A stretch of DNA of 64,000 nucleotides, taken from an uncultured Bacteroidales bacterium (GTDB lineage: Bacteria; Bacteroidota; Bacteroidia; Bacteroidales; Bacteroidaceae). Of this stretch, positions 1 through 64,000 are shown in pieces. Position 1 is the stretch's first letter. The number at the start of each line of letters is the position of its first letter. The stretch spans positions 9,444-73,443 of the forward strand of contig CADAGO010000018.1 of the NCBI GenBank assembly GCA_902787555.1, given 5' to 3'. The notes under the pieces are model-generated. The model had not been told where the DNA came from and made no database searches. It saw only the letters and a list, made by a program, of their open reading frames with translations. The translations under genes were made by a program, and so were the position numbers.

Positions 1-112
1 ACCCCACATGTTCGCGCTCATTGATGGTGAACGAAACATCCCAAAACAGCACTCGGTCACCTATGCGTTTGCCGAGTGACTGTACGTCCATGTAAGGTTG
101 GATTGTAGCCAT
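1..112 (-). CDS. ABC transporter ATP-binding protein (ABC-F-like), N-terminal fragment; gene continues beyond the left window edge
   Basis: Not in the ORF track (<60 aa). The reverse complement starts with ATG at 110..112 and reads MATIQPYMDVQSLGKRIGDRVLFWDVSFTINEREHVG. This is the typical lead-in to an ABC ATPase Walker A loop, which itself lies outside the window. Confidence 0.5.
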   Translation of the reverse strand, partial: MATIQPYMDVQSLGKRIGDRVLFWDVSFTINEREHVG

Positions 113-125
113 AGGATTTCTCGAA

Positions 126-158
126 ATTTAGCCTTCCCCAAATTGGAGAAGGCTAAAT
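126..158 (-). terminator. Hairpin terminator downstream of the 168..2327 lipoprotein gene
   Basis: 10-11 bp perfect stem tttagccttc / gaaggctaaa (127-136 with 148-157) and an 11-nt loop. It is flanked by an A/T run (T8 on the plus strand at 162-169, TTT on the minus strand) and sits 10 nt after the minus-strand stop codon. Confidence 0.55.
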
Positions 159-167
159 ATCTTTTTT

Positions 168-2327
168 TTATTGAATAGACAATGTCTTGATTTCCCATGT
201 AGGAGCACAATCTGTTGTGCTCTTATAGTGGAATACAATCTTGATGGTCTTGCCTGCATACTTAGCCAGACTTGCCGTTGCATCTACGTATGTGTAGTCT
301 GTTCCTGCTGGCCATGTGGAGAGTGCCAAATCTTCGGTTGTTTCGCCGCAGATGACCTGAACAGCTACGTAGTCGGCACGTTCATGTCCTTTGAGGAAGT
401 TGAGTGCATGATTGATAGACAGGTTTGCACCCGCAGCAGGAATGGAGAACTCAGGACTGATGAAGTCGGATTCTGCTGCATTGTTCTTACTGTTGTAGAA
501 CGCAGAAGCCTTCATGCCATAAGTCTTGTCTTGCTTCCAAACGTAATTCAATCCTCCGAGGTTGATGTCGTTGATGGTCCAGCCTTCTGTCGAGCTGGTG
601 AAGTTGATGCTGTATGGAATGCCTGTATCGTCACCTGGATTATCATCTGGATTATCGTCTGGGTCGTCACCCGAACCGTCAGCCAGTCCTCCATCGGAAG
701 TGGTGAGTTCTACATCATCGATCAAAACATTTGCACCAGGATTCTTTGGATTCATAACTAACAGACAAATGGTGGTCTCACCGCTCAGTGTGAACGGATG
801 GTTCACTTCGGTCCATTCGCCAGTTGTGAGGTTATTAACATAGTCGCCGTATTTATATCCGCTGCTGCTGTTAATCTTTCCATCCTCAACAATCGCGTAT
901 CCTGGACGTACGCTTCCACCTGCTGATGTAGCTGCTTTGGCGTAGAACTTCATGTTGTAGCTACCTGCTTTCAGGGTAATTTCCTTGTAGGCAAGACGTT
1001 TGTTGCTTGAACTTGTTCCTTCTACTTCGACTGAATAGCTGCCGCTGTGCGACTCGTTCGACTGACTGAGGGTTGCAGATGATGCGGTACTTGCTGACTT
1101 CCAATAAACAGGTTCGCCACCGCTCCATGCTTCGAAGGTACCGTTAGCAATGAGGTTATCGCCTGATGGCTCTGGTACTGGGTCTGGGCCTGGTCCGGTT
1201 TTTCCTCCCTGATGAACCTTGAAGTTCTTCAATTCCCATGTGGTTGAGTTCTGGTCGTTGCACTCGAAGCGGAATGCGAAGTAAACCTTTTCCTGACCTA
1301 CCAATGCTGCCGGCAAGGTGAGGGTAGGAGCTGCGTAGAATGTCCAGTCTTTCGTTGCTGATTCGACAGCTTCGAAACCAAGGTCGGTCCATGTGGCTTT
1401 CGTTACATCACCGTCGAAGTCGGTGCTTGCGTAGAGTTTGTGGAAGGCAGTAATATCTGTTCCTGCTCCTACATAGCGAAGTACGTAGTCGAAGTCGACA
1501 ATAACCGGCTCGTCGTTTCCTTCTGCTTTCGTTGTGTTGATAGCAGGTGAAACCAGCCAAGAGATTGTCGGAGTAGTTGCGCTGTTTGCATAACCGGTAG
1601 CCTTTGCATAAGTATTTCCGAGACTCCATGCTGTTCCCTTTTCGGTAACAACTGTAAAGCCGTCTTTCAGACTGTTGCTGGTGTATGGCAGTACGTTCTC
1701 TTCGGTTGGTCCAGGTGTTGGTTCCGGTGTACTTCCTGCAACACCCTTCATTACCTTCAGGTTCTTGACTTCCCATGTAGAGCTGTTGGTCTCGCACTTG
1801 AAGTAGAGCGCAATACGTACTTTCTTTCCCATGTATTTCTGTGGGATTTGAGCAGTAGCCGTGTAGAATGTGGTATAGTCGCTTCCTTCGGTGTGGTTGG
1901 CGATGAGGGTTTCCCATGTTTGTGATGTTACAGTATTGGCATTCGGTACGAAGTCTTCGGCAATCAACAGCTTCTGATAATCCTGATCGCGATTGAAACG
2001 AAGGATGTACTCGTAAGTAACGTATGCACTGTCGACGTTTGTGAGGTCAACAGCAGGACCAACGAGGTATGCAGTACCGTCGGTCGTCGTTTTCGTTGCG
2101 TTGTCATAACCGGTTGCAGTCGCACAACTGTAAGAGTTCTTCCAAGCTACGCCACCATCGGTGGTGAAGTTGGCAAATTTGCCAAGTGATGATGCAAAAG
2201 TTTCCGAGAGCAAAGTCTTGGTGTCAGAACTGCCTTCTGAATTGATGGTGTATGGTGCAGGCACGTCTTCACAGGCTGTAAACACAAGTGCCATAGCTGC
2301 ACATACCAATGATAATAATTTTTTCAT
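168..2327 (-). CDS. Surface lipoprotein with three choice-of-anchor-J/MAM-like repeats plus one CBM/galactose-binding-like module
   Basis: 719-aa ORF with an ATG start. MKKLLSLVCAAMALVFTAC is a signal peptide plus lipobox Cys. Three internal repeats each end in a TWExK motif (STWEVKNLKV, TTWELKNFKV, PTWEIKTLSI). One module, NLIANGTFEAW...VLIDDVELT, looks like a CBM4/9/22-type beta-sandwich. There is an acidic DDPDDNPDDNPGDD linker. Family names are from memory. Confidence 0.7.
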   Translation of the reverse strand: MKKLLSLVCAAMALVFTACEDVPAPYTINSEGSSDTKTLLSETFASSLGKFANFTTDGGVAWKNSYSCATATGYDNATKTTTDGTAYLVGPAVDLTNVDSAYVTYEYILRFNRDQDYQKLLIAEDFVPNANTVTSQTWETLIANHTEGSDYTTFYTATAQIPQKYMGKKVRIALYFKCETNSSTWEVKNLKVMKGVAGSTPEPTPGPTEENVLPYTSNSLKDGFTVVTEKGTAWSLGNTYAKATGYANSATTPTISWLVSPAINTTKAEGNDEPVIVDFDYVLRYVGAGTDITAFHKLYASTDFDGDVTKATWTDLGFEAVESATKDWTFYAAPTLTLPAALVGQEKVYFAFRFECNDQNSTTWELKNFKVHQGGKTGPGPDPVPEPSGDNLIANGTFEAWSGGEPVYWKSASTASSATLSQSNESHSGSYSVEVEGTSSSNKRLAYKEITLKAGSYNMKFYAKAATSAGGSVRPGYAIVEDGKINSSSGYKYGDYVNNLTTGEWTEVNHPFTLSGETTICLLVMNPKNPGANVLIDDVELTTSDGGLADGSGDDPDDNPDDNPGDDTGIPYSINFTSSTEGWTINDINLGGLNYVWKQDKTYGMKASAFYNSKNNAAESDFISPEFSIPAAGANLSINHALNFLKGHERADYVAVQVICGETTEDLALSTWPAGTDYTYVDATASLAKYAGKTIKIVFHYKSTTDCAPTWEIKTLSIQ
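636..671. repeat. 12-nt x3 tandem repeat inside the lipoprotein CDS (encodes the acidic DDNP-type linker)
   Basis: tggattatcatc / tggattatcgtc / tgggtcgtcacc in tandem on the plus strand. Confidence 0.6.
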
Positions 2328-2360
2328 ATCGTATTGTTATTTAGTTGTCTTACCCTTTGT

Positions 2361-3257
2361 TTATTCTTTGATGATTTCCATATCGTCTACCGAACGCAGC
2401 TGCAACTGCCATCCGTCGTAGAACGACAGCATACCTGTAAGTCTTACAGTGCCCTTAGGCATTTTGAGGAACGACACATCGTTCTGAGTACTTGTACGTA
2501 CTGTGATGGTTGTGTTGCCGATTTTGAAGTCGCGATCCACGCCCATACCGGCATCTTTCAACTCATCGGGTGCTAGGATGGTCTCGTCGTCACCAAGTAC
2601 GAACTTACCTGTAACGGTTACAAGCATCGGTGCGTTTTTGTAGTTCTGGTATGAAGTCTGGTGGAACATCTCGTGGCTGTCGTCCTTGATTTCGAATGGC
2701 TTTATCTTATTGATATAGTCCGATGGTTTACCAACAAGGTAGATGTTCGTCTTGCACAGCTCGAAAAGCATAGGCCCCAGTCGCAGGTTGTTGCTGCTGG
2801 TGTAGTAGGGTTGCCCTATCTTCGGCAGTTTGCTATAGCAACCCACATACAGTCCTTTGAGGTTCACACGTACCATCTGTCCGTATGCGAAATAAGGATA
2901 GAGGCATGTACTCTTTACAGCCAATACAATACCTCGTGCTGGATCTACCACATCATAAGTGGCATCATATTGTGCCAGCATCAGGGTCTGATAGAGGTTA
3001 CCTCCCTTATCGTTCGCTACTACCACACCTTCCACGATTTCGTCGTCCTCAATCATCGTGAATGCATTGTTCTGGGTGAACACACTTTCGTACTTTTCCT
3101 TGAGGTTACGGATGGATATCGTCGTATCGCCCACAGAGGTTTCCTTCGTGATAGAGTAATTGCTGACATCTGGTGCATCGTGGTCGTCCATACATGCCGA
3201 CAATGCGATGCCCGTCATCATGAGCGTTAATGCTCCTATGTGAAATATCTTTTTCAT
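2361..3257 (-). CDS. Lipoprotein with two OB-fold-like halves (DUF5689-like)
   Basis: 298-aa ORF with a signal peptide and lipobox (IALSAC). Motifs VEGVVVANDKGGNLYQTLMLAQ and VRLTGMLSFYDGWQLQLRSVDD resemble DUF5689-type Bacteroidota lipoproteins (assignment from memory). It lies 33 nt upstream of the next gene, consistent with an operon. Confidence 0.6.
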   Translation of the reverse strand: MKKIFHIGALTLMMTGIALSACMDDHDAPDVSNYSITKETSVGDTTISIRNLKEKYESVFTQNNAFTMIEDDEIVEGVVVANDKGGNLYQTLMLAQYDATYDVVDPARGIVLAVKSTCLYPYFAYGQMVRVNLKGLYVGCYSKLPKIGQPYYTSSNNLRLGPMLFELCKTNIYLVGKPSDYINKIKPFEIKDDSHEMFHQTSYQNYKNAPMLVTVTGKFVLGDDETILAPDELKDAGMGVDRDFKIGNTTITVRTSTQNDVSFLKMPKGTVRLTGMLSFYDGWQLQLRSVDDMEIIKE

Positions 3258-3314
3258 GTTTAATTCTTCTTTGATTTTAATAATTACATTGTTCTTCTAC
3301 ACCTTAATTATATA

Positions 3315-6017
3315 TTAGAACCGATAATTAACATTGAGGAAAGCATTGAACGCATTAGCATAGTAGTACTTCGAGTTCTTTGAGAACTTATAGGCGCGTG
3401 CTACGCCGGTACTGTAGAGGTCGTCACGATTCTGCTCGAATCCGCCTGTACGGAGGTTCGTGTTGTTCGTGATGTTTTGGAATGAGAGGTTGATAGAGAT
3501 GGCACGTCCGTTACGCAGACGGATGAACTTGCCGATTGATGCGTCGAGCATGAAGCCACCTTTATACTTCTCCAGACTTGGACTGTAAGCATCCACGTAG
3601 TCACCGTTTATGTCGAACAGCACACCGCCGTCTTCAGCCAAAATCTGTTCGCTGCTGCGACCCGTTTCGTCTGCGATGTTGAATACGGGTGTGCCGCCAA
3701 CCGAGCCTGTAGCCGTATAGTTCTTCAGTACATTGCTCAACCTGCGGTATGCTGAGTATCCTACATATACCCTGTCATAGTAGTTGAGGTTCAGTTCCAG
3801 GAACCAGTTGTTCACGTTGTAGTTCACACCTAGGCTCGCAGCCGTCAATGGGGTGCTGCCTACTTTGATGTCCTTCATAATGACACGCAACGGCATGTTG
3901 GCACCTGTCACCGAATTGGTCCATGTGTTCAGCGCTTCGTTGGTCTGCGAGTTCATACCTTCGTAGTTCACCTGAGCATATGGATTGTCGATATACTTCG
4001 CATCGCTGATGGTTCCGATGAGGTTGAACGACAATTTGCTGTTCACCTGGTAAACCAACGCACCTTCCACTCCTTGGTGCTCCTTGCTGATACCTGTCAT
4101 CGTGAGGTAGGTGAAGCGGTTCTCCTGATCGTTATAGAATGCAGTCTGCTCCACTTGGTTCAGGAATCGGGTGAAGAAACCTGTGAACTTACCCGTCAGG
4201 TTGCCGAAGCGGAATTTCCAGTTGAGTTCGGCGCTGAAGATATCCTCGTTCTGAAGGTTGTCCACAAAGTTGTTCTGCATACGTGGTGCAACGAAGGCAT
4301 TACGTGCAAGTGGGGCGTTGGTGTCCCATCCCAGACCCAGCGAAATGGTGTTACCTACAAACGGACGCAGGTTCATCAGTACCTTGCCGCCTCCTCCGAA
4401 GAACTTAGCCGTACCGCTCGACCCGTACGAGTTCTGAGGGGCACGTCCGTTCTGCATCTTACCGTCACGCTCGATGGTGGTTCCTTCGAGATAGAAACCA
4501 GGCATGATATCGAATGCACCATTCGTATGCTGCATCACACCCCATACCTTGGCTTTGTTCACGTTGATGTTGTAGTCATAGCCGAATTTGTCACCCTCGT
4601 TGATACGCTTGTACGGATTGCGCAGGTCGTTCGCTGCCTCAGTCGGATTGGCTACACTGCCCTTACCGTATTCGTTAGCACTGAACTTATCATAGTCATA
4701 ATAGAGGTTGCCGCCCAACAGGTCGTCCATCGTCTTGTAGTGCATACCCGTCGTGTGATTCAGATTGATACCCAGCGTGTACTTGTTGTTGATGTCGATA
4801 TTATGACTGAAAGTCGAGTTGAATGCAAATACCAACTGGTTGTTATGACGGCGCTCCTGATAGTACAGCGTCTCGTCGCCGTTCTGGTTCTGCACACTGT
4901 TCACATAGTACATGCGGTCCCAGTTTATCTGACGATTGGCCTCGCTGGCAGTCCAGAAGTCATACAGGTCATTATACTGACTCAGGAAATAAGGGTTGTC
5001 CTGCAAGAATTCCGGATTGTTGCGGTTTGCAAGGTCATACACGTCGAAGATGCTGCTCGGCAGGTTCTTGTAGTAGTCAGGACGAGGGTCGTAAGCATCA
5101 CCGTTCCATCCTAAGGCAGAAGTGCTGTACATGCTGTATTTCGCACCAGCCGAAGTGACCAGTTTCTTGCTTTCGTCAATCTTCCAGTCCCATGTGAGGA
5201 TGGCAGTCGGCTCAAAGTCGTGAACCACGCGTGAGTTACGCTTCTTCCCGTTCTGGTAACCCCAGTAAGGGTTGTAGTAGTGTGAGTTGGCAAGCCAGTA
5301 TGCCTCTTCCGTCGAAGCACCTTGCTGCGCACGTTCCGTAGGAGAACCGAACGTGACCAGCGATAAGCTGTGGTTGTCACCCAGTCGCTTCTCGAGCGAT
5401 AGCAGGTAAGAGAATGAGTTGTAGAACGTACCCTTGATGACACCCTCCTTGGCCCATCGGTAGCCGATCGTTCCGGCAAAAGCCCATCCACTTTCCGTCA
5501 GGCCGGTTGCGTAGGTGTACATGCCACGCAGCACGTAGTTACGATTCGTTCCCGACAGCGTCACCTTCTGTCCTGTAGCGAAGGCCGATGCACGGGTGTT
5601 GATGTTCGAACCACCACCGATAGGCGTCAGTCCGAAGTTGTTGTACTCGAAGCCGCTCACGTCTTCTTTGCTGCGCGTAGCGTCGTTCATACCGCCGATC
5701 ATGCTGTATTGGAAACGACCTGTCTCCACATCGTTCAACAGCAGTCCGTTCATGTAAGTCTGTTCGTACATGTTGTCGTAGGCACGTACCTTGAAGCGCA
5801 TCGGACTGAATCTGTAACCCACTTCACCCAGATAAGGATCGTTGTTCGACGACGAGATGGTAGAAACAGTTTGAGCCGCATCGTTGTCGTCGTCCAACTG
5901 ACTTTCTGTGAAGGTAAAGTCATAGCTGTCCGAGAGGAGAGTGTCAACCTCTTCCTGTGCCGTCACAGAACCTGTGATACACAGAAGCATTGCCACCAGT
6001 TTTAAACATTTACTCAT
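3315..6017 (-). CDS. TonB-dependent outer-membrane receptor / large beta-barrel
   Basis: 900-aa ORF with signal peptide MSKCLKLVAMLLCITGSVTAQ. A plug-like segment (RFKVRAYDNMYEQTYMNGLLLND) is followed by a long alternating beta-strand pattern and a C-terminal aromatic residue (...NVNYRF). Confidence 0.8.
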   Translation of the reverse strand: MSKCLKLVAMLLCITGSVTAQEEVDTLLSDSYDFTFTESQLDDDNDAAQTVSTISSSNNDPYLGEVGYRFSPMRFKVRAYDNMYEQTYMNGLLLNDVETGRFQYSMIGGMNDATRSKEDVSGFEYNNFGLTPIGGGSNINTRASAFATGQKVTLSGTNRNYVLRGMYTYATGLTESGWAFAGTIGYRWAKEGVIKGTFYNSFSYLLSLEKRLGDNHSLSLVTFGSPTERAQQGASTEEAYWLANSHYYNPYWGYQNGKKRNSRVVHDFEPTAILTWDWKIDESKKLVTSAGAKYSMYSTSALGWNGDAYDPRPDYYKNLPSSIFDVYDLANRNNPEFLQDNPYFLSQYNDLYDFWTASEANRQINWDRMYYVNSVQNQNGDETLYYQERRHNNQLVFAFNSTFSHNIDINNKYTLGINLNHTTGMHYKTMDDLLGGNLYYDYDKFSANEYGKGSVANPTEAANDLRNPYKRINEGDKFGYDYNINVNKAKVWGVMQHTNGAFDIMPGFYLEGTTIERDGKMQNGRAPQNSYGSSGTAKFFGGGGKVLMNLRPFVGNTISLGLGWDTNAPLARNAFVAPRMQNNFVDNLQNEDIFSAELNWKFRFGNLTGKFTGFFTRFLNQVEQTAFYNDQENRFTYLTMTGISKEHQGVEGALVYQVNSKLSFNLIGTISDAKYIDNPYAQVNYEGMNSQTNEALNTWTNSVTGANMPLRVIMKDIKVGSTPLTAASLGVNYNVNNWFLELNLNYYDRVYVGYSAYRRLSNVLKNYTATGSVGGTPVFNIADETGRSSEQILAEDGGVLFDINGDYVDAYSPSLEKYKGGFMLDASIGKFIRLRNGRAISINLSFQNITNNTNLRTGGFEQNRDDLYSTGVARAYKFSKNSKYYYANAFNAFLNVNYRF

Positions 6018-6056
6018 AGTTTGATATCTTATTTTAATTTCTTGTTATTGGTTTTG

Positions 6057-6064
6057 CAAATTTA
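6057..6064 (-). promoter_or_regulatory. Bacteroidota -7 promoter box TAAATTTG for the TonB-receptor operon
   Basis: Plus-strand caaattta is TAAATTTG on the minus strand, matching the Bacteroides sigma-A consensus TAnnTTTG. It lies 40 nt upstream of the ATG at 6017. Confidence 0.45.
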
Positions 6065-6245
6065 GGAAAAATAGTTCAAAGGTCAATGCTCATAAGACAA
6101 TTATTTCATTTTTTCCTCATTTTTATTTCCTGTCCATTTCCTTTTTTACATTTTTCTTTATTTTCTCACGTTGTTTTGCATTTCACGATTCCTGCAAACG
6201 GTATCAGCACGTACCGCGTTCTCCCCCATGAACCATATAACACAT

Positions 6246-6269
6246 AAGCGACGTCATGTGACGTCGCTT
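6246..6269 (-). terminator. Perfect 11-bp-stem hairpin downstream of the GH3 gene
   Basis: aagcgacgtca-tg-tgacgtcgctt is a 24-nt perfect palindrome 31 nt after the GH3 stop codon. There is no clear U-tract. Confidence 0.4.
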
Positions 6270-6299
6270 TGTAGATGGAAGGAAATGTTCCCCCCCCTG

Positions 6300-8540
6300 T
6301 TATTTCACGTTGACCGTGATGCTTTTCAGATCGGCTGGATTTGCCGAAGGACCGACCATAACGGTATATTTCCCTGGTATGACTCGCATGGTGTTGGTCG
6401 CTGCATCCCACCACTCAAACGCGGTGCGGGGTAGGGTGATGGCGGCTTTGACGCTCTTGCCTGCCGGGACGGCAACTCGCTTGTAGGCACGGAGTGTGCG
6501 TGAGGGACCCGACGGGTCGTTGTCTTTACGGATATATACCTGCACTGTTTCGTCGGTGGGGCGCTTGCCGTTGTTGGTGAGGCTGACGCTGATGGTGGAA
6601 TTGGTGTAAGTGGGGGTGCCGTAGGTGACGTTGGTGTAGCTGAGTCCATAACCGAAGTACCAAAGGGGTGCGGCGGTCATATAGCGATAGGTGCGGCCTT
6701 TCATCTCGTAACTCTCGTAGTCGGGCAGCTGGTCGGTGCTGCGGTAGAAAGTGATGGGGAGTCGGCCGATGGGGTTGAAGTCGCCATAGAGCACATCGGC
6801 TAGTGCCTCACCTCCTGCTTCTCCTCCATACCACGCCTGGACGATTGCATCGCATGTCTGGGTTTCGGGCACGAGTGCTACTGCGCTGCCTGAGCAGTTG
6901 ACGAAGATGATGCGCTTGCCTGCATCGTGGAGCATTTTCAGCATGTTGCGCTGGATGTCGGGCAGTTCGATACTGGTGCGGTCGCCTCCACGGAAGCCTG
7001 GAAGGGTGATGCGCATCTCCTCTCCTTCGAGTCGGGGTGATATACCGCCTACGAAGATGACGACATCAGCATCGCGTACGCAATCCATGACTTCGCTGTT
7101 TGAGGTATTGGTGGCATCATCGGTACGGATGCGCAGGGCTTCATCGTGTCCGTAATCGACTTCGGGCTGTCCGTTGTTGCCATGCAGTGTGCGTGACGAG
7201 TTCTGTACGAGCTCGCAGGCTTTCATGTGCCCAACGACACGTCCCTTTGCCTGGATGCCCTCGAGGATGGTGACGGTGTGGCGTGGGAATCCGTTGTAGT
7301 TGCCCCACATCATCACGGAATCGTTGGCGTTAGGACCGATCACGGCTACCTTTGTGTCGCGCTTGAGGGGCAGGATGTTGTTCTTGTTCTGCAGTAGGAC
7401 GATGCTCTCGCGTGCGGCACGGAGGGCTATCTGATGGTGAGCTGCGTTGGCAATCACCTCGGGACCGATCTTCTTCCAGGGAACGAGTTCCTCGCTGTCG
7501 AAGTCACCCAGCTCGAAGCGTGCTTTGAGCAGTCGTAGCAGGCTCTGGTTGATTTTTTCCTCGGTTATCTTACCTTGTGCTACGGCCTCGGGTAGGTTGC
7601 GGAAGATGCCTCCGCACTCTACGTCGGTACCTGCTATGACAGCTGTGGCTACAGCACTCTCTTTTGAGTCGGATGTGCCGTGATTGGCTGGTTTCCAGAA
7701 ATCATCGACTGCCCAGCAATCGCTGGTCACGAGTCCCTTGAAGCCCCATTGCTTGCGCAGGATGTCGGTCAGCAGTCGTGAGTTGCCGCAGCAGGGTTCG
7801 CCATCGAAGCGGTGGTAGGCACACATCACTTCTTGTACGTCGCCTTCCTGTACAAGTGCTTTGAAGGCGGGGAGGTAGGTCTCCCACAGGTCGCGCTCGG
7901 GCAGCAGTTCGAGGTTGAACGAGTGGCGGTTCCACTCGGGTCCGCTATGTACGGCAAAGTGCTTGGCACATGCGAGCAACTTGCGGTACTTTCCATTGCG
8001 TCCGTAGTCGATGTTCTCGTTGCCTTGTGCTCCCTGCAGACCGCGAACGACGGCAAGTCCCATCATTGTGGTGAGGTAGGGGTCCTCGCCGTAGGTCTCC
8101 TGTCCGCGTCCCCAGCGTGGGTCACGGAAGATGTTGATGTTGGGTGTCCAGAACGACAGACACTGATATTGGCGTATGCGTCCTGACTGACGTGCTATGT
8201 TGTTCTTGGCACGTGCCTCGTCGCTTGCTGCCGTGAAGGCTTCCTGTACGAGTCCGTCGTTCCATGTGGCTGCCAGACCCATTGTGATGGGCAGGACGGT
8301 AGCTGTACCGTTACGCCCAATGCCGTGGAGGGCTTCGTTCCACCAGTTGAAGGCGGGAATGTCAAGACGTGCGATAGCGGGTGAGGTATGTTCCATGAGT
8401 CGTGCTTTCTCTTCGAGGGTGAGACGACTCAGCAAATCCTTTGCCCTCTCTTCTGCGGAGAGGGTAGGGTCCTTGTAGGGTTGAGCTGTAATGTATATTG
8501 TGCTAAGGGCAATGCATCCAAGAATAAGTGTACGTTTCAT
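6300..8540 (-). CDS. bglX: Glycoside hydrolase family 3 (beta-glucosidase/beta-xylosidase type)
   Basis: 746-aa ORF with a signal peptide. GH3 hallmarks are present: NWWNEALHG, RDPRWGRGQETYGEDP, KHFAVHSGPE and VTSDCWAV. The symbol is generic for the family. Confidence 0.85.
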   Translation of the reverse strand: MKRTLILGCIALSTIYITAQPYKDPTLSAEERAKDLLSRLTLEEKARLMEHTSPAIARLDIPAFNWWNEALHGIGRNGTATVLPITMGLAATWNDGLVQEAFTAASDEARAKNNIARQSGRIRQYQCLSFWTPNINIFRDPRWGRGQETYGEDPYLTTMMGLAVVRGLQGAQGNENIDYGRNGKYRKLLACAKHFAVHSGPEWNRHSFNLELLPERDLWETYLPAFKALVQEGDVQEVMCAYHRFDGEPCCGNSRLLTDILRKQWGFKGLVTSDCWAVDDFWKPANHGTSDSKESAVATAVIAGTDVECGGIFRNLPEAVAQGKITEEKINQSLLRLLKARFELGDFDSEELVPWKKIGPEVIANAAHHQIALRAARESIVLLQNKNNILPLKRDTKVAVIGPNANDSVMMWGNYNGFPRHTVTILEGIQAKGRVVGHMKACELVQNSSRTLHGNNGQPEVDYGHDEALRIRTDDATNTSNSEVMDCVRDADVVIFVGGISPRLEGEEMRITLPGFRGGDRTSIELPDIQRNMLKMLHDAGKRIIFVNCSGSAVALVPETQTCDAIVQAWYGGEAGGEALADVLYGDFNPIGRLPITFYRSTDQLPDYESYEMKGRTYRYMTAAPLWYFGYGLSYTNVTYGTPTYTNSTISVSLTNNGKRPTDETVQVYIRKDNDPSGPSRTLRAYKRVAVPAGKSVKAAITLPRTAFEWWDAATNTMRVIPGKYTVMVGPSANPADLKSITVNVK

Positions 8541-8552
8541 GGCGTTCTTGTT

Positions 8553-10199
<1,647 letters not shown>

Positions 10200-10242
10200 T
10201 CAGTATTTTTGTTGTTGATAATTGATTTGCACCGCAAAAGTA

Positions 10243-10250
10243 CAAAATTA
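10243..10250 (-). promoter_or_regulatory. -7 promoter box TAATTTTG for the esterase/GH3 unit
   Basis: Plus-strand caaaatta is TAATTTTG on the minus strand, 47 nt upstream of the ATG at 10196. Confidence 0.45.
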
Positions 10251-10286
10251 TTCATAATCCATCATACATAATTCATAATTTATTTG

Positions 10287-10294
10287 TAATTTTG
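10287..10294 (+). promoter_or_regulatory. -7 promoter box TAATTTTG for the thioesterase gene
   Basis: taattttg matches TAnnTTTG. It overlaps the ORF-track TTG start at 10292, which argues for the ATG at 10322 as the true start. Confidence 0.45.
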
Positions 10295-10321
10295 CCGCAA
10301 AATTATAGAAAAAGGAGTAAA

Positions 10322-11080
10322 ATGGCAAATAAGATAGAGACATTGCATTTCCGTTCGGATGCGTTCAGTACAGATTTCAAGCGTGAACTATCGTACGATG
10401 TGCTGGGGCGTGACATCCTAAATTGTGCAGAGAATCATGCATCGAAGCGTGGCTTCGGATTCAGCGACTTACTGAAAGTAAACCATTCATGGGTGCTGTC
10501 GCGCCTGTCGATTGAGATGCGCCAAATGCCACCCATCTATAGCAACTATCACATCGACACATGGATAGAGAATGTGTATCGCATGTTCACCAACCGTAAC
10601 TTCTGCATCAAGAACGATGAGGGAGATGTTTATGGCTATGCACGTAGCATCTGGGCGATGATTGACAATACCACGCGTCAGCCTCTCGACCTCGTGTCTT
10701 TCTATGGTGAGGAGTTCCAGCAATGGCTCGCTCCCGAAATACCCTGTGAGATGGACACTCACAGCCGACTGCGTCCGCTGACCGATGTGGAACCTATGAT
10801 GCAAATCGAAGCACGCTACAGCGACCTTGACTGTAACGGTCATTTCAACAGCATTAAGTACATCTCGCACATCCTCGACCTCTTTTCGAAAGACTTCTAC
10901 ACAGAGCACCGCATCCGGCGTGCAGAGATTGCATACGTCGCAGAAGCGTATTATGGCGATGAACTGTCGTTCTTTGTAAAGGAACAGCAGCCGCTCCACT
11001 ATCAGGTGGAAATACGCAAGCACTACGGCAAGGACGGACAAGGTGAAACGATTGCCCGCTGTCTCGTGGTGTTTGAGTAA
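10322..11080 (+). CDS. Acyl-ACP thioesterase
   Basis: The ORF track gives 10292..11080 with a TTG start; I trimmed it to the ATG at 10322 (MANKIETLHF...). Double hot-dog pattern typical of the FatA/FatB-like family: LLKVNHSWVLSRLSIEM...DTWIE and YSDLDCNGHFNSIKY. Confidence 0.75.
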   Translation: MANKIETLHFRSDAFSTDFKRELSYDVLGRDILNCAENHASKRGFGFSDLLKVNHSWVLSRLSIEMRQMPPIYSNYHIDTWIENVYRMFTNRNFCIKNDEGDVYGYARSIWAMIDNTTRQPLDLVSFYGEEFQQWLAPEIPCEMDTHSRLRPLTDVEPMMQIEARYSDLDCNGHFNSIKYISHILDLFSKDFYTEHRIRRAEIAYVAEAYYGDELSFFVKEQQPLHYQVEIRKHYGKDGQGETIARCLVVFE

Positions 11081-11090
11081 TTTTGATGAA

Positions 11091-11123
11091 TTGCTTGGTG
11101 GGGTATGATGCCCTCCCAAGCAA
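11091..11123. terminator. Hairpin between the convergent thioesterase and aroB genes
   Basis: In ttgcttggtgggg-tatgatg-ccctcccaagcaa, 8 bp pair, 2 positions mismatch, and 3 more bp pair. It lies in the 51-nt convergent gap. Confidence 0.4.
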
Positions 11124-11131
11124 GATAAGAC

Positions 11132-12211
11132 CTATCCTTCGCGGAAGAAATCGAGTGTTTCGTAGATTTCTTCTTGAGTGGCGGTCTGATTGATACGAAT
11201 GTCACCAATCCCTCCCAGTAAAGTGAAGTTGATGATACCATCAGCGTTTTTCTTGTCGTGCGTCATCAACTCATAGAGTTCGGGATAGTCGTCGCAGGTA
11301 ATGGGGAGCGTTCCATAGTTCTCCTTGATGAAACGTACCACTTGCCGCATCGTTTCTGTTGGGAATCCTGTCTTGATGACAGAGAGGTAGAGTTCGCATA
11401 TCAATCCCCATGCTACAGCATAGCCGTGCAGCACAGGTTTACGGGTCAGAGCCCAACTCTCAAAAGCATGTCCGACGGTATGTCCCAGATTGAGTGCCTT
11501 GCGGATGCCATGCTCCTGCGGGTCTTCCTCTACAATCTTTTCCTTGACAGCAACACTCTCACCCACCATCTGACCAAGCAAAGGGTAATCAATGTGGTCG
11601 AGGTCGAACGTGAGGAGCGTGGAGATGCCCCCCTCTAATTCCCCCCTCAATGGGGAGGACTGTGAGCGTGAAGAGATGAGCCCGTGTTTCAGCATCTCAG
11701 CATAGCCAGAACAGATGTTTTCGTGGTCGAGTGTGCGCAGGAACTCAGTGTCGATGATGACGGTCTCGGGTGTACGGAACACTCCGATTTCGTTTTTCAG
11801 TCCGTTGAAGTTGATTCCCGTCTTCCCTCCTACACTTGCATCGACCATTGATAGTAGGGTAGTAGGGATGTTGATGTAGGGAATGCCACGCTTGAATGTA
11901 GAGGCTGCAAATCCCCCGAGATCGGTCACCATACCGCCTCCCAGATTGACCATGAGTGAATGACGGCTACCGCCTCCTGTACTGAGTGCTGTCCATACAG
12001 ATGCCAGCGTATCGAGGTTCTTATGAGTGTCGGTCGCCCCGATGACGATTGACTGTGCATGCTTCATGCAGGGGATTTCAGCAATGAGCGGACGACATAA
12101 GCGGTCGGTTGTTTCGTCGGTCAGCAGAAACAGTCTGTCGTACTCGATAGCTCCTACAGCCTCACTGACAGCTTGATGTATGTTTGTTGATATCACAATC
12201 TTATTTACCAT
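11132..12211 (-). CDS. aroB: 3-dehydroquinate synthase
   Basis: 359-aa ORF. Motifs: NLGGGMVTDLGGFAASTFKRGIPYINIPTTLLSMVDASVGGKTGINF and LNLGHTVGHAFE. Confidence 0.9.
   Translation of the reverse strand: MVNKIVISTNIHQAVSEAVGAIEYDRLFLLTDETTDRLCRPLIAEIPCMKHAQSIVIGATDTHKNLDTLASVWTALSTGGGSRHSLMVNLGGGMVTDLGGFAASTFKRGIPYINIPTTLLSMVDASVGGKTGINFNGLKNEIGVFRTPETVIIDTEFLRTLDHENICSGYAEMLKHGLISSRSQSSPLRGELEGGISTLLTFDLDHIDYPLLGQMVGESVAVKEKIVEEDPQEHGIRKALNLGHTVGHAFESWALTRKPVLHGYAVAWGLICELYLSVIKTGFPTETMRQVVRFIKENYGTLPITCDDYPELYELMTHDKKNADGIINFTLLGGIGDIRINQTATQEEIYETLDFFREG
11627..11659 (-). repeat. 33-nt C4/G6 palindromic element embedded in frame in aroB
   Basis: The minus-strand sense sequence tcctccccattgaggggggaattagaggggggc encodes SSPLRGELEGG. 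It is 28/33 nt identical to 27696..27728, which lies in an unrelated gene. Confidence 0.6.
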
Positions 12212-12233
12212 TGTACTTATTGTTTTTGTGTTG

Positions 12234-12241
12234 CAAAGTTA
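12234..12241 (-). promoter_or_regulatory. -7 promoter box TAACTTTG for aroB
   Basis: Plus-strand caaagtta is TAACTTTG on the minus strand, 23 nt upstream of the ATG at 12211. Confidence 0.45.
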
Positions 12242-12510
12242 GTAAAAATTCTGTTATGCGAATACAAAGACCATACTTTTTTAGGGTTGAGTAATAGTTT
12301 TTAGTTCAGAAGCCGAAAGAAGTACATTTTAAACCTCACTTTTTTTTCGTTTTTATTACTCTTAAGTACTCTTCATTTGTAGGAGTACCCTCAAACTACT
12401 ATTTGAAAAAATCAAGCACTTTTTGTGTGATATCCTTTGTTTAATATAAATAATACACACTCAATGGCATTTTTTGACAAAAAAAGATTGCTTGTGTCCG
12501 AAATTTTATA

Positions 12511-12518
12511 TATATTTG
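12511..12518 (+). promoter_or_regulatory. -7 promoter box TATATTTG for the 12558 gene pair
   Basis: tatatttg matches TAnnTTTG, 40 nt upstream of the ATG at 12558, in a 346-bp AT-rich intergenic region. Confidence 0.45.
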
Positions 12519-12557
12519 CACAAATTTTTACATAAACAATCTTTTAATCAATAAAAA

Positions 12558-13022
12558 ATGAGAAAAATACTATTACTCCTAACGGTGCTTTTTGTTGCAA
12601 TTATGGCAAAAGCTGACGACAAGGTACTACAGATTTTGTTGTCTGATGGTCAGGTGGTCTCCATCAACCTCAGTGAAGAACCACGCACAACTTATCAAGA
12701 TGGTAATCTAGTGATTACAACAACAAAGAATACCATTACTTATCCATTGGAACAAGTCAAGACATTCACTTATTCCTCAGTTGCAACAGGCATTGATAAA
12801 CCCGAGAAGATGGGTGTTGCTTTCTCGAAAGATGGTGAGGTGTTAACCCTTACAGGCTTGAAGCCTCACACCAAAGTCACTCTGTATAACGTATCAGGTC
12901 AGTTGCTCAAGACAATTGACAACAAAGACGACAAGAAGGTTGTTGTCTCCGCTTCTCAGTTCCCATTCGGAATCTATGTGGTTAAAGTAAATGGTGAAAC
13001 CTATAAAATCATGAAGCGATGA
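12558..13022 (+). CDS. Small secreted protein with T9SS C-terminal sorting domain
   Basis: 154-aa ORF with signal peptide MRKILLLLTVLFVAIMAKA. The C-terminal tail VTLYNVSGQLLKTIDN...FGIYVVKVNGETYKIMKR is typical of T9SS CTDs. An ATGA overlap links it to the next gene. Confidence 0.7.
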   Translation: MRKILLLLTVLFVAIMAKADDKVLQILLSDGQVVSINLSEEPRTTYQDGNLVITTTKNTITYPLEQVKTFTYSSVATGIDKPEKMGVAFSKDGEVLTLTGLKPHTKVTLYNVSGQLLKTIDNKDDKKVVVSASQFPFGIYVVKVNGETYKIMKR

Positions 13023-15226
13023 AAACAAGACTCATAAAAAGCGTATTAGCCCTTTTGCTAACATTCTTGGCCCTTCCGATGATGGGACAAGACTTCATGA
13101 ATGTATATTTTAAGAATGGTGATTACCACAAGTTCTATATGAAGAACATATTAGAAATAACTACCTCTAAGTATGATGCAGAGGGAATTCCGCATAGTGA
13201 CTATGACTTCCAGCATGTGACTACTCTACATAATAAATACGTTTATGCTTTGAGCGACGTTGATTGCATTACGTTTACTAAGTGTGATGAGGAGCAAGTT
13301 AAAGCAAATATAAATGCCGCTATGCCTAAAATATATTCATTACTATCAGGATGCTCAAGTATCATTGATGTAGAAAAGAGTATTAGTAGTTTCAAGGAAA
13401 TAGAAGAATTAGAAGACGCTTGGTGTGATGGTCATGAATTATATGTGTCGATTCCCGGCTTAGGACCTATGTCGTTCTTTTTCCCTCATGAAATTGAAGA
13501 GAAGGTGGTTGAAACTACTCCAAAGCGTATTGGTAAAATAAAAGAACAACTTGTTGAGCGGACTAAAACTTTTGAAACTGAAGAACGGAAAATCAAGGCT
13601 GTTATTGCAAATCAAAATGCTAGTATTCTTGACAACGTGCGTACAGATTTTGATGGTTTGGAAGATGATTTTAAGTTTTGTCATGTTGATGTGGATTACG
13701 ACAAGAAGGAACCACTACTGAGTTTCTTTTTGACAGACATTTACAATTATGATCTTGTTTTTCTTAAGACACATGGAGCATTCGATGGTACACAGCATTG
13801 GTTATTGACATCATCTGTATTAGGTAAAAGCTTCATAAATCCAGAAGGAAACGACAAAAAGTGGGCAAAGTATTATGAGAATCTGCTGGACACAATTAAT
13901 AGTGACAAATATAAAGATAAGGAATTAGTATACGGAAAACACGTTGGTATTAGTTGGGCCGCCACGGAGATTGGTTATTATCATCCGTGTATTAAAGTCT
14001 CTGAAAGCTGCCTTAAGGACAAGTCAGAAGGTCAATTCCCTACAAAAAACTCAATTCTATTCAATGGAGCTTGTGAATCATTAATGGGTAGTGAGTCATT
14101 AGCCGCCTTATATTTGGACTATAGAAACCTGGGAATATATTTTGGATATGACAGAAGCAATAGTGGCGGACCTGTTGCTGGGTGTGACTTTTTTAGATCA
14201 TTACTTAAAGGAAAGTCTGTGACAAAAGCATATAATGACATACCTTATGAATATAGGGATGAAAGTGAATTATGGTATGCATTTTTTGGAGCACAATTAC
14301 ATCCAGTCACTCGAATGTCTGGTAAAGAATGTAACAACCTATATCTATTCCCTGTTTATACAGATAGATTATATGATAATATAGTCAATGACCAATACCA
14401 ACAAGTACATTATGTTGAACTAAATGGTGAGACAAAAACACTTGATGCCGACGCTATTGAATATGGCTTTTTCTATGGCATAGACGGAAATCTTGACAAA
14501 CAGATTTCTGACGTACAACTTTCATATTACGGAAAGACAGATAATATACTTTTTCAAGGAAAGTTGATAGATATTGAATTTGACAAAAAATACAGTTATC
14601 AAGCTTATACCTACGATGGCCAAAACTATAATTTGGGTGAAGTTCGTACCTTCACTATTCATAAACCAACCGACATTCCAGCCGAAGCAATTGATCTTGG
14701 CTTGCCAAGTGGTACACTTTGGGCCAGCTATAATATAGGCGCTACCAAACCTGAGGAATATGGGGATTATTTCTCATGGGGAGAGACAGAAGTGAGAGAT
14801 AAGTATTATTTTACCACTTATAGCCTATGTGATGGTACAGTCACTTCATGCCACGACATCGGAGAAAACATCAGCGGAACTAAGTATGACGTAGCTCACG
14901 TGAAGTGGGGTAATGGATGGTGTATGCCAACTAAAGACGACTTCAGAGAACTTGTATACAATTGTGATTATAAAGAAACGACCTTGAATGGTGTGAAAGG
15001 ATTCCAATTTACAGGATCCAATGGCAAGTATATTTTCCTGCCCTATACAGGGTATTGCTGGGATACAGAGAACAGCAAAGCAGGGACTGAAGGTAGTTAT
15101 TGGTCTGCCACACAAACGACTAGCGTCAACAAGGCTCATGAAATGAGCTTCAGGAACGACCGAATGCTTTGGGATTGTTATATTAACCGCTTTGCAGGAT
15201 TAACTGTGCGTCCAGTCAAGCGTTGA
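13019..15226 (+). CDS. Secreted 735-aa protein: possible clan-CD (legumain-like) His/Cys module plus C-terminal FISUMP/DUF1566-like domain
   Basis: The signal peptide ends ...LALPMMGQ. LVFLKTHGAFDG and ILFNGACESLMG resemble the His-Gly and Ala-Cys-Glu-Ser catalytic blocks of legumain-type peptidases. The C-terminus (LPSGTLWASYNIGA..YGDYFSWGETE..WGNGWCMPTKDDFRELV..GSYWSAT..AGLTVRPVK) resembles the Fibrobacter-paralogous/DUF1566-like domain common in Bacteroidales. The functional call is tentative. Confidence 0.55.
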   Translation: MKTRLIKSVLALLLTFLALPMMGQDFMNVYFKNGDYHKFYMKNILEITTSKYDAEGIPHSDYDFQHVTTLHNKYVYALSDVDCITFTKCDEEQVKANINAAMPKIYSLLSGCSSIIDVEKSISSFKEIEELEDAWCDGHELYVSIPGLGPMSFFFPHEIEEKVVETTPKRIGKIKEQLVERTKTFETEERKIKAVIANQNASILDNVRTDFDGLEDDFKFCHVDVDYDKKEPLLSFFLTDIYNYDLVFLKTHGAFDGTQHWLLTSSVLGKSFINPEGNDKKWAKYYENLLDTINSDKYKDKELVYGKHVGISWAATEIGYYHPCIKVSESCLKDKSEGQFPTKNSILFNGACESLMGSESLAALYLDYRNLGIYFGYDRSNSGGPVAGCDFFRSLLKGKSVTKAYNDIPYEYRDESELWYAFFGAQLHPVTRMSGKECNNLYLFPVYTDRLYDNIVNDQYQQVHYVELNGETKTLDADAIEYGFFYGIDGNLDKQISDVQLSYYGKTDNILFQGKLIDIEFDKKYSYQAYTYDGQNYNLGEVRTFTIHKPTDIPAEAIDLGLPSGTLWASYNIGATKPEEYGDYFSWGETEVRDKYYFTTYSLCDGTVTSCHDIGENISGTKYDVAHVKWGNGWCMPTKDDFRELVYNCDYKETTLNGVKGFQFTGSNGKYIFLPYTGYCWDTENSKAGTEGSYWSATQTTSVNKAHEMSFRNDRMLWDCYINRFAGLTVRPVKR

Positions 15227-15255
15227 GGATTATAAGTTGTATACTTTAATTGTTG

Positions 15256-15288
15256 TCCAGCCGCTGTATTTCAAGTACAGCGGCTGGA
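15256..15288. terminator. Bidirectional rho-independent terminator
   Basis: Perfect 13-bp stem tccagccgctgta / tacagcggctgga with a 7-nt loop, followed by ttatttt. It lies between convergent genes ending at 15226 (+) and 15388 (-). Confidence 0.7.
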
Positions 15289-15387
15289 TTATTTTGATAA
15301 GGTGAACAGATTCTTGAAATCTTTGAATAGTCTAAAAGGGTGAAGATGATTTCACTAGTTGTTTTTCTTTTTTGTACCTAATCGAAG

Positions 15388-16254
15388 TTATTTCGCAAAC
15401 CCTTTAGCTTGGAGCCACAGTATCAGTTGCTGGCTCCATGCTTCAGTTGTGGTGTTGCCTGTTTCTGGCATGAGTGTATATGGTCCTCGTCCGTCACCAT
15501 ACACGTGTAGCTCTGCATTGGCTCCTGCTTTTTTCCATTCGAGGAATAGGGCTAACAGACCTGCTGCCACGTTGGGGTGTTCTGCCCGTGTCATGATCAG
15601 GAGAGGGGGAGCTTGCTGTGGAACGGTCACTTTCATCAGCGACGGACCGTAGCAGGAGCATAGGAAGTCGGGACGTTCCATCGGGTCGGTAGCCTGGATA
15701 GTCGCTCCTACTGCAACACCTCCGCCTGCAGAGAACCCTAAAAAGCCGATTTTGTGTTCGTCGATATTCCATTCCTTAGCATGCTGGCGTACGAACTTTA
15801 TGGCTGCCTTCCCATCGTTGGCTGCCAGTTGAATGATACTGTCGCCAGCAGGGTAGTGCATTGGGTTGGCATCAGCTTGTGGGAATTGTTCAAATTTGGT
15901 AACATCGACCATAGGTGCCATCTGCATACCTGCGCCTCCTCGTGGTGCTCCTGTAATTTGTGTATAAAGGTGGTATCGCAGTCCGATAGCAGCGATACCT
16001 CGCTCGTTGAGGAATGTTGCCATTTGTTTCACATCGCTGTCCCATGCAAGTGCACGCATTCCTCCACCAGGACAAAGCACAACAGCACATCCGTTTGCTT
16101 TGTCGGTTTTTGGCAAATACACTTCAATCGTACCGGAACTGGTATTTGTTCCCTGCTCGTATGTGGGCAGGTTGTAAGTCTGTTGTGCAAAGATGTCAAT
16201 GCTGCTAATGATGAGCAGGGCAGACAATGTTGCTGTAAGTAATTGTCGTTTCAT
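15388..16254 (-). CDS. Secreted alpha/beta hydrolase (esterase/lipase, Abhydrolase_3-like)
   Basis: 288-aa ORF with a signal peptide. It has the oxyanion-type CPGGGM block and the nucleophile elbow GFSAGGG. Confidence 0.75.
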   Translation of the reverse strand: MKRQLLTATLSALLIISSIDIFAQQTYNLPTYEQGTNTSSGTIEVYLPKTDKANGCAVVLCPGGGMRALAWDSDVKQMATFLNERGIAAIGLRYHLYTQITGAPRGGAGMQMAPMVDVTKFEQFPQADANPMHYPAGDSIIQLAANDGKAAIKFVRQHAKEWNIDEHKIGFLGFSAGGGVAVGATIQATDPMERPDFLCSCYGPSLMKVTVPQQAPPLLIMTRAEHPNVAAGLLALFLEWKKAGANAELHVYGDGRGPYTLMPETGNTTTEAWSQQLILWLQAKGFAK

Positions 16255-16286
16255 GCGTTGTCGTAGTGTTGATAGTTTTTACGCTG

Positions 16287-16294
16287 CAAATTTA
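16287..16294 (-). promoter_or_regulatory. -7 promoter box TAAATTTG for the alpha/beta hydrolase gene
   Basis: Plus-strand caaattta is TAAATTTG on the minus strand, 33 nt upstream of the ATG at 16254. Confidence 0.45.
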
Positions 16295-16547
16295 TATAAA
16301 AAATTTGAGACTCAAAGTCAGTCTGAATAAAAAGTATCATAAATAGAGTTGAAAATAACCAAAGTGATGAAAAACACCTTTATAATTATATAATTGAGGT
16401 GTGAAAGAGTAAAAAATATAAGAAATAGGAGTTTTTTTGCAATTTTGTTTGGTCGTTCACAAAATTATTCCCAAATTTGCACGACATAGCGTGATAAAAG
16501 TTTATAGTAAGCAAACAAAAACTAAGTAAAATATTAACAACAAAATT

Positions 16548-17189
16548 ATGAAGGTAATGAAAACAAAGTTTTTTTATTTAGTAGCGATCATGGTAGGCAT
16601 GATGTATAGCACAGCCGTTAATGCACAGGAAGATGCTCAGACCGTTAAGGAGCAGAAAGCCATCATGAAACAAGCAACCAAGGATGCCAAGAAGCAAGCA
16701 AAGGCATTAAAGAAAGAGGGTTGGAAAGTAGCTGCTGGTAGCGCTCCAATGGAGACCCAGTTGGCAGAACTCTTAGTAAAGGAACGTGGAGGTCAGTCGG
16801 GTCTGCCTCAGTATATCATTGGCAGACAAGAAGCGCTCTCTGGCAGTCAAGGTGCAGCTCGTACGATTGCAATATCACGTGCTCGTAATGAAATTGCTGG
16901 CATCATCAATACGAAAGTTGCTGGCATCTTGGAAAGTACAATGGTTAATGTGCAGACTTCATCGGTTGATGTAGCTACCAATATGACTGATAAGAGTACC
17001 ACGAAACAGTTGATTGACCAATCGCTCGACAATACGAAGATCATACTTCAAATCTATCGTGAGGTGAACAACAACACACAGTACCAGATTGGTATGGCTT
17101 TCGAGGACTCTATGGCAAAAGAGATACTCAAGAAAGTGATGAGCGACGCAAGTGCTGAGCAGAAAGCAAAAGCAGAAGCTAAGTGGTAA
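16548..17189 (+). CDS. Secreted LPP20-like protein (operon gene 1)
   Basis: 213-aa ORF with a signal peptide ending ...TAVNAQ, K-rich helical termini and a core GAARTIAISRARNEIAGIINTKVAGILES that resembles the LPP20 lipoprotein family (by eye). Confidence 0.55.
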   Translation: MKVMKTKFFYLVAIMVGMMYSTAVNAQEDAQTVKEQKAIMKQATKDAKKQAKALKKEGWKVAAGSAPMETQLAELLVKERGGQSGLPQYIIGRQEALSGSQGAARTIAISRARNEIAGIINTKVAGILESTMVNVQTSSVDVATNMTDKSTTKQLIDQSLDNTKIILQIYREVNNNTQYQIGMAFEDSMAKEILKKVMSDASAEQKAKAEAKW

Positions 17190-17224
17190 GTAAAGTTTAT
17201 AGTTTATAGTTTAAAGATAGAATT

Positions 17225-19156
17225 ATGCATTATAAATTATGCATTAAGTCATTTGTTATTACCATCATCTGTTGTTTGATGCCATTATCGGCCTTCGCAC
17301 AGGACATGTTGGTGTACTATGTGGTAGGTAATGTGACCTACACATCGAATGGTACTTCAACTCCCTTGACGATGAACACCCGTATCGCACCGACAACAGT
17401 GATTAACGTACCAGCTGATAGTAGGGTAGAGTTGATTGACGTGAAGAACGCCAAGCGTATCATTCTGCTCGCATCAGGAAAGGGTGCAGTCAGCACGTTG
17501 TCGAAAAACAAAGGTAATACTGTCACAAGTGTTTCGCAGCAGTATGTGCAGTATGTGCTGCAACAGATGGACAATGACCAATTGACAGCATTGAAGCAGC
17601 ATAGTCGCGACAGCGAGCAGATGGCCAATCTGCTAAAGTCTATCGAGGATAGTGAGTCGGATGACAATGGGTTTGCTGATATGTTCAATGAATTCCGGGA
17701 AGATATCCATAAGGAGTTTGAGGAATTCCGCAGGAAGAACAACGAGGAGTATGCCGAGTTTGTGCGCCAGATATGGAAGCAGTTTAAGGCGGCTCCAGTT
17801 ATGCCTAAACCTCAGGATGACTTCATCAAACCTGTTGTGTATGAAGGTCCTGAAGGGGAACCACAGCAAACAGATATGTGGAGATTCCTTGCAAAGATAG
17901 AACGTGTTGCCAAGAAAATCTTCAAGCCTAACAAGGATGAAGTAGAGAAAATGCAGGGCAAAAAACGTCCGAAGCCTGCTACGCCTAAGAAGGTTGAGGA
18001 AACGAAAGAGCAACCGATTCAAGAAGTGAAGATTCCAAAGTCGCAGACCCAGTTTGCTTCGATGCCTTTTACCTTCTTTGGTACCGAGATGTCGGTCCGT
18101 ATTGATGAGAGTCGTCGCTTGTATCTTGGTAAGGTGACCCCCGACAATGTGGCTGACCTCATTCTCAATCAGTTGTCAACGAAGTATTACGACAATACAA
18201 TTGTCGACTGTCTGGCCTTGCGCGAGAAATATAACCTCTGTGACTGGGCATACTTGCTGATGCTGCAGACAATCAGCGACACATTCTGTGGAAAGGATAC
18301 AAAAGAGTCTGCCCTGTTAACAGGCTATATCTATTGTCAGTCGGGGTATAAAATCCGTTTCGCTACTGATGCTACACGAGATAATCTATATCTGTTAGTA
18401 GGAAGCCGCCATTTCATCTATGGAAAGTCACCTTGGATGCTGGATGGAGACTTCTACTATCCTGTTCTTGAAACCACTCCGACAAGTCTGCTTATTTGCG
18501 AAGCAGCCTATCCGCAGGAACAGAAATTGTCGCTATTTATTCCTACAACACCTCATTTTACAGAAGAATGGAACGAAGAGCGCGAAGTAGCATCACAGCG
18601 TTATCCAGAGGTAAAGATTCATGTGAAGGTGAACCAGAACCTCATGAATTTCTACGAGACCTATCCATCCTCACGTATCGGTGATGATTTCACCACTCGT
18701 TGGGTGATGTATGCCAATACTCCGATGCAGGAAGATATTAAGAACCAAATTTATCCTGAACTCAGTAAGGTGCTTCAAGGAAAGAGTCCCGTGGAGAAGG
18801 TAGAGCGTATTCTAAACCTTATCCAGACCGGACTTGAATATGGCTATGATGACGTGGTGTGGGGAGGCGATCGTGCTTTCTTCTCAGAAGAGACACTTAA
18901 CTATCCGTTGTGTGACTGTGAAGACCGCTCGATACTCTTTACCCGTCTTGTCCGCGATTTGGTAGGACTGAAGTGTGCATTGATATACTATCCCGGACAC
19001 TTGGCAGCAGCGGTTCATTTTGACGAAGAAGTGGGTGGTGTTCGCTATATGCTTGATAACGTACCTTACGTTGTTTGCGATGCTACCTATATTGGAGCTT
19101 CGGTAGGTATGCAGATGCCTGACTGCGATGATGCAACCCTGATAGCGATTGAGTAA
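17225..19156 (+). CDS. Secreted protein: FecR-like N-terminal module, charged linker, C-terminal transglutaminase-like (papain-fold) domain (operon gene 2)
   Basis: 643-aa ORF with a signal peptide ending ...LSAFAQ. The N-terminal beta-rich segment is VVGNVTYTSNGTSTPLTMNTRIAPTTVINVPADSRVELID. It is followed by a K/E/P-rich linker. The C-terminal Cys-His-Asp pattern is PLCDCEDRSILFTRLVRDLVGL...YYPGHLAAAVHF...VVCDATY. Confidence 0.6.
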   Translation: MHYKLCIKSFVITIICCLMPLSAFAQDMLVYYVVGNVTYTSNGTSTPLTMNTRIAPTTVINVPADSRVELIDVKNAKRIILLASGKGAVSTLSKNKGNTVTSVSQQYVQYVLQQMDNDQLTALKQHSRDSEQMANLLKSIEDSESDDNGFADMFNEFREDIHKEFEEFRRKNNEEYAEFVRQIWKQFKAAPVMPKPQDDFIKPVVYEGPEGEPQQTDMWRFLAKIERVAKKIFKPNKDEVEKMQGKKRPKPATPKKVEETKEQPIQEVKIPKSQTQFASMPFTFFGTEMSVRIDESRRLYLGKVTPDNVADLILNQLSTKYYDNTIVDCLALREKYNLCDWAYLLMLQTISDTFCGKDTKESALLTGYIYCQSGYKIRFATDATRDNLYLLVGSRHFIYGKSPWMLDGDFYYPVLETTPTSLLICEAAYPQEQKLSLFIPTTPHFTEEWNEEREVASQRYPEVKIHVKVNQNLMNFYETYPSSRIGDDFTTRWVMYANTPMQEDIKNQIYPELSKVLQGKSPVEKVERILNLIQTGLEYGYDDVVWGGDRAFFSEETLNYPLCDCEDRSILFTRLVRDLVGLKCALIYYPGHLAAAVHFDEEVGGVRYMLDNVPYVVCDATYIGASVGMQMPDCDDATLIAIE

Positions 19157-19181
19157 AAACATAACAGTAAAAGTTGAAATT

Positions 19182-19880
19182 GTGAGAATAAAGATTTTTG
19201 TTATATTGCTTTTTGCGACACTGACTTCTGTACAAGCACAGAAGGGTGCCGGGAATGGTGATGTGCGTACCATCAAGGCAGATGTGATGCCTACGCAGGC
19301 AACCGTTACTTTTAATTCCCAACGTATCAATACATTGGCTAACTCACCTGCTGCATCCAAGCAGGGAAAACCACAGTGGGATGTGTATGCCAACACTCCT
19401 ATCAGTGATGAGGTCAAGGCGCAACTTTATCCACAGCTGCGCAAGTATGTTCAGAACTACGGACAGCAGGCAGCAGTGAACGTGCTACTCGACTGGGTGC
19501 AGACCTCTTTCAAGTATACACCTCGTGCGAAGCGTCAGACATCTGGTACAAAAAAGATGGATCGTCCCTTCTATCCAGAGGAGATGCTCTATTATCTGAA
19601 TGGTGATTCAGAGGACTTTGCCATCCTCTTCTCACGTGTCATTCGTGATTTGATGGAGCTCGATGTCGTTTTGGTCAGTTATACTGCGCAAGTGGATGGT
19701 AAGGCATTCAATCACATGGCAACAGCGATTCTCTTCACTGATGACGTGCCAGGCGATGCTATAACCATCGACGAACAGCGCTATGTGATAGCCGATCCTA
19801 CTTATCAGGGAGCACCAGTGGGACATACCCATCCGCATTGTGATAATTCAACTGCTACCATCATACGCCTGAAACGATGA
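19182..19880 (+). CDS. Secreted paralog of the transglutaminase-like domain with Ser in place of the catalytic Cys (operon gene 3)
   Basis: The ORF track starts at a TTG at 19149. An in-frame GTG at 19182 gives a clean signal peptide, (M)RIKIFVILLFATLTSVQAQ, so the start is uncertain. It aligns with the C-terminus of the previous protein: YANTP..QLYP, DRPFYPEE, GDSEDFAILFSRVIRDL, NHMATAILF and IADPTYQGAPVG. Confidence 0.6.
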   Translation: MRIKIFVILLFATLTSVQAQKGAGNGDVRTIKADVMPTQATVTFNSQRINTLANSPAASKQGKPQWDVYANTPISDEVKAQLYPQLRKYVQNYGQQAAVNVLLDWVQTSFKYTPRAKRQTSGTKKMDRPFYPEEMLYYLNGDSEDFAILFSRVIRDLMELDVVLVSYTAQVDGKAFNHMATAILFTDDVPGDAITIDEQRYVIADPTYQGAPVGHTHPHCDNSTATIIRLKR

Positions 19881-21076
19881 CGAAGCTTTCTTTCCTTCTC
19901 AGCCTGCGACGCCACTATAAAATCAAGCTCGTTGGTGCGTTGTTGCTCAGTATCGGCATCATCGCTGCCAGTTATTTCATTGGCAATAGCGATATACCGA
20001 TGCCTGATGAGATGAAAGTGTTGCGAACGTTCGATCGTTTCATGAAGTTCAGTGGTCAGTATGAAGATAATCTGCCTGACAGCATTTTGTTGGTAAACGT
20101 ATGCTACGACAAGCAGTTGGTTGACTATGCTATCCATGATATCCCAGTAGGACAGTTTGTAATTACTGACCGTGAGAAACTCTTACGGTTTCTTACAGCT
20201 GCATGCGAGGCCGACAACTATCGCTACATCATGATGGATGTGTTCTTTGAACATAACATAGAGAGTCCGCAAGACTCTGCTCTGTTTGCTACCATCAGAA
20301 AGATGAACCGCATTGTTGTTGCCAATCATGTCGACTCCCATCTTTCCGATACGCTGTTGAAGCAGAAATCGGCATACGCTGACTATACCGTGAGCTGGAA
20401 AGTTACCAAATTCGCACATTTCCAGTTCTTACGTGAGGGTAACGAACCTACGATGCCATTGCGAATGTTTGAGGACCTAGCAGGAAAGCCCATCAAGAAG
20501 TGGGGACCCTTCTATTTCTGCGATGGGCGTCTTTGCAAGAACGCCATCACGCTCAATCTGCCAATCCGTGTGGAAGATGACTACAACATAGAAACCCCTA
20601 ATATGCTGGAGAAACGGTATGAGTTTCTTGGAGCAGACATTTTAGCTCATGATAGTATTTATCCTATCTCCATGCAGTTGGAAGACAAGATTGTCGTTAT
20701 CGGAGACTTTACGACCGACGTCCACGATACTTATCTCGGTCCTCAGCCAGGTTCGCTGATTTGCATCAATGCCTATCATGCGCTGCAACAAGGCGACCAC
20801 TACTTCCATTGGGGGTGGGCATTCGTTCAGTTTATTATCTATTTCATCATCGGATATTTCTTGATGAGTCGCCTCACGTTTGCAAGAATGATGCCAAATA
20901 TTTTCCTCCGCATGCTGTTCTTCATTTTCAGTGTGCCTTCCATCCTGCTCGTTGTGGCCCTCATTGCCTATGTCACGACAGGTTATGTGTACAACATGTA
21001 CATTCCTACTTTCCTCTATTGGATTTATCAATTTATCTATAACACATATAGAAAAGCAAAAATGAGCCAAAAATGA
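19877..21076 (+). CDS. CHASE2-like membrane sensor protein without output domain (operon gene 4)
   Basis: 399-aa ORF with an N-terminal TM helix. CHASE2-like blocks are ITDREKLLRFL, YIMMDVFFE and DKIVVIGDFTTDVHDTYLGPQPGSLICINAYHALQ. Three C-terminal TM helices follow and the protein ends about 10 aa later. ATGA overlaps occur at both gene ends. Confidence 0.6.
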   Translation: MTKLSFLLSLRRHYKIKLVGALLLSIGIIAASYFIGNSDIPMPDEMKVLRTFDRFMKFSGQYEDNLPDSILLVNVCYDKQLVDYAIHDIPVGQFVITDREKLLRFLTAACEADNYRYIMMDVFFEHNIESPQDSALFATIRKMNRIVVANHVDSHLSDTLLKQKSAYADYTVSWKVTKFAHFQFLREGNEPTMPLRMFEDLAGKPIKKWGPFYFCDGRLCKNAITLNLPIRVEDDYNIETPNMLEKRYEFLGADILAHDSIYPISMQLEDKIVVIGDFTTDVHDTYLGPQPGSLICINAYHALQQGDHYFHWGWAFVQFIIYFIIGYFLMSRLTFARMMPNIFLRMLFFIFSVPSILLVVALIAYVTTGYVYNMYIPTFLYWIYQFIYNTYRKAKMSQK

Positions 21077-21726
21077 AAATGCATTGTTTTATTTTATTAA
21101 TTTTTACGTTTTTCAATTCTTCAATTCTTCGTGCCGACGATTACAAGATATTGTATACCAACAGCAAAGATGTCCTTGTAGATGGTAAGAAAGTGCAGGT
21201 GGGTGCTACTTTCAATGATAAGTCAGTCATCACTTGGGCTAAGGACGTAGAACGTCAAGCCATTAAGGCTGTGAACACCAAAACCAACAAGATGTGCTTG
21301 TTCGTGTCGCAGTCTCTGGAAAAGAATTCTCTCACTGCCCTCGAGATTCTCACCGCAAACAAACACCTGTCCACTCATGCCGCCTATCAGGAAGGTCAGG
21401 ACATCAGCATCCCAATCAAGTTGCGTAAGTCTTTCGAAGAGAATTACGAACTGCTTGATACGCTGGTAATCGATACCAATGTGAAACTCCCGCCATCGTT
21501 ATCCCTCATCGCTACCTATACGTATGGTGATGCACGCGTTTCGAAGACTCTTAAGACCGAAAACGGTCAAGTCATTATCGACCGAAAGTTGTTCAGCATC
21601 GATGGTAAGGCACTTCAGCCACGTGATGTTACCCTCAATCTTGACCTCTACAATAAAGATGATGGTATGTACACTTTCATCAAGGCAGATGTCCAACTTA
21701 TGGTCATCCCCGAAACAGCAAAGTAA
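21073..21726 (+). CDS. Small secreted protein of unknown function (operon gene 5)
   Basis: 217-aa ORF with signal peptide MKMHCFILLIFTFFNSSILRA. An ATGA overlap links it to the CHASE2-like gene. I recognise no family. Confidence 0.6.
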   Translation: MKMHCFILLIFTFFNSSILRADDYKILYTNSKDVLVDGKKVQVGATFNDKSVITWAKDVERQAIKAVNTKTNKMCLFVSQSLEKNSLTALEILTANKHLSTHAAYQEGQDISIPIKLRKSFEENYELLDTLVIDTNVKLPPSLSLIATYTYGDARVSKTLKTENGQVIIDRKLFSIDGKALQPRDVTLNLDLYNKDDGMYTFIKADVQLMVIPETAK

Positions 21727-21798
21727 GTTGCATCACTTTATTCGTTTTTTCTACACCTTGTCAACGATACAAATAGAGCATAAACTTGAACAATAGAT

Positions 21799-22890
21799 AT
21801 GAATAAATTATTAACAGCTATGTTGATGTGCAGTATGTTTGCTGCATGCACTAACTATGAACAAACTACAAACGACAATATGGAACAAACAGTGAACAAT
21901 CCCATCCCAGGTACAGATGGAAATAAGTATGTGCCTTATGAGCAACGTACAGGCAATGAGTCTGTGGTTTATTTTACCCGTAGTCTCTCAGCTGAAGGCC
22001 TTATCAAAGCCTATGAACAGGTATGTGAGAATATCTCTGGACGTGTGGGCGTAAAACTCCATACCGGAGAGCAGAATGGACCCAATATCATCCCGCGTGA
22101 ATGGGTAAAGGAACTGATGCAGAAAGATCTACCCGATGCTAACATCATCGAGACAAATACCTATTATGAGGGTGATCGCTATACGACCGAACAGCATCGT
22201 AAGACGTTGGAAGTGAATGGTTGGACGTTCTGTCCGGTTGACATTATGGACGAGCAAGACACAACAACAATTCCTGTTGTTGGCGGTAAGTGGTTTAAGA
22301 AGATGGCTGTCGGGTCACATCTTGTCAACTATGATGCAATGGTGGCACTTACTCATTTCAAAGGGCATACGATGGGTGGTTTCGGTGGTTCAAACAAGAA
22401 TATCGGTATCGGATGTGCCGATGGACGTATTGGAAAAGCTTGGATACATACCGTGAAGGGGTCGGACGATCAGTGGTCTATTGCCGAGGAAGAGTTTATG
22501 GAACGTATGACAGAATCCACAAAAGCCACAATCGATTTCTTTGGCAAGAAGGTAACTTATGTGAATGTGATGCGTAACATGTCTGTCTCTTGCGACTGCG
22601 AGGGTTTGGCTGCAGAGCCGGTTGTTACACCCGATGTCGGTATCCTCTCCTCAACAGATATTCTTGCTATTGATCAGGCTTGCGTTGATCTTATCTATGC
22701 GATGACTGCCGAGGAACACCACGATATGGTGGAGCGTATTGAGAGCCGACACGGTCTGCGCCAGCTGTCATATATGAAGGAGTTGGGCATGGGTAATAAC
22801 CGTTACATCCTCATCGATCTCGACAATGACGGAAAGAGAATTACTGCGGCAGAAGCAGTCAAAGGTCTCAAACCATTTGTCGCTAAATAA
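21799..22890 (+). CDS. DUF362-like lipoprotein
   Basis: 363-aa ORF with signal peptide plus lipobox (MFAAC). Blocks VKLHTGEQNG, LTHFKGHTMGGFGGSNKNIGIGCADGRIGKAWIH and SCDCEG...GILSSTDILAIDQACVDL resemble DUF362 (from memory). Confidence 0.55.
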   Translation: MNKLLTAMLMCSMFAACTNYEQTTNDNMEQTVNNPIPGTDGNKYVPYEQRTGNESVVYFTRSLSAEGLIKAYEQVCENISGRVGVKLHTGEQNGPNIIPREWVKELMQKDLPDANIIETNTYYEGDRYTTEQHRKTLEVNGWTFCPVDIMDEQDTTTIPVVGGKWFKKMAVGSHLVNYDAMVALTHFKGHTMGGFGGSNKNIGIGCADGRIGKAWIHTVKGSDDQWSIAEEEFMERMTESTKATIDFFGKKVTYVNVMRNMSVSCDCEGLAAEPVVTPDVGILSSTDILAIDQACVDLIYAMTAEEHHDMVERIESRHGLRQLSYMKELGMGNNRYILIDLDNDGKRITAAEAVKGLKPFVAK

Positions 22891-22892
22891 CA

Positions 22893-23483
22893 ATGACAAC
22901 ACGCGACGAATTAGCGCAAAACCCTGCTTTGCAGGACGAGTTGCGGCGCATGCAAAGGGGGGAACCGTATGATGCACATACCCCCGAGATGTATGCTTGG
23001 CGTGACGAGGTGAAAAAACTGCTTCGGCGACTCAATATCACAGAATACCATGAGCCTACGATGCGAGATATCATTCACGAACTGCTACCCAATGCAGCTC
23101 CCGATATTTATGTTGAACCACCTTTCCATTGTGATTACGGCAATCTGATTTTTGCAGGCGAAGGTGTCTTCATCAATTTTGGTTGCTGCATCCTTGATGG
23201 GGGAGGGGTCTATATCGGTCGCAAGACACTGATAGCTCCAGGGGTAAGTATCTTCACAGCAGAACATCCGTTAAATGCTGATGACCGTGATAAGTGGGAG
23301 ACATGTCGTCCTGTCCATATCGGAGAACGATGTTGGATAGGAGGTAATGTCACGATCTGTCCTGGTGTTACCATTGGCGACCGTACCGTTATTGGAGCGG
23401 GGGCGGTTGTAGTTAAAGATATACCAGCCGATTGCCTTGCAGTAGGTAACCCGGCTAAGGTTATCAGACGGTTAAATGTTTAG
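22893..23483 (+). CDS. maa: Sugar O-acetyltransferase (maltose/galactoside acetyltransferase family, left-handed beta-helix)
   Basis: 196-aa ORF. It has the N-terminal Mac-type segment (MQRGEPYDAHTPEM) and hexapeptide repeats (IGERCWIGGNVTICPGVTIGDRTVIGAGAVV). It starts 2 nt after the previous stop. Confidence 0.8.
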   Translation: MTTRDELAQNPALQDELRRMQRGEPYDAHTPEMYAWRDEVKKLLRRLNITEYHEPTMRDIIHELLPNAAPDIYVEPPFHCDYGNLIFAGEGVFINFGCCILDGGGVYIGRKTLIAPGVSIFTAEHPLNADDRDKWETCRPVHIGERCWIGGNVTICPGVTIGDRTVIGAGAVVVKDIPADCLAVGNPAKVIRRLNV

Positions 23484-23505
23484 AATAGGTAATTCAGAAA
23501 GTTTA

Positions 23506-24864
23506 ATGAAAAGATTACTTACCATACTCATTATTTTGCAAGGGTGGACTCAGCTATGGGCTGATGGCTATGACATAGAGTCAGCTACAGATGCAGTTAG
23601 AAACATGCGTCTGGGATGGAATTTGGGCAACACCCTCGATAGCAATTCGGGTGACGTAGATAATATGTGGATAGAACGTTGGACGAGTCGTACTCCAACC
23701 GACTACGAGAAGGCATGGGGACAAGTGCCTACCACACAGGAACTTGTCAACATGATGCGTGATGCTGGTATCAATGCCATCCGTGTGCCCGTGACTTGGT
23801 ATCCCCACATGGTGAAGACATGGGTAATGATTGACAACAGTACGACATGGAATCAAGAGAAGGCTCCCATAGTTCAGTATATGAATGCAGCGTGGATGCG
23901 TAGAGTGAAGCAGACGGTAGACTATATCATCAATGCTGGTATGTATTGTGTATTGAATGTCCATCACGACACAGGAGCAGCAAATACCGCGTGGATACGT
24001 GCCAGCATGGACAACTATAATCGTAATCGCGAACTGTACGAATGGCTGTGGACACGCATTGCTGAAGAATTCAAGGACTATGATGAGCATCTGATTTTCG
24101 AAGGATATAATGAAATGCTCGACGAGAAGGGTTCCTGGTGCTTTGCTACATTTAGCTACCCAGGGAACTATAATGCAGATGCTGCTAACGATGCGTATGA
24201 TGCCATCAACCATTATGCTCAGTCATTTGTCAGTGCAGTGAGAGCTACAGGTGGCAACAATGCAATGCGTAACCTCATGGTGAATACTTATGCTGCAAGT
24301 AATGGTGACGGTAATTGGAATACACACCTTAAAGATCCGCTCACCAAGATGAAGTTACCCGCCGATTCTGTCGAGGACCATCTTATGTTCCAAGTGCATT
24401 ATTATCCTAATTTTAAGACATTAGCTGAAGGGAAGAGTAGTGTCAACAGCCTCTGTAGTTTACTCAAGAGCAGATTGGTATCAAAGGGCGCACCGGTTGT
24501 CATTGGTGAATGGGGCGCAGCAGAGGATAGCCAAGTAGGATATGGCAAACAAAATGATATATTCCTTCAGTGGGCTAAGTATTTCGTGAGTCGTACTAAG
24601 GCCAACGATATAGGCACATTTCTGTGGATGGGACTTAGTGATGGCAATGCGCGTAGTGTGCCTGAGTTCAGTCAACCAGACCTGCTCGATGCTATTGTCA
24701 AGGGATTTTATGGCGATGAAGGATATATAAGTGCCATTGAAAAACCGGAATTAAACATTCCTGCCATTGAATCCGTTTACACGCTGAACGGCACGAGGAT
24801 TTACTCACATCCCCATCCGCATGGCATTTATATACAAGGAGGAAAAACAATTGTGATAAAGTGA
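23506..24864 (+). CDS. Glycoside hydrolase family 5 enzyme with T9SS C-terminal sorting domain
   Basis: The ORF track starts at 23476; I trimmed it to the ATG at 23506 (MKRLLTILIILQGW is a signal peptide). Motifs: GWNLGNTLD, FEGYNEMLD (acid/base Glu) and VIGEWGA (nucleophile Glu). The tail VYTLNGTRIYSHPHPHGIYIQGGKTIVIK is CTD-like. Confidence 0.8.
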   Translation: MKRLLTILIILQGWTQLWADGYDIESATDAVRNMRLGWNLGNTLDSNSGDVDNMWIERWTSRTPTDYEKAWGQVPTTQELVNMMRDAGINAIRVPVTWYPHMVKTWVMIDNSTTWNQEKAPIVQYMNAAWMRRVKQTVDYIINAGMYCVLNVHHDTGAANTAWIRASMDNYNRNRELYEWLWTRIAEEFKDYDEHLIFEGYNEMLDEKGSWCFATFSYPGNYNADAANDAYDAINHYAQSFVSAVRATGGNNAMRNLMVNTYAASNGDGNWNTHLKDPLTKMKLPADSVEDHLMFQVHYYPNFKTLAEGKSSVNSLCSLLKSRLVSKGAPVVIGEWGAAEDSQVGYGKQNDIFLQWAKYFVSRTKANDIGTFLWMGLSDGNARSVPEFSQPDLLDAIVKGFYGDEGYISAIEKPELNIPAIESVYTLNGTRIYSHPHPHGIYIQGGKTIVIK

Positions 24865-24883
24865 ACCGTCAGATGGTTGATGT

Positions 24884-25072
24884 ATGAAAAAGAATAAACG
24901 AAAAGTACTTAACAGTATCAACCTCGATGCCATCAAAGCGATGCACAAGGGGGGACGAGAGGCAGAGCAGCAACTGCTTGGCCCTGGTTTCCATTCCTTT
25001 AGCAGAGTACATCAGTCTAAGAAAACATATACCCGGAAAACGAAACATAAACACAGTCAAGAAGATATTTAA
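24884..25072 (+). CDS. Possible small basic protein (62 aa), unverified
   Basis: It has an ATG start and encodes MKKNKRKVLNSINLDAIKAMHKGGREAEQQLLG...KKTYTRKTKHKHSQEDI, which is very basic. It ends 11 nt before the HD-domain gene. I recognise no homolog and an alternative overlapping ORF exists at 24927..25115. Confidence 0.3.
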   Translation: MKKNKRKVLNSINLDAIKAMHKGGREAEQQLLGPGFHSFSRVHQSKKTYTRKTKHKHSQEDI

Positions 25073-25083
25073 CAAAAACAGTC

Positions 25084-25740
25084 ATGACGGAAAACGACTT
25101 TCAAAAATATATTGAGAAGTATGCCCAAGAGATTCAGGGCATCAAAGAGAGTGCTCATTCGCTACATGCAAGTGTCAACCAAACCTATGACAACGTGCGT
25201 CCATATAGTTTCCATTTAGATATGGTCACAGAAAGTGTGTATAAGTATGGTCACTGTGTCTGCGAGTGTGAGCAGGATGTATTGCCGTTGTTCTTTGGTG
25301 CATATTATCATGACAGCATTGAAGATGCACGGTTGACATATAACGATGTGAAGAAGATAGCCCTTCAATATATGAATGAAAAGCAGGCATTCATGGCTGC
25401 AGAGATTGTCTATGCCCTTACCAACGATAAGGGACGTACGCGTGAGGAGCGAGCAGGTGAAAAATACTATCAGGGTATTCGTGAAACACCTTACGCTCCG
25501 TTTGTGAAACTGGCTGACCGATTGGCAAACATAACCTATTCATTCAAAAACCACAACGACGATAATGTGCACATGGCGCATGTATATCGTCAAGAACTTC
25601 CCCATTTCCTGGATGCGATTGATGCGCATAGCGATGATGTGCGATTCCACCTGCCTGAAACGATGTTGGAGGAAATAAACAAATTGGTACATTCCGTCAA
25701 TCAGGAAAAGTCAAACGCTCACTTATCTCTAAGCTTTTAA
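25084..25740 (+). CDS. HD-domain phosphohydrolase (RelA/SpoT-hydrolase-like)
   Basis: 218-aa ORF with a His...HD...D pattern: FHLDMV, YYHDSIEDARLTY and LADRLANI. Confidence 0.7.
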   Translation: MTENDFQKYIEKYAQEIQGIKESAHSLHASVNQTYDNVRPYSFHLDMVTESVYKYGHCVCECEQDVLPLFFGAYYHDSIEDARLTYNDVKKIALQYMNEKQAFMAAEIVYALTNDKGRTREERAGEKYYQGIRETPYAPFVKLADRLANITYSFKNHNDDNVHMAHVYRQELPHFLDAIDAHSDDVRFHLPETMLEEINKLVHSVNQEKSNAHLSLSF

Positions 25741-25758
25741 ATATAGGTGTTCAAAACT

Positions 25759-25814
25759 TGAATCGATTCATTCGATCGATTGAATCGATTCAATGGATGA
25801 GTTGAATCGATTCA
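25759..25814. repeat. Three perfect 12-bp palindromes TGAATCGATTCA at exact 22-bp spacing
   Basis: Copies lie at 25759-25770, 25781-25792 and 25803-25814. The first two, with the central tcgatcga, form a 36-bp palindrome (25758-25793) with one mismatched position pair (17 of 18 pairs). The array starts 19 nt after the HD-gene stop. Confidence 0.85.
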
Positions 25815-25856
25815 GATTTCTCACAGTATAAATTCCCCCTATAATGAGCCTTTGAA

Positions 25857-25944
25857 ACAACACCGTTGTCATGCCCTTCCTATGCCGTTGTATTAATCAT
25901 CATACGCCGTTGTTTTGTGTTCCTTATGCCGTGCCTTCCCCTCT
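25857..25944. repeat. Four 22-bp degenerate direct repeats with core YRCCGTTGT
   Basis: The rows are acaacaCCGTTGTcatgccctt, cctatgCCGTTGTattaatcat, catacgCCGTTGTtttgtgttc and cttatgCCGTGcCttcccctct. The core recurs at 25863, 25885, 25907 and 25929. Confidence 0.7.
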
Positions 25945-26004
25945 CTATTTACCTTGATAAGAAAAAAACATTACGAATTATTTGGAAAAAGAGATTTTTC
26001 TTTG

Positions 26005-26012
26005 TATCTTTG
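26005..26012 (+). promoter_or_regulatory. Orphan -7 promoter box TATCTTTG with no ORF behind it
   Basis: tatctttg matches TAnnTTTG, and a TTTG lies at 25981-25984 near the expected -33 position. The nearest downstream CDS starts 370 nt away and has its own -7 box. Confidence 0.4.
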
Positions 26013-26063
26013 TGGTGAAATTACGCATACTATTCCCATTTCACTATTATAAGTTCGAGGGTA

Positions 26064-26101
26064 GACGGCTAAAGGCAGACGGTCGTCCGCCTTTAGCCGT
26101 C
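26064..26101. repeat. 38-bp near-perfect palindrome
   Basis: The outer 13-bp arms of gacggctaaaggc-a-gacg-gt-cgtc-c-gcctttagccgtc are perfect. The inner 4-bp arms are perfect after one A:C mismatch. Confidence 0.8.
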
Positions 26102-26142
26102 CGACTGGATGGCTATAGTCATCCGACCGGATGACTATAGTC
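26099..26142. repeat. Two 22-bp direct repeats that also form a 13-bp-stem hairpin, followed by CCCTTTTG
   Basis: gtccgactggatggctatagtc and atccgaccggatgactatagtc are direct repeats. Stem ctatagtcatccg (26113-26125) pairs with cggatgactatag (26128-26140). Confidence 0.75.
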
Positions 26143-26257
26143 CCTTTTGAATTAGCTGAATGTCCCAGTGCAATTTAGACTTTAGTTGATAGACGCAAGT
26201 TCTTAGCAAAGTTAAAGAAGTGAGTGGGCTTTGCTCGTGTAAGTCAGTTCATCCATC

Positions 26258-26304
26258 TTTTTTCTGCTTTTTTCTGCTTTTTTCTGCTTTTTTTGCCTTT
26301 TTCC
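26258..26304. repeat. 10-bp tandem repeat (ttttttctgc x3, then tttttttgcc and tttttcc): helically phased T-tracts
   Basis: Exact 10-bp period, ending 34 nt upstream of the -7 box at 26338. Confidence 0.85.
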
Positions 26305-26337
26305 TAAAAAAAATCACTTTTTTTCATTGACATTTTG

Positions 26338-26345
26338 TACCTTTG
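26338..26345 (+). promoter_or_regulatory. -7 promoter box TACCTTTG for the first MG2-like gene
   Basis: tacctttg matches TAnnTTTG. It lies 37 nt upstream of the ATG at 26382 and overlaps the ORF-track TTG start at 26343. Confidence 0.45.
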
Positions 26346-26381
26346 TGCGTTATATTGATAGTAAGCCATAATAAAAAATCA

Positions 26382-29300
26382 ATGAGAAGAAAGTACATAT
26401 TGTTGCTGATAGGCTGGCTGTTAACGTTAGCCGCCTTTTCATCCGTACACGGTGAGCCTATCGAATCTGTACATGGTGAGCCTGTCGAATCTGTACACGG
26501 TGAGCCTGTCGAATCCGTACACGGTGAGCCTGTCGAAACCGTACCCGACAAGAAGCCTAAAAAGGTGTTGCCGGTACAGGAGAAGGTATACCTGCATTTC
26601 GACAATAACTGCTACTTTCTTGGTGATACCATCTGGTACAAGGCATACGTGGTGCTGGCTGATGACAACTCTCCTGAACCGCTGAGCCGTATCTTGTATG
26701 TGGAGCTGCTGAACGAGCAGGGCTACCTAATGGAGCGCCAGCAGCTTGCTATCAACCAACAGGGACAGGCAGACGGGTGCTTTGCGATTAGTGACACTAC
26801 TTTTGCCGGTTTCTATGAAGTGCGTGCCTATACCAAGTGGATGTTGAACTTTGGGTATGACTATACTAGGCATTGGTATGATTGGCATGGCCATAAACAT
26901 GAAGATTTCGGCTGGGGGAAGAGGGACCTCAACGGCAGTCAATATAGTGGTGATTATGCAGATGTTTTGGCTGACCTTGAGAATCAAGAAAACTATTGGA
27001 AGTATGCAGATATAATAAAAACGAGCGGCTATCATATCCTTCATCTGTCAGAGCAACCCTTGAAAGAGCGATTGGCTGCTATCAATAAGGCAAGACAGAC
27101 AGCAGATGACTTGTACCTCTTGAATAAGTCGCTCGATCCTCACGGGTTACAAAAGATGTACCGTGACTATCATTATCTGTTTTCAAGAGTGCTTCCTGTC
27201 TACAGCCGACCCGATACGGCTGCGAACTACATGCAGAAGATTATGCCGACGAAGATAACGGTAGGAGATTATCGTGTGGACTGGAAAACTCCTGAGTTTG
27301 ACGTAAGGTTCTACCCGGAGGGCGGCTATCTGCTTGAAGGCCAGCAATGCCGGGTGGCTTGGGAGGCTATGAACCAACAGCTGGAACGTCTTAATGTAAG
27401 TGGTGTTTTGCTTGAAGATGGTGAACCGATTGATTCCGTCCGTGCGATTCATGCAGGACGAGGATTGATTACATTGGATGTAAAAAAGGGAAAGAAATAT
27501 AAGGTACGCTTCGAGTTCGCTGACAAGAAATTTACCTTCGACCTGCCTGATGCAGAGCGCGAAGGAGTACGTCTGTGGTTAGAGCAGGATGATGAAGGTG
27601 TGTATATTGATGTCGTACAAGCATTCAGGCAGCCAAAGCAGTTGTATCTAAATCTGTATTGCAGGGGAAAAAGACTTCAATCCTCTCCCCTAAGTTCTTC
27701 CCCTCTGAGGGGGGAGTCAGAGGGGGGCCGAGGGGTTGTCGCCATCTATAAGGAGGACCTTTCCGAGGGAGTGAATCAGGCAGTCGTTGTGGACTCACTG
27801 GGCAATGTGTATGCCGATCGCCTGTTCTTTATCAACCGTCAGCAGGAGTCGCAGGCAAAGATTTCTGTAGCAGGTATCGCAAACCGTCCTTATAAACCTT
27901 TGGAGAAGATTCGACTGAACCTGCTTGCTACCGATGCCAAAGGACGTGCTTTGCAATTCCAGACCTTCTCTGTTTCTGTGAGGGATGAGGCACAGCTCGA
28001 CCCATCGTTTGCTACAGGCAATATCCTGACGAACCTACTTTTAGAATCCGACTTGAAAGGCTTTGTGGAGAATCCCGACTATTATTTCGAGTCGAACGAC
28101 GAGAAACACCAGCAGGCGCTCGACCTGCTGATGCTAGTGCAAGGTTGGAGGCGCTATGACTGGCGATACATAGACAATCCCGAATACTTCCATGTGGACT
28201 ACCTGCCAGAGCAGAAGATGGTGCTATATGGTGATGCTATCCCTTTGAGAACATCGCTGACGGGATTATTCACCAAAGAGAAACGTCCTATCCGCATTGC
28301 CTGCACGATGCTGAACCTTAGTGACGACCTGAAGGAAGGGGACACCTATCTGTTCAATGGAATCGTAGATGCCGATACATCAGGACATTTTCAAATCGCC
28401 TACGAACCATTCCACGGATATGTAAAGCTGGCATTGAGGGCACAATATGCCAAGGGGGATAAAGTGAAAAAGGATAGTGTTCAGGGACATGACCCAAAGA
28501 TATTTGTCAGGAAGCAGGCGTTTTTTCCTCAGTCGCTCAGGGCCTACAGCTGGTATGAGACCTATCAGCCCGACATCGTCAAGGACAAGAAACTGACTTG
28601 GGAGGACTATCAGGAAGACATCTACGCATCGGAGTGGATACCACAGGTGAACATCAAGTCAAAGCGGCGACCACATGCCAAGTTGCAGAAGGACAAACCC
28701 GTAGCTCAGATTGATTTTCTGGAGTTCTTGAATGAATTATGGGATTGGGGACATTATCCACAGATACAATTGTTGGATGGCAAGACAATCTATTTTGACT
28801 GGAGAGAAGAACTTCCACCTCTTCCCGGAGAGACTAAGAGAATATCTAATGATTACGCAGACGTCAGCTATCTCTATCACATTATAGACTACGTGAAACT
28901 TAGATACGAAAATTCAACAAACAATAACGAAACCCAACACTTTGTCATCAACTGGAATGATAACAATTTTGACGAACGAGTTACGTTAATCGAACATCTG
29001 CCGATACTCGACAAGATATACATTGTCAGCGATGCACCCCGGCGGCCTACTCCATTTGAGCATTTTCATCAAGACCGACAGGAAGGCCAGTCTACGACAG
29101 GTGTTGATTCCTACATCAACCTTATCACCTTCCCTGATGACAAGACCCGCATCACGGTAGGTCGTGAATACAACTTCCAAGGATTTACCCGTCCAGTAGA
29201 GTACTACAACCCCGACTATAGCAAAGCCAAACTCCCTGAGATAAAGGACTATCGCCGCACCCTCTATTGGAACCCGAACGTCACGACAGACAACTTCGGA

Positions 29301-29399
29301 CAGGCCAGCATCGAGTTCTACAACAATTCCGTATGCAACATCATCGACGTGTCAGCAGAGGGTATCACAAGATACGGTCAGTTCTTAGTGAATGAATAG
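26382..29399 (+). CDS. Large secreted protein with N-terminal MG2 / alpha-2-macroglobulin-like domain (paralog 1)
   Basis: The ORF track starts at a TTG at 26343; I trimmed it to the ATG at 26382 (MRRKYILLLIGWLLTLAAFS is a signal peptide). QEKVYLHFDNNCYFLGDTIWYKAYV...YVELLNEQG...GFYEVRAYT is an MG2-type beta-sandwich signature (by eye). It shares blocks with 31145..33889: DLLMLVQGWRRYDW and RRTLYWNPN...EFYNNS. Confidence 0.65.
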   Translation: MRRKYILLLIGWLLTLAAFSSVHGEPIESVHGEPVESVHGEPVESVHGEPVETVPDKKPKKVLPVQEKVYLHFDNNCYFLGDTIWYKAYVVLADDNSPEPLSRILYVELLNEQGYLMERQQLAINQQGQADGCFAISDTTFAGFYEVRAYTKWMLNFGYDYTRHWYDWHGHKHEDFGWGKRDLNGSQYSGDYADVLADLENQENYWKYADIIKTSGYHILHLSEQPLKERLAAINKARQTADDLYLLNKSLDPHGLQKMYRDYHYLFSRVLPVYSRPDTAANYMQKIMPTKITVGDYRVDWKTPEFDVRFYPEGGYLLEGQQCRVAWEAMNQQLERLNVSGVLLEDGEPIDSVRAIHAGRGLITLDVKKGKKYKVRFEFADKKFTFDLPDAEREGVRLWLEQDDEGVYIDVVQAFRQPKQLYLNLYCRGKRLQSSPLSSSPLRGESEGGRGVVAIYKEDLSEGVNQAVVVDSLGNVYADRLFFINRQQESQAKISVAGIANRPYKPLEKIRLNLLATDAKGRALQFQTFSVSVRDEAQLDPSFATGNILTNLLLESDLKGFVENPDYYFESNDEKHQQALDLLMLVQGWRRYDWRYIDNPEYFHVDYLPEQKMVLYGDAIPLRTSLTGLFTKEKRPIRIACTMLNLSDDLKEGDTYLFNGIVDADTSGHFQIAYEPFHGYVKLALRAQYAKGDKVKKDSVQGHDPKIFVRKQAFFPQSLRAYSWYETYQPDIVKDKKLTWEDYQEDIYASEWIPQVNIKSKRRPHAKLQKDKPVAQIDFLEFLNELWDWGHYPQIQLLDGKTIYFDWREELPPLPGETKRISNDYADVSYLYHIIDYVKLRYENSTNNNETQHFVINWNDNNFDERVTLIEHLPILDKIYIVSDAPRRPTPFEHFHQDRQEGQSTTGVDSYINLITFPDDKTRITVGREYNFQGFTRPVEYYNPDYSKAKLPEIKDYRRTLYWNPNVTTDNFGQASIEFYNNSVCNIIDVSAEGITRYGQFLVNE
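26442..26544 (+). repeat. 24-nt in-frame tandem repeat x4.3 (SVHGEP[IV]E)
   Basis: The units are tccgtacacggtgagcctatcgaa, tctgtacatggtgagcctgtcgaa, tctgtacacggtgagcctgtcgaa, tccgtacacggtgagcctgtcgaa and a partial accgtac. The array lies directly after the signal peptide. Confidence 0.9.
27696..27728 (+). repeat. 33-nt C4/G6 palindromic element embedded in frame in the MG2-like gene
   Basis: tcttcccctctgaggggggagtcagaggggggc encodes SSPLRGESEGG. It is 28/33 nt identical to the aroB copy, in the same orientation and reading frame relative to its host gene. A half-copy tcctctcccctaag lies just upstream. Confidence 0.6.
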
Positions 29400-29480
29400 A
29401 GATTGATTGTTAAACGACATCACTCAATTCAATCAACAATTACGAAACAATTCACGAAAAATGCGATTAAGCGTTTCTGT

Positions 29481-29511
29481 TCCCCGATAACGGGGGAACC
29501 GTAGGGGGTGC
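29481..29511. repeat. Intergenic element with the same C4-loop-G5-N7-G5 architecture
   Basis: tccccgataacgggggaaccgtagggggtgc has a ttcccc/ggggaa hairpin followed by a second G5 run 7 nt later, as in the two genic copies. Its sequence identity to them is lower. Confidence 0.4.
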
Positions 29512-29656
29512 AAAGACCATTGAAGCAGAGTCGGACTTGTCTGAACGATGCCGAGTGTAAGTATTTTGCGCGAAGTCAAACAAAAGGAATGTATGCACTG
29601 CTGATAGCAATCGCTGTAATGATTGGCATCACAAATCTATAGATTATGTTCAGCTG

Positions 29657-29694
29657 ATTCCCACGCTGGGAATGAAGCGTTCCCAAGGTGGGAA
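29657..29694. repeat. Two TTCCCA-N3-TGGGAA palindromes 22 bp apart
   Basis: The copies are attcccacgctgggaat (29657-29673) and ttcccaaggtgggaa (29680-29694). They lie in the convergent gap between the MG2-like gene and the symporter gene. Confidence 0.75.
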
Positions 29695-29749
29695 TAAAAC
29701 GGCTGTTACCTTTGGGAAAAAGGTGTGTAGTCATACAAAAAGTGTTTTG

Positions 29750-30952
29750 TTAGTTTTGCTTCGTGAGTTTCTGCATGACGATGGCACAAGAGGCATCGCC
29801 TGTGACTGACATCACAGTGCGTCCCATATCTATGATACGGTCGATGCCTGCTGCAATGGCTACGTACTCGACAGGGATGTTGGCTGAAGCAAAGACCATA
29901 GCCATCAGGGCAAGGGAGCCGCCTGGGATGCCAGGGGTGCCAATGGAGGCTATCGTGGCAGAAAAGGCAATGGCGAAATATTGGTTCAGTGTGAGGTCCA
30001 TGCCGCAGCAGGCTGCCATGAATACGGCTGTGGCTCCCAAATAGATGGCTACACCATCCATGTTGATGGTGGCTCCGAGGGATAGGACAAAGCTTCCGAT
30101 ATCTTTACGGACGCCGAGCTGCTCTGTACATTTCATACTATAGGGGAGGGTAGCTACGGATGAGTCGCTGGAAAAGGCAAACAGCATGGCTGACTGCATC
30201 CCCTTGAAGAATTTCCAAGGTGATATTCCTCCTAAAAACCATACGAGTGGGGAATAGACGCAAAGGGCATGGAGGAAGAAGCAGGAATAGGCGAGCACTA
30301 TGAGGGCTGCATACGAACTGAGAACACCTGGCCCATTTTCTACTACAACAGGGGTCAGCATACAAAACACACCGATGGGAGCCATTGCCATGATATAGTT
30401 GAGAACCTTTGAAACAACTTCGTTGAGACTCAGAATAAGCTGCTTTACCGGTTCACCTTTCTCACGTACATGAACTATTGCCACTCCAAAGAGTACAGCC
30501 ATGATGATGACTTGCATCATTGCCATACTGCCGAGCGGCTCAATAATGTTTTGGGGAAACATATTGACGATTTGGTCCATAAAAGTGAGATTATTGTCGG
30601 TCGTCTGCTCTGGGGATGGAGCGACATCTAAGCTAATCAATGGCAGGAAGTCCTTGATAAGTGTAGATACACACAAGCCTAATGTGACGGCAAAGATGGT
30701 GGTGAGGGTGAAATAAATCAATGCACGTATGCCGAGTCGACCAACTTTTGATATGTCGTTCATCGACAGGATGCCTGACATGATAGAGAACAGCACGAGT
30801 GGCACAACGATAAATTTCAGGAGATTGAGGAAGATCAGTCCTAAGGGCTTGATGTAGCTGTCGGCAATCTCTGGGTGTCCCTGTAACAGGACTCCCGCTA
30901 TGACTGCCAATACGAGGGATATTGCAATTTGAGTGGTTAAGGAGAGTTTCAT
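29750..30952 (-). CDS. Dicarboxylate/amino acid:cation symporter (DAACS family)
   Basis: The ORF track starts at 31006; I trimmed it to the ATG at 30952 (MKLSLTTQIAISLVLAV...), because a TAAATTTG -7 box lies inside the longer version. It is a multi-TM protein with DAACS blocks FSSDSSVATLP, GATINMDG and PGIPGGSL. Confidence 0.8.
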   Translation of the reverse strand: MKLSLTTQIAISLVLAVIAGVLLQGHPEIADSYIKPLGLIFLNLLKFIVVPLVLFSIMSGILSMNDISKVGRLGIRALIYFTLTTIFAVTLGLCVSTLIKDFLPLISLDVAPSPEQTTDNNLTFMDQIVNMFPQNIIEPLGSMAMMQVIIMAVLFGVAIVHVREKGEPVKQLILSLNEVVSKVLNYIMAMAPIGVFCMLTPVVVENGPGVLSSYAALIVLAYSCFFLHALCVYSPLVWFLGGISPWKFFKGMQSAMLFAFSSDSSVATLPYSMKCTEQLGVRKDIGSFVLSLGATINMDGVAIYLGATAVFMAACCGMDLTLNQYFAIAFSATIASIGTPGIPGGSLALMAMVFASANIPVEYVAIAAGIDRIIDMGRTVMSVTGDASCAIVMQKLTKQN

Positions 30953-30976
30953 CGTTCGATTGATTATTCGCGTTTG

Positions 30977-30984
30977 CAAATTTA
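30977..30984 (-). promoter_or_regulatory. -7 promoter box TAAATTTG for the symporter gene
   Basis: Plus-strand caaattta is TAAATTTG on the minus strand, 25 nt upstream of the ATG at 30952. Confidence 0.45.
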
Positions 30985-31144
30985 GTAAAAGATAGGCGAA
31001 CGACAAAAGAAATTCGCTATTTTTTGGCGTTAAGACATGTTATCTCTACGACTATTTCATAAAAGATGTAATGAATATGACTGTATGGTTAAACTTTTTG
31101 GCGAAAATCGGGTCTTACATCTAAAAGATGTACATTTTGTAAAC

Positions 31145-33889
31145 ATGAAAAATATATTCTATGGTCTGATGCTGGGCATCAGTATGTATTTATGTGCTGG
31201 AACGATGAACGTTGCAGCACAGACTGGTGATGATAATCCTGAGGTAACACGACTTCTGGCGTATATGCAGCGCGCCATGCGGTTCAACCAGGCTGCACCT
31301 CAAGAGAAAGTGTACCTTCATTTTGATAACACGGGTTACTTCAAGGGGGAGACTATTCGCTTCAAAGCGTATGTAAAACGAATGGATACAAACAAACCAT
31401 CTGGCATCAGTACGGTGCTCTACGTGGAACTGGTTAATCCTATAGGCGATGTGTGTGAGCGCAGAACACTGAAGATAGAGGATGGTGAGGCTGAGGGTGA
31501 CATCAAGTTGGACAGCATTGTGGGTGCAAGCGGATTCTATGAGGTTCGTGCTTTCACACGTTATATGACCAACTGGGGTACGCCGGCAGTCTTCAGCCGT
31601 GTGTTTCCAATCTTTAATAAACCCAAGGAAGATGGCAACTATACGAATGCAGTCATCGACAAGGTTGGATTCCGACACCGATTGCCTAACACACGTGTAG
31701 ATGATGAAGGTAAGGTGGCTGAGTCAACAACCGACTTGGCTCTCAATAGTGTGAAGTTCTATCCGGAAGGTGGTGACTTGGTTCGTGGACTAACGAGCCG
31801 AGTGGCTATTGCGGTAAGCAACAAGGAAGGCAAACACTTAGCGGTGAAAGGAGCATTGCTCAATGCGCAGAAACAGAAGATAGGAACAGTGGAGACGGAT
31901 GAGACAGGACGTGGCGTGTTCGAAGTAGTGCCGATGCTGATGCCTGAGCCGCTGTATGTACAGTTGCCCGACGAGAAGGGCAAGATGAAGGACTATAAGC
32001 TTCCGGAAGCAAAGGAAGAAGGATGTGTGCTGACTCTTGATATGATGGATGATACAGAGATCATAGCCAATATCCATGCTTCTAAAGGTATGCAGGGCAA
32101 GTTGGTTGGCTATGTGATGATGCATAACGGTTCCATTCTGGCTGCAGACACAATGACGGCACAGCCATGGATGGAGCGACGGTTTGAACGACTGTCGTTA
32201 CCGGGCGGTGTGAGTCAGTTCACATTGTTCGACTCGAAAGGGCAGATATTGGCAGAGCGCCTGTTCTTCATCATGCCGTTTGCCACACCTGCTGACAGTA
32301 TCGTAGTGAGCACCAATATGCGCTCGCTTTCACCCTGCTGCAAAATATCGCTTGACATACAATCACAACCAAATTCTTCAATCTCGTTCTCAGCGATGGA
32401 TGCCGCCACGATGACGAACGGTAAAGAGGGAAATATGAAGACATGGATGCTGCTCTCAAGCGAAGTGAGCGGTTACATTGATTCGCCTGACTATTATTTT
32501 GAAGCAGACGACGCTGAGCACCGCCGTGCAGCTGACCTGCTGATGATGATTCAAGGATGGCGCCGCTATGACTGGCAACTGATGTCGGGTCAGAAGACCA
32601 TGACAAAAGTGGAGCCCAACGAGGACGGACTGTATCTGTTCGGCATTCTGCGTTCGCGTAGTAAAAAGCGTGATACGGGTAATGTGGACTTAAGCATGAC
32701 GCTGTTTAATCGCGATGGACAGTCGATGTCGGGCAAAGCCAAGACGGACAGCTTGGGACGCTACTCGTTCAAGATTCCTGATTGCAGCGGTGATTGGACA
32801 GTACAAATCAAGTCAGAGAAGGAAGGTGAGGCACAGAACTACATCATCGAGGTAGATCGTCACTTCTCTCCTGCCATGCGATTGCTGTCGCCATACGAGA
32901 CTGAGATGATGCCGGTAGGGGAGTGCAACTTTTTTAAGGAGACAGCAGATGAACCCGCAGAGGAAGAGTTTGTCAGCATTACGAAGAAAGTGCATGTGTT
33001 GCCAACTGTCAAAATCAAGAGTCGCCGCATCTTGGGCGACCTGCATGTGAATTGGTATGACGAAGACTGGGCACAAAGCAAGGCTTCTGTCTATTACGAC
33101 TGCGATACCTATGCCGATGAGTTGGCTGATAAAGGTGAGGAAATACCGACCTTTGATGAGTGGCTGAAAAGCAAGAACAGCCTTATTGACGGTGTGCCTG
33201 ATCCATTGATATCACATCAGTTTTATGTTCTACCGACTGAAATCGGAAAGGTTGACACGGATGCCGGCAAGGTGATGTTTTTGGCTAAACAAGCGGACGA
33301 AAATGGTTTGAGTGCCGATCACATGAAAGAGAACCTTATGATTAGGGATGGTGTGAAGCCTGTCTTTGGTGATGATAATGGTTTGTCGTATGACAATCGT
33401 CCGATTGTGTGGATTGTCAATAATACGTTCTGCTACATCTCTAACTTAAAATCCACACGACTGACCTTCATGAAGACAAACAACATGACGGGTCTTGTGG
33501 AAAAACCAGAATTCCTCAATGAAGCTAAGTCTGTCTATTTCACAGAAGACCTCACTGTACTGAACGACTATATTCAGTCGACCGATCTTATGGGTATGAA
33601 TCCTGTTATCGCATTTGTCTATACACATCCTTTGTTCTACTTCAAGACCAAGGGACTGCGCAAGACTCACTTCAATGGCTACAATTTGCCGACAAAGTTC
33701 GAGATGGAAGACTATAGTATTCTGCCACCAACAGAGGATTTCCGTCGTACGCTCTATTGGGATGCGAACATCAAGACGGATGCCAATGGAAAGGCAAAGG
33801 TGGAGTTTTATAACAACTCTTCTGCCAAGCAGTTCTTCATCTCTGCCGAAGGAATGACGCCCAACGGACAGTTGTTGATTAGTGAGTAG
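31145..33889 (+). CDS. Large secreted protein with N-terminal MG2 / alpha-2-macroglobulin-like domain (paralog 2)
   Basis: The ORF track starts at 31037; I trimmed it to the ATG at 31145 (MKNIFYGLMLGISMYLCAGTMNVAAQ is a signal peptide). Blocks: QEKVYLHFDNTGYFKGETIRFKAYV, YVELVNPIG, GFYEVRAFT, AERLFFI, DLLMMIQGWRRYDW and RRTLYWDAN...EFYNNS. Confidence 0.65.
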   Translation: MKNIFYGLMLGISMYLCAGTMNVAAQTGDDNPEVTRLLAYMQRAMRFNQAAPQEKVYLHFDNTGYFKGETIRFKAYVKRMDTNKPSGISTVLYVELVNPIGDVCERRTLKIEDGEAEGDIKLDSIVGASGFYEVRAFTRYMTNWGTPAVFSRVFPIFNKPKEDGNYTNAVIDKVGFRHRLPNTRVDDEGKVAESTTDLALNSVKFYPEGGDLVRGLTSRVAIAVSNKEGKHLAVKGALLNAQKQKIGTVETDETGRGVFEVVPMLMPEPLYVQLPDEKGKMKDYKLPEAKEEGCVLTLDMMDDTEIIANIHASKGMQGKLVGYVMMHNGSILAADTMTAQPWMERRFERLSLPGGVSQFTLFDSKGQILAERLFFIMPFATPADSIVVSTNMRSLSPCCKISLDIQSQPNSSISFSAMDAATMTNGKEGNMKTWMLLSSEVSGYIDSPDYYFEADDAEHRRAADLLMMIQGWRRYDWQLMSGQKTMTKVEPNEDGLYLFGILRSRSKKRDTGNVDLSMTLFNRDGQSMSGKAKTDSLGRYSFKIPDCSGDWTVQIKSEKEGEAQNYIIEVDRHFSPAMRLLSPYETEMMPVGECNFFKETADEPAEEEFVSITKKVHVLPTVKIKSRRILGDLHVNWYDEDWAQSKASVYYDCDTYADELADKGEEIPTFDEWLKSKNSLIDGVPDPLISHQFYVLPTEIGKVDTDAGKVMFLAKQADENGLSADHMKENLMIRDGVKPVFGDDNGLSYDNRPIVWIVNNTFCYISNLKSTRLTFMKTNNMTGLVEKPEFLNEAKSVYFTEDLTVLNDYIQSTDLMGMNPVIAFVYTHPLFYFKTKGLRKTHFNGYNLPTKFEMEDYSILPPTEDFRRTLYWDANIKTDANGKAKVEFYNNSSAKQFFISAEGMTPNGQLLISE

Positions 33890-33892
33890 GAT

Positions 33893-33972
33893 AATAGCTT
33901 AATAGCTTAGTAGCTTAATAGCTTAGTAGGTTAATAGCTTAGAAGGTTAATAGCTTAGTAGCTTAATAGGTT
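33893..33972. repeat. Tandem array of ten 8-bp units (aatagctt / agtagctt; 16-bp super-unit x5)
   Basis: The units are aatagctt aatagctt agtagctt aatagctt agtaggtt aatagctt agaaggtt aatagctt agtagctt aataggtt. The array starts 4 nt after the stop of paralog 2 and is rich in TAA/TAG in all frames. Confidence 0.9.
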
Positions 33973-33974
33973 TG
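33967..33974 (+). promoter_or_regulatory. -7 promoter box TAGGTTTG for the aminotransferase gene, formed by the last repeat unit
   Basis: taggtttg matches TAnnTTTG, 57 nt upstream of the ATG at 34031. Confidence 0.4.
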
Positions 33975-34030
33975 TATTATAATTATAAAAGATTATAGGG
34001 TTAGTTGATTAATAGAAGAGGTTAAAAGAT

Positions 34031-35167
34031 ATGATAAGATATTTCGATTTGAAACGCATCAATGCCTCGTTTGGTGACGACCTTAAGGCTGCCATCAACC
34101 GTGCGGTCAATTCGGGTTGGTACATCAAAGGCAGCGAAGTGGAGCAGTTTGAGAACGAGTTTGCTGCTTATGTGGGCACCAATTACTGCATTGGTGTGGG
34201 AAACGGACTGGATGCTCTTACAGCGGTGCTGATGGCATGGAAGCAAATCTATGGATGGAACGATGGTGATGAAGTGATTGTTCCTGATAACACCTTTATC
34301 GCTACTGCCCTTGCGGTTACACGTGCAGGTCTCACTCCTGTGCTGTGTGAACCCCATCAGGAAGTCCCGACAATTGATGAAACACAAATCGAACGTCATA
34401 TTACACCGCTTACTCGTGCCATCATCCCCGTTCATCTATACGGATTGATGTGCCACATGGATGCCATCAACCGTATTGCTCGCAAGCATCGTCTCAAGGT
34501 TCTAGAGGATGCTTGTCAGGCACACGGTGCCATCTGTTATTCGACCTCGCAGCTTCAATTATCAACGCTTTTCGGACGTAGGGCAGGCAATAATAGTGAT
34601 GCTGCCGCATTCAGTTTCTATCCAGCTAAGAATCTGGGATGTTTGGGTGATGGAGGAGCAGTGACAACCAACGATTCAGAGTTGGCAGAACGAGTAAGGG
34701 CAATTACCAACTATGGCCAGTCACAGAAGTATCAGCATGACTATCAGGGATTCAACAGCAGGTTGGACGAACTGCAAGCAGCTGTTCTTAGCGTGAAACT
34801 ACACCGTCTCGACAAGGATAACACACGACGTATCGAAATTGCACACTACTATTCCACACATATCTGTCATCCGGCAGTTACGTTATTACCCGACATTACC
34901 GACAGTAGTCATGTGTATCACATCTATGCCATCAAGTGTAAGAACCGTAACTATCTGCAGCAACTGCTACTCGAACATGGCATACAGACCCAAGTACATT
35001 ATCCTGTTTCTATTCATCGACAGAAAGCATATAGTCAGTATGCACAATTGCGTCTGCCTATTTCTGACCATTGGGCTGACGACGAACTCAGTCTGCCACT
35101 CAGTCCATTGATGACTGACGAGGAAGTGCAGACAATAGTTGATGCTATCAATCAGAATATATTCTAA
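34031..35167 (+). CDS. DegT/DnrJ/EryC1/StrS-family PLP-dependent sugar aminotransferase
   Basis: 378-aa ORF. Motifs: GSEVEQFENEFAAYVG, GVGNGLDALT, DACQAHGA and AAAFSFYPAKNLGCLGDGGAVTTND (the Lys in FYPAKNLG is the expected PLP lysine). Confidence 0.85.
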   Translation: MIRYFDLKRINASFGDDLKAAINRAVNSGWYIKGSEVEQFENEFAAYVGTNYCIGVGNGLDALTAVLMAWKQIYGWNDGDEVIVPDNTFIATALAVTRAGLTPVLCEPHQEVPTIDETQIERHITPLTRAIIPVHLYGLMCHMDAINRIARKHRLKVLEDACQAHGAICYSTSQLQLSTLFGRRAGNNSDAAAFSFYPAKNLGCLGDGGAVTTNDSELAERVRAITNYGQSQKYQHDYQGFNSRLDELQAAVLSVKLHRLDKDNTRRIEIAHYYSTHICHPAVTLLPDITDSSHVYHIYAIKCKNRNYLQQLLLEHGIQTQVHYPVSIHRQKAYSQYAQLRLPISDHWADDELSLPLSPLMTDEEVQTIVDAINQNIF

Positions 35168-35189
35168 GAAAAGAATATACTCTTTTCAA

Positions 35190-35223
35190 GAACATATGTT
35201 CATCAAGCTATGAACATATGTGG
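35190..35223. repeat. GAACATATGTTC palindrome plus a 10/12 second copy 22 bp downstream
   Basis: gaacatatgttc (35190-35201) is a perfect palindrome; the second copy is gaacatatgtgg (35212-35223). The pair starts 23 nt after the aminotransferase stop. Confidence 0.7.
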
Positions 35224-35293
35224 AAGAACTCTATTGCCTCTTATGATTAGGGTATGTAAAGAGCGAAGGATCGCTATGGAATAATGAAACAAA

Positions 35294-35329
35294 AAACGAG
35301 TTGAAGCATCATGTGCATTCAACTCGTTT
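35294..35329. terminator. Bidirectional rho-independent terminator (tkt operon and aminotransferase gene)
   Basis: 12-bp stem aaacgagttgaa / ttcaactcgttt with a 12-nt loop. On the minus strand it is followed by TTTTTTG, and on the plus strand by tttctgtttc. Confidence 0.7.
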
Positions 35330-35397
35330 CTGTTTCAGTTGATAGGTTTCAAACCCTATCCTGAGTTATTCTCGCCAAAGGGCTAATGTCTAAATCA

Positions 35398-37416
35398 CTA
35401 CAAGCTCTTTACTTGATTGTAGACATTCTCTGCAGTGAAGCCGAGTTTCTCATCGAGCACCTTATAGGGAGCAGAGAAACCGAAACTGCTGAGACCCCAT
35501 ACCTTACCTTCGTTGCGTGGAACGAGGCCTTCGAGGTTTACTGGGAGACCGGCTGTGAGACCGAACTTCTTCACGCCTGCAGGGAGAATCTGTGCCTGAT
35601 AGTCAGCTGACTGTGTACGGAAGAGACCTTCGGATGGTACACTGACAATAGAGCACTTGATGCCATCCTTGCGAAGGAGTTCTGCACCTGCTACAAGGGT
35701 AGATACTTCTGAACCAGATGCTACGAGCACTACATCAGGGTTGGCATCGCTACCAGCAACGATGTATGCACCCTTTGCAGCCTGACTGTAGTCATTTCCT
35801 TCTGGCAGGTCAGCGATGTTCTGACGAGAGAGAATGAGGGCAGATGGGGTAGTGGTGTTCTCCATTGCAAGTTTCCATGCTGCAGTCGTTTCCTTTGCGT
35901 CAGCAGGACGGAGTACGAGCATTGAGTTCTTACCGCTGTGGTTCTGCAGTTTCTCCATGAGACGAATCTGTGCTTCCTGTTCAACAGGTTCGTGAGTAGG
36001 TCCGTCTTCACCGACACGGAATGCATCGTGTGTCCAGATGAACTTCACTGGAAGTTCCATGAGTGCAGCCATACGTACGGCAGGCTTCATATAATCAGAG
36101 AATACGAAGAAGGTTCCGCATGCAGGGATGACACCTCCGTGGAGCGCCATACCGATACAGCAGCATGCCATTGTAAGCTCTGCTACACCAGCCTGGAAGA
36201 AAGCACCTGAGAAGTCGCCTGCTGTGAATGCATGTGTCTTCTTGAGGAAGCCGTCTGTCTTGTCTGAGTTAGAAAGGTCGGCAGATGCACAAATCATATT
36301 TGGCACCTGTTCAGCCAATACACTCAGTACTGCAGCGCTTGCGCTACGAGTAGCATCATTAGCTTTCTGCTGAACAGCAGACCAATCTACCTTAGGTGCA
36401 GCACCGCTGAACCACTCTGCTTGCTGAACAGCTTTGTCTGGATTAGCAGCAGCCCATGCAGCTTCTTCTGCATAACGTGCAGCACAGATGTCCTTCAATT
36501 CTGCAGCACGCTTAGCATACATCTCTTTTACATCGTCGAAAATCTGGAATGGTGCATCTGGGTCACCACCAAGATTCTTGATAGTGTTGCGATAAGCATC
36601 ACCTCCAAGAGGAGCACCGTGGGTCTTGCAGTTTGCTTCGTATGACGAACCATCATCCTTACGTGCACCCTTACCCATGATGCACTTACCAATGATGAGT
36701 GCAGGCTTACCTTGAACAGCCTTTGCCCATTGTATTGCCTCACGAATCTGTGCAGCATCGTTACCGTTGATTGTCTTTACTTCCCAACCGAGTGCACGAT
36801 ATTTAGCAGCAGTGTCTTCGTTCATAACCTCCTTGGTCTCAGTTGAGAGCTGGATGTCGTTTGAATCGTAGAACATTACAAGGTTATCAAGACCAAGGAT
36901 ACCTGCGATACGAGCACCACCCTGACTGATTTCCTCTTCGATACCACCATCAGAGATATAAGCATAGACAGTTTCCTTAGAGAAAGTAGGATTGCCTGTA
37001 TGTGCGGCAAGGAACTTCGCTGCAATCGCAGCTCCGATAGCGAATACATGTCCTTGTCCAAGTGGACCAGAAGTGTTTTCGATACCACGAGCTACTTCGA
37101 ACTCTGGGTGGCCTGTAGTTGGAGAACCCCATTGACGAAGCTGAGCGAGTTCATCAAGTGTGAACTTGCCAATGAGTGCCAATTGTGAGTAGAGCATTGG
37201 AGCCATGTGACCAGGATCGAGGAAGAAACGGTCACGTCCTACCCATTCGGGCTTCTCAGGGTCATATTGTAAGAACTCTGAATACAAGACGTTGATGAAA
37301 TCAGCACCACCCATTGCACCGCCTGGGTGTCCTGACTTTGCTTTTTCTACCATTGATGCAGCAAGAATACGGATGTTGTCAGCTGCATGGTTTAATACTT
37401 GAATGGAATTTGACAT
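35398..37416 (-). CDS. tkt: Transketolase
   Basis: 672-aa ORF. Motifs: SGHPGGAMGGADF, GPLGQGH, ISDGGIEEEIS and THDAFRVGEDGPTHEPVEQ. Confidence 0.92.
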   Translation of the reverse strand: MSNSIQVLNHAADNIRILAASMVEKAKSGHPGGAMGGADFINVLYSEFLQYDPEKPEWVGRDRFFLDPGHMAPMLYSQLALIGKFTLDELAQLRQWGSPTTGHPEFEVARGIENTSGPLGQGHVFAIGAAIAAKFLAAHTGNPTFSKETVYAYISDGGIEEEISQGGARIAGILGLDNLVMFYDSNDIQLSTETKEVMNEDTAAKYRALGWEVKTINGNDAAQIREAIQWAKAVQGKPALIIGKCIMGKGARKDDGSSYEANCKTHGAPLGGDAYRNTIKNLGGDPDAPFQIFDDVKEMYAKRAAELKDICAARYAEEAAWAAANPDKAVQQAEWFSGAAPKVDWSAVQQKANDATRSASAAVLSVLAEQVPNMICASADLSNSDKTDGFLKKTHAFTAGDFSGAFFQAGVAELTMACCCIGMALHGGVIPACGTFFVFSDYMKPAVRMAALMELPVKFIWTHDAFRVGEDGPTHEPVEQEAQIRLMEKLQNHSGKNSMLVLRPADAKETTAAWKLAMENTTTPSALILSRQNIADLPEGNDYSQAAKGAYIVAGSDANPDVVLVASGSEVSTLVAGAELLRKDGIKCSIVSVPSEGLFRTQSADYQAQILPAGVKKFGLTAGLPVNLEGLVPRNEGKVWGLSSFGFSAPYKVLDEKLGFTAENVYNQVKSL

Positions 37417-37427
37417 TTTACTATTAT

Positions 37428-39020
37428 TTATAATTTATGATTCTCTACGGCTGCCTGCTCAATAGCAAGGTCTGCCTTGTAGTTTTCAAGATAGCGATTA
37501 AATCCATCGACTTCCTCTGGAGTAGGAGCGATAGATGTACCAGCATTGCCTGCGAATACCACTTGATCGAGGTAATCGGCAAGAGATAGTTTATTTGTGT
37601 TGTTCACTGCATACGCAGCAAGGAGTGCAATACCCCATGCACCACCTTCTCCTGCAGTCTCCATTACTGAGATAGGAGAGTTGAGAGCAGCAGCCAGCAT
37701 ACGTTGTCCAACACCTGGAGTAGTGAAATAACCACCATGACCTGTGATGCGGTCTACCTTTACGTTCTCTTCTTTCAGCAATACATCGTTACCCACTTTG
37801 AGTACGCCGATGGCTCCATAAAGATGAGCACGCATGAAGTTGGCAAGATTGAACTTGTCGTTAGCAGAACGAACGACAAGAGGACGTCCGTCAGCTAAAC
37901 CTGTTACAGGTTCACCAGAAATGTAGTTATATGAAATAAGTCCTCCACAGTCGGCATCACCCTTGAGAGCTATGTTGAAGAGGGTAGTGTAGAGGGTGTT
38001 AGTGTCCTGCTGAACACCTAGCAGTTCTGCATATTCCTTGAAGAGCTTCACCCACGCATTGATGTCGGAAGTACAGTTATTGCAGTGTACCATTGCTACG
38101 AGTGAACCGTCAGGAGTAGTGACCATATCAATCATCTCGTATGGTTTGGAGAGTTCTTTCTCAAGTACAATCATTGAGAATGATGACGTACCTGCGCTGA
38201 CATTACCAGTGCGTTGTTTCACAGAATTGGTAGCAACCATACCGGTACCAGCATCGCCTTCTGGTGGACAAAGTGGAATACCAGGTTTCAGATGACCAGA
38301 CACATCGAGGCGGTTTGCACCCTCTGGAGTAAGGAATCCTGCATTCTCGCCTGCATTGAGTGACTTTGGAAGAATGTCGAGCAATGTCCAGTTGAAACCT
38401 TTAGGAGCAATGAGCTTGTTGAACTTATCAACCATTACAGCATCGTAAGTCTTGGTTTTAGGATCAACAGGAATCATACCTGATGCATCGCCTACACCTA
38501 ATACCTTCTCACCTGTAAGCTGCCAGTGAACATAACCAGCCAAAGTAGTGAGGAAGTCGATATCAGCAACATGCTCTTCATTGTCGAGAATAGCCTCGTA
38601 GAGATGTGATATGCTCCAACGGAGAGGAATGTTATAGTTGAAGAGTTCTGACAGCTCGGCTGCTGCCTTTCCGGTATTGGTGTTACGCCAAGTGCGGAAA
38701 GGTACAAGTATAGTGTTACCCTTAAATGGCATATAACCATGCATCATAGCACTGATACCGATGCCGGCAAGTGTCTCAATTTCTATTTCATATTGTGCAA
38801 GGACATTCTTGCGAAGGTCGGCATAGCAATCCTGAAGACCATACCAAATAGCATCGGTACTATAGGTCCAAAGTCCATCTACCAACTGGTTTTCCCATGT
38901 GTGGCTACCTTGTGCGATTGGTTTGTTGTCTTCGTCGATAAGGACTGCTTTAATACGGGTAGAGCCAAACTCGATACCGAGAATGGCTTTACCTGATTGT
39001 ATAGTTTGTTTTGCTGTCAT
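37428..39020 (-). CDS. araB: FGGY-family sugar kinase, L-ribulokinase by context
   Basis: 530-aa ORF. The N-terminal ATPase fold is [14 protein letters not shown], and it also has [11 protein letters not shown] and HGGYF. It lies directly downstream of araA and araD, as in Bacteroides ara operons. Substrate specificity is inferred from context. Confidence 0.7.
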
Positions 39021-39022
39021 AA

Positions 39023-40561
39023 TTACTTGAGAGCTTTGTTCAACATGTAGTACATCTCGTTGTTCTGCAGTTGCTGCTTGAATTCATAAGTCTTCGTATC
39101 CTTATTGATCTTGATATATTCAATACCAACGATTTCTGCGAAGTCCTCCCAGTAGTCTTCAGTGATGTCATAAGAGAAGGCGCTGTGGTGAGTACCACCT
39201 GCGAGAATCCATGCACCTGCACCAATTTCGAAAGTAGGCTGTGGTACCCACAGTGCTGAAGCAACAGGAAGGTGAGGCATTGGTTTAGGTTCGATACACT
39301 CAACCTCCTGAGAAATGAGACGGAATCGGTTGCCGAGATCAACAACAGTTGCCTTGATTCCACGACCTGTCTTTGATGTGAACACAAGACGGGCTGTCTG
39401 CTGCTTACGGATACCAATACCAAGGAAGTGAACTTCAAGCTTTGGTTTGTCGACTGCAATCATAGGACAAATCTCGAGCATGTGGCTCTGGAGACAAGAA
39501 CTGCGGTCACCTGCAAAGTTCAGAGTGTAATCCTCAAGGAATGAACAACCGATAGGCATACCTTGCTGTATAACCCAAAGTGTGCGATAAAGACAAGCTG
39601 TCTTCCAGTCACCTTCAGCACCAAAACCATAACCTTCAGCCATCAGACGCTGAGAAGCAAGACCTGGAATCTGGTCGAAACCAACGAAGTTAGGATCGTC
39701 AATGTCTGCATCACCAAGGTCGTCAAAGTTTGTAGTGAATGCAGTAGCTCCTTCGTCTTTCAATACACGACGGAGAGCGATTTCTGCCTTGGCAGCATTC
39801 TTTACCTTCTCCCAATATACTTCTTCACCACTCTCGTCAATCTTGATAGTATATTCCTTCTTGTATTCTTCAACAAGGGCATCTGCTTCAGAATCGGTTA
39901 CTTTCTTGAAGTATTCCATAAGTGAAGAAACAGGGTAGTAGTCAACGTGATAGCCCAGACGCTGTTCAAATTCTACACGGTCACCATCAGTTACTGCAAC
40001 GTTGTTCATGTTCATACCGAACATCAAGCAGCGTACTTTCTTGGCATCAGCAACTCCAGCTGCTACACGTGCCCATACTGCAATCTGCTTTTGGGCAGTT
40101 TCGTCCTTCCAATAACCACAAACAACCTTGCGAGGTACACGCATGCGAGTACAGATATGTCCGAACTCAATGTCACCATGAGCACTCTGGTTGAGGTTCA
40201 TGAAGTCCATGTCGATTGCATCCCAAGGAATTTCTGCGTTGTATTGTGTGTGGAAATGCAACAAAGGCTTCTGAAGAGCCTGAAGACCCTTGATCCACAT
40301 TTTAGCAGGTGAGAATGTATGCATCCAAGTGATGACTCCTATACACTTATCTTCGTTGTTGGCTGCCTTCATGATAGCTTCAACTTCGTTAGAAGAGTTA
40401 GCTGTGCCTTTATAAACAACTTTAATAGGAATGATACCACCCTTATTAAGTCCATCTACCATTTCTTTTGAGTGACCATCAACGATTTTCACAGTCTCGC
40501 CTCCGTAAAGAAGCTGTGCTCCAGTAATCCACCAAAGCTCTAAATTTTCAAATGCTTTCAT
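39023..40561 (-). CDS. araA: L-arabinose isomerase
   Basis: 512-aa ORF. It has the N-terminal [13 protein letters not shown] pattern (matching the usual WF.xGSQxLYG) and the blocks [11 protein letters not shown] and EGDWKTA. Confidence 0.88.
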
Positions 40562-40609
40562 TAGATTTTGTTTTTTGTTTGTTAATGTTATATTAATTTG
40601 GTTTATTGA

Positions 40610-41320
40610 TTAATGCTTCTGTCCTTTCTGTCCATAGTAGGCATTTGGGCCATGTTTACGCATGTAATGCTTCTCGATGAGCAGCGGATTCATGGTAAGG
40701 TCAGGATTCACTGAAAATGCCACGAATGCCATCTTTGCACATTGTTCCATCACTTTGGCATTATAGACTGCGTTGTCAGGAGACGTGCCCCATGAGAATG
40801 GGCCATGGTTCTTGACTAGAACTGCAGGAGTGTGGTCGGGATTAATCTTACGGATGTTCAGGATCTCATCAACAATGACGTTACCTGTTTCCAGTTCGTA
40901 TTGACCCTTCACCTCAGCTTCAGTCATATCACGTGTACATGGAATGTCTTTGTAGAAATAGTCTGCATGAGTGGTTCCGATGTTAGGAATATCACGACCA
41001 GCCTGTGCAAAAGCAGTAGCATAGGTGGAGTGAGTATGAACCACGCCTTGAATATTTGGGAATGCTTTATATAAAACAAGGTGTGTAGGAGTGTCGGATG
41101 ATGGATTCAAGTCACCTTCCACTACTTTGCCAGTCTCAAGGTCAACAACGACCATGTCGCTTGCTTTCATCTCATCATAGCTTACGCCAGATGGCTTGAT
41201 GACAACTAAACCTTTTTCACGGTCAATGCCTGATACGTTGCCCCATGTGAAAATGACAAGTCCTTGTTTGACCAAGTCTAGATTGGCTTTGAATACTTTT
41301 TCTTTAAGTGCTTCTAACAT
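40610..41320 (-). CDS. araD: L-ribulose-5-phosphate 4-epimerase
   Basis: The ORF track starts at 41341; the ATG at 41320 gives the canonical [16 protein letters not shown] start. Motifs: [16 protein letters not shown] and [15 protein letters not shown]. Confidence 0.88.
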
Positions 41321-41470
41321 AATACTTCTATTATTAATCAATTGTTTTTAAAATATTTCACACTTCCAAGGATTATTTCTAGATAATCTACGGAAGCAAA
41401 AAATAGATAAATACAATCAATAGGTTTTTGTTTTAATTTCTTTCTAATATGAATAATGTAATGTATGATG

Positions 41471-41504
41471 AAAAGCTACACCTACCGAAATAGGTGTAGC
41501 TTTT
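41471..41504 (-). terminator. Hairpin terminator after the SGLT symporter gene
   Basis: The stem of aaaagctacaccta-ccgaaa-taggtgtagctttt is 14 bp. It lies 10 nt after the minus-strand stop at 41514, and T-runs follow on both strands. Confidence 0.6.
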
Positions 41505-41513
41505 TATAAGAGA

Positions 41514-43466
41514 TTACCACAAGCAAATGTAGAGAATTGCAAGGATAACGATAATACCAATAGCTCCGACGTTGAATACGGTGTTTGTCTTGAAGATAGC
41601 TATGTCAACACCGATTGACTTCACGTCTTCAACCTTGTCCTTTGCATTAGAGCGTAGGTACCAGAAGAGGGTGAAGAACATAACTGTGAGGAAGAATATA
41701 GTCTCGGCACCATAGTTGCGGCAGTTTTCGTCCATCATCATAATGATACCTGCAATGAGTGTGATGACAGAGAGGCAAAGCATAATGGTTGACCACTTGA
41801 GCTGCTTCTTCACAACATCGGCTGTCAGCACCTCGGCTGGCTTTGTCTTCTTGCTCATCATAGAGATTGGGATGAACAGAGCTACCAAGCAGAGGAATAC
41901 GTATCCCATACGGATGAGGAACGGAACCTCAGGCAATGCGAACTTGAAGATGATAGAGAAGAGGAATGTACCGATAGCAGCAACTACGGCAGCTGTACCT
42001 GAAGAACGCTTCCACAAGAGACCAAGACCGAAGATAGTTACGATACCTGGATAAACGAATCCTGAGTACTCCTGGATTACCTGGAATGCCTGATCAGCTC
42101 CACCCATGATTGGGTAAACAGCGATGAGGGCGATGATGAGTGCAGAGAGTGATGTGATACGTCCTACTGTTACAAGTTTCTTGTCTGTAGCGTTCTTGTT
42201 AATAAACTTCTTATAGATATCCATCGTAAAGATGGTAGAAGTAGAGTTAAACATAGAAGCAAGTGATGAAATTACTGCTGCAGCGAGGGCTGCGAATGCG
42301 AGACCCTTAACCACTGTTGGAGTGAAGTGGTGGATGAGGAACGGATAAGCCTGGTCTGGACGTGTGATGCCGTTTTCTGCTACACCATGGATGAGCTTTT
42401 CGTAGAGTTCAGGTTGTTGGTTTACAATATAGAATGCACATACACCTGGGATACAAACGATGAACGGAATCAAAATCTTGAGGAATCCTGCAAATACCAT
42501 ACCCTTCTTTGCCTCATCAAGGTTCTTAGCAGCAAGACCCTTCTGGATGATATACTGGTTGAAGCCCCAGTAACCAAGGTTGGTAAGCCACAAAGCACCT
42601 ACGATAACTACGATACCTGGTATGTCGAAATATGGTTCTGATGTAACTGTATCTGCATAAGCACCGCCAGTACTATTGACAACGAGGTTGAAGTGCTTGT
42701 CACCATCAATTTGTCCCAATTCAGAGTATATCTTTCCTAAAGCACCCAATGCTCCTCCTGAGATGTTCAAATCACCTGCGATAAAGTCAAGTGCGAAGTA
42801 TGCGGTAATTAGACCACCACCAACGAGGAAGGTAACCTGCATCACGTCGGTCCAAGCTACTGATGCCAAACCTCCGTAGATTGAGTAAATACCTGCGATG
42901 ACGAAGAGGATGAGGATGATAGTGAGCAAGGTCATGTCAACTTCCATGCCAAAAATGAATCCTTGGACATCTGGCAGACCTAAAATCATCTTGATGGCGA
43001 TAGCTCCGAGCCATGCAACCGATGTAAGGTTGATGAACACATAGAGGAAGAGCCAGAAGATAGAGAAAGCCAGACCTACACCCCAGTTGTAGCGATCGCT
43101 CAAGAACTGCGGAATAGTGAAAATACCCTTCTTGATCATGAGTGGCAATAAGAACTTACCCACGATGATGAGTGCCAGAGCAGCTTCAAGTTCGTAAGCT
43201 GCCATTGCAATACCAGAAACGTATGCCGAACCTGACATACCGATAAACTGTTCGGCAGAGATGTTCGCTGCAATCAATGATGCACCGACAGCCCACCAAG
43301 TCAAAGTGTTACCTGCAAGGAAGTAGTCGTTAGATGATTTATCCTGACCCTTTTTGCTGCGTGAGAGGAATAGTCCCAAGCCCACCAGAATTACAATGTA
43401 GATGAGGACCACGATGTAGTCAATGGTCTCAAAGCCATTGTTTTTTAATGCTTCTAAAACGTTCAT
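41514..43466 (-). CDS. Sodium:solute symporter (SGLT-like sugar transporter)
   Basis: 650-aa ORF with about 14 TM helices. It has SSS-family blocks (YFLAGNTLTWWAVGASLIAANISAEQFIG, GGLASVAWTDVMQ). A pentose/hexose substrate is inferred from context. Confidence 0.85.
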   Translation of the reverse strand: MNVLEALKNNGFETIDYIVVLIYIVILVGLGLFLSRSKKGQDKSSNDYFLAGNTLTWWAVGASLIAANISAEQFIGMSGSAYVSGIAMAAYELEAALALIIVGKFLLPLMIKKGIFTIPQFLSDRYNWGVGLAFSIFWLFLYVFINLTSVAWLGAIAIKMILGLPDVQGFIFGMEVDMTLLTIILILFVIAGIYSIYGGLASVAWTDVMQVTFLVGGGLITAYFALDFIAGDLNISGGALGALGKIYSELGQIDGDKHFNLVVNSTGGAYADTVTSEPYFDIPGIVVIVGALWLTNLGYWGFNQYIIQKGLAAKNLDEAKKGMVFAGFLKILIPFIVCIPGVCAFYIVNQQPELYEKLIHGVAENGITRPDQAYPFLIHHFTPTVVKGLAFAALAAAVISSLASMFNSTSTIFTMDIYKKFINKNATDKKLVTVGRITSLSALIIALIAVYPIMGGADQAFQVIQEYSGFVYPGIVTIFGLGLLWKRSSGTAAVVAAIGTFLFSIIFKFALPEVPFLIRMGYVFLCLVALFIPISMMSKKTKPAEVLTADVVKKQLKWSTIMLCLSVITLIAGIIMMMDENCRNYGAETIFFLTVMFFTLFWYLRSNAKDKVEDVKSIGVDIAIFKTNTVFNVGAIGIIVILAILYICLW

Positions 43467-43515
43467 TTTAAATGATTTGAATTGTTTGTTATTATGTTAA
43501 TTGGTTTTTATTGTA

Positions 43516-44736
43516 TTATTTAGCAATTGAGAACGCAAACTTACAATATGAATGATAAGGCTGTTCTGGAGTTACGTATGGGTTACATAATTCCCAACCT
43601 GGTAATGTGTACTTGTTAGGTGAGTCTGGGTACTTCTGTGACTCAAGACAGATTGCGCAATGCTTTTGATACATAATACCTCCCTTGCCTGGACGAGTGC
43701 CATCTTGGAAGTTTGCGGTGTAGCACTGGATACCTGGCTCGTTAGTATAAACGTCAAGCTGAATGCCTGAGCGAGGATCCTTCATTGTAACAGCAACAGT
43801 CTTTGTGTTACCCTTTGTGTTCAGACACCAGTTGTGATCATAGCCGCCACCTACTGACTCCAGTTCTGGATCTCCACTTGCAAAGTCTGTACCGATTGCT
43901 TTAGGAGTGCGGAAGTCGAAAACTGTTCCTGCAACAGACTTGATTTCTCCTGTAGGAATCAAGTTGTCATCAGCAGGTGTATAGTTATCCGCGTTGATGT
44001 AAAGAATAGCATCATCAATAGTATTGTTGAGATCACCTGAGAGGTTGAAGTATGAGTGGTTTGTCATATTGATAACTGCAGGAGCATCTGATACTGCATC
44101 GTAGTTGATTACAATTTCGTTATTGTCAGTCAGTTCAAACTTAACAGTTGCGTCAATATAGCCAGGGAACTTATTGTCACCATCAGGAGAAATACGACGC
44201 AATGAGAGCAAATTGTCTGCTTCTTCTTCTACCTCATAAACCTGATACTGCCATCCTGTATAACCTCCATGCAGGCTTGCTACACCATTGTTGTTCTTGT
44301 CGAGGACAACTTCAGTACCATCTGGTGATGTATAAGTACCATTGTTGATTCTGTTGGCATAGCGACCTACAGAGCAACCATAGTCTGTCTCATAATTCCA
44401 TGGGAAATAGTTCTCAACTTTATCGAAGCCACAAACAACGTCAACAAACTTGCCGTCTTTGTCTGGTACCATAATACTTACGATACGAGCACCGAAGTTT
44501 GTAATACATACTTCCATACCATTAGCATTGGTAAGAGTGTAAAGCTTTACGGGCTGAGCATTTGCTGTGTCTTCAACAAATTTACCGTCAACATAGGCAA
44601 CAGCCACATTAGCGTCATAATCTGCAGGGTTAATACCTGATAATGTAAGTGCAGATTCTTGGGTTGGTTGGTCGCAAGCACAAACAAGTGCTACTAAAGC
44701 AGCCGAACCGAGAAGGATTGATTTAAAATTTCTCAT
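43516..44736 (-). CDS. galM: Aldose 1-epimerase (mutarotase), lipoprotein form
   Basis: 406-aa ORF with a signal peptide plus lipobox (LVALVCAC). Mutarotase blocks: VGRYANRI, SLHGG, NMTNHSYFNL and YDHNW. Confidence 0.8.
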   Translation of the reverse strand: MRNFKSILLGSAALVALVCACDQPTQESALTLSGINPADYDANVAVAYVDGKFVEDTANAQPVKLYTLTNANGMEVCITNFGARIVSIMVPDKDGKFVDVVCGFDKVENYFPWNYETDYGCSVGRYANRINNGTYTSPDGTEVVLDKNNNGVASLHGGYTGWQYQVYEVEEEADNLLSLRRISPDGDNKFPGYIDATVKFELTDNNEIVINYDAVSDAPAVINMTNHSYFNLSGDLNNTIDDAILYINADNYTPADDNLIPTGEIKSVAGTVFDFRTPKAIGTDFASGDPELESVGGGYDHNWCLNTKGNTKTVAVTMKDPRSGIQLDVYTNEPGIQCYTANFQDGTRPGKGGIMYQKHCAICLESQKYPDSPNKYTLPGWELCNPYVTPEQPYHSYCKFAFSIAK

Positions 44737-44800
44737 AATTCTTTAGATAAATTTTATTGTTAATGAATGAACTAAATTTCCTTTTATTCACTTTAGAGTG

Positions 44801-44808
44801 CAAACTTA
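44801..44808 (-). promoter_or_regulatory. -7 promoter box TAAGTTTG for the galM-SGLT unit
   Basis: Plus-strand caaactta is TAAGTTTG on the minus strand, 65 nt upstream of the ATG at 44736. Confidence 0.4.
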
Positions 44809-44931
44809 ATAAATATTTATGAAAATGGAAAACTTTTTTATAAAAAAATGTCTAAAAATAGTCATTATATTCCCAAACATCAAGAAATTCATCTTTTTAG
44901 ACTGTATAAACTTTGTTTATATTTACAAAAA

Positions 44932-44957
44932 AAGGATGCATCTTTCGATACATCCTT
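44932..44957 (-). terminator. Rho-independent terminator after galK
   Basis: On the minus strand, aaggatgtatc-gaaa-gatgcatcctt (one mismatch) is followed by TTTTTTTG. It lies 20 nt after the galK stop. Confidence 0.65.
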
Positions 44958-44976
44958 CCCTAAAAAAATGAATTAT

Positions 44977-46134
44977 TCAGGAAAGCTTACGTGCTCCATC
45001 GCCAATGAACACGTCGATGATTTTGCAAGCTTTGCCGAATTTCTTTTTATATTGTACTTTACATTCTTGAACAAATGTTGCATAGAGTTCGTTACTAACA
45101 AGGTTAATAGTGCATCCACCGAATCCTCCGCCCATAATGCGCGAACCGGTCACACCACAGTCACGAGCTAATTCTACAAGGAAGTCGAGTTCTTCACAAC
45201 TTACTTCGTAGTCCTTGCTAAGTCCTTCGTGAGTTTCATACATCTTTTCGCCTACGGTCTCGTAATCTCCTGCTTTGAGGGCATCACAAACTGCGAGCAC
45301 GCGATCTACTTCACCAAGCACATACTTGGCACGACGATAGTCTACTTCGCTCACTTTATCTTTAACTGATTCAAGGTCGTCCCAAGTGCAATCACGGAGT
45401 GTTTCTACGTTTGGCTTGTTTGCTTTCACCGCGTTTACAACATTTTCACAACTCTGTCTGCGATCATTATAAGGACTACCTACAAGTTCATGCTTTACAC
45501 ATGAATTAATGAGTACTAACTTATAACCTTTTGGATTCCATGGGAAGTATTCATATTCGCCTGAACGACAATCAAGGCGCATGAGACTACCTTTTTGTCC
45601 GAACATAGACGCAAACTGGTCCATGATGCCGCAGTTAACGCCGATATAGTTATGTTCGGTTGCTTGACCTACTTTGGCAAGTTCCATCTTATCGAGGTTT
45701 CCACCAAACATATCGTTCAGAGCAAAAGCGTATGTGCTTTCGAGAGCAGCACTTGAAGACATACCAGAACCAAGTGGAACATCACCTGCGAATGCAGTGT
45801 CAAAACCTTCTACTTTTACACCACGTTTCATCATTTCTCGGGCTACTCCAAATATGTAACGGAAATGTGTTGAACGTGGACCTTTTTCATCATCAAGGGA
45901 GAATTCATAATAATCTTTCAAATCAATGGAATATGCGCGAATATTACGAGTTCCATTTGGTTTGATTTCGGCAATCATGCCTTGTTCTACAGCACCTGGG
46001 AATACGAATCCTCCATTGTAATCAGTATGCTCGCCGATTAGATTAATACGACCAGGTGCAGCATAAATTGTGCCAGTAGTTCCATCGAAATGCTTGATGA
46101 AACGGCTTCTTACGTCATCGATAGTTAGTCTCAT
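44977..46134 (-). CDS. galK: Galactokinase
   Basis: 385-aa ORF. Motifs: GRINLIGEHTDYNGG, PLGSGMSSSAALE and GGGFGGCT. Confidence 0.92.
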   Translation of the reverse strand: MRLTIDDVRSRFIKHFDGTTGTIYAAPGRINLIGEHTDYNGGFVFPGAVEQGMIAEIKPNGTRNIRAYSIDLKDYYEFSLDDEKGPRSTHFRYIFGVAREMMKRGVKVEGFDTAFAGDVPLGSGMSSSAALESTYAFALNDMFGGNLDKMELAKVGQATEHNYIGVNCGIMDQFASMFGQKGSLMRLDCRSGEYEYFPWNPKGYKLVLINSCVKHELVGSPYNDRRQSCENVVNAVKANKPNVETLRDCTWDDLESVKDKVSEVDYRRAKYVLGEVDRVLAVCDALKAGDYETVGEKMYETHEGLSKDYEVSCEELDFLVELARDCGVTGSRIMGGGFGGCTINLVSNELYATFVQECKVQYKKKFGKACKIIDVFIGDGARKLS

Positions 46135-46152
46135 ATTGCTTAGTGTTTAAAA

Positions 46153-47244
46153 TTATTGATTATCTGTTCCAAATTTGTAAATTGTCTTTTGGGTGTAAGT
46201 TTCACCTGGACAAAGAACCACAGAAGGGTAATAGGGGCGATTTGGACTATCTGGGAAATGCTGTGCTTCGAAGCAGATGGCACTTCTGCGTGGATAAGTA
46301 GCCCCGTGCGTTCCTTTCTGACCGCTTCCCCAATTGTCTGAATAGCATTGTACACCAGGTTCTGTTGTAAATACCTCCATTGTTCTTCCTGAATGAGGTT
46401 CAGTAATCTTAGCGGCAAAACTAAGTTCGCCAACCTCTTTCTTATTCAGTACGTAGCAATGATCGTAACCTGCACCGTTTCTGATTTGAACGTCATCAGC
46501 ATCAATATCTTGACCTACGGGTTTAGGTGTGCGGAAGTCAAATGGTGTGCCGGCAACAGGTGCTATTGGTCCTAACGGAATAGCAGTCTCATCGATTGGA
46601 ATATAATGGTCGGCATTGATTTCGCAGACAAGATCGTCAATAACAGGTGTTGGGTCAGCAATACCTGCAAGAGCGAAATAGCCATGGTTGGTGAGGTTCA
46701 CAACAGTTTTCTTGTCTGTTGTTGCCTTGTAATCAATAACTAATGCATTTTCGTCATTGAATTGATAAACCACTGTGACATCCAATTTTCCTGGGAACCC
46801 CTCTTCCATATCAGCTGCTGTATAATGCAACTCCAACGTCTGGGCATCAATTTGTTTGGCATCCCATACTCGGGCGTGGAATCCTGTAGGACCTCCATGC
46901 AGGGAGTTTTCGCCATTATTGAGAGCCAATGTATATTCTTTGCCATCTAATGTGAATCGACCTTTGCAAATACGGTTGCCATATCGTCCAATGAGTGTAC
47001 TGAGGAATGGCTCAGGTTTGTTAACAACATCATTGATGTTATCGTGACCCATGATGACGTTAGCAATTTTACCATTACGGTCGGGAACCATAATGGCTAC
47101 CATTGCACCACCATAGTTAGTTATTGCAACTTCGTAACCTTTAGTGTTACGTAATACAAACAAATCTGTTCTTTTACCTTGGATTTCTGTCTGAAAATCC
47201 TCTCTTTTTAAACCTGATAGGTTTTTTGTTATGCATTCGCTCAT
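46153..47244 (-). CDS. galM: Aldose 1-epimerase (cytoplasmic form)
   Basis: 363-aa ORF with no signal peptide. Motifs: IGRYGNRI, SLHGGP, NLTNHGYFAL and YDHCY. Confidence 0.85.
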   Translation of the reverse strand: MSECITKNLSGLKREDFQTEIQGKRTDLFVLRNTKGYEVAITNYGGAMVAIMVPDRNGKIANVIMGHDNINDVVNKPEPFLSTLIGRYGNRICKGRFTLDGKEYTLALNNGENSLHGGPTGFHARVWDAKQIDAQTLELHYTAADMEEGFPGKLDVTVVYQFNDENALVIDYKATTDKKTVVNLTNHGYFALAGIADPTPVIDDLVCEINADHYIPIDETAIPLGPIAPVAGTPFDFRTPKPVGQDIDADDVQIRNGAGYDHCYVLNKKEVGELSFAAKITEPHSGRTMEVFTTEPGVQCYSDNWGSGQKGTHGATYPRRSAICFEAQHFPDSPNRPYYPSVVLCPGETYTQKTIYKFGTDNQ

Positions 47245-47330
47245 TTGAGTAAGGAATTATTGTTAGTCAATGAATTTATTGCAAATAAAGTGTTTTTTTT
47301 TCAAATATGCAAATTATTTGGCAATGATTT

Positions 47331-48581
47331 TCATAAATGCATGTTTTTTTCTCTATAACTAAGGAAATCTGCAACTACGAATGTACTTCCACCAACAAAA
47401 ATGACATCTTTTGCATCAGCTTGATTTATGGCTTTTTTATATGCATTTTCTACTGTTTTATAAGCATTTCCTACAAGTCCGTGCTTTTTTGCCAGTTTTT
47501 TCAGTTCTTTGTATGGCATTGCTCGTTTTACGCTTGCTTGGCAGAAATAATAAACAGCATGTTTAGGCATCAGTTCAAGTACGCTGTTGATGTCTTTATC
47601 ATTCACCATTCCAAATACAATCCTGAGAGTTTGGCATTGCAGTTCCTTGAGTTGTTGGGATGTATAGGTAATGCCTCCTACATTATGCCCCGTATCACAA
47701 ATGACGGTTGGTTTTTGTTGGATAGTTTGCCATCTTCCTCTTAGTCCAGTGTTACTACTAACATGTAACAATCCTTTGCGAATATGCTCATTGCTGATAT
47801 GATATCCTTGATGTATAAGTTGATCAATCGCACAAAGGGAAGTCTGTTTGTTCTTAGCTTGATACAATCCTGTCAGTTCGAATGCGTAAGATCCCTCAGA
47901 TTTGAACTGCTCTGCAAACACTATGTCTGCTTGCACTTCTATGGCTTTTGCAAGGAATACAGGAGTTGTTTCTTCATGTTCTTCTCCAATCACTACAGGC
48001 ACTTGGGGCTTGATGATTCCTGCTTTCTCGCTTGCGATTTTGGCTAATGTGTTGCCAAGATATTGTACATGATCAAAACTGATATTGGTGATGACGCATA
48101 AATCAGGTGTGATGATATTCGTACAATCTAATCTTCCTCCCAGGCCTACCTCAACCACAGCTACATCTATTTTCTGTTCTGCAAAGTATTTGAATGCCAT
48201 TGCAGTTGTCAATTCAAAGAAAGTAGGGTGGAGTGGTTCAAAGAAACTCCGTTCATTGTCAATGAAGTCCATGATGTATTGCTCTGAAATCATTTTCCCG
48301 TTTACACGAATACGTTCACGAAAATTTGTAAGATGAGGAGATGTAAACAGCCCCACCTTGTATCCTGCTTCTTGAAGAACAGAGGCAATCGTATGTGAAC
48401 AAGAACCTTTACCGTTGGTTCCCGCAATATGAATAGAATGAAATTGTGTATGAGGATGTCCAAAGTGCTCGTCCAAAATATGTGTGTTCTCAAGTCCTGC
48501 CTTGTATGCTTGGCTTCCTACGTTTTGAAACATAGGGACTTGAGTAAAAAGATAGTCTGTGTATTCTTTGAACTTGGACAT
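47331..48581 (-). CDS. folC: Bifunctional folylpolyglutamate synthase / dihydrofolate synthase
   Basis: The ORF track starts at a TTG at 48590; the ATG at 48581 gives MSKFKEY... It is a Mur-ligase family member with HIAGTNGKGS. Confidence 0.85.
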   Translation of the reverse strand: MSKFKEYTDYLFTQVPMFQNVGSQAYKAGLENTHILDEHFGHPHTQFHSIHIAGTNGKGSCSHTIASVLQEAGYKVGLFTSPHLTNFRERIRVNGKMISEQYIMDFIDNERSFFEPLHPTFFELTTAMAFKYFAEQKIDVAVVEVGLGGRLDCTNIITPDLCVITNISFDHVQYLGNTLAKIASEKAGIIKPQVPVVIGEEHEETTPVFLAKAIEVQADIVFAEQFKSEGSYAFELTGLYQAKNKQTSLCAIDQLIHQGYHISNEHIRKGLLHVSSNTGLRGRWQTIQQKPTVICDTGHNVGGITYTSQQLKELQCQTLRIVFGMVNDKDINSVLELMPKHAVYYFCQASVKRAMPYKELKKLAKKHGLVGNAYKTVENAYKKAINQADAKDVIFVGGSTFVVADFLSYREKNMHL

Positions 48582-48582
48582 A

Positions 48583-49758
48583 TTAATCAAAGATTGCTTT
48601 GAATTTCCTCATGATTTTTTCCTTGATACTCTCCGTAGGTATGAAGTTTTCGCTATTAGCCATCTTCTGTACCATTTCTTTCTCCTCTTTGTTTAGTGTT
48701 TCTGGCATATAGACACTGACATTGATGACTTCGTCTCCTCTTTGTCCTTTATTGTAACCTTGTACCTGAGGAATTCCTTTTCCTCTCAAGCGAAGCACAG
48801 AGCCAGGTTGTGTTCCTGGTGTAATTGTAATTTTAGCAGTTCCATCTACGGTTGGTACATCAACAGAGCCTCCGAGAATGGCTGTGGGAATAGGTAGGAT
48901 GAGATTATATACCAAATCATTGCCATCTCTGACAAGTTTCGCATCTTCCAGCTCATGAATCACAATGTGCAGGTCACCATTAACACCACCTCTACGTCCG
49001 GCACCACCCTTGCCTGATACATTGAGCACCATATCATTGGCAAGTCCGGCAGGGAAGTTCACCTCAACGATTTCTTCTCCCATTACGATACCTTCACCAC
49101 CACATTGCGAGCACTTGTTCTTGATGACGGTTCCTTCTCCATGACATTCCGGACACACACTTTGAGTGCGCATCATGCCTAGGAAACTCTGCTGAGTCTT
49201 GATGATGTATCCTGAACCCTTACAGGTCTGGCATGTCGATGTGTTTCCGTCTTCTGAACCTGTTCCGTGACAATGTGTACATGTGACATGCTTCCGCAAT
49301 TTGAATTTCTTGGTTGTACCATTAACGATTTCATTAAGATTTAAGTCAACTTTCAATCGCTGGTCCTGACCTTTGTAGACGGGTTTGCTTCCACGAGCAT
49401 TACCGCCAAAACCTCCAAAGCCTCCACCAAAACCGCTAAAACCTGAACCAAAGCCCATCCCTTCGAACACGTCTCCAAACATCGAGAAGATATCGTTCAT
49501 GTCCATGTTTTGGGCATTGAATCCACCTGCACCGCTGAGTCCCTCAAATCCAAATTGATCGTAACGCTGACGTTTGTCAGGGTCACGAAGTATGTCATAA
49601 GCTTCTGCAGCTTCTTTGAATTTTGTTTCGGCTTCCTTATCCCCTGGATTTCTGTCCGGGTGATATTTGATAGCCATTTGCTTGTATGCTTTCTTTATTT
49701 CGTCAGCACTGGCACTCTTGCTGACGCCCAGCACTTCATAATAGTCTCTTTTCGCCAT
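48583..49758 (-). CDS. dnaJ: Molecular chaperone DnaJ
   Basis: 391-aa ORF. It has a J-domain (YHPDRNPGD), a G/F-rich region and four CxxCxGxG zinc-finger repeats. Confidence 0.95.
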
Positions 49759-49767
49759 ATTCTCGTT

Positions 49768-50319
49768 TTAGTTGGCAACAACTACTTTCGCATATCTGAT
49801 GACCTTATCGTTAAGCGTGTAGCCCTTCGTTACACAGTCAATCACTTTTCCCTTCTGTTCGTCATTCTGGCTAGGCACCATCGTAATGGCTTCATGGTAG
49901 TTCACATCAAAGTCTTTGTCTGTGGTGTCTATTTCTTTCACGCCTTGGGAATTAAGGAACTTGATGAATTTGTCTATGATAAGTTCTACGCCCTTTTTTA
50001 CAGCATCTATATCAGTCATCTGTTCCATCTGCTGTTCTGCACGTTCCAAATCGTCTACGATAGGGAGAATATCGGTAAGTACTTTCTCTCCTCCGTTGAG
50101 AATCAGTTCTGCTTTCTCTTTCATTACACGACGACGATAGTTGTCAAATTCAGCAACTTGACGCAGATACTTGTCTTCTAGTTCCGCAATTTTTTCGTTT
50201 GCCTTCTCCAAGTCGGTCTTTTCGCCTTCTACAGGGATTTCTGTGGTTTCTTCTGTTGTCTGAGTTCCTTCAGTAGCAGCAGTGTCAACATCTTTCTTTA
50301 TTTCTTCTTTTTCTTTCAT
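49768..50319 (-). CDS. grpE: Nucleotide exchange factor GrpE
   Basis: The ORF track starts at 50367; the ATG at 50319 gives MKEKEEIKK... It has a GrpE C-terminal beta-domain (GYTLNDKVIRYAKVVV) and lies directly upstream of dnaJ. Confidence 0.9.
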   Translation of the reverse strand: MKEKEEIKKDVDTAATEGTQTTEETTEIPVEGEKTDLEKANEKIAELEDKYLRQVAEFDNYRRRVMKEKAELILNGGEKVLTDILPIVDDLERAEQQMEQMTDIDAVKKGVELIIDKFIKFLNSQGVKEIDTTDKDFDVNYHEAITMVPSQNDEQKGKVIDCVTKGYTLNDKVIRYAKVVVAN

Positions 50320-50382
50320 AATGTTAATAATTTGGTTCAGAAAGGCTATACGCAAAACTGGTGCCAATCAACGTTTTGTCCG

Positions 50383-51549
50383 TCAATCTGCCATTATGTC
50401 TTCTAATGCGTATCCTTTCGGCAGTTTCCTGCAATTATAGCAGGATGCCATTGATTCTCCGTATGCTCCTGCACTGAGTATGGCCAGCAGATCTCCTCGT
50501 TTTGCAGCATTCAGTTGGATGTCTGTGTCGAAAGTATCACTTGATTCACAGATTGGGCCCACTACATCGTATGTGTCGAGTGGCTCATTACTCGTCAGGT
50601 TGATAATCTTATGATGTGCACCATAAAGGGCAGGGCGAATCAGTTCTGTGAATCCTGCATCTACGATGGCAAACTTCTTGTTCGTATTGTCTTTTACGTA
50701 CAACACCTTTGTAATCAGACTTCCGCATTGTGCTACGATGGCTCGTCCGAGTTCGAAATGCAACTCCTGTCCTTCTCTTAGTTTGAGATGTTTGTTATAC
50801 ACATCGAAAAACTCCTTCATCGCAGGTATTGGATTCTTCAAAGGGTTATCGTAGTCGACACCCAGTCCGCCACCTACATCAATGATTTTTACACGGATGC
50901 CTTGTGCGTCCATCTGGTCTTGCAACTCATTGATACGCTTGCACAAAGCAACGAAATCGTTCATGTCGAGTATCTGGCTGCCGATGTGGAAGTGAAGTCC
51001 CAGCAGATTTACATTGCTCATCTGCTCTGTCCGATGTATCACATCGAACATGTGTGCCATATCTATGCCGAATTTGTTTTCTGACAAGCCGGTAGTGATA
51101 TTGGCATGCGTATGTGCTCCTACGTTAGGATTGATTCTGAGGCATATATCTGCCACCTTTCCTTTGCGATGTGCTATTTCGTTGAGGACTTCCAATTCAG
51201 GAATACTTTCCACATTGAAACAACGTATACCGCAATCAATACCTAGTTCTATCTCCCAGTCTGCTTTGCCTACACCAGCAAACATGATGCTTTCAGCAGG
51301 GAAACCTGCTTTCAGAGCTGCTTCTATTTCTCCACCACTCACACAATCAATTCCCAGTCCCGCCTCCCGTATCGGTTTTAATACGATAGGGTTAGCGTTT
51401 GCCTTGATGGCATAGTGCATATAATAGTTGTCGTGGCTACTCATTTCCTTCTTCAATGCTGTCAGTGTTTCTTTCAGCAATTGTATATTATAATAATAAT
51501 AAGGTGTAGCCTTTGTTTTCAGTGCGTCCACTGGGAATGTCTGTGTCAT
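50383..51549 (-). CDS. lysA: Diaminopimelate decarboxylase
   Basis: 388-aa ORF. Motifs: YAIKANANP (PLP Lys), HFHIGSQ, DVGGGLGV and GPICESSD. Confidence 0.88.
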   Translation of the reverse strand: MTQTFPVDALKTKATPYYYYNIQLLKETLTALKKEMSSHDNYYMHYAIKANANPIVLKPIREAGLGIDCVSGGEIEAALKAGFPAESIMFAGVGKADWEIELGIDCGIRCFNVESIPELEVLNEIAHRKGKVADICLRINPNVGAHTHANITTGLSENKFGIDMAHMFDVIHRTEQMSNVNLLGLHFHIGSQILDMNDFVALCKRINELQDQMDAQGIRVKIIDVGGGLGVDYDNPLKNPIPAMKEFFDVYNKHLKLREGQELHFELGRAIVAQCGSLITKVLYVKDNTNKKFAIVDAGFTELIRPALYGAHHKIINLTSNEPLDTYDVVGPICESSDTFDTDIQLNAAKRGDLLAILSAGAYGESMASCYNCRKLPKGYALEDIMAD

Positions 51550-51583
51550 GTGTCGTTGTGTTAGTCTGGGTTGATGTCGTGTG

Positions 51584-52903
51584 TTATTTGTTATTGAACA
51601 AGTGATTGCTCAGTGATTGCAGTGCTTTTTGCTTGTCGGCAGCTGCTACGAGGAACGAGATGTTATGATTACTACCTCCGTAGCTAATCATACGTACAGG
51701 TACCTCCTTCATGGTTTCTGTAGCTAATGACTCAAATCCGATGTTATGCCAGTCGAGGTCACCTACCACGCAGATGATACACATATCTACATCTACAGTC
51801 ACAGTACCGAGTTTCTTCAGTTCGTTCAGAATGTTGCTAAGGTTGCTAGTGTTGTCGATAGATACAGATACACCCACCTCACTTGTCGTTACCATATCGA
51901 TACTGGTCTTGTACGTTTCGAAGATTTCAAATACCTTGCGTAGGAAACCATATGCGAGCAACATGCGGCTAGATGTGATATTGATAGCAGTGATATTGTC
52001 TTTTGCAGCAACTGCCTTGATCGTGCCGCGATGTGTCTTGTTACTGATGGTCGTACCAGGTGCAGTAGGATCCATCGTGTTAAGTAATCTCACTGGGATG
52101 CCTGCGAACTTGGCTGGCTGTACACAAGTAGGGTGAAGTATCTTTGCCCCGAAATAGGCCAACTCAGATGCTTCCTCAAAACTGAGACTGTCGATAGGGG
52201 AGGTCTTATCCACGAATCGGGGATCGTTGTTGTGCATACCATCGATATCGGTCCATATCTGAATCTCGCTGGCACCGATTGCTGCACCTATGAGTGAAGC
52301 AGTATAGTCGGAGCCGCCTCTTTGTAGATTGTCTACCTCGCCATAAGCGTTCTTGCAGATGAATCCCTGAGTGATATATATAGCCTTGTCTGGACATTCA
52401 GCCATAATCAGTTTCAGTTTTTCACGGATATACTCCAAGTCTGGTTCTGCGTTTTTGTCTGTACGCATGAATTCCAAAGCAGGCAGTAATTCCACATCGA
52501 TACCCAGTTCCTTGATGTAGAAAGTCACCATGTTGGTACTGAGGATTTCTCCTTGACCTACGATGATTTTCTCTTCGAACATCGTAAAGATACCTTTTGT
52601 GAATGAGCGGATATAGTCAAACTCCTCTTTTAGGAAGTCTTTAGCCTGTTTCTTGTATTCGTCAGTTGTGTACAGGTCTTCTACATGTTGCATGTATTTC
52701 TCTTCGAGTTTGTTGATGTTTTCATTTGCACCTACAGGGTTTTTCTTGTGCAAGTAGTCAGCAATCTCATATAGTTGGTTGGTAGTACCCGACATAGCTG
52801 AAAGGACGACAATCTTCTGTTCGCCGTCATTAATCAGCTTAACCACTTCTTTCATTCTTTGAGGTGTCCCTACGGAAGTTCCTCCAAACTTAAGTACTTT
52901 CAT
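51584..52903 (-). CDS. lysC: Aspartate kinase
   Basis: 439-aa ORF. It has MKVLKFGGTSVG, GGSDYTA and C-terminal ACT-like repeats. Confidence 0.88.
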   Translation of the reverse strand: MKVLKFGGTSVGTPQRMKEVVKLINDGEQKIVVLSAMSGTTNQLYEIADYLHKKNPVGANENINKLEEKYMQHVEDLYTTDEYKKQAKDFLKEEFDYIRSFTKGIFTMFEEKIIVGQGEILSTNMVTFYIKELGIDVELLPALEFMRTDKNAEPDLEYIREKLKLIMAECPDKAIYITQGFICKNAYGEVDNLQRGGSDYTASLIGAAIGASEIQIWTDIDGMHNNDPRFVDKTSPIDSLSFEEASELAYFGAKILHPTCVQPAKFAGIPVRLLNTMDPTAPGTTISNKTHRGTIKAVAAKDNITAINITSSRMLLAYGFLRKVFEIFETYKTSIDMVTTSEVGVSVSIDNTSNLSNILNELKKLGTVTVDVDMCIICVVGDLDWHNIGFESLATETMKEVPVRMISYGGSNHNISFLVAAADKQKALQSLSNHLFNNK

Positions 52904-52918
52904 TTTCTTATCTTTATT

Positions 52919-53629
52919 TTATGCTTGTTCGTTCACTTCTTGTTCTGCGGCTTTCAGATTGTCATACTGAATCTCTATCAATTCTTTGTTTTTACATTCG
53001 AATACCCTACCAGGGAACATTTCCAACAAGTTTAAGTTGTGAGTAATCATTACTACAGTCGCACCCTGTTCCTTCACAATCCTATGCAGCAGTTCAGTAA
53101 TCAACTTGCTTGTCTCGGCATCGAGGTTACCTGTTGGTTCGTCGGCAAGTATCAGCTTAGGATAGTTGAGAATTGAGCGTGCGATAGCGATACGTTGCTG
53201 TTCGCCTCCCGACAATTCGCTGGGCAGCTTGTAGCCTTTCGTGCTCATACCCACTAATTCCAATACCTCTTCTATACGGTTGTTTATTTCCTCCTTGTTC
53301 TTCCATCCTGTTGCTTTCAATACAAATCGTAGATTGGCATCTACTGTGCGGTCAGTCAGCAGTTGGAAGTCTTGGAATATCACACCCAGTTTCTTACGAA
53401 GGTTAGGCAGGTGTTTGCGTTTCAGGGTACTCATGTCGTACTCCATCACGGATGCTTCACCGCTATGGATAGGCAGTTCACCGTAGAGAGTCTTGATGAG
53501 TGTACTTTTGCCAGAACCTACCTTGCCGATAACATACACAAACTCGCCCTCATCGATGCTGAAGGTCACATCAGCCAGTACTTCTTGTACTTCCTGATAG
53601 ATGTCTACATGCTTGTATTCTATTAACAT
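52919..53629 (-). CDS. ftsE: FtsE-like ABC ATPase (cell-division ATP-binding protein type)
   Basis: The ORF track starts at a TTG at 53644; the ATG at 53629 gives MLIEYKHVDIY... Motifs: Walker A GKVGSGKST, signature LSGGEQQR and Walker B LILADEPTGNLD. No ftsX is adjacent. Confidence 0.75.
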   Translation of the reverse strand: MLIEYKHVDIYQEVQEVLADVTFSIDEGEFVYVIGKVGSGKSTLIKTLYGELPIHSGEASVMEYDMSTLKRKHLPNLRKKLGVIFQDFQLLTDRTVDANLRFVLKATGWKNKEEINNRIEEVLELVGMSTKGYKLPSELSGGEQQRIAIARSILNYPKLILADEPTGNLDAETSKLITELLHRIVKEQGATVVMITHNLNLLEMFPGRVFECKNKELIEIQYDNLKAAEQEVNEQA

Positions 53630-53640
53630 AGTCTCCGTCT

Positions 53641-54252
53641 TCAATGCTTATGCCAACTTGGATCGTGGCGTTCGATGAGCTCTTTTGCAATGTCCTCTAT
53701 GCTCAGTCCTTTGGATGTGAGCAGTACGATGAGGTGGTAGAACATGTCAGAAGCCTCGTATATCATACGTTCGTTGTCACCTTTCATCGATTCGATGACC
53801 AGTTCTACGGCTTCTTCACCCACTTTCTGGGTCATGCGGCTAAGTCCATCCTTGAATAGGCTGGTGGTGTACGAACCTTCGGGCATCTCCTCATGACGCT
53901 TCTCTATGAAACGCTGCAGTTCAGTGAGGAACATAATCGGATTTTCGTTCTTCTCGTCCCAGCAGGTGTCAGCACCTGTGTGGCATACTGGACCTACAGG
54001 GTTTACCTTGATAAGAAGAGTATCGTTATCGCAGTCGTTCTTAATATCTACCACGTTCAGAAAGTTTCCACTGGTTTCACCTTTGGTCCATAACCGGTTC
54101 TTTGTACGGCTCCAGAATGTCACCTTACCCGTTTCCACCGTTTTCTGATAGGCCTCTTGGTTCATGAACCCCAACATTAGTACTTTCAGTGTCTTGTTGT
54201 CTTGAATGATAGCTGGTACAAGTCCATCCATCTTTGCAAAATCTATAGCCAT
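53641..54252 (-). CDS. hisIE: Bifunctional phosphoribosyl-AMP cyclohydrolase / phosphoribosyl-ATP diphosphatase
   Basis: 203-aa ORF. The HisI block is WSRTKNRLWTKGETSGN...CHTG, and a HisE-like helical C-terminus follows (EEAVELVIE). Confidence 0.9.
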   Translation of the reverse strand: MAIDFAKMDGLVPAIIQDNKTLKVLMLGFMNQEAYQKTVETGKVTFWSRTKNRLWTKGETSGNFLNVVDIKNDCDNDTLLIKVNPVGPVCHTGADTCWDEKNENPIMFLTELQRFIEKRHEEMPEGSYTTSLFKDGLSRMTQKVGEEAVELVIESMKGDNERMIYEASDMFYHLIVLLTSKGLSIEDIAKELIERHDPSWHKH

Positions 54253-54315
54253 ATCTTTTCTATCTCATGTCCCCTATAATTCTCCTGTTTGGAGGGGTAG
54301 GGGAGTTTTTTATTT

Positions 54316-55068
54316 TTATCTAACACAAATTCCTTCTTTTCTCAAATAGTCTTTCAGCTCCTTGATGCCGATTTCGCCGAAATGAAACACGCTTGCTGCC
54401 AATGCTGCATCAGCATGTCCCTTGATGAAGGCATCTCTGAAGTGTTCCATCCTTCCTGCTCCTCCTGAGGCGATAACAGGGATGGATAGGGTAGAGGCGA
54501 GAGTAGCGAGGGCTTCGTTTGCAAAACCTTCTTTCACTCCGTCGTGATCCATACTAGTGAATAGAATCTCACCTGCACCACGGTCATTAGCTTCCTTTGC
54601 CCACTGAAACAGGTCGCGCTCGGTTTCTAATCGTCCTCCGTTGAGGAAGCAGCGCCACCCCTGCAATGTCTGCTTGGCATCGATTGCAACTACACATACC
54701 TGACTGCCAAAATGACTTGCTATCTCGTTAATGAGCTCAGGACGACGTATAGCTGCCGAGTTGATGCTTACCTTGTCAGCACCTGCATTGAGCAGACGAT
54801 CCACATCGCTCAATTCATTGATACCTCCACCTACTGTGAAAGGAATATTGATCTCGCGGGCAATACGTCCAACCAGTTCGGTAAAGGTTTTACGACCTTC
54901 ATGACTGGCAGTGATATCGAGATACACCAACTCGTCTGCTCCCTGATCACTATATGCCTTACCCAGTTCTATAGGGTCACCCGCACTGCGAAGTCCCACA
55001 AAGTTGACTCCTTTCACGGTCTGTCCGTCTTTGATATCCAGACAAGGTATAATTCGCTTTGCTAACAC
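54316..55068 (-). CDS. hisF: Imidazole glycerol phosphate synthase cyclase subunit
   Basis: 250-aa ORF with a GTG start giving the canonical [11 protein letters not shown]. Motifs: ADELVYLDI and GGGI. Confidence 0.92.
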
Positions 55069-55781
55069 AGTCTTTTCAAATTTTCAATATTTATTCTCCC
55101 TTCATAGAACGCTTTACCAAATACCACAGCAGGGATGCCAGCGTTGTCAAGTGCAATGATATCACCGTTATTACTCACGCCTCCGCTTGCAATAAGGTGA
55201 CAGTCAGGGAATCGTTCCATGATGCTGCGATAGAGGTCGATGTTCGGCCCTTGCAACATACCGTCCTTACTGATGTCTGTACACAGCACATTGCGGATGC
55301 CGCGACCCATATAGTCCTCGAGGAAAGGCATGAGGTCGATGTCGCAATCCTCCTGCCACCCGTTGATGCTGATTTTCTGGTCGTGTACATCAGCTCCGAG
55401 TATGAGGCGTTCGGCACCATATCGTTCTATCCAACCATATACCGTCTCGCGGTCAGTTGCAGCGATGCTGCCTGCTGTAGCCATTGCTGCTCCTGCATCA
55501 AAAACTTTCTCCAGATCTTCTTCAGTCTTGATTCCTCCTCCAAAGTCTACGATGAGATTCGTTTCACGGCAGATGTCTCTCAAGATGCGGTCGTTCACTA
55601 CATGCTTCGATTTCGCACCGTCGAGGTCCACGAGATGCAGGCGTTTGATACCTTTCGCTTCGAACATCTTCGCTACTTCCAGCGGATTGTCATCATACAC
55701 TTTCTTCTGTGCGTAGTCACCCTTGGTAAGGCGTACACACTTCCCTTCAATCATATCTATCGCTGGTATAATCTCAATCAT
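55062..55781 (-). CDS. hisA: Phosphoribosylformimino-AICAR-P isomerase
   Basis: 239-aa ORF. Motifs: [23 protein letters not shown] and ASGGV. It overlaps hisF by 7 nt. Confidence 0.9.
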
Positions 55782-55823
55782 TTCCGTCTGTTTAACTTAT
55801 CTTTTGACTCCTTTTTCAATGCT

Positions 55824-56414
55824 TCATTTGTCCAAGAAGTTCCTGATTATTCGCTCTCCAACACTTCCACTCTTTTCTGGATGGAACTGCACAGCATAGA
55901 AGTTGTCCTTATGTAGTGCTGCGCTGTAAGGCTGAACATAGTCAGTCGTAGCAATCGTATTGTTGCAGGTAGGCACATAGAAACTATGTACATAATACAC
56001 AAACTCAGGCTTGTCAAATCCCTTGAACAACTCGCTCTTCGTGTCTGTGATGGTGTTCCATCCCATCTGCGGCACCTTGTCTTCCCTGTTCGTAGGTTGG
56101 AACCGTTTTACATCCACATCGAAGATGTTCAAACAGTCAGTGTCTGCTTCCTCACTATGTCGGCACATCAGCTGCATACCGATGCAGATGCCGAGTACTG
56201 GTTGGCGCAGGTCCTTGATGAGCGTGTCCAAATGATGTTCCCTCAAATAGGTCATTGTTGTGTTGGCCTGTCCTTGTCCTGGGAATATTACTCTGTCGGC
56301 ACGTTTCAGCACCTCGAAGTCATCAGTCAAGATGGGTGTAACCCCACATCGCTCCAGTGCATTCATCACCGAGCAAATGTTACCTGCGTTGTATTTTACG
56401 ATAGCTACCTCCAT
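55824..56414 (-). CDS. hisH: Imidazole glycerol phosphate synthase glutamine amidotransferase subunit
   Basis: The ORF track starts at a TTG at 56426; the ATG at 56414 gives MEVAIVKYNAGN. Motifs: GICIGMQLM (nucleophile Cys) and FHPEKS. A TAACTTTG box lies at 56424-56431 on the minus strand, which would leave a very short leader. Confidence 0.88.
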   Translation of the reverse strand: MEVAIVKYNAGNICSVMNALERCGVTPILTDDFEVLKRADRVIFPGQGQANTTMTYLREHHLDTLIKDLRQPVLGICIGMQLMCRHSEEADTDCLNIFDVDVKRFQPTNREDKVPQMGWNTITDTKSELFKGFDKPEFVYYVHSFYVPTCNNTIATTDYVQPYSAALHKDNFYAVQFHPEKSGSVGERIIRNFLDK

Positions 56415-56546
56415 AATAGACTGCAAAGTTACAAAAAAATAATCACTTACCGTTTACCTATTCTGTTTTTTTGCAAAAAAACGTACAAAAGGAAGAAAAA
56501 CGTTGTCAATTTAGAATTTGGAGAAAGGTGAAATACCGCATGAGTG

Positions 56547-56579
56547 CCGAGCACCTACCGAGCACCTACCGAGCACCTA
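56547..56579. repeat. Perfect 11-bp tandem repeat x3 (ccgagcaccta)
   Basis: Copies lie at 56547-56557, 56558-56568 and 56569-56579, and a partial taccgagc lies 11 nt further on. The array sits in the 221-bp gap between the DUF3078-like stop and the hisH start. Confidence 0.9.
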
Positions 56580-56647
56580 ACGAAAGGTTACCGAGCGTTT
56601 CAAAATAAGCGTTATGCCTTCGGGATGGTATCCATGCAGGCTGAGTA

Positions 56648-57919
56648 TTAGAAATTATACTTCAACCCGAGAGTGAAGTACTCCTTGAATTGGAAATAAC
56701 CGAGGTTATCATCGTAGTACTTCATCGGACGGTTGTCGTCGAAACGCCAAAGAGTATATACATCAGTAGTGATGTACTTAGAGAACTCGTATGTGAAGAC
56801 GTTTTCCATTTCAGCTTCTACGTATTCGAAAGAAGAGAAACAGTAGCTACGACATTTCCACGAGAAGTTCTTTACGATTGTAAACTTGCAGTTGAACTCA
56901 ATTCGAGAACCATAGTCTTGCTTCACCCGTCTGTTTTCAAACTTATTGACTTTGTGGATGTTGGTATCATGCGAATTGATGAAACGCATTTTGTAGGATA
57001 AAGGAAGAAGGGCCAAAGATAATGTGTTGCCGTTATTGAGTTTGGGCTTGAAGTCCATACCAGTTGAAACGGATACATCTAATGGCGACAAGAAGTCGGA
57101 GAATTTCAGGCGGTTGTTGCTTCGGTAGCCTGGCATCATCTGTGTCTTGGCTTCGGCAGATATAGTATAGTTCCAGTTCTTGGTGGCTTTTAATCCTAGC
57201 TTTGAGTTCAATTGGAGTTTGTCGTTGTTCGTGAGAAACGTGTGACAGGTATCGGAGTGGGTGGTGGTGAAACCGAGGCGTACATCGAGGCGGTTTTCCC
57301 ACGTAATCTTCTTGGTGTCGTTGTAGATAGCTGAGAGGTTGAGGGTTGCCAACATGGTTCCGCTGTTGTTTCCTCCCTGATACCAGTTCTCGGAGAAGTA
57401 GTTCTGCTGGAACTTCAGCGAGAAGTTGCCTGATGTCTTCCAGAAGTTGGGACGTACTACCTTCAACCCGATATCGAGATCATCTTCGCCCACTTTGTCT
57501 TTGGAACTAGACGTAATGGCAGTTTGCAGTTCTTTCTTCATGTCTTCTGACGACTGCCCTGCAGGTGTCTTTCCTGACTCCAGAAGGGTTTCGTTCTTGA
57601 ATTGAGCATCGTAGTGCTGTACGATTGATGGCTGGTTTGCATATATGCGCAACAACTGCAAGTTCATCGGTGTCAGAGCGGTAGAGTCGAGAGCCAAAGC
57701 ATTATGAGTCACTGTGGAGTAATACGTCTGCGGGAAAAACATCTGATAATAGAACGGACTGATGGACACTTCTTCGACAAGTTTGAATTCTTGTCTGCTG
57801 TGTGCCACCATTAAGGAGTCGATGTATCGGTCGAAAACACTTCGTTCGCGCGTATGATCTTGTGCCTGCAATGTTAGTGCAAGCAAACAAAAGATACTGA
57901 GCTGGATTAATTTCTTCAT
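56648..57919 (-). CDS. Outer-membrane beta-barrel protein, DUF3078-like
   Basis: 423-aa ORF with a signal peptide. FSENWYQGGNNSGTMLATLNLSAIY is the motif I associate with DUF3078. The C-terminus is ...GLKYNF. Confidence 0.6.
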   Translation of the reverse strand: MKKLIQLSIFCLLALTLQAQDHTRERSVFDRYIDSLMVAHSRQEFKLVEEVSISPFYYQMFFPQTYYSTVTHNALALDSTALTPMNLQLLRIYANQPSIVQHYDAQFKNETLLESGKTPAGQSSEDMKKELQTAITSSSKDKVGEDDLDIGLKVVRPNFWKTSGNFSLKFQQNYFSENWYQGGNNSGTMLATLNLSAIYNDTKKITWENRLDVRLGFTTTHSDTCHTFLTNNDKLQLNSKLGLKATKNWNYTISAEAKTQMMPGYRSNNRLKFSDFLSPLDVSVSTGMDFKPKLNNGNTLSLALLPLSYKMRFINSHDTNIHKVNKFENRRVKQDYGSRIEFNCKFTIVKNFSWKCRSYCFSSFEYVEAEMENVFTYEFSKYITTDVYTLWRFDDNRPMKYYDDNLGYFQFKEYFTLGLKYNF

Positions 57920-57934
57920 ATTTCTGTTTAGTTT

Positions 57935-58894
57935 TTAGACGTTATACTTTTTTCGTTCCCTATAGAGCTGCCACGAATTAACGATATTATGCCATACGAG
58001 ATAGAAGCCTCCTGCCAAAGCTGTGACAGGATTCATGAAGGTGTAGGCCATCCAGATGGCAAAAACGGTATTCTTCTGCCCCAAACTCTGCGCACCAGCA
58101 ACAGGTTCGCCATGATGGCGGCCCACCACTCTGCCCAAATAGAATTGCAGGGCACATGCTACAAGTGATACAAGCGCTATTCCCACATAGTTCAGAAATG
58201 TCTCGTGACTGTGCATGAATGCCTTTGTAGCAACTGCGATAGAGATAGCAAGCGACACTGTCCATAAATAGAACGAGACATAGCTGATGCTTGCCAGATA
58301 GCGATGGAAGTTTGGAAAAATATAGCGGACTGCGAATGCAAGAAATAACGGCAAGATGAGCAGCGGGAACACGCGGCAGATGATGATAGTGAATGAAGTG
58401 ATAAAGTCGAGGTTGTTTGCTCCGCTATGCAATAACGATACGACTGCAGGAATGAGTAGGGCAGCCACAAGGTTGATGATACATGTGTAGCTCACCACGC
58501 AACTGGTGTTTCCATGAAGTTTTGTTGTCACTACTGAAGCTGCTGTGGCTGTAGGACATATCATACAAATCATTGCGCTTTCGATGACCACTCGACCAGG
58601 AATGTCAGGCATATAGATGACGGAAAGAGCCAACAAGATAAACGTAATGGTCTGGATGCCGATAAGTTTCAACTGCCAACCGTATGGACGCAACGATCGA
58701 GGCTCAACCTTGCAAAAAGCAAAGAACAGCATCATGAAGATCAGCATTGGTTGAACGATGCTAATGACGTCGCTCATCATTTGGTGTGTACCGTCGAGTG
58801 CATGAATGTTAACATACACGAAATACGATACGACTCCTAACACCATAGAGATGGGAAGCGCCCAGTTCTTGACGAATCGGATGATGCTGTTCAT
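57935..58894 (-). CDS. Integral membrane transporter (bile acid:sodium symporter / SBF-like fold suspected)
   Basis: 319-aa ORF with about 9-10 predicted TM helices. The family assignment is by general resemblance only. Confidence 0.5.
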   Translation of the reverse strand: MNSIIRFVKNWALPISMVLGVVSYFVYVNIHALDGTHQMMSDVISIVQPMLIFMMLFFAFCKVEPRSLRPYGWQLKLIGIQTITFILLALSVIYMPDIPGRVVIESAMICMICPTATAASVVTTKLHGNTSCVVSYTCIINLVAALLIPAVVSLLHSGANNLDFITSFTIIICRVFPLLILPLFLAFAVRYIFPNFHRYLASISYVSFYLWTVSLAISIAVATKAFMHSHETFLNYVGIALVSLVACALQFYLGRVVGRHHGEPVAGAQSLGQKNTVFAIWMAYTFMNPVTALAGGFYLVWHNIVNSWQLYRERKKYNV

Positions 58895-58897
58895 TGT

Positions 58898-60913
58898 TTA
58901 TTCTTTTTCCTTATTCTTCTTTATCTCTTCTAATTTCAACATCTCATCGCGATATTGTGCCGCAAGGACGAAGTCGAGCCGTTTTGCAGCCTGTTGCATC
59001 AGTGTACGTGTATGCTCGATTGACTTGTCGAGCGCTGCAGCATCCATCCGCATGACGATGGGGTCTTCTGCTGCTTTGCGGAACTCCTCTTCGATATATG
59101 CCTTACCCACATAATCCACATGTTTGCCTTCCTCTATGGCAACTTGTGCCTTGCGAATCTGAGTTGGCGTGATATGATGTTCAGCGTTGTAAGCCATCTG
59201 CTTTTGGCGCCTGCGATTGGTTTCCTCTATTGTCTTGTGGATACTGTCAGTTTCCTTGTCGCAGTAGAGAATAGCTTTCCCGTTTACATTTCGTGCAGCA
59301 CGACCGATGGTCTGTGTCAGCGAACGGTAGCTACGCAGGAATCCCTCCTTATCAGCATCGAGAATAGCCACTAATGATACTTCGGGCAGATCGAGTCCCT
59401 CACGCAACAGGTTGACTCCTACAAGGACATCTATCTCGCCGTTACGTAATTGATTGAGAATGTTAACTCGTTCAAAAGTATCGACATCGCTATGGATGTA
59501 CGAACAGCGTATACCATTATTAATAAGGTATTCAGACAACTCCTCAGCCATACGTTTCGAAATGGTGGTCACAAGCACACGTTCCTCACGCTCGATTCGT
59601 ACTTGGATTTCTTCCATCAAATCGTCAATCTGATTGGCGGTGGGACGCATCTCTATTTCTGGTTCCAATAGACCGGTAGGGCGAATGACTTGTTCTACCA
59701 CCACGCCCTCAGATTTTGCCAATTCATAATCGGCAGGAGTGGCTGACATATAGATGGTCTGATGGGTCATCGATTCAAACTCATCGAATGTTAGCGGACG
59801 GTTGTCAAGAGCGGCAGGCAGACGGTAGCCGTACTCCACAAGCGTAGTCTTACGATGGCGGTCTCCACCATACATAGCTCTAATCTGCGGAACAGATTCG
59901 TGGCTTTCATCGACCACCAAGAGGAAATCCTCAGGGAAGAAGTCAAGTAAGCAGTAGGGGCGTTCACCAGGTTTCCTGCCGTCAAAATATCGAGAATAGT
60001 TCTCAATGCCCGAACAATGTCCTAACTCTCGAATCATTTCCAAGTCATTAGTCACACGGGTTTCGATGAGATTCTTCTTCACAGTATCTCCCAGCTCTTC
60101 ATAGAATTGGATGCGTTCGTGCAGGTCGTCCTCAATCTGATGGATGGCACTTAGCGTGCGCTCCTTGGTCGTAGTGAAAAGGTTGGCTGGATAGATGCGG
60201 TATTCGTCGTAGCGAGCCAATACGTACCCGTGATCGGGATCTGTCTCCTCGATACTTTCTATCTCATCCCACGCAAAGCGGATGCGTACGTTCTTATCAT
60301 CGTATGCCAAAGCAATATTTACCGTCTCGCCCTTCACGTTAAAATGTCCGCGTGTCAGTTCGATATCATCGCGGGTGTACATACTGTCTACCAGGCGACG
60401 GAGCAGGGAATTGATATCGATAGCTTGTCCTACCTTTACATTAATAGTATTGGCGGCAAAGTCGACAGGTGACCCCATACCGTAAATACACGACACGGAG
60501 CTGACTACGATGACATCTTTGCGACCGGAGAGCAGAGAACGAGTGGCTGCAATACGTAGTTGGTCAACCTCGTCGTTGATAGCAAGGTCTTTCTCAATAT
60601 ACGTATCTGTGGCAGGCAGATAGGCTTCTGGCTGATAGTAGTCGTAATAGCTGACGTAGTATTCTACTGCATTGTTTGGGAAGAATCCCTTCATCTCAGA
60701 ATAGAGCTGATGGGCTAATGTCTTGTTATGGCTGAGAATGAGGGTGGGGCGGTTGATGTTTGCGATGACATTTGCAATTGTAAACGTCTTTCCTGAACCG
60801 GTCACACCCAACAACACTTGGGCAGGCAGTCCTTGCTGCACACCCTCAGTCAGTTGCTTGATAGCTTCGGGCTGATCGCCCGTGGGCTGATATTCCGATG
60901 TCAGTTGAAACAT
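58898..60913 (-). CDS. uvrB: Excinuclease ABC subunit B
   Basis: 671-aa ORF. It has Walker A GVTGSGKTFT, DESH, helicase motifs and a C-terminal UVR domain (AAQYRDEMLKLEE). Confidence 0.95.
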   Translation of the reverse strand: MFQLTSEYQPTGDQPEAIKQLTEGVQQGLPAQVLLGVTGSGKTFTIANVIANINRPTLILSHNKTLAHQLYSEMKGFFPNNAVEYYVSYYDYYQPEAYLPATDTYIEKDLAINDEVDQLRIAATRSLLSGRKDVIVVSSVSCIYGMGSPVDFAANTINVKVGQAIDINSLLRRLVDSMYTRDDIELTRGHFNVKGETVNIALAYDDKNVRIRFAWDEIESIEETDPDHGYVLARYDEYRIYPANLFTTTKERTLSAIHQIEDDLHERIQFYEELGDTVKKNLIETRVTNDLEMIRELGHCSGIENYSRYFDGRKPGERPYCLLDFFPEDFLLVVDESHESVPQIRAMYGGDRHRKTTLVEYGYRLPAALDNRPLTFDEFESMTHQTIYMSATPADYELAKSEGVVVEQVIRPTGLLEPEIEMRPTANQIDDLMEEIQVRIEREERVLVTTISKRMAEELSEYLINNGIRCSYIHSDVDTFERVNILNQLRNGEIDVLVGVNLLREGLDLPEVSLVAILDADKEGFLRSYRSLTQTIGRAARNVNGKAILYCDKETDSIHKTIEETNRRRQKQMAYNAEHHITPTQIRKAQVAIEEGKHVDYVGKAYIEEEFRKAAEDPIVMRMDAAALDKSIEHTRTLMQQAAKRLDFVLAAQYRDEMLKLEEIKKNKEKE

Positions 60914-60916
60914 GGG

Positions 60917-61984
60917 TTAGTCTTTGTAATAATCCAAATTCTCAGGCATGATGAGGTCGATACCTACATAGTGCAGGAGGTTTTGTTTCATGCGCAACAC
61001 TTTATAATTGAAGATGCTGCGGAAGCAGTTACGGCCTTGATGTTGCGGATGCTGACCCACAAGAAAGTCTACATATCCATCACGCATACATTTGATATTG
61101 GAATCGATGGCATCATAACCCAAAAGGGTGATATGCGGATGTTTGGGCATTTCTTCTTTGAGGAAGTTTCCGATGACATGAATGGAGGAGTTGAATGAAA
61201 GGCCGTACTTGATGTCTTTGTTATCGGTGAAGAACTGTCGAAGCGAGTCTTTCATACCCTCTTTGTCGTATACATAGAGGTTGAGGTCTACGATTTCGGT
61301 TTTAGGACTATGTGCAGCTACATAGTCACGAAACCCCTTCTCGCGTTCAAGCTGCTGACGACTGGCTACGCGTCCTTCACCAAGCATTTTGAACAGGGCT
61401 ATCTTCTTGGCTCCACTTGCTGCCATGAGGATGATGCGCGCAGAGAACTCGCCGCTACGGCGTGCATCTTGTCCGTAGAAAGTGACAGGATTGAGGTCCG
61501 GCCAGTAGGAGTCGAGAAGGGAATAAGGGATATCTTTTTTCTCAAGCTTCTGGGTAAACTTAATCATCGCATTGTGGTTGAAAATAGGACCTATAACCAC
61601 AGCGCAGGGATTATATGCTAATAGCTGACGACACTGAACATCGAACGAATCGTCATTGAAGGGGTCGTAGCTGAATATTTTCATCGACATCTTGAAATCA
61701 TTATAGCGTGAGGCGCTCTCACGCAGTCCCAACTCGACACGTGCCCAGTAGCTGTCTTGTTCGTGCATAGGCAAAATGGCTGCGAAGTTATAGACCTTGT
61801 TGCTTGCCAATGCGCTTGCATAATGGTTGGGGATATAGTTGATTTCCTCCAACACCTTCTCTACCTTTTCAAGAGCAAGTTTAGACACGTTCTGTCGCCC
61901 ATGCAACACACGGTCAACGGTTCCTACACTCACGCCTGCCATTTCGGCAATGTCTTTGATTCGTATCTTTGGCTGTATATCCAT
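60917..61984 (-). CDS. LacI-family transcriptional regulator
   Basis: 355-aa ORF with an N-terminal HTH (IKDIAEMAGVSVGTVDRVLHGRQNVS) and a periplasmic-binding-protein-like effector domain. Confidence 0.85.
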   Translation of the reverse strand: MDIQPKIRIKDIAEMAGVSVGTVDRVLHGRQNVSKLALEKVEKVLEEINYIPNHYASALASNKVYNFAAILPMHEQDSYWARVELGLRESASRYNDFKMSMKIFSYDPFNDDSFDVQCRQLLAYNPCAVVIGPIFNHNAMIKFTQKLEKKDIPYSLLDSYWPDLNPVTFYGQDARRSGEFSARIILMAASGAKKIALFKMLGEGRVASRQQLEREKGFRDYVAAHSPKTEIVDLNLYVYDKEGMKDSLRQFFTDNKDIKYGLSFNSSIHVIGNFLKEEMPKHPHITLLGYDAIDSNIKCMRDGYVDFLVGQHPQHQGRNCFRSIFNYKVLRMKQNLLHYVGIDLIMPENLDYYKD

Positions 61985-62010
61985 GATTTCTATACGTTAA
62001 AACAATTCTA

Positions 62011-63996
62011 TTAAATGGGTAATGTCATCACAAACTTTGCACCAGATGAATACGTTGTGTCAAGTACCACATCACCACCCAATCGTCGTACTATACTGCG
62101 AGCGATTGTTAGTCCAATCCCTGTTCCGTCATAGTAGTCATCAAGTTGTACGAACTCTTCAAAGATGTGTTCGGCTTCTTCGACTGGGACACCGATACCA
62201 GTATCGCATACAACAAAATCTACCTTGTCGTCACCATTAGGCAGCACTTGTAACGATGCGTTCTCCATCTTGTCGATACCTCCAGCCACTTTCACTGCCG
62301 CTTCTGCAGGATGGGTGAACTTCATGGCATTGTCGAGCAATAATGAGAGTGCGCGTGCTGCTTGTTCTATGTTCGACATAAAGGTATACTCTACAAGGAT
62401 GGGAGCAATATGGTATTGGAATTGCAGGTGCGTAGCTTGATCTATTCCTGACTTTTGTATTGCCGCTTTGGCAATATCTTGAGCTGTTACATGATCAGTC
62501 TTGGCAATGTTCGTTTCGCTACCAACATCTGACAGTTCGAGCATCTTGTTCACCAGCCCCGTAATACGTTCAGTATTCTCCATGATGCCATTATTTATTT
62601 CAACTTTTTCCTCTTCGCCCAGTTCCATACCAGGCATGGTGATAACCTGTGCAAATCCGCTGAGTATGTTGAGTGGTGTACGTACTTCGTGCGATATCTG
62701 CATGATAAAGTTGGTCTTCATTTTCGAAGCTTCTTCTGCTTTCTCCCTAGCGATTGTGAGAGCCTTGTTCTTGTCTTCGAGTTGCAAATTGGCGTTTTCC
62801 AGTTTTTTGTTTGCAGATTCCAATTGTTGCTCATGCTGACGATGTTTGATTGCATAAATAGTAAAAAACAATACCAAGAGCGAAATGACTACTCCCAGCG
62901 TGATGAGCCGCTGATTAGACAAATCGGCCTCACTTTCTGCTATTTGAGCTTTCTGACGGGCAATCTCTGTTTCTTTTTGCTCTGTACCATAAATGGTTGC
63001 TAGTTCGGCTGCTTCATCAGTTTTATTCATATAGATGGCGCTGTCGATCACAGTACAAAGATTTTCAGCAACATTTACAACACTGTCCCTACGTCCAGCT
63101 TCGATATTGGCTTTTAATTTGGGGATAATATAGTCTTGAATATTGTCTAGATTAAGCATAACACCTTGTTCACCTAATACTTCGTCTAGTTTAGCATAAT
63201 TGTTTGCTGCAGCCACATATTGTTTGGTACGCATCAGGTATTCGTTTGCGGCTATCTTTCCTTTTGCAGTTTTGCCGAAATCAGTCTTCAGGAAGTTTTG
63301 ATATGCTTCTGCTGCTGCTTTTGGCTGGTTTTGATCACTAAAGAGCGTAGCTTTGGAAAGTAGGAGGTCTGCCTGAAACCTATCGTAGTATTTAGGGTCA
63401 TGATTCTCTTTATTCACATAACCTTCGATAAAATGTTCTAGACGACTGACCCATGGTGTAGCATCCTCTACAAGTCCTTGATTAAGAAATATGCGAACTA
63501 TGTCTTCCATACCATTGACGGCATCAAATAGTGCACGTCCTGTGGAGTCTGCTTCAGTAATTTGCTTATAAAGGTTATATACTTTTTCGAAATTATCCTT
63601 TGCATCCATAATTTCATTGGTGTTCAGTTCACAAGTAGCAATAGTCGTCAGTAAGATCGCCATGTCTTTCGAGTGATCATCTTTCATGTTTTTGACGATA
63701 TCCAACGTGTTGGTAGCCAATTTTATGGCTTCGCTATATTCTTTGCGGCGAACCAGCAATTCGGACAGACGTCGTGCTGACTTAATGTAGCTCATGCTGT
63801 CCTCGATGCTCACGATCTTTGCATTTACCGCTTTCTGATAATAAAATTCCGACATGCGGTTCTGACCCAAGTAGTTGTAGGCTACACCACGCCAACGGTT
63901 TGCATTCAGTTCGCTGAATACGCCAACGGTTTCAAGACTGTCAGCCAATTGCAACATACGTTCATAGTTGCTTGCAAAGCCTGCTGCGAATACCAT
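62011..63996 (-). CDS. TPR-repeat sensor histidine kinase (frame still open at the right window edge, so the N-terminus may be missing)
   Basis: It has TPR-like helical repeats, one TM helix (LITLGVVISLLVLFFTIYAI), a coiled coil, the HisKA H-box (ISHEVRTPLN) and HATPase blocks (DNAMKF, DTGIGV, GTGIGLTIA). Confidence 0.85.
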   Translation of the reverse strand: MVFAAGFASNYERMLQLADSLETVGVFSELNANRWRGVAYNYLGQNRMSEFYYQKAVNAKIVSIEDSMSYIKSARRLSELLVRRKEYSEAIKLATNTLDIVKNMKDDHSKDMAILLTTIATCELNTNEIMDAKDNFEKVYNLYKQITEADSTGRALFDAVNGMEDIVRIFLNQGLVEDATPWVSRLEHFIEGYVNKENHDPKYYDRFQADLLLSKATLFSDQNQPKAAAEAYQNFLKTDFGKTAKGKIAANEYLMRTKQYVAAANNYAKLDEVLGEQGVMLNLDNIQDYIIPKLKANIEAGRRDSVVNVAENLCTVIDSAIYMNKTDEAAELATIYGTEQKETEIARQKAQIAESEADLSNQRLITLGVVISLLVLFFTIYAIKHRQHEQQLESANKKLENANLQLEDKNKALTIAREKAEEASKMKTNFIMQISHEVRTPLNILSGFAQVITMPGMELGEEEKVEINNGIMENTERITGLVNKMLELSDVGSETNIAKTDHVTAQDIAKAAIQKSGIDQATHLQFQYHIAPILVEYTFMSNIEQAARALSLLLDNAMKFTHPAEAAVKVAGGIDKMENASLQVLPNGDDKVDFVVCDTGIGVPVEEAEHIFEEFVQLDDYYDGTGIGLTIARSIVRRLGGDVVLDTTYSSGAKFVMTLPI

Positions 63997-64000
63997 ACTA

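Follow-up and report, generated by a model that had tools for sequence, protein, structure and literature searches.

What could be accomplished by an operon whose five products all act beyond the cytoplasm? This question is raised by positions 16548-21726 of the window (the whole stretch of 64,000 nucleotides analyzed here, from a rumen Bacteroidaceae genome), in which five ORFs lie on the + strand in the order g1-g2-g3-g4-g5. The features discussed below are as follows.

16448..16479, + strand: candidate Bacteroidetes-type promoter, TTTG-N20-CAAATTTG (pattern scan).
16548..17189, + strand: g1, 213 aa; secreted non-lipoprotein with a K/E-rich helix and then a putative LPP20-like core.
17225..19156, + strand: g2, 643 aa; secreted multidomain protein.
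17303..17608, + strand: N-terminal β-sandwich domain of g2, residues 27-128 (AF2 strands at 28-102).
17675..17788, + strand: conserved helix of g2, residues 151-188, with invariant F168, R169, and W184 (alignment and AF2).
18059..19153, + strand: α/β body (279-499) and transglutaminase-fold catalytic core (500-643) of g2 (alignment and Foldseek).
19182..19880 (alternative TTG start at 19149), + strand: g3, 232 aa; secreted paralogue of the g2 catalytic core.
19877..21076, + strand: g4, 399 aa; stand-alone CHASE2 inner-membrane protein.
21073..21726, + strand: g5, 217 aa; secreted protein with two Ig-like β-sandwich domains.
21136..21372, + strand: domain 1 of g5, residues 22-100 (AF2).
21442..21705, + strand: domain 2 of g5, residues 124-211 (AF2).

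The coordinates, the 35-nt gap between g1 and g2, the 8-nt overlap between g2 and g3, and the ATGA stop/start overlaps at 19877-19880 (g3/g4) and 21073-21076 (g4/g5) were all as described in the original prediction. The 8-nt overlap corresponds to the TTG start of g3 at 19149; the GTG restart at 19182 is also present, with a gap of 25 nt and not the claimed 26. Public gene calls on six contigs use this GTG start (232 aa; TTG would give 243 aa), which gives g3 a canonical signal peptide (MRIKIFVILLFATLTSVQA/Q). All five products, again as predicted, carry a signal peptide or a TM anchor: by eye, the N-termini of g1, g2, g3, and g5 showed positive charge, a hydrophobic core, and an AxA-type site (VNA/Q, AFA/Q, VQA/Q, and LRA/D, respectively), and contained no lipobox Cys. 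The same gene order was found in six species-level lineages (L001-type and L012-L016; g2 identity of 75-100%), with a spacing of -4 from g3 to g4 and from g4 to g5 in 6/6, in agreement with a coupled unit. The five genes are a single operon, translationally coupled and entirely extracytoplasmic. The candidate promoter, matched to the established Bacteroides consensus, sits 69 nt 5' of the g1 ATG inside a 293-nt AT-rich divergent intergenic region; the strict form TAnnTTTG had no match within 16548-21726 by pattern scan, and Rfam had none across 15000-22500.

The g2 family was not captured by Pfam or NCBIfam; 617 relatives were found in a 90%-clustered protein database, and 436 Bacteroidales stretches from GTDB species genomes encode one. 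Sequence conservation and the AF2 model (pLDDT 83.7, pTM 0.85) support the predicted transglutaminase/papain-like C-terminus with a Cys-His-Asp triad, LapG being the nearest solved relative. Among 28 homologues, D564-C565-E566-D567 and H592 were invariant and D619 nearly so (codons of Cys565, His592, and Asp619: 18917-18919, 18998-19000, and 19079-19081, respectively). The top Foldseek match was LapG (4u65_E; prob 1.0, with a modest E=1.8e-3), followed by PNGase, Rad4/XPC, TG2, and other transglutaminase-fold proteins. Pfam Transglut_core gave a sub-threshold E=0.037 for g2 and matched 8/28 homologues (best 2e-4), every Pfam transglutaminase match being below the gathering score; the LapG-family (BTLCP) model was not among the HMM matches of g2 at E<=1.

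The g2 model also matched 5ix9, a solved LapA-type retention module (Foldseek prob 1.0, target TM 0.72); this match, given without query coordinates, is most likely due to the N-terminal β-sandwich of the model. NCBIfam retention_LapA matched residues 26-145 weakly (E=0.28), and the domain is missing from short family forms of ~490 aa. The FecR-like identity proposed for this N-terminus was not supported: the FecR HMM had zero matches in the window g2, 28 homologues, and 10 N-domain family representatives, and the domain is a small β-sandwich. A K/E/P-rich linker of ~150 aa had also been described, and a Pro/Lys-rich low-confidence linker does occupy about residues 189-270; the conserved helix preceding it (151-188), however, sits within the claimed stretch.

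Sequence comparison agrees that g3 is a paralogue of the g2 C-terminus. Its nucleophile position is occupied by Ser143 (GDSED, nt 19602-19616), while His178 and Asp205 are retained, with an 8-residue insertion ahead of the His. Because Ser substitutes for the catalytic Cys in 9/9 members of the g3 family, g3 is not a thiol enzyme, and the supposed pair of thiol-peptidase domains does not stand; judging from its residues, g3 is probably a pseudo-protease. The score against Pfam DUF553 (transglutaminase-like) was 20.1 bits, compared with a cut-off of 20.5, and g3 was found only in the clade of the window (12 loci in six lineages).

The assignment of g4 as a CHASE2-like protein that ends right after its last TM helix was confirmed by Pfam (35.0 bits; cut-off 26.3) and by a tail of only 7 residues. 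TM1 (residues 18-36) precedes the periplasmic CHASE2 domain (49-324), and three more TM segments follow toward the C-terminus, all within 313-393 (313-331 and 346-364 by hydropathy; an aromatic-rich one at ~370-392 by eye). There is no output domain, and the cytoplasmic portions total ~40 residues; as an inner-membrane CHASE2 protein, g4 has practically nothing in the cytoplasm. Of 138 relatives, 120 were listed, and most of these are ~380-440 aa long, and are therefore too short for a cytoplasmic output domain. A commoner CHASE2 type in Bacteroidales (referred to as c2-type) was related to g4 by hhalign with a probability of 95.5%.

No described family was found for g5 in Pfam, NCBIfam, or the relative search (n=23), consistent with its earlier listing as unrecognized, and Foldseek with the AF2 model (pLDDT 78.5) returned generic Ig/FnIII matches only. 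Its N-domain is a conserved partner encoded directly after g4-type CHASE2 genes, also in L092, L094, L096, and L097, where it stands alone (120 aa) or is fused to TPR/Sel1 repeats. No sequence relationship with the g2 N-domain was detectable by hhalign (probability of 0.2%).

The predicted LPP20-like core of g1 found support at the family level, whereas the window protein had no Pfam LPP20 match of its own. LPP20 was matched by 4/57 family members, in whose alignment G58-W59 (nt 16719-16724) are the sole invariant residues; the family profile aligned with the core of Helicobacter pylori LPP20 (HP1456; PDB 5ok8) at E=0.032, and with a Bacteroides finegoldii protein annotated as "LPP20 family lipoprotein", which adjoins a g2 homologue, at 1.6e-18. 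Unlike the LPP20-family lipoproteins, g1 has no lipobox. These sequence comparisons weakly support an LPP20-like nature of the secreted g1. Relatives of g1 adjoin those of g2 in 70/90 loci, making g1 a companion of g2 in most genomes. H. pylori LPP20 itself has a poorly defined function.

That the five genes travel together was borne out for two pairs, g1+g2 and g4+g5, which are widespread, but not for the full set: g3, the g4 subtype, and g5 as a set are confined to the six lineages. Relatives of g1, g2, g4, and g5 are all together in L096, and the g4/g5 overlap recurs in unrelated contexts (L092, L094, and L097). c2-type CHASE2 genes are followed by a g2 relative in 43 adjacent pairs with a median spacing of -4 nt. 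CHASE2 genes thus lie directly 5' of a gene with an N-terminal secreted β-sandwich, typically with an ATGA overlap: g4-type with the g5 N-domain and c2-type with the g2 N-domain. Presence of the g2 N-domain and of a CHASE2 gene coincided across loci (48 both, 25 neither, and 9 discordant; 48/6/3/25, Fisher p=2e-12, a statistic that ignores phylogenetic non-independence), and tandem copies of g2 or an insertion account for most of the discordances at the gene level. The g2 N-domain of the window lacks its usual c2-type neighbor; the sole CHASE2 protein there is of the g4 type, which is normally partnered by g5. Run-on CHASE2+β-domain ORFs (P0065 and at least four further 50%-identity clusters: P0405, P0275, P0286, and P0294) retain the start codon and signal peptide of the downstream gene, and may be read-throughs rather than functional fusions. 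The g2-type β-domain also heads a TPR-CHAT protease (P0313), and therefore acts like a portable module linking different proteases to the system. Most relatives of the cluster add a DUF4384 protein and secreted Peptidase_C14 or CHAT caspase-family proteases with LRR, TPR, WD40, or Sel1 repeats or lectin-type modules, neither of which is present in the window; within the clade of the window, a TPR-Peptidase_C14 gene lies between g2 and g3 in L014 and L015. Across Bacteroidales there is thus a widespread, apparently undescribed envelope system built from modules, of which the cluster is one clade-specific version.

Gene context and predicted folds lead us to propose, tentatively and with slightly less than even confidence, a proteolytic switch confined to the periplasm, in which CHASE2 would dock or regulate the g2 protease. 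Anchored by four TM helices, CHASE2 would use its periplasmic domain to bind a β-sandwich adaptor, namely g5 and perhaps also the N-domain of g2, and this binding would hold, position, or gate g2, the cysteine protease. Once CHASE2 or the adaptor sensed a ligand or a change in the envelope, g2 would be set free or activated and would cleave proteins of the envelope or surface; the obvious candidates for its partners or substrates are g1 and other LPP20-like proteins. As an inactive decoy or regulator, g3 may compete for substrate or docking site. The output would be envelope proteolysis, not a cytoplasmic second messenger.

An extracytoplasmic conflict, defense, or programmed-death module centered on caspase-type proteases is an unlikely alternative: CHASE2 and the β-adaptors would detect invaders or damage to the envelope, caspase/CHAT proteins and g2 would be the effectors, and the window cluster would be a caspase-less, possibly decaying derivative. 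At many loci, Peptidase_C14 or CHAT proteins with LRR, TPR, WD40, or Sel1 repeats do stand beside g2 and CHASE2 relatives. A canonical diversity-generating retroelement targets the C-terminal FGE-sulfatase domain of one such caspase (19/19 mismatches at template adenines), the g4-g5/caspase module of L094 adjoins transposase, DnaB/AAA_25, DUF932, and PLD genes, and caspase-CHASE2 fusions are treated in the conflict-system literature (PMC8195603). On the other hand, the 64 kb contains no caspase homologue, yet the five genes are intact in six lineages with an invariant g2 triad; PADLOC found nothing significant for any of the five proteins (best: g1, E=0.032), and in the window species the cluster is flanked by stable genes for housekeeping and glycan degradation. 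Moreover, all components are secreted or periplasmic, whereas known caspase-based abortive-infection systems are cytoplasmic.

The transglutaminase superfamily fold supports both cross-linking and hydrolysis, and that of g2 could equally cross-link or deamidate instead of cleaving. The cluster might accordingly be a structural or assembly system for the envelope or surface layer, without signaling, in which g2 cross-links or matures LPP20-like, DUF4384, and PEGA/OMP-barrel proteins and CHASE2 is only an inner-membrane anchor or scaffold. The recurrent neighbors (LPP20-domain, DUF4384, PEGA and OMP β-barrel, BACON, DUF6175, and LpoB-like proteins), g1 as the most faithful partner of g2, and the missing CHASE2 output domain all fit this reading. 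We nevertheless regard it as rather improbable: the nearest solved structures are the LapG protease and then mostly non-cross-linking members of the fold, the coupled CHASE2/β-adaptor pairing and the reuse of the adaptor on a CHAT protease look regulatory, and in other systems CHASE2 is known solely as a sensor (PMC5192318, PMC13001267).

Conventional transmembrane signaling, close to the FecR/CHASE2 view originally taken, is more doubtful still. Here a signal from the periplasm would pass through the TM helices of g4 to a kinase, cyclase, or anti-sigma factor encoded elsewhere, and g2 and g5 would be FecR-like proteins that present the ligand. CHASE2 is normally an input domain, operons of a FecR-domain protein and a CHASE2 histidine kinase exist in Burkholderia and Pseudomonas (PMC5192318), and one neighbor in L085 shows weak similarity to sigma-70 region 4. 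However, the FecR HMM was matchless everywhere searched, no conserved kinase, cyclase, GGDEF, sigma, or anti-sigma gene lies beside the cluster in ~90 loci, and both the length of most listed g4 relatives and the small cytoplasmic portions of g4 leave no room for an output domain. Chance juxtaposition of unrelated secreted-protein genes, or separate transcription units, is highly improbable and already disfavored: the restriction of g3, g4-type CHASE2, and g5 together to one small clade, the 35-nt and possible 25-nt gaps that could host internal starts, and promoter-like sites inside the cluster in a sigma-70 consensus scan (a model not applicable to Bacteroidetes) are outweighed by an order and 4-nt overlaps kept in six lineages, by the independent recurrence of g1+g2 and g4+g5 in many genomes, and by the paralogy of g3 and g2.

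Among known systems, FecR-CHASE2 operons and caspase-CHASE2 fusions are published (PMC5192318, PMC3501461, PMC8195603), against the claim that no described system combines such modules; a literature search found no description of CHASE2 combined with a transglutaminase-like protease. From the same phylum, the "putative cysteine proteases" of structural genomics, 3isr (Cytophaga hutchinsonii) and 3kd4 (BDI_1141, Parabacteroides distasonis) resemble g2 in having a transglutaminase-like fold and an N-terminal extension; they ranked 5 and 11 among its Foldseek matches, with poor alignments (rmsd 16-18 Å, probability 0.15-0.57), and unlike g2 they have no reported CHASE2 context and no known function. 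Prokaryotic caspase homologues (orthocaspases/metacaspases and CHAT) share accessory modules with the extended family of the cluster (CHASE2, FGE-sulfatase, WD40, TPR, and DUF4384), and caspase-CHASE2 and caspase-FGE-sulfatase architectures have been catalogued (PMC3501461, PMC8195603). In these fusions the caspase is cytoplasmic (PMC3501461), whereas all proteases of the cluster family carry signal peptides; their descriptions omit the transglutaminase-like g2, g1, and g5 families, and a caspase is missing from the window cluster.

CHASE2 kinases have secreted FecR-domain proteins as partners (PMC5192318); in Burkholderia "BiofilmReg" and its P. aeruginosa homologue, as in the cluster, a secreted β-rich protein is encoded beside a CHASE2 protein (PMC5192318). 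Pfam recognizes a FecR domain in that partner, whose gene lies upstream, whereas the partner domains here are FecR-negative and encoded downstream. The CHASE2 adenylate cyclases of Sinorhizobium are likewise comparable, responding to a protein signal relayed via an outer-membrane protein; their signaling goes through protein partners, not a known small ligand (PMC13001267). Both groups of CHASE2 proteins carry a kinase or cyclase output, and g4 carries none.

The Lap system (LapD/LapG/LapA) of Pseudomonas, Legionella, and Vibrio differs from the cluster in several respects: its receptor LapD is a HAMP-GGDEF-EAL protein, in place of CHASE2 without a cytoplasmic domain; the cluster showed no giant RTX adhesin; and g2, from Bacteroidota, is a protein of three times LapG's size with an additional conserved body and no detectable sequence similarity to LapG. 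The small β-sandwich in the g2 model resembles the LapA-type retention module (5ix9), and this domain is on the protease itself in g2 and on the substrate in the Lap system. Both systems share a periplasmic Cys-His-Asp protease of the transglutaminase fold. LapD recruits LapG, which is Ca-dependent, and the periplasmic domain of this inner-membrane protein binds and controls the protease (PMC4359373, PMC3032545), the same logic as that proposed here for CHASE2 and g2.

The five genes of the cluster lie on the plus strand of the window, which derives from a rumen Bacteroidaceae MAG.

Genes of the cluster (coordinates in the window).
16548-17189, + strand: g1, 213 aa, LPP20-like candidate
17225-19156, + strand: g2, 643 aa, predicted transglutaminase-fold protein
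19149-19880 (TTG start, 243 aa) or 19182-19880 (GTG start, 232 aa), + strand: g3, paralogue of g2
19877-21076, + strand: g4, 399 aa, CHASE2 protein
21073-21726, + strand: g5, 217 aa, secreted protein

The junctions comprise a 35-nt gap between g1 and g2, either an 8-nt overlap or a 25-nt gap between g2 and g3, and two ATGA overlaps, in agreement with the original prediction of five co-oriented, coupled frames. The GTG start of g3 was the choice of gene callers on six public same-species contigs, and a canonical signal peptide is present with this start. AxA-type signal peptides without a lipobox cysteine were found in g1, g2, g3, and g5, together with a single N-terminal transmembrane (TM) helix in g4; the prediction that every product carries a signal peptide or membrane anchor was thus borne out. 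Upstream of g1 is a divergent, AT-rich intergenic region of 293 nt, and TTTG-N20-CAAATTTG, located 69 nt 5' of the g1 ATG, resembles the Bacteroides promoter consensus and is a candidate promoter. An Rfam search of the operon and its upstream region yielded no matches, and the model used in the sigma-70 promoter and terminator scan was uninformative for Bacteroidetes.

Genes for a DUF362 protein, a hexapeptide acetyltransferase, and a GH5 cellulase (21799-24864, + strand) begin 72 nt past g5 and share its strand; no terminator is predicted in between, and transcription may read through into them from g5. They were not counted in the unit because, apart from a part of it in locus L012, the set is restricted to contigs of the window species. 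On the other side, two co-oriented genes (12558-15226, + strand; 4-nt overlap) encode a 154-aa protein that matches the T9SS C-terminal sorting domain just short of threshold (Por_Secre_tail; 25.9 vs 27 bits) and a 735-aa secreted protein, the sole family match of which is a weak C-terminal FISUMP (Fib_succ_major). Since this pair is absent from the same-species contigs L001-L006, it represents a strain-specific insertion beside the upstream neighbour of the operon. The C-terminus of the 735-aa protein shares 29% identity over 184 aa with that of a Sel1 protein in L092, a locus with a CHASE2-g5 N-domain-CHAT cluster, and an H...C motif (HGAFDG...GACES) was read in it by eye. The gene (13019-15226) was considered as a hidden caspase and rejected, as no Pfam (beyond the weak FISUMP), PDB, or caspase-profile match was obtained; for this reason, and because of its absence from the same-species contigs, it was left out of the unit.

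No Pfam or NCBIfam family matched g2 at threshold. The score for Transglut_core (PF01841) was below the gathering score (14.7 vs 23 bits; E=0.037), and sub-threshold matches to this family (E<=0.01) were found in 8 of 28 g2 homologues, with a best value of 2e-4. When the 28 homologues were aligned, D564-C565-E566-D567 and H592 were invariant, and D619 was conserved in at least 90%. The order and spacing of this Cys-His-Asp triad are those of the transglutaminase-like/papain-like superfamily, and the putative nucleophile, Cys565, is flanked by acidic D564, E566, and D567; in the LapG/BTLCP family, calcium-binding residues adjoin the catalytic Cys. The AF2 model (pLDDT 83.7, pTM 0.85) gave LapG (4u65_E) as the top Foldseek match in the PDB (E=1.8e-3, probability 1.0, target TM 0.51), followed by 3isr, PNGase, Rad4/XPC, TG2, vasohibin, and menin, all of them modest matches at E>=1.8e-3. 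The predicted transglutaminase/papain-like C-terminus is therefore upheld for the fold and the catalytic residues, as judged from the alignment, model, Foldseek matches, and sub-threshold HMMs, and not as membership of a curated family. The LapG/BTLCP family was absent from the Pfam matches of g2 at E<=1, and a sequence-level tie to LapG or other solved structures was rejected because a PDB-sequence profile search returned noise, with no LapG at E<=10.

The family of g2 (G2) comprises 617 clusters when grouped at 90% identity, and it was found in 436 Bacteroidales genomes at species level. Cultured genera include Bacteroides, Parabacteroides, Paraprevotella, and Prevotella, with Paraprevotella xylaniphila YIT 11841, Parabacteroides acidifaciens 426-9, Bacteroides muris, B. 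finegoldii, and Prevotella sp. 885 and P5-108 among the cultured carriers. Of 93 family members, 92 have DCED and the remaining one DSED. G2 appears to be a large putative protease family with an intact catalytic triad and no entry in Pfam or NCBIfam; the family is real and widespread, lacks annotation, and is suggestive as to mechanism, with a function that we infer. An unannotated 4-kb "Bacteriophage sp." record from human faeces, MT839828.1, encodes a g2 homologue that aligns to 71% of the query at 30% identity; the record is likely a bacterial fragment rather than evidence of phage carriage. A phage or plasmid origin was rejected, each collection having given a single weak match.

The N-terminus of g2 (residues 27-128) was modelled as a small β-sandwich. 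A LapA/MpIBP-type retention module (5ix9) matched the g2 model with a probability of 1.0 and target TM of 0.72, and is the sole solved small β-sandwich among the listed Foldseek matches; since the Foldseek output came without query coordinates, we infer from the model that this match belongs to the N-domain. NCBIfam retention_LapA gave a weak match to residues 26-145 (E=0.28). The N-terminus had originally been read as FecR-like, and this assignment was rejected at the sequence level: Pfam FecR (PF04773) did not match g2 at E<=1, and at E<=0.01 the HMM matched neither the 28 g2 homologues nor 10 proteins representing the N-domain family, which came from a profile search of 1.84 billion proteins. 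The 50 listed Foldseek matches included no FecR structure. The stretch originally described as a K/E/P-rich linker contains a conserved helix in which F168, R169, and W184 are invariant.

The third protein, g3, is a paralogue of the catalytic core of g2, as predicted, and its score against Transglut_core (14.3 bits) was also below the gathering score. The suggestion of a pair of thiol enzymes did not hold, because Ser replaces the nucleophilic Cys (GDSED vs CDCED in g2) in all 9 distinct sequences of the G3 family. The His and Asp residues are retained, with an insertion of 8 residues ahead of the His. From these sequences, g3 is not predicted to be a thiol enzyme and would most simply be a pseudo-protease.

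The assignment of g4 was confirmed by a Pfam CHASE2 (PF05226) match above the gathering score (35.0 vs 26.3 bits; E=1.5e-8; residues 49-324), and a close relative (86% identity) is publicly annotated as a "CHASE2 domain-containing protein". TM segments were located at 18-36, 313-331, and 346-364 by hydropathy scoring, and a third, aromatic-rich C-terminal segment (~370-392) was read by eye. This topology, one N-terminal TM helix, an extracytoplasmic domain of ~250-300 aa, and three TM helices, fits CHASE2, and positive residues are found at both flanking ends. The chain terminates 7 residues past the last TM segment, as predicted, and the cytoplasmic output domain that follows this segment in CHASE2 sensors is absent from g4. 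There are 138 relatives of g4, and most of the 120 listed are ~380-440 aa in length, which leaves no room for an output domain. To our knowledge, CHASE2, although widespread as a sensor domain, has neither a known direct ligand nor a solved structure. The last protein, g5, has only 23 relatives and was modelled as two Ig-like β-sandwiches (pLDDT 78.5). It is secreted and belongs to no recognised family, as originally described; the fold was not informative on function because the structural matches were generic Ig/FnIII only. Kinship of g5 to the g2 N-domain or to neighbour families c3, c5, x56, x27, x58, x65, and c6 was also rejected (hhalign probabilities <=1.4%).

The LPP20-like core predicted for g1 received weak support. 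The window protein had no Pfam match of its own (none to LPP20, PF02169, at E<=1), but weak links converged at the family level: Pfam LPP20 was matched at E<=0.01 by 4 of 57 family members; the g1-family profile matched Helicobacter pylori LPP20 (5ok8) at E=0.032 and a PGAP-named "LPP20 family lipoprotein" of Bacteroides finegoldii, encoded two genes 5' of a G2 homologue, at 1.6e-18; and hhalign gave a probability of 47% with the LPP20 region of c6. These comparisons provide a weak but convergent link between the g1 family and LPP20. The lipobox cysteine expected of an LPP20 lipoprotein is absent from the g1 signal peptide, MKVMKTKFFYLVAIMVGMMYSTAVNA/Q. The B. finegoldii locus (L098; NZ_OY725910.1, 90697-101164) is from a cultured human-gut strain and lies on a record of 101 kb, named "plasmid 8", for which the typing result was non-mobilizable. 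Its gene order is LpoB-like, DUF6175, LPP20 lipoprotein (625 aa), LPP20 lipoprotein (193 aa; a relative of g1/x27), 335-aa unknown, and G2 homologue (506 aa, SDCED), a series with no CHASE2; DUF6175 also occurs near a g5 homologue in L091. The sole invariant residues across the 57 g1-family proteins are G58-W59 (16719-16724; motif KKEGWK). LapD contacts LapG via the Trp of a conserved GWxQ loop (PMC4359373), and the likeness of the g1 Gly-Trp to it may be a coincidence.

Synteny was surveyed using one genome per GTDB species. Among 436 stretches encoding g2 relatives, the best 79 were analysed, all of which were from Bacteroidales (Bacteroides, Phocaeicola, Prevotella, Paraprevotella, Parabacteroides, and Muribaculaceae). 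ORFs called in these and in earlier loci (90 in total) were clustered, and representatives were annotated with Pfam.

Protein families beside g2 relatives (number of loci).
g1 family: 70/90
CHASE2-only protein, commoner subtype (c2; Pfam 54 bits): 46/90
~294-aa protein, sub-threshold DUF4384: 42/90
LRR + Peptidase_C14 protein: 28/90
Unknown ~315-aa protein: 23/90
~620-aa protein with an LPP20 domain (sub-threshold): 20/90
c7, some members with PEGA + OMP-barrel: 13/90
BACON, TPR-caspase, and plain caspase proteins: 3-8 loci each

The most frequent order was g1, CHASE2, G2, DUF4384, unknown, and LRR-caspase. The combination of g1 and g2 with g3, a g4-subtype CHASE2, and g5 was confined to 12 loci representing six lineages; in two of these (L014 and L015), G2 and G3 are separated by genes for a 593-aa protein and a TPR + Peptidase_C14 protein. 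The five genes are thus not universally linked: the window cluster combines g1+g2 and g4+g5, each a pair that travels widely, with the clade-specific paralogue g3. The expectation of common synteny therefore held for the pairs, but for all five genes together only in the six lineages. Homologues of the caspase, DUF4384, and large LPP20 proteins were found nowhere in the 64-kb window, and neither a LapD-type c-di-GMP receptor nor a LapA-type adhesin was present among the conserved neighbours in the ~90 loci. Tandem G2 paralogues were observed in L023, L037, L046, L048, and L089, in the order short copy, CHASE2 gene, and long copy, and also in L031, L038, L066, L080, L086, and L090. Unlike g3 of the window clade, nearly all of these copies retain the catalytic Cys; one member of the G2 cluster has CDSED.

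In 43 pairs, G2 is the very next gene after a c2-type CHASE2 gene, the median spacing being -4 nt. The N-terminal β-domain is missing from short G2 forms (~490 aa), most of which have no CHASE2 neighbour; by locus, β-domain and CHASE2 were both present in 48, both absent in 25, and discordant in 9 (Fisher p=2e-12, not corrected for phylogeny). The g4-type CHASE2 is instead directly followed by a gene for the g5 N-domain, both within the window clade and in four contexts unrelated to it, and these two genes overlap by 4 nt everywhere except in L096.

Contexts of the g4-type CHASE2 and g5 N-domain outside the window clade.
L092: CHASE2, 120-aa g5 N-domain, then CHAT, Sel1, and CHAT proteins
L094: WD40-caspase, Sel1, CHASE2, g5
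L096: g1, short G2, CHASE2, g5 (four-gene version without g3)
L097: caspase, intervening genes, TPR, CHASE2, g5 N-domain fused to TPR/Sel1 repeats

Searching 1.84 billion representative proteins with a g2 N-domain profile gave 275 matches, located at the N-terminus of G2, after CHASE2 in run-on ORFs, and at the N-terminus of a 1241-aa TPR-CHAT protein. Together with the contexts of the g5 N-domain, these architectures indicate that the β-domains behave as portable modules tying different secreted proteases to CHASE2. The CHASE2-G2 run-on "fusions" were downgraded from Rosetta-stone evidence to weak evidence because their junctions retain a downstream start codon and signal peptide. Stand-alone β-domain forms of ~150 aa were also set aside: the one inspected (library entry P0270) ends in the G2 helix motif and is probably a contig-edge fragment. 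Another library entry, P0291 (322 aa), joins a g2-type β-domain to EAL and, if real, would tie the module to c-di-GMP; it was rejected as a probable assembly chimera since the EAL is partial, the junction is abrupt, and there is no TM segment.

The reading of these data that we favour is a periplasm-only proteolytic switch following the logic of LapD-LapG (PMC3032545, PMC4359373), to which we assign a likelihood just short of even; the compositional and evolutionary statements on the cluster are much more secure. By binding the β-adaptor(s) (g5 or the g2 N-domain), the periplasmic domain of CHASE2 would hold or gate the g2 protease, which, upon a signal, would cut proteins of the envelope or surface. 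Candidate substrates would be g1 and other LPP20-like proteins, and g3 would be a dead decoy or regulator. Precedents for CHASE2 acting via a protein partner are FecR-CHASE2 kinase operons (PMC5192318) and NsrA-dependent CHASE2 cyclases in Sinorhizobium (PMC13001267). Points against the switch are the modest structural E-values of g2, the occurrence of the window g2 N-domain without its usual c2-type CHASE2, the lack of detectable homology between the g5 and g2 N-domains, and the capacity of a transglutaminase fold for cross-linking in place of cleavage.

A broader proposal, that output-less CHASE2 is the hub of purely extracytoplasmic proteolytic signalling or surveillance, in which a portable β-adaptor (g5, the g2 N-terminus, or that of TPR-CHAT) would dock secreted proteases with two unrelated folds, transglutaminase-like and caspase/CHAT, onto the periplasmic domain of CHASE2, is conceivable but doubtful. 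If true, the output of a CHASE2 sensor would be regulated proteolysis of envelope or surface proteins, coupled in some genomes to retroelement-diversified ligand recognition, and this would represent a new mode of action for CHASE2 and a new envelope system in Bacteroidales, a dominant gut and rumen order.

Secreted caspases recur in relatives of the cluster, an unusual link given that caspases of bacteria are mostly treated in terms of death or defence in the cytoplasm. In Prevotella sp. GCA_017428995 (L007), the extended cluster includes a canonical diversity-generating retroelement (DGR), with the variable repeat (4680-4810) at the 3' end of a secreted Peptidase_C14 + FGE-sulfatase gene and the template repeat (6373-6503) within the 3' end of an RVT_1 reverse-transcriptase gene; 19 of 19 mismatches between the repeats are at template adenines, and a CHASE2 gene and g2 homologue lie immediately downstream. 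In L094 (9000-15209), the WD40-caspase/Sel1/g4-type CHASE2/g5 module has transposase fragments and genes for DnaB/AAA_25, DUF932, and a PLD nuclease next to it, which suggests that some versions of the module ride integrative mobile elements. The caspase, CHAT, and repeat-protein neighbours, the DGR, and these mobile contexts would all suit a caspase-centred extracytoplasmic conflict or defence module. However, the window cluster is conserved yet caspase-less, its components are exclusively extracytoplasmic, and PADLOC gave no significant match for the five window proteins (best, g1, E=0.032), and we consider this explanation distinctly unlikely. A structural or assembly system is improbable to a similar degree; the transglutaminase fold of g2 could cross-link instead of cleaving, and g2 would then serve in cross-linking or maturation. 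Conventional transmembrane signalling, with an unlinked partner in the cytoplasm, is very improbable, and the chance juxtaposition of five genes can be practically dismissed.

An output-less CHASE2, translationally coupled to secreted adaptors among secreted proteases, offers an alternative to the concept that CHASE2 feeds a kinase or cyclase. A module that regulates proteolysis in the envelope of gut and rumen Bacteroidales would matter for surface remodelling, for colonisation, and for phage or host interactions; if g2 is a routine envelope hydrolase, the finding shrinks to the annotation of several new families. The cluster was undescribed in an incomplete full-text literature collection searched for CHASE2, DUF4384, LPP20, PEGA, Peptidase_C14, transglutaminase-like, and Bacteroides in combination. 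The closest known systems include LPP20 proteins and the catalogued caspase-CHASE2 and caspase-FGE-sulfatase architectures (PMC3501461, PMC8195603). FecR-CHASE2 sensor operons follow the same principle of pairing, but with an output domain present and another type of partner domain. The fold and proposed logic are common to the Lap system, whereas the receptor, adhesin, and sequence family differ, the receptor-like protein of the window cluster being CHASE2 and not LapD. We classify the cluster as a membrane-receptor-associated periplasmic protease module built of known folds.
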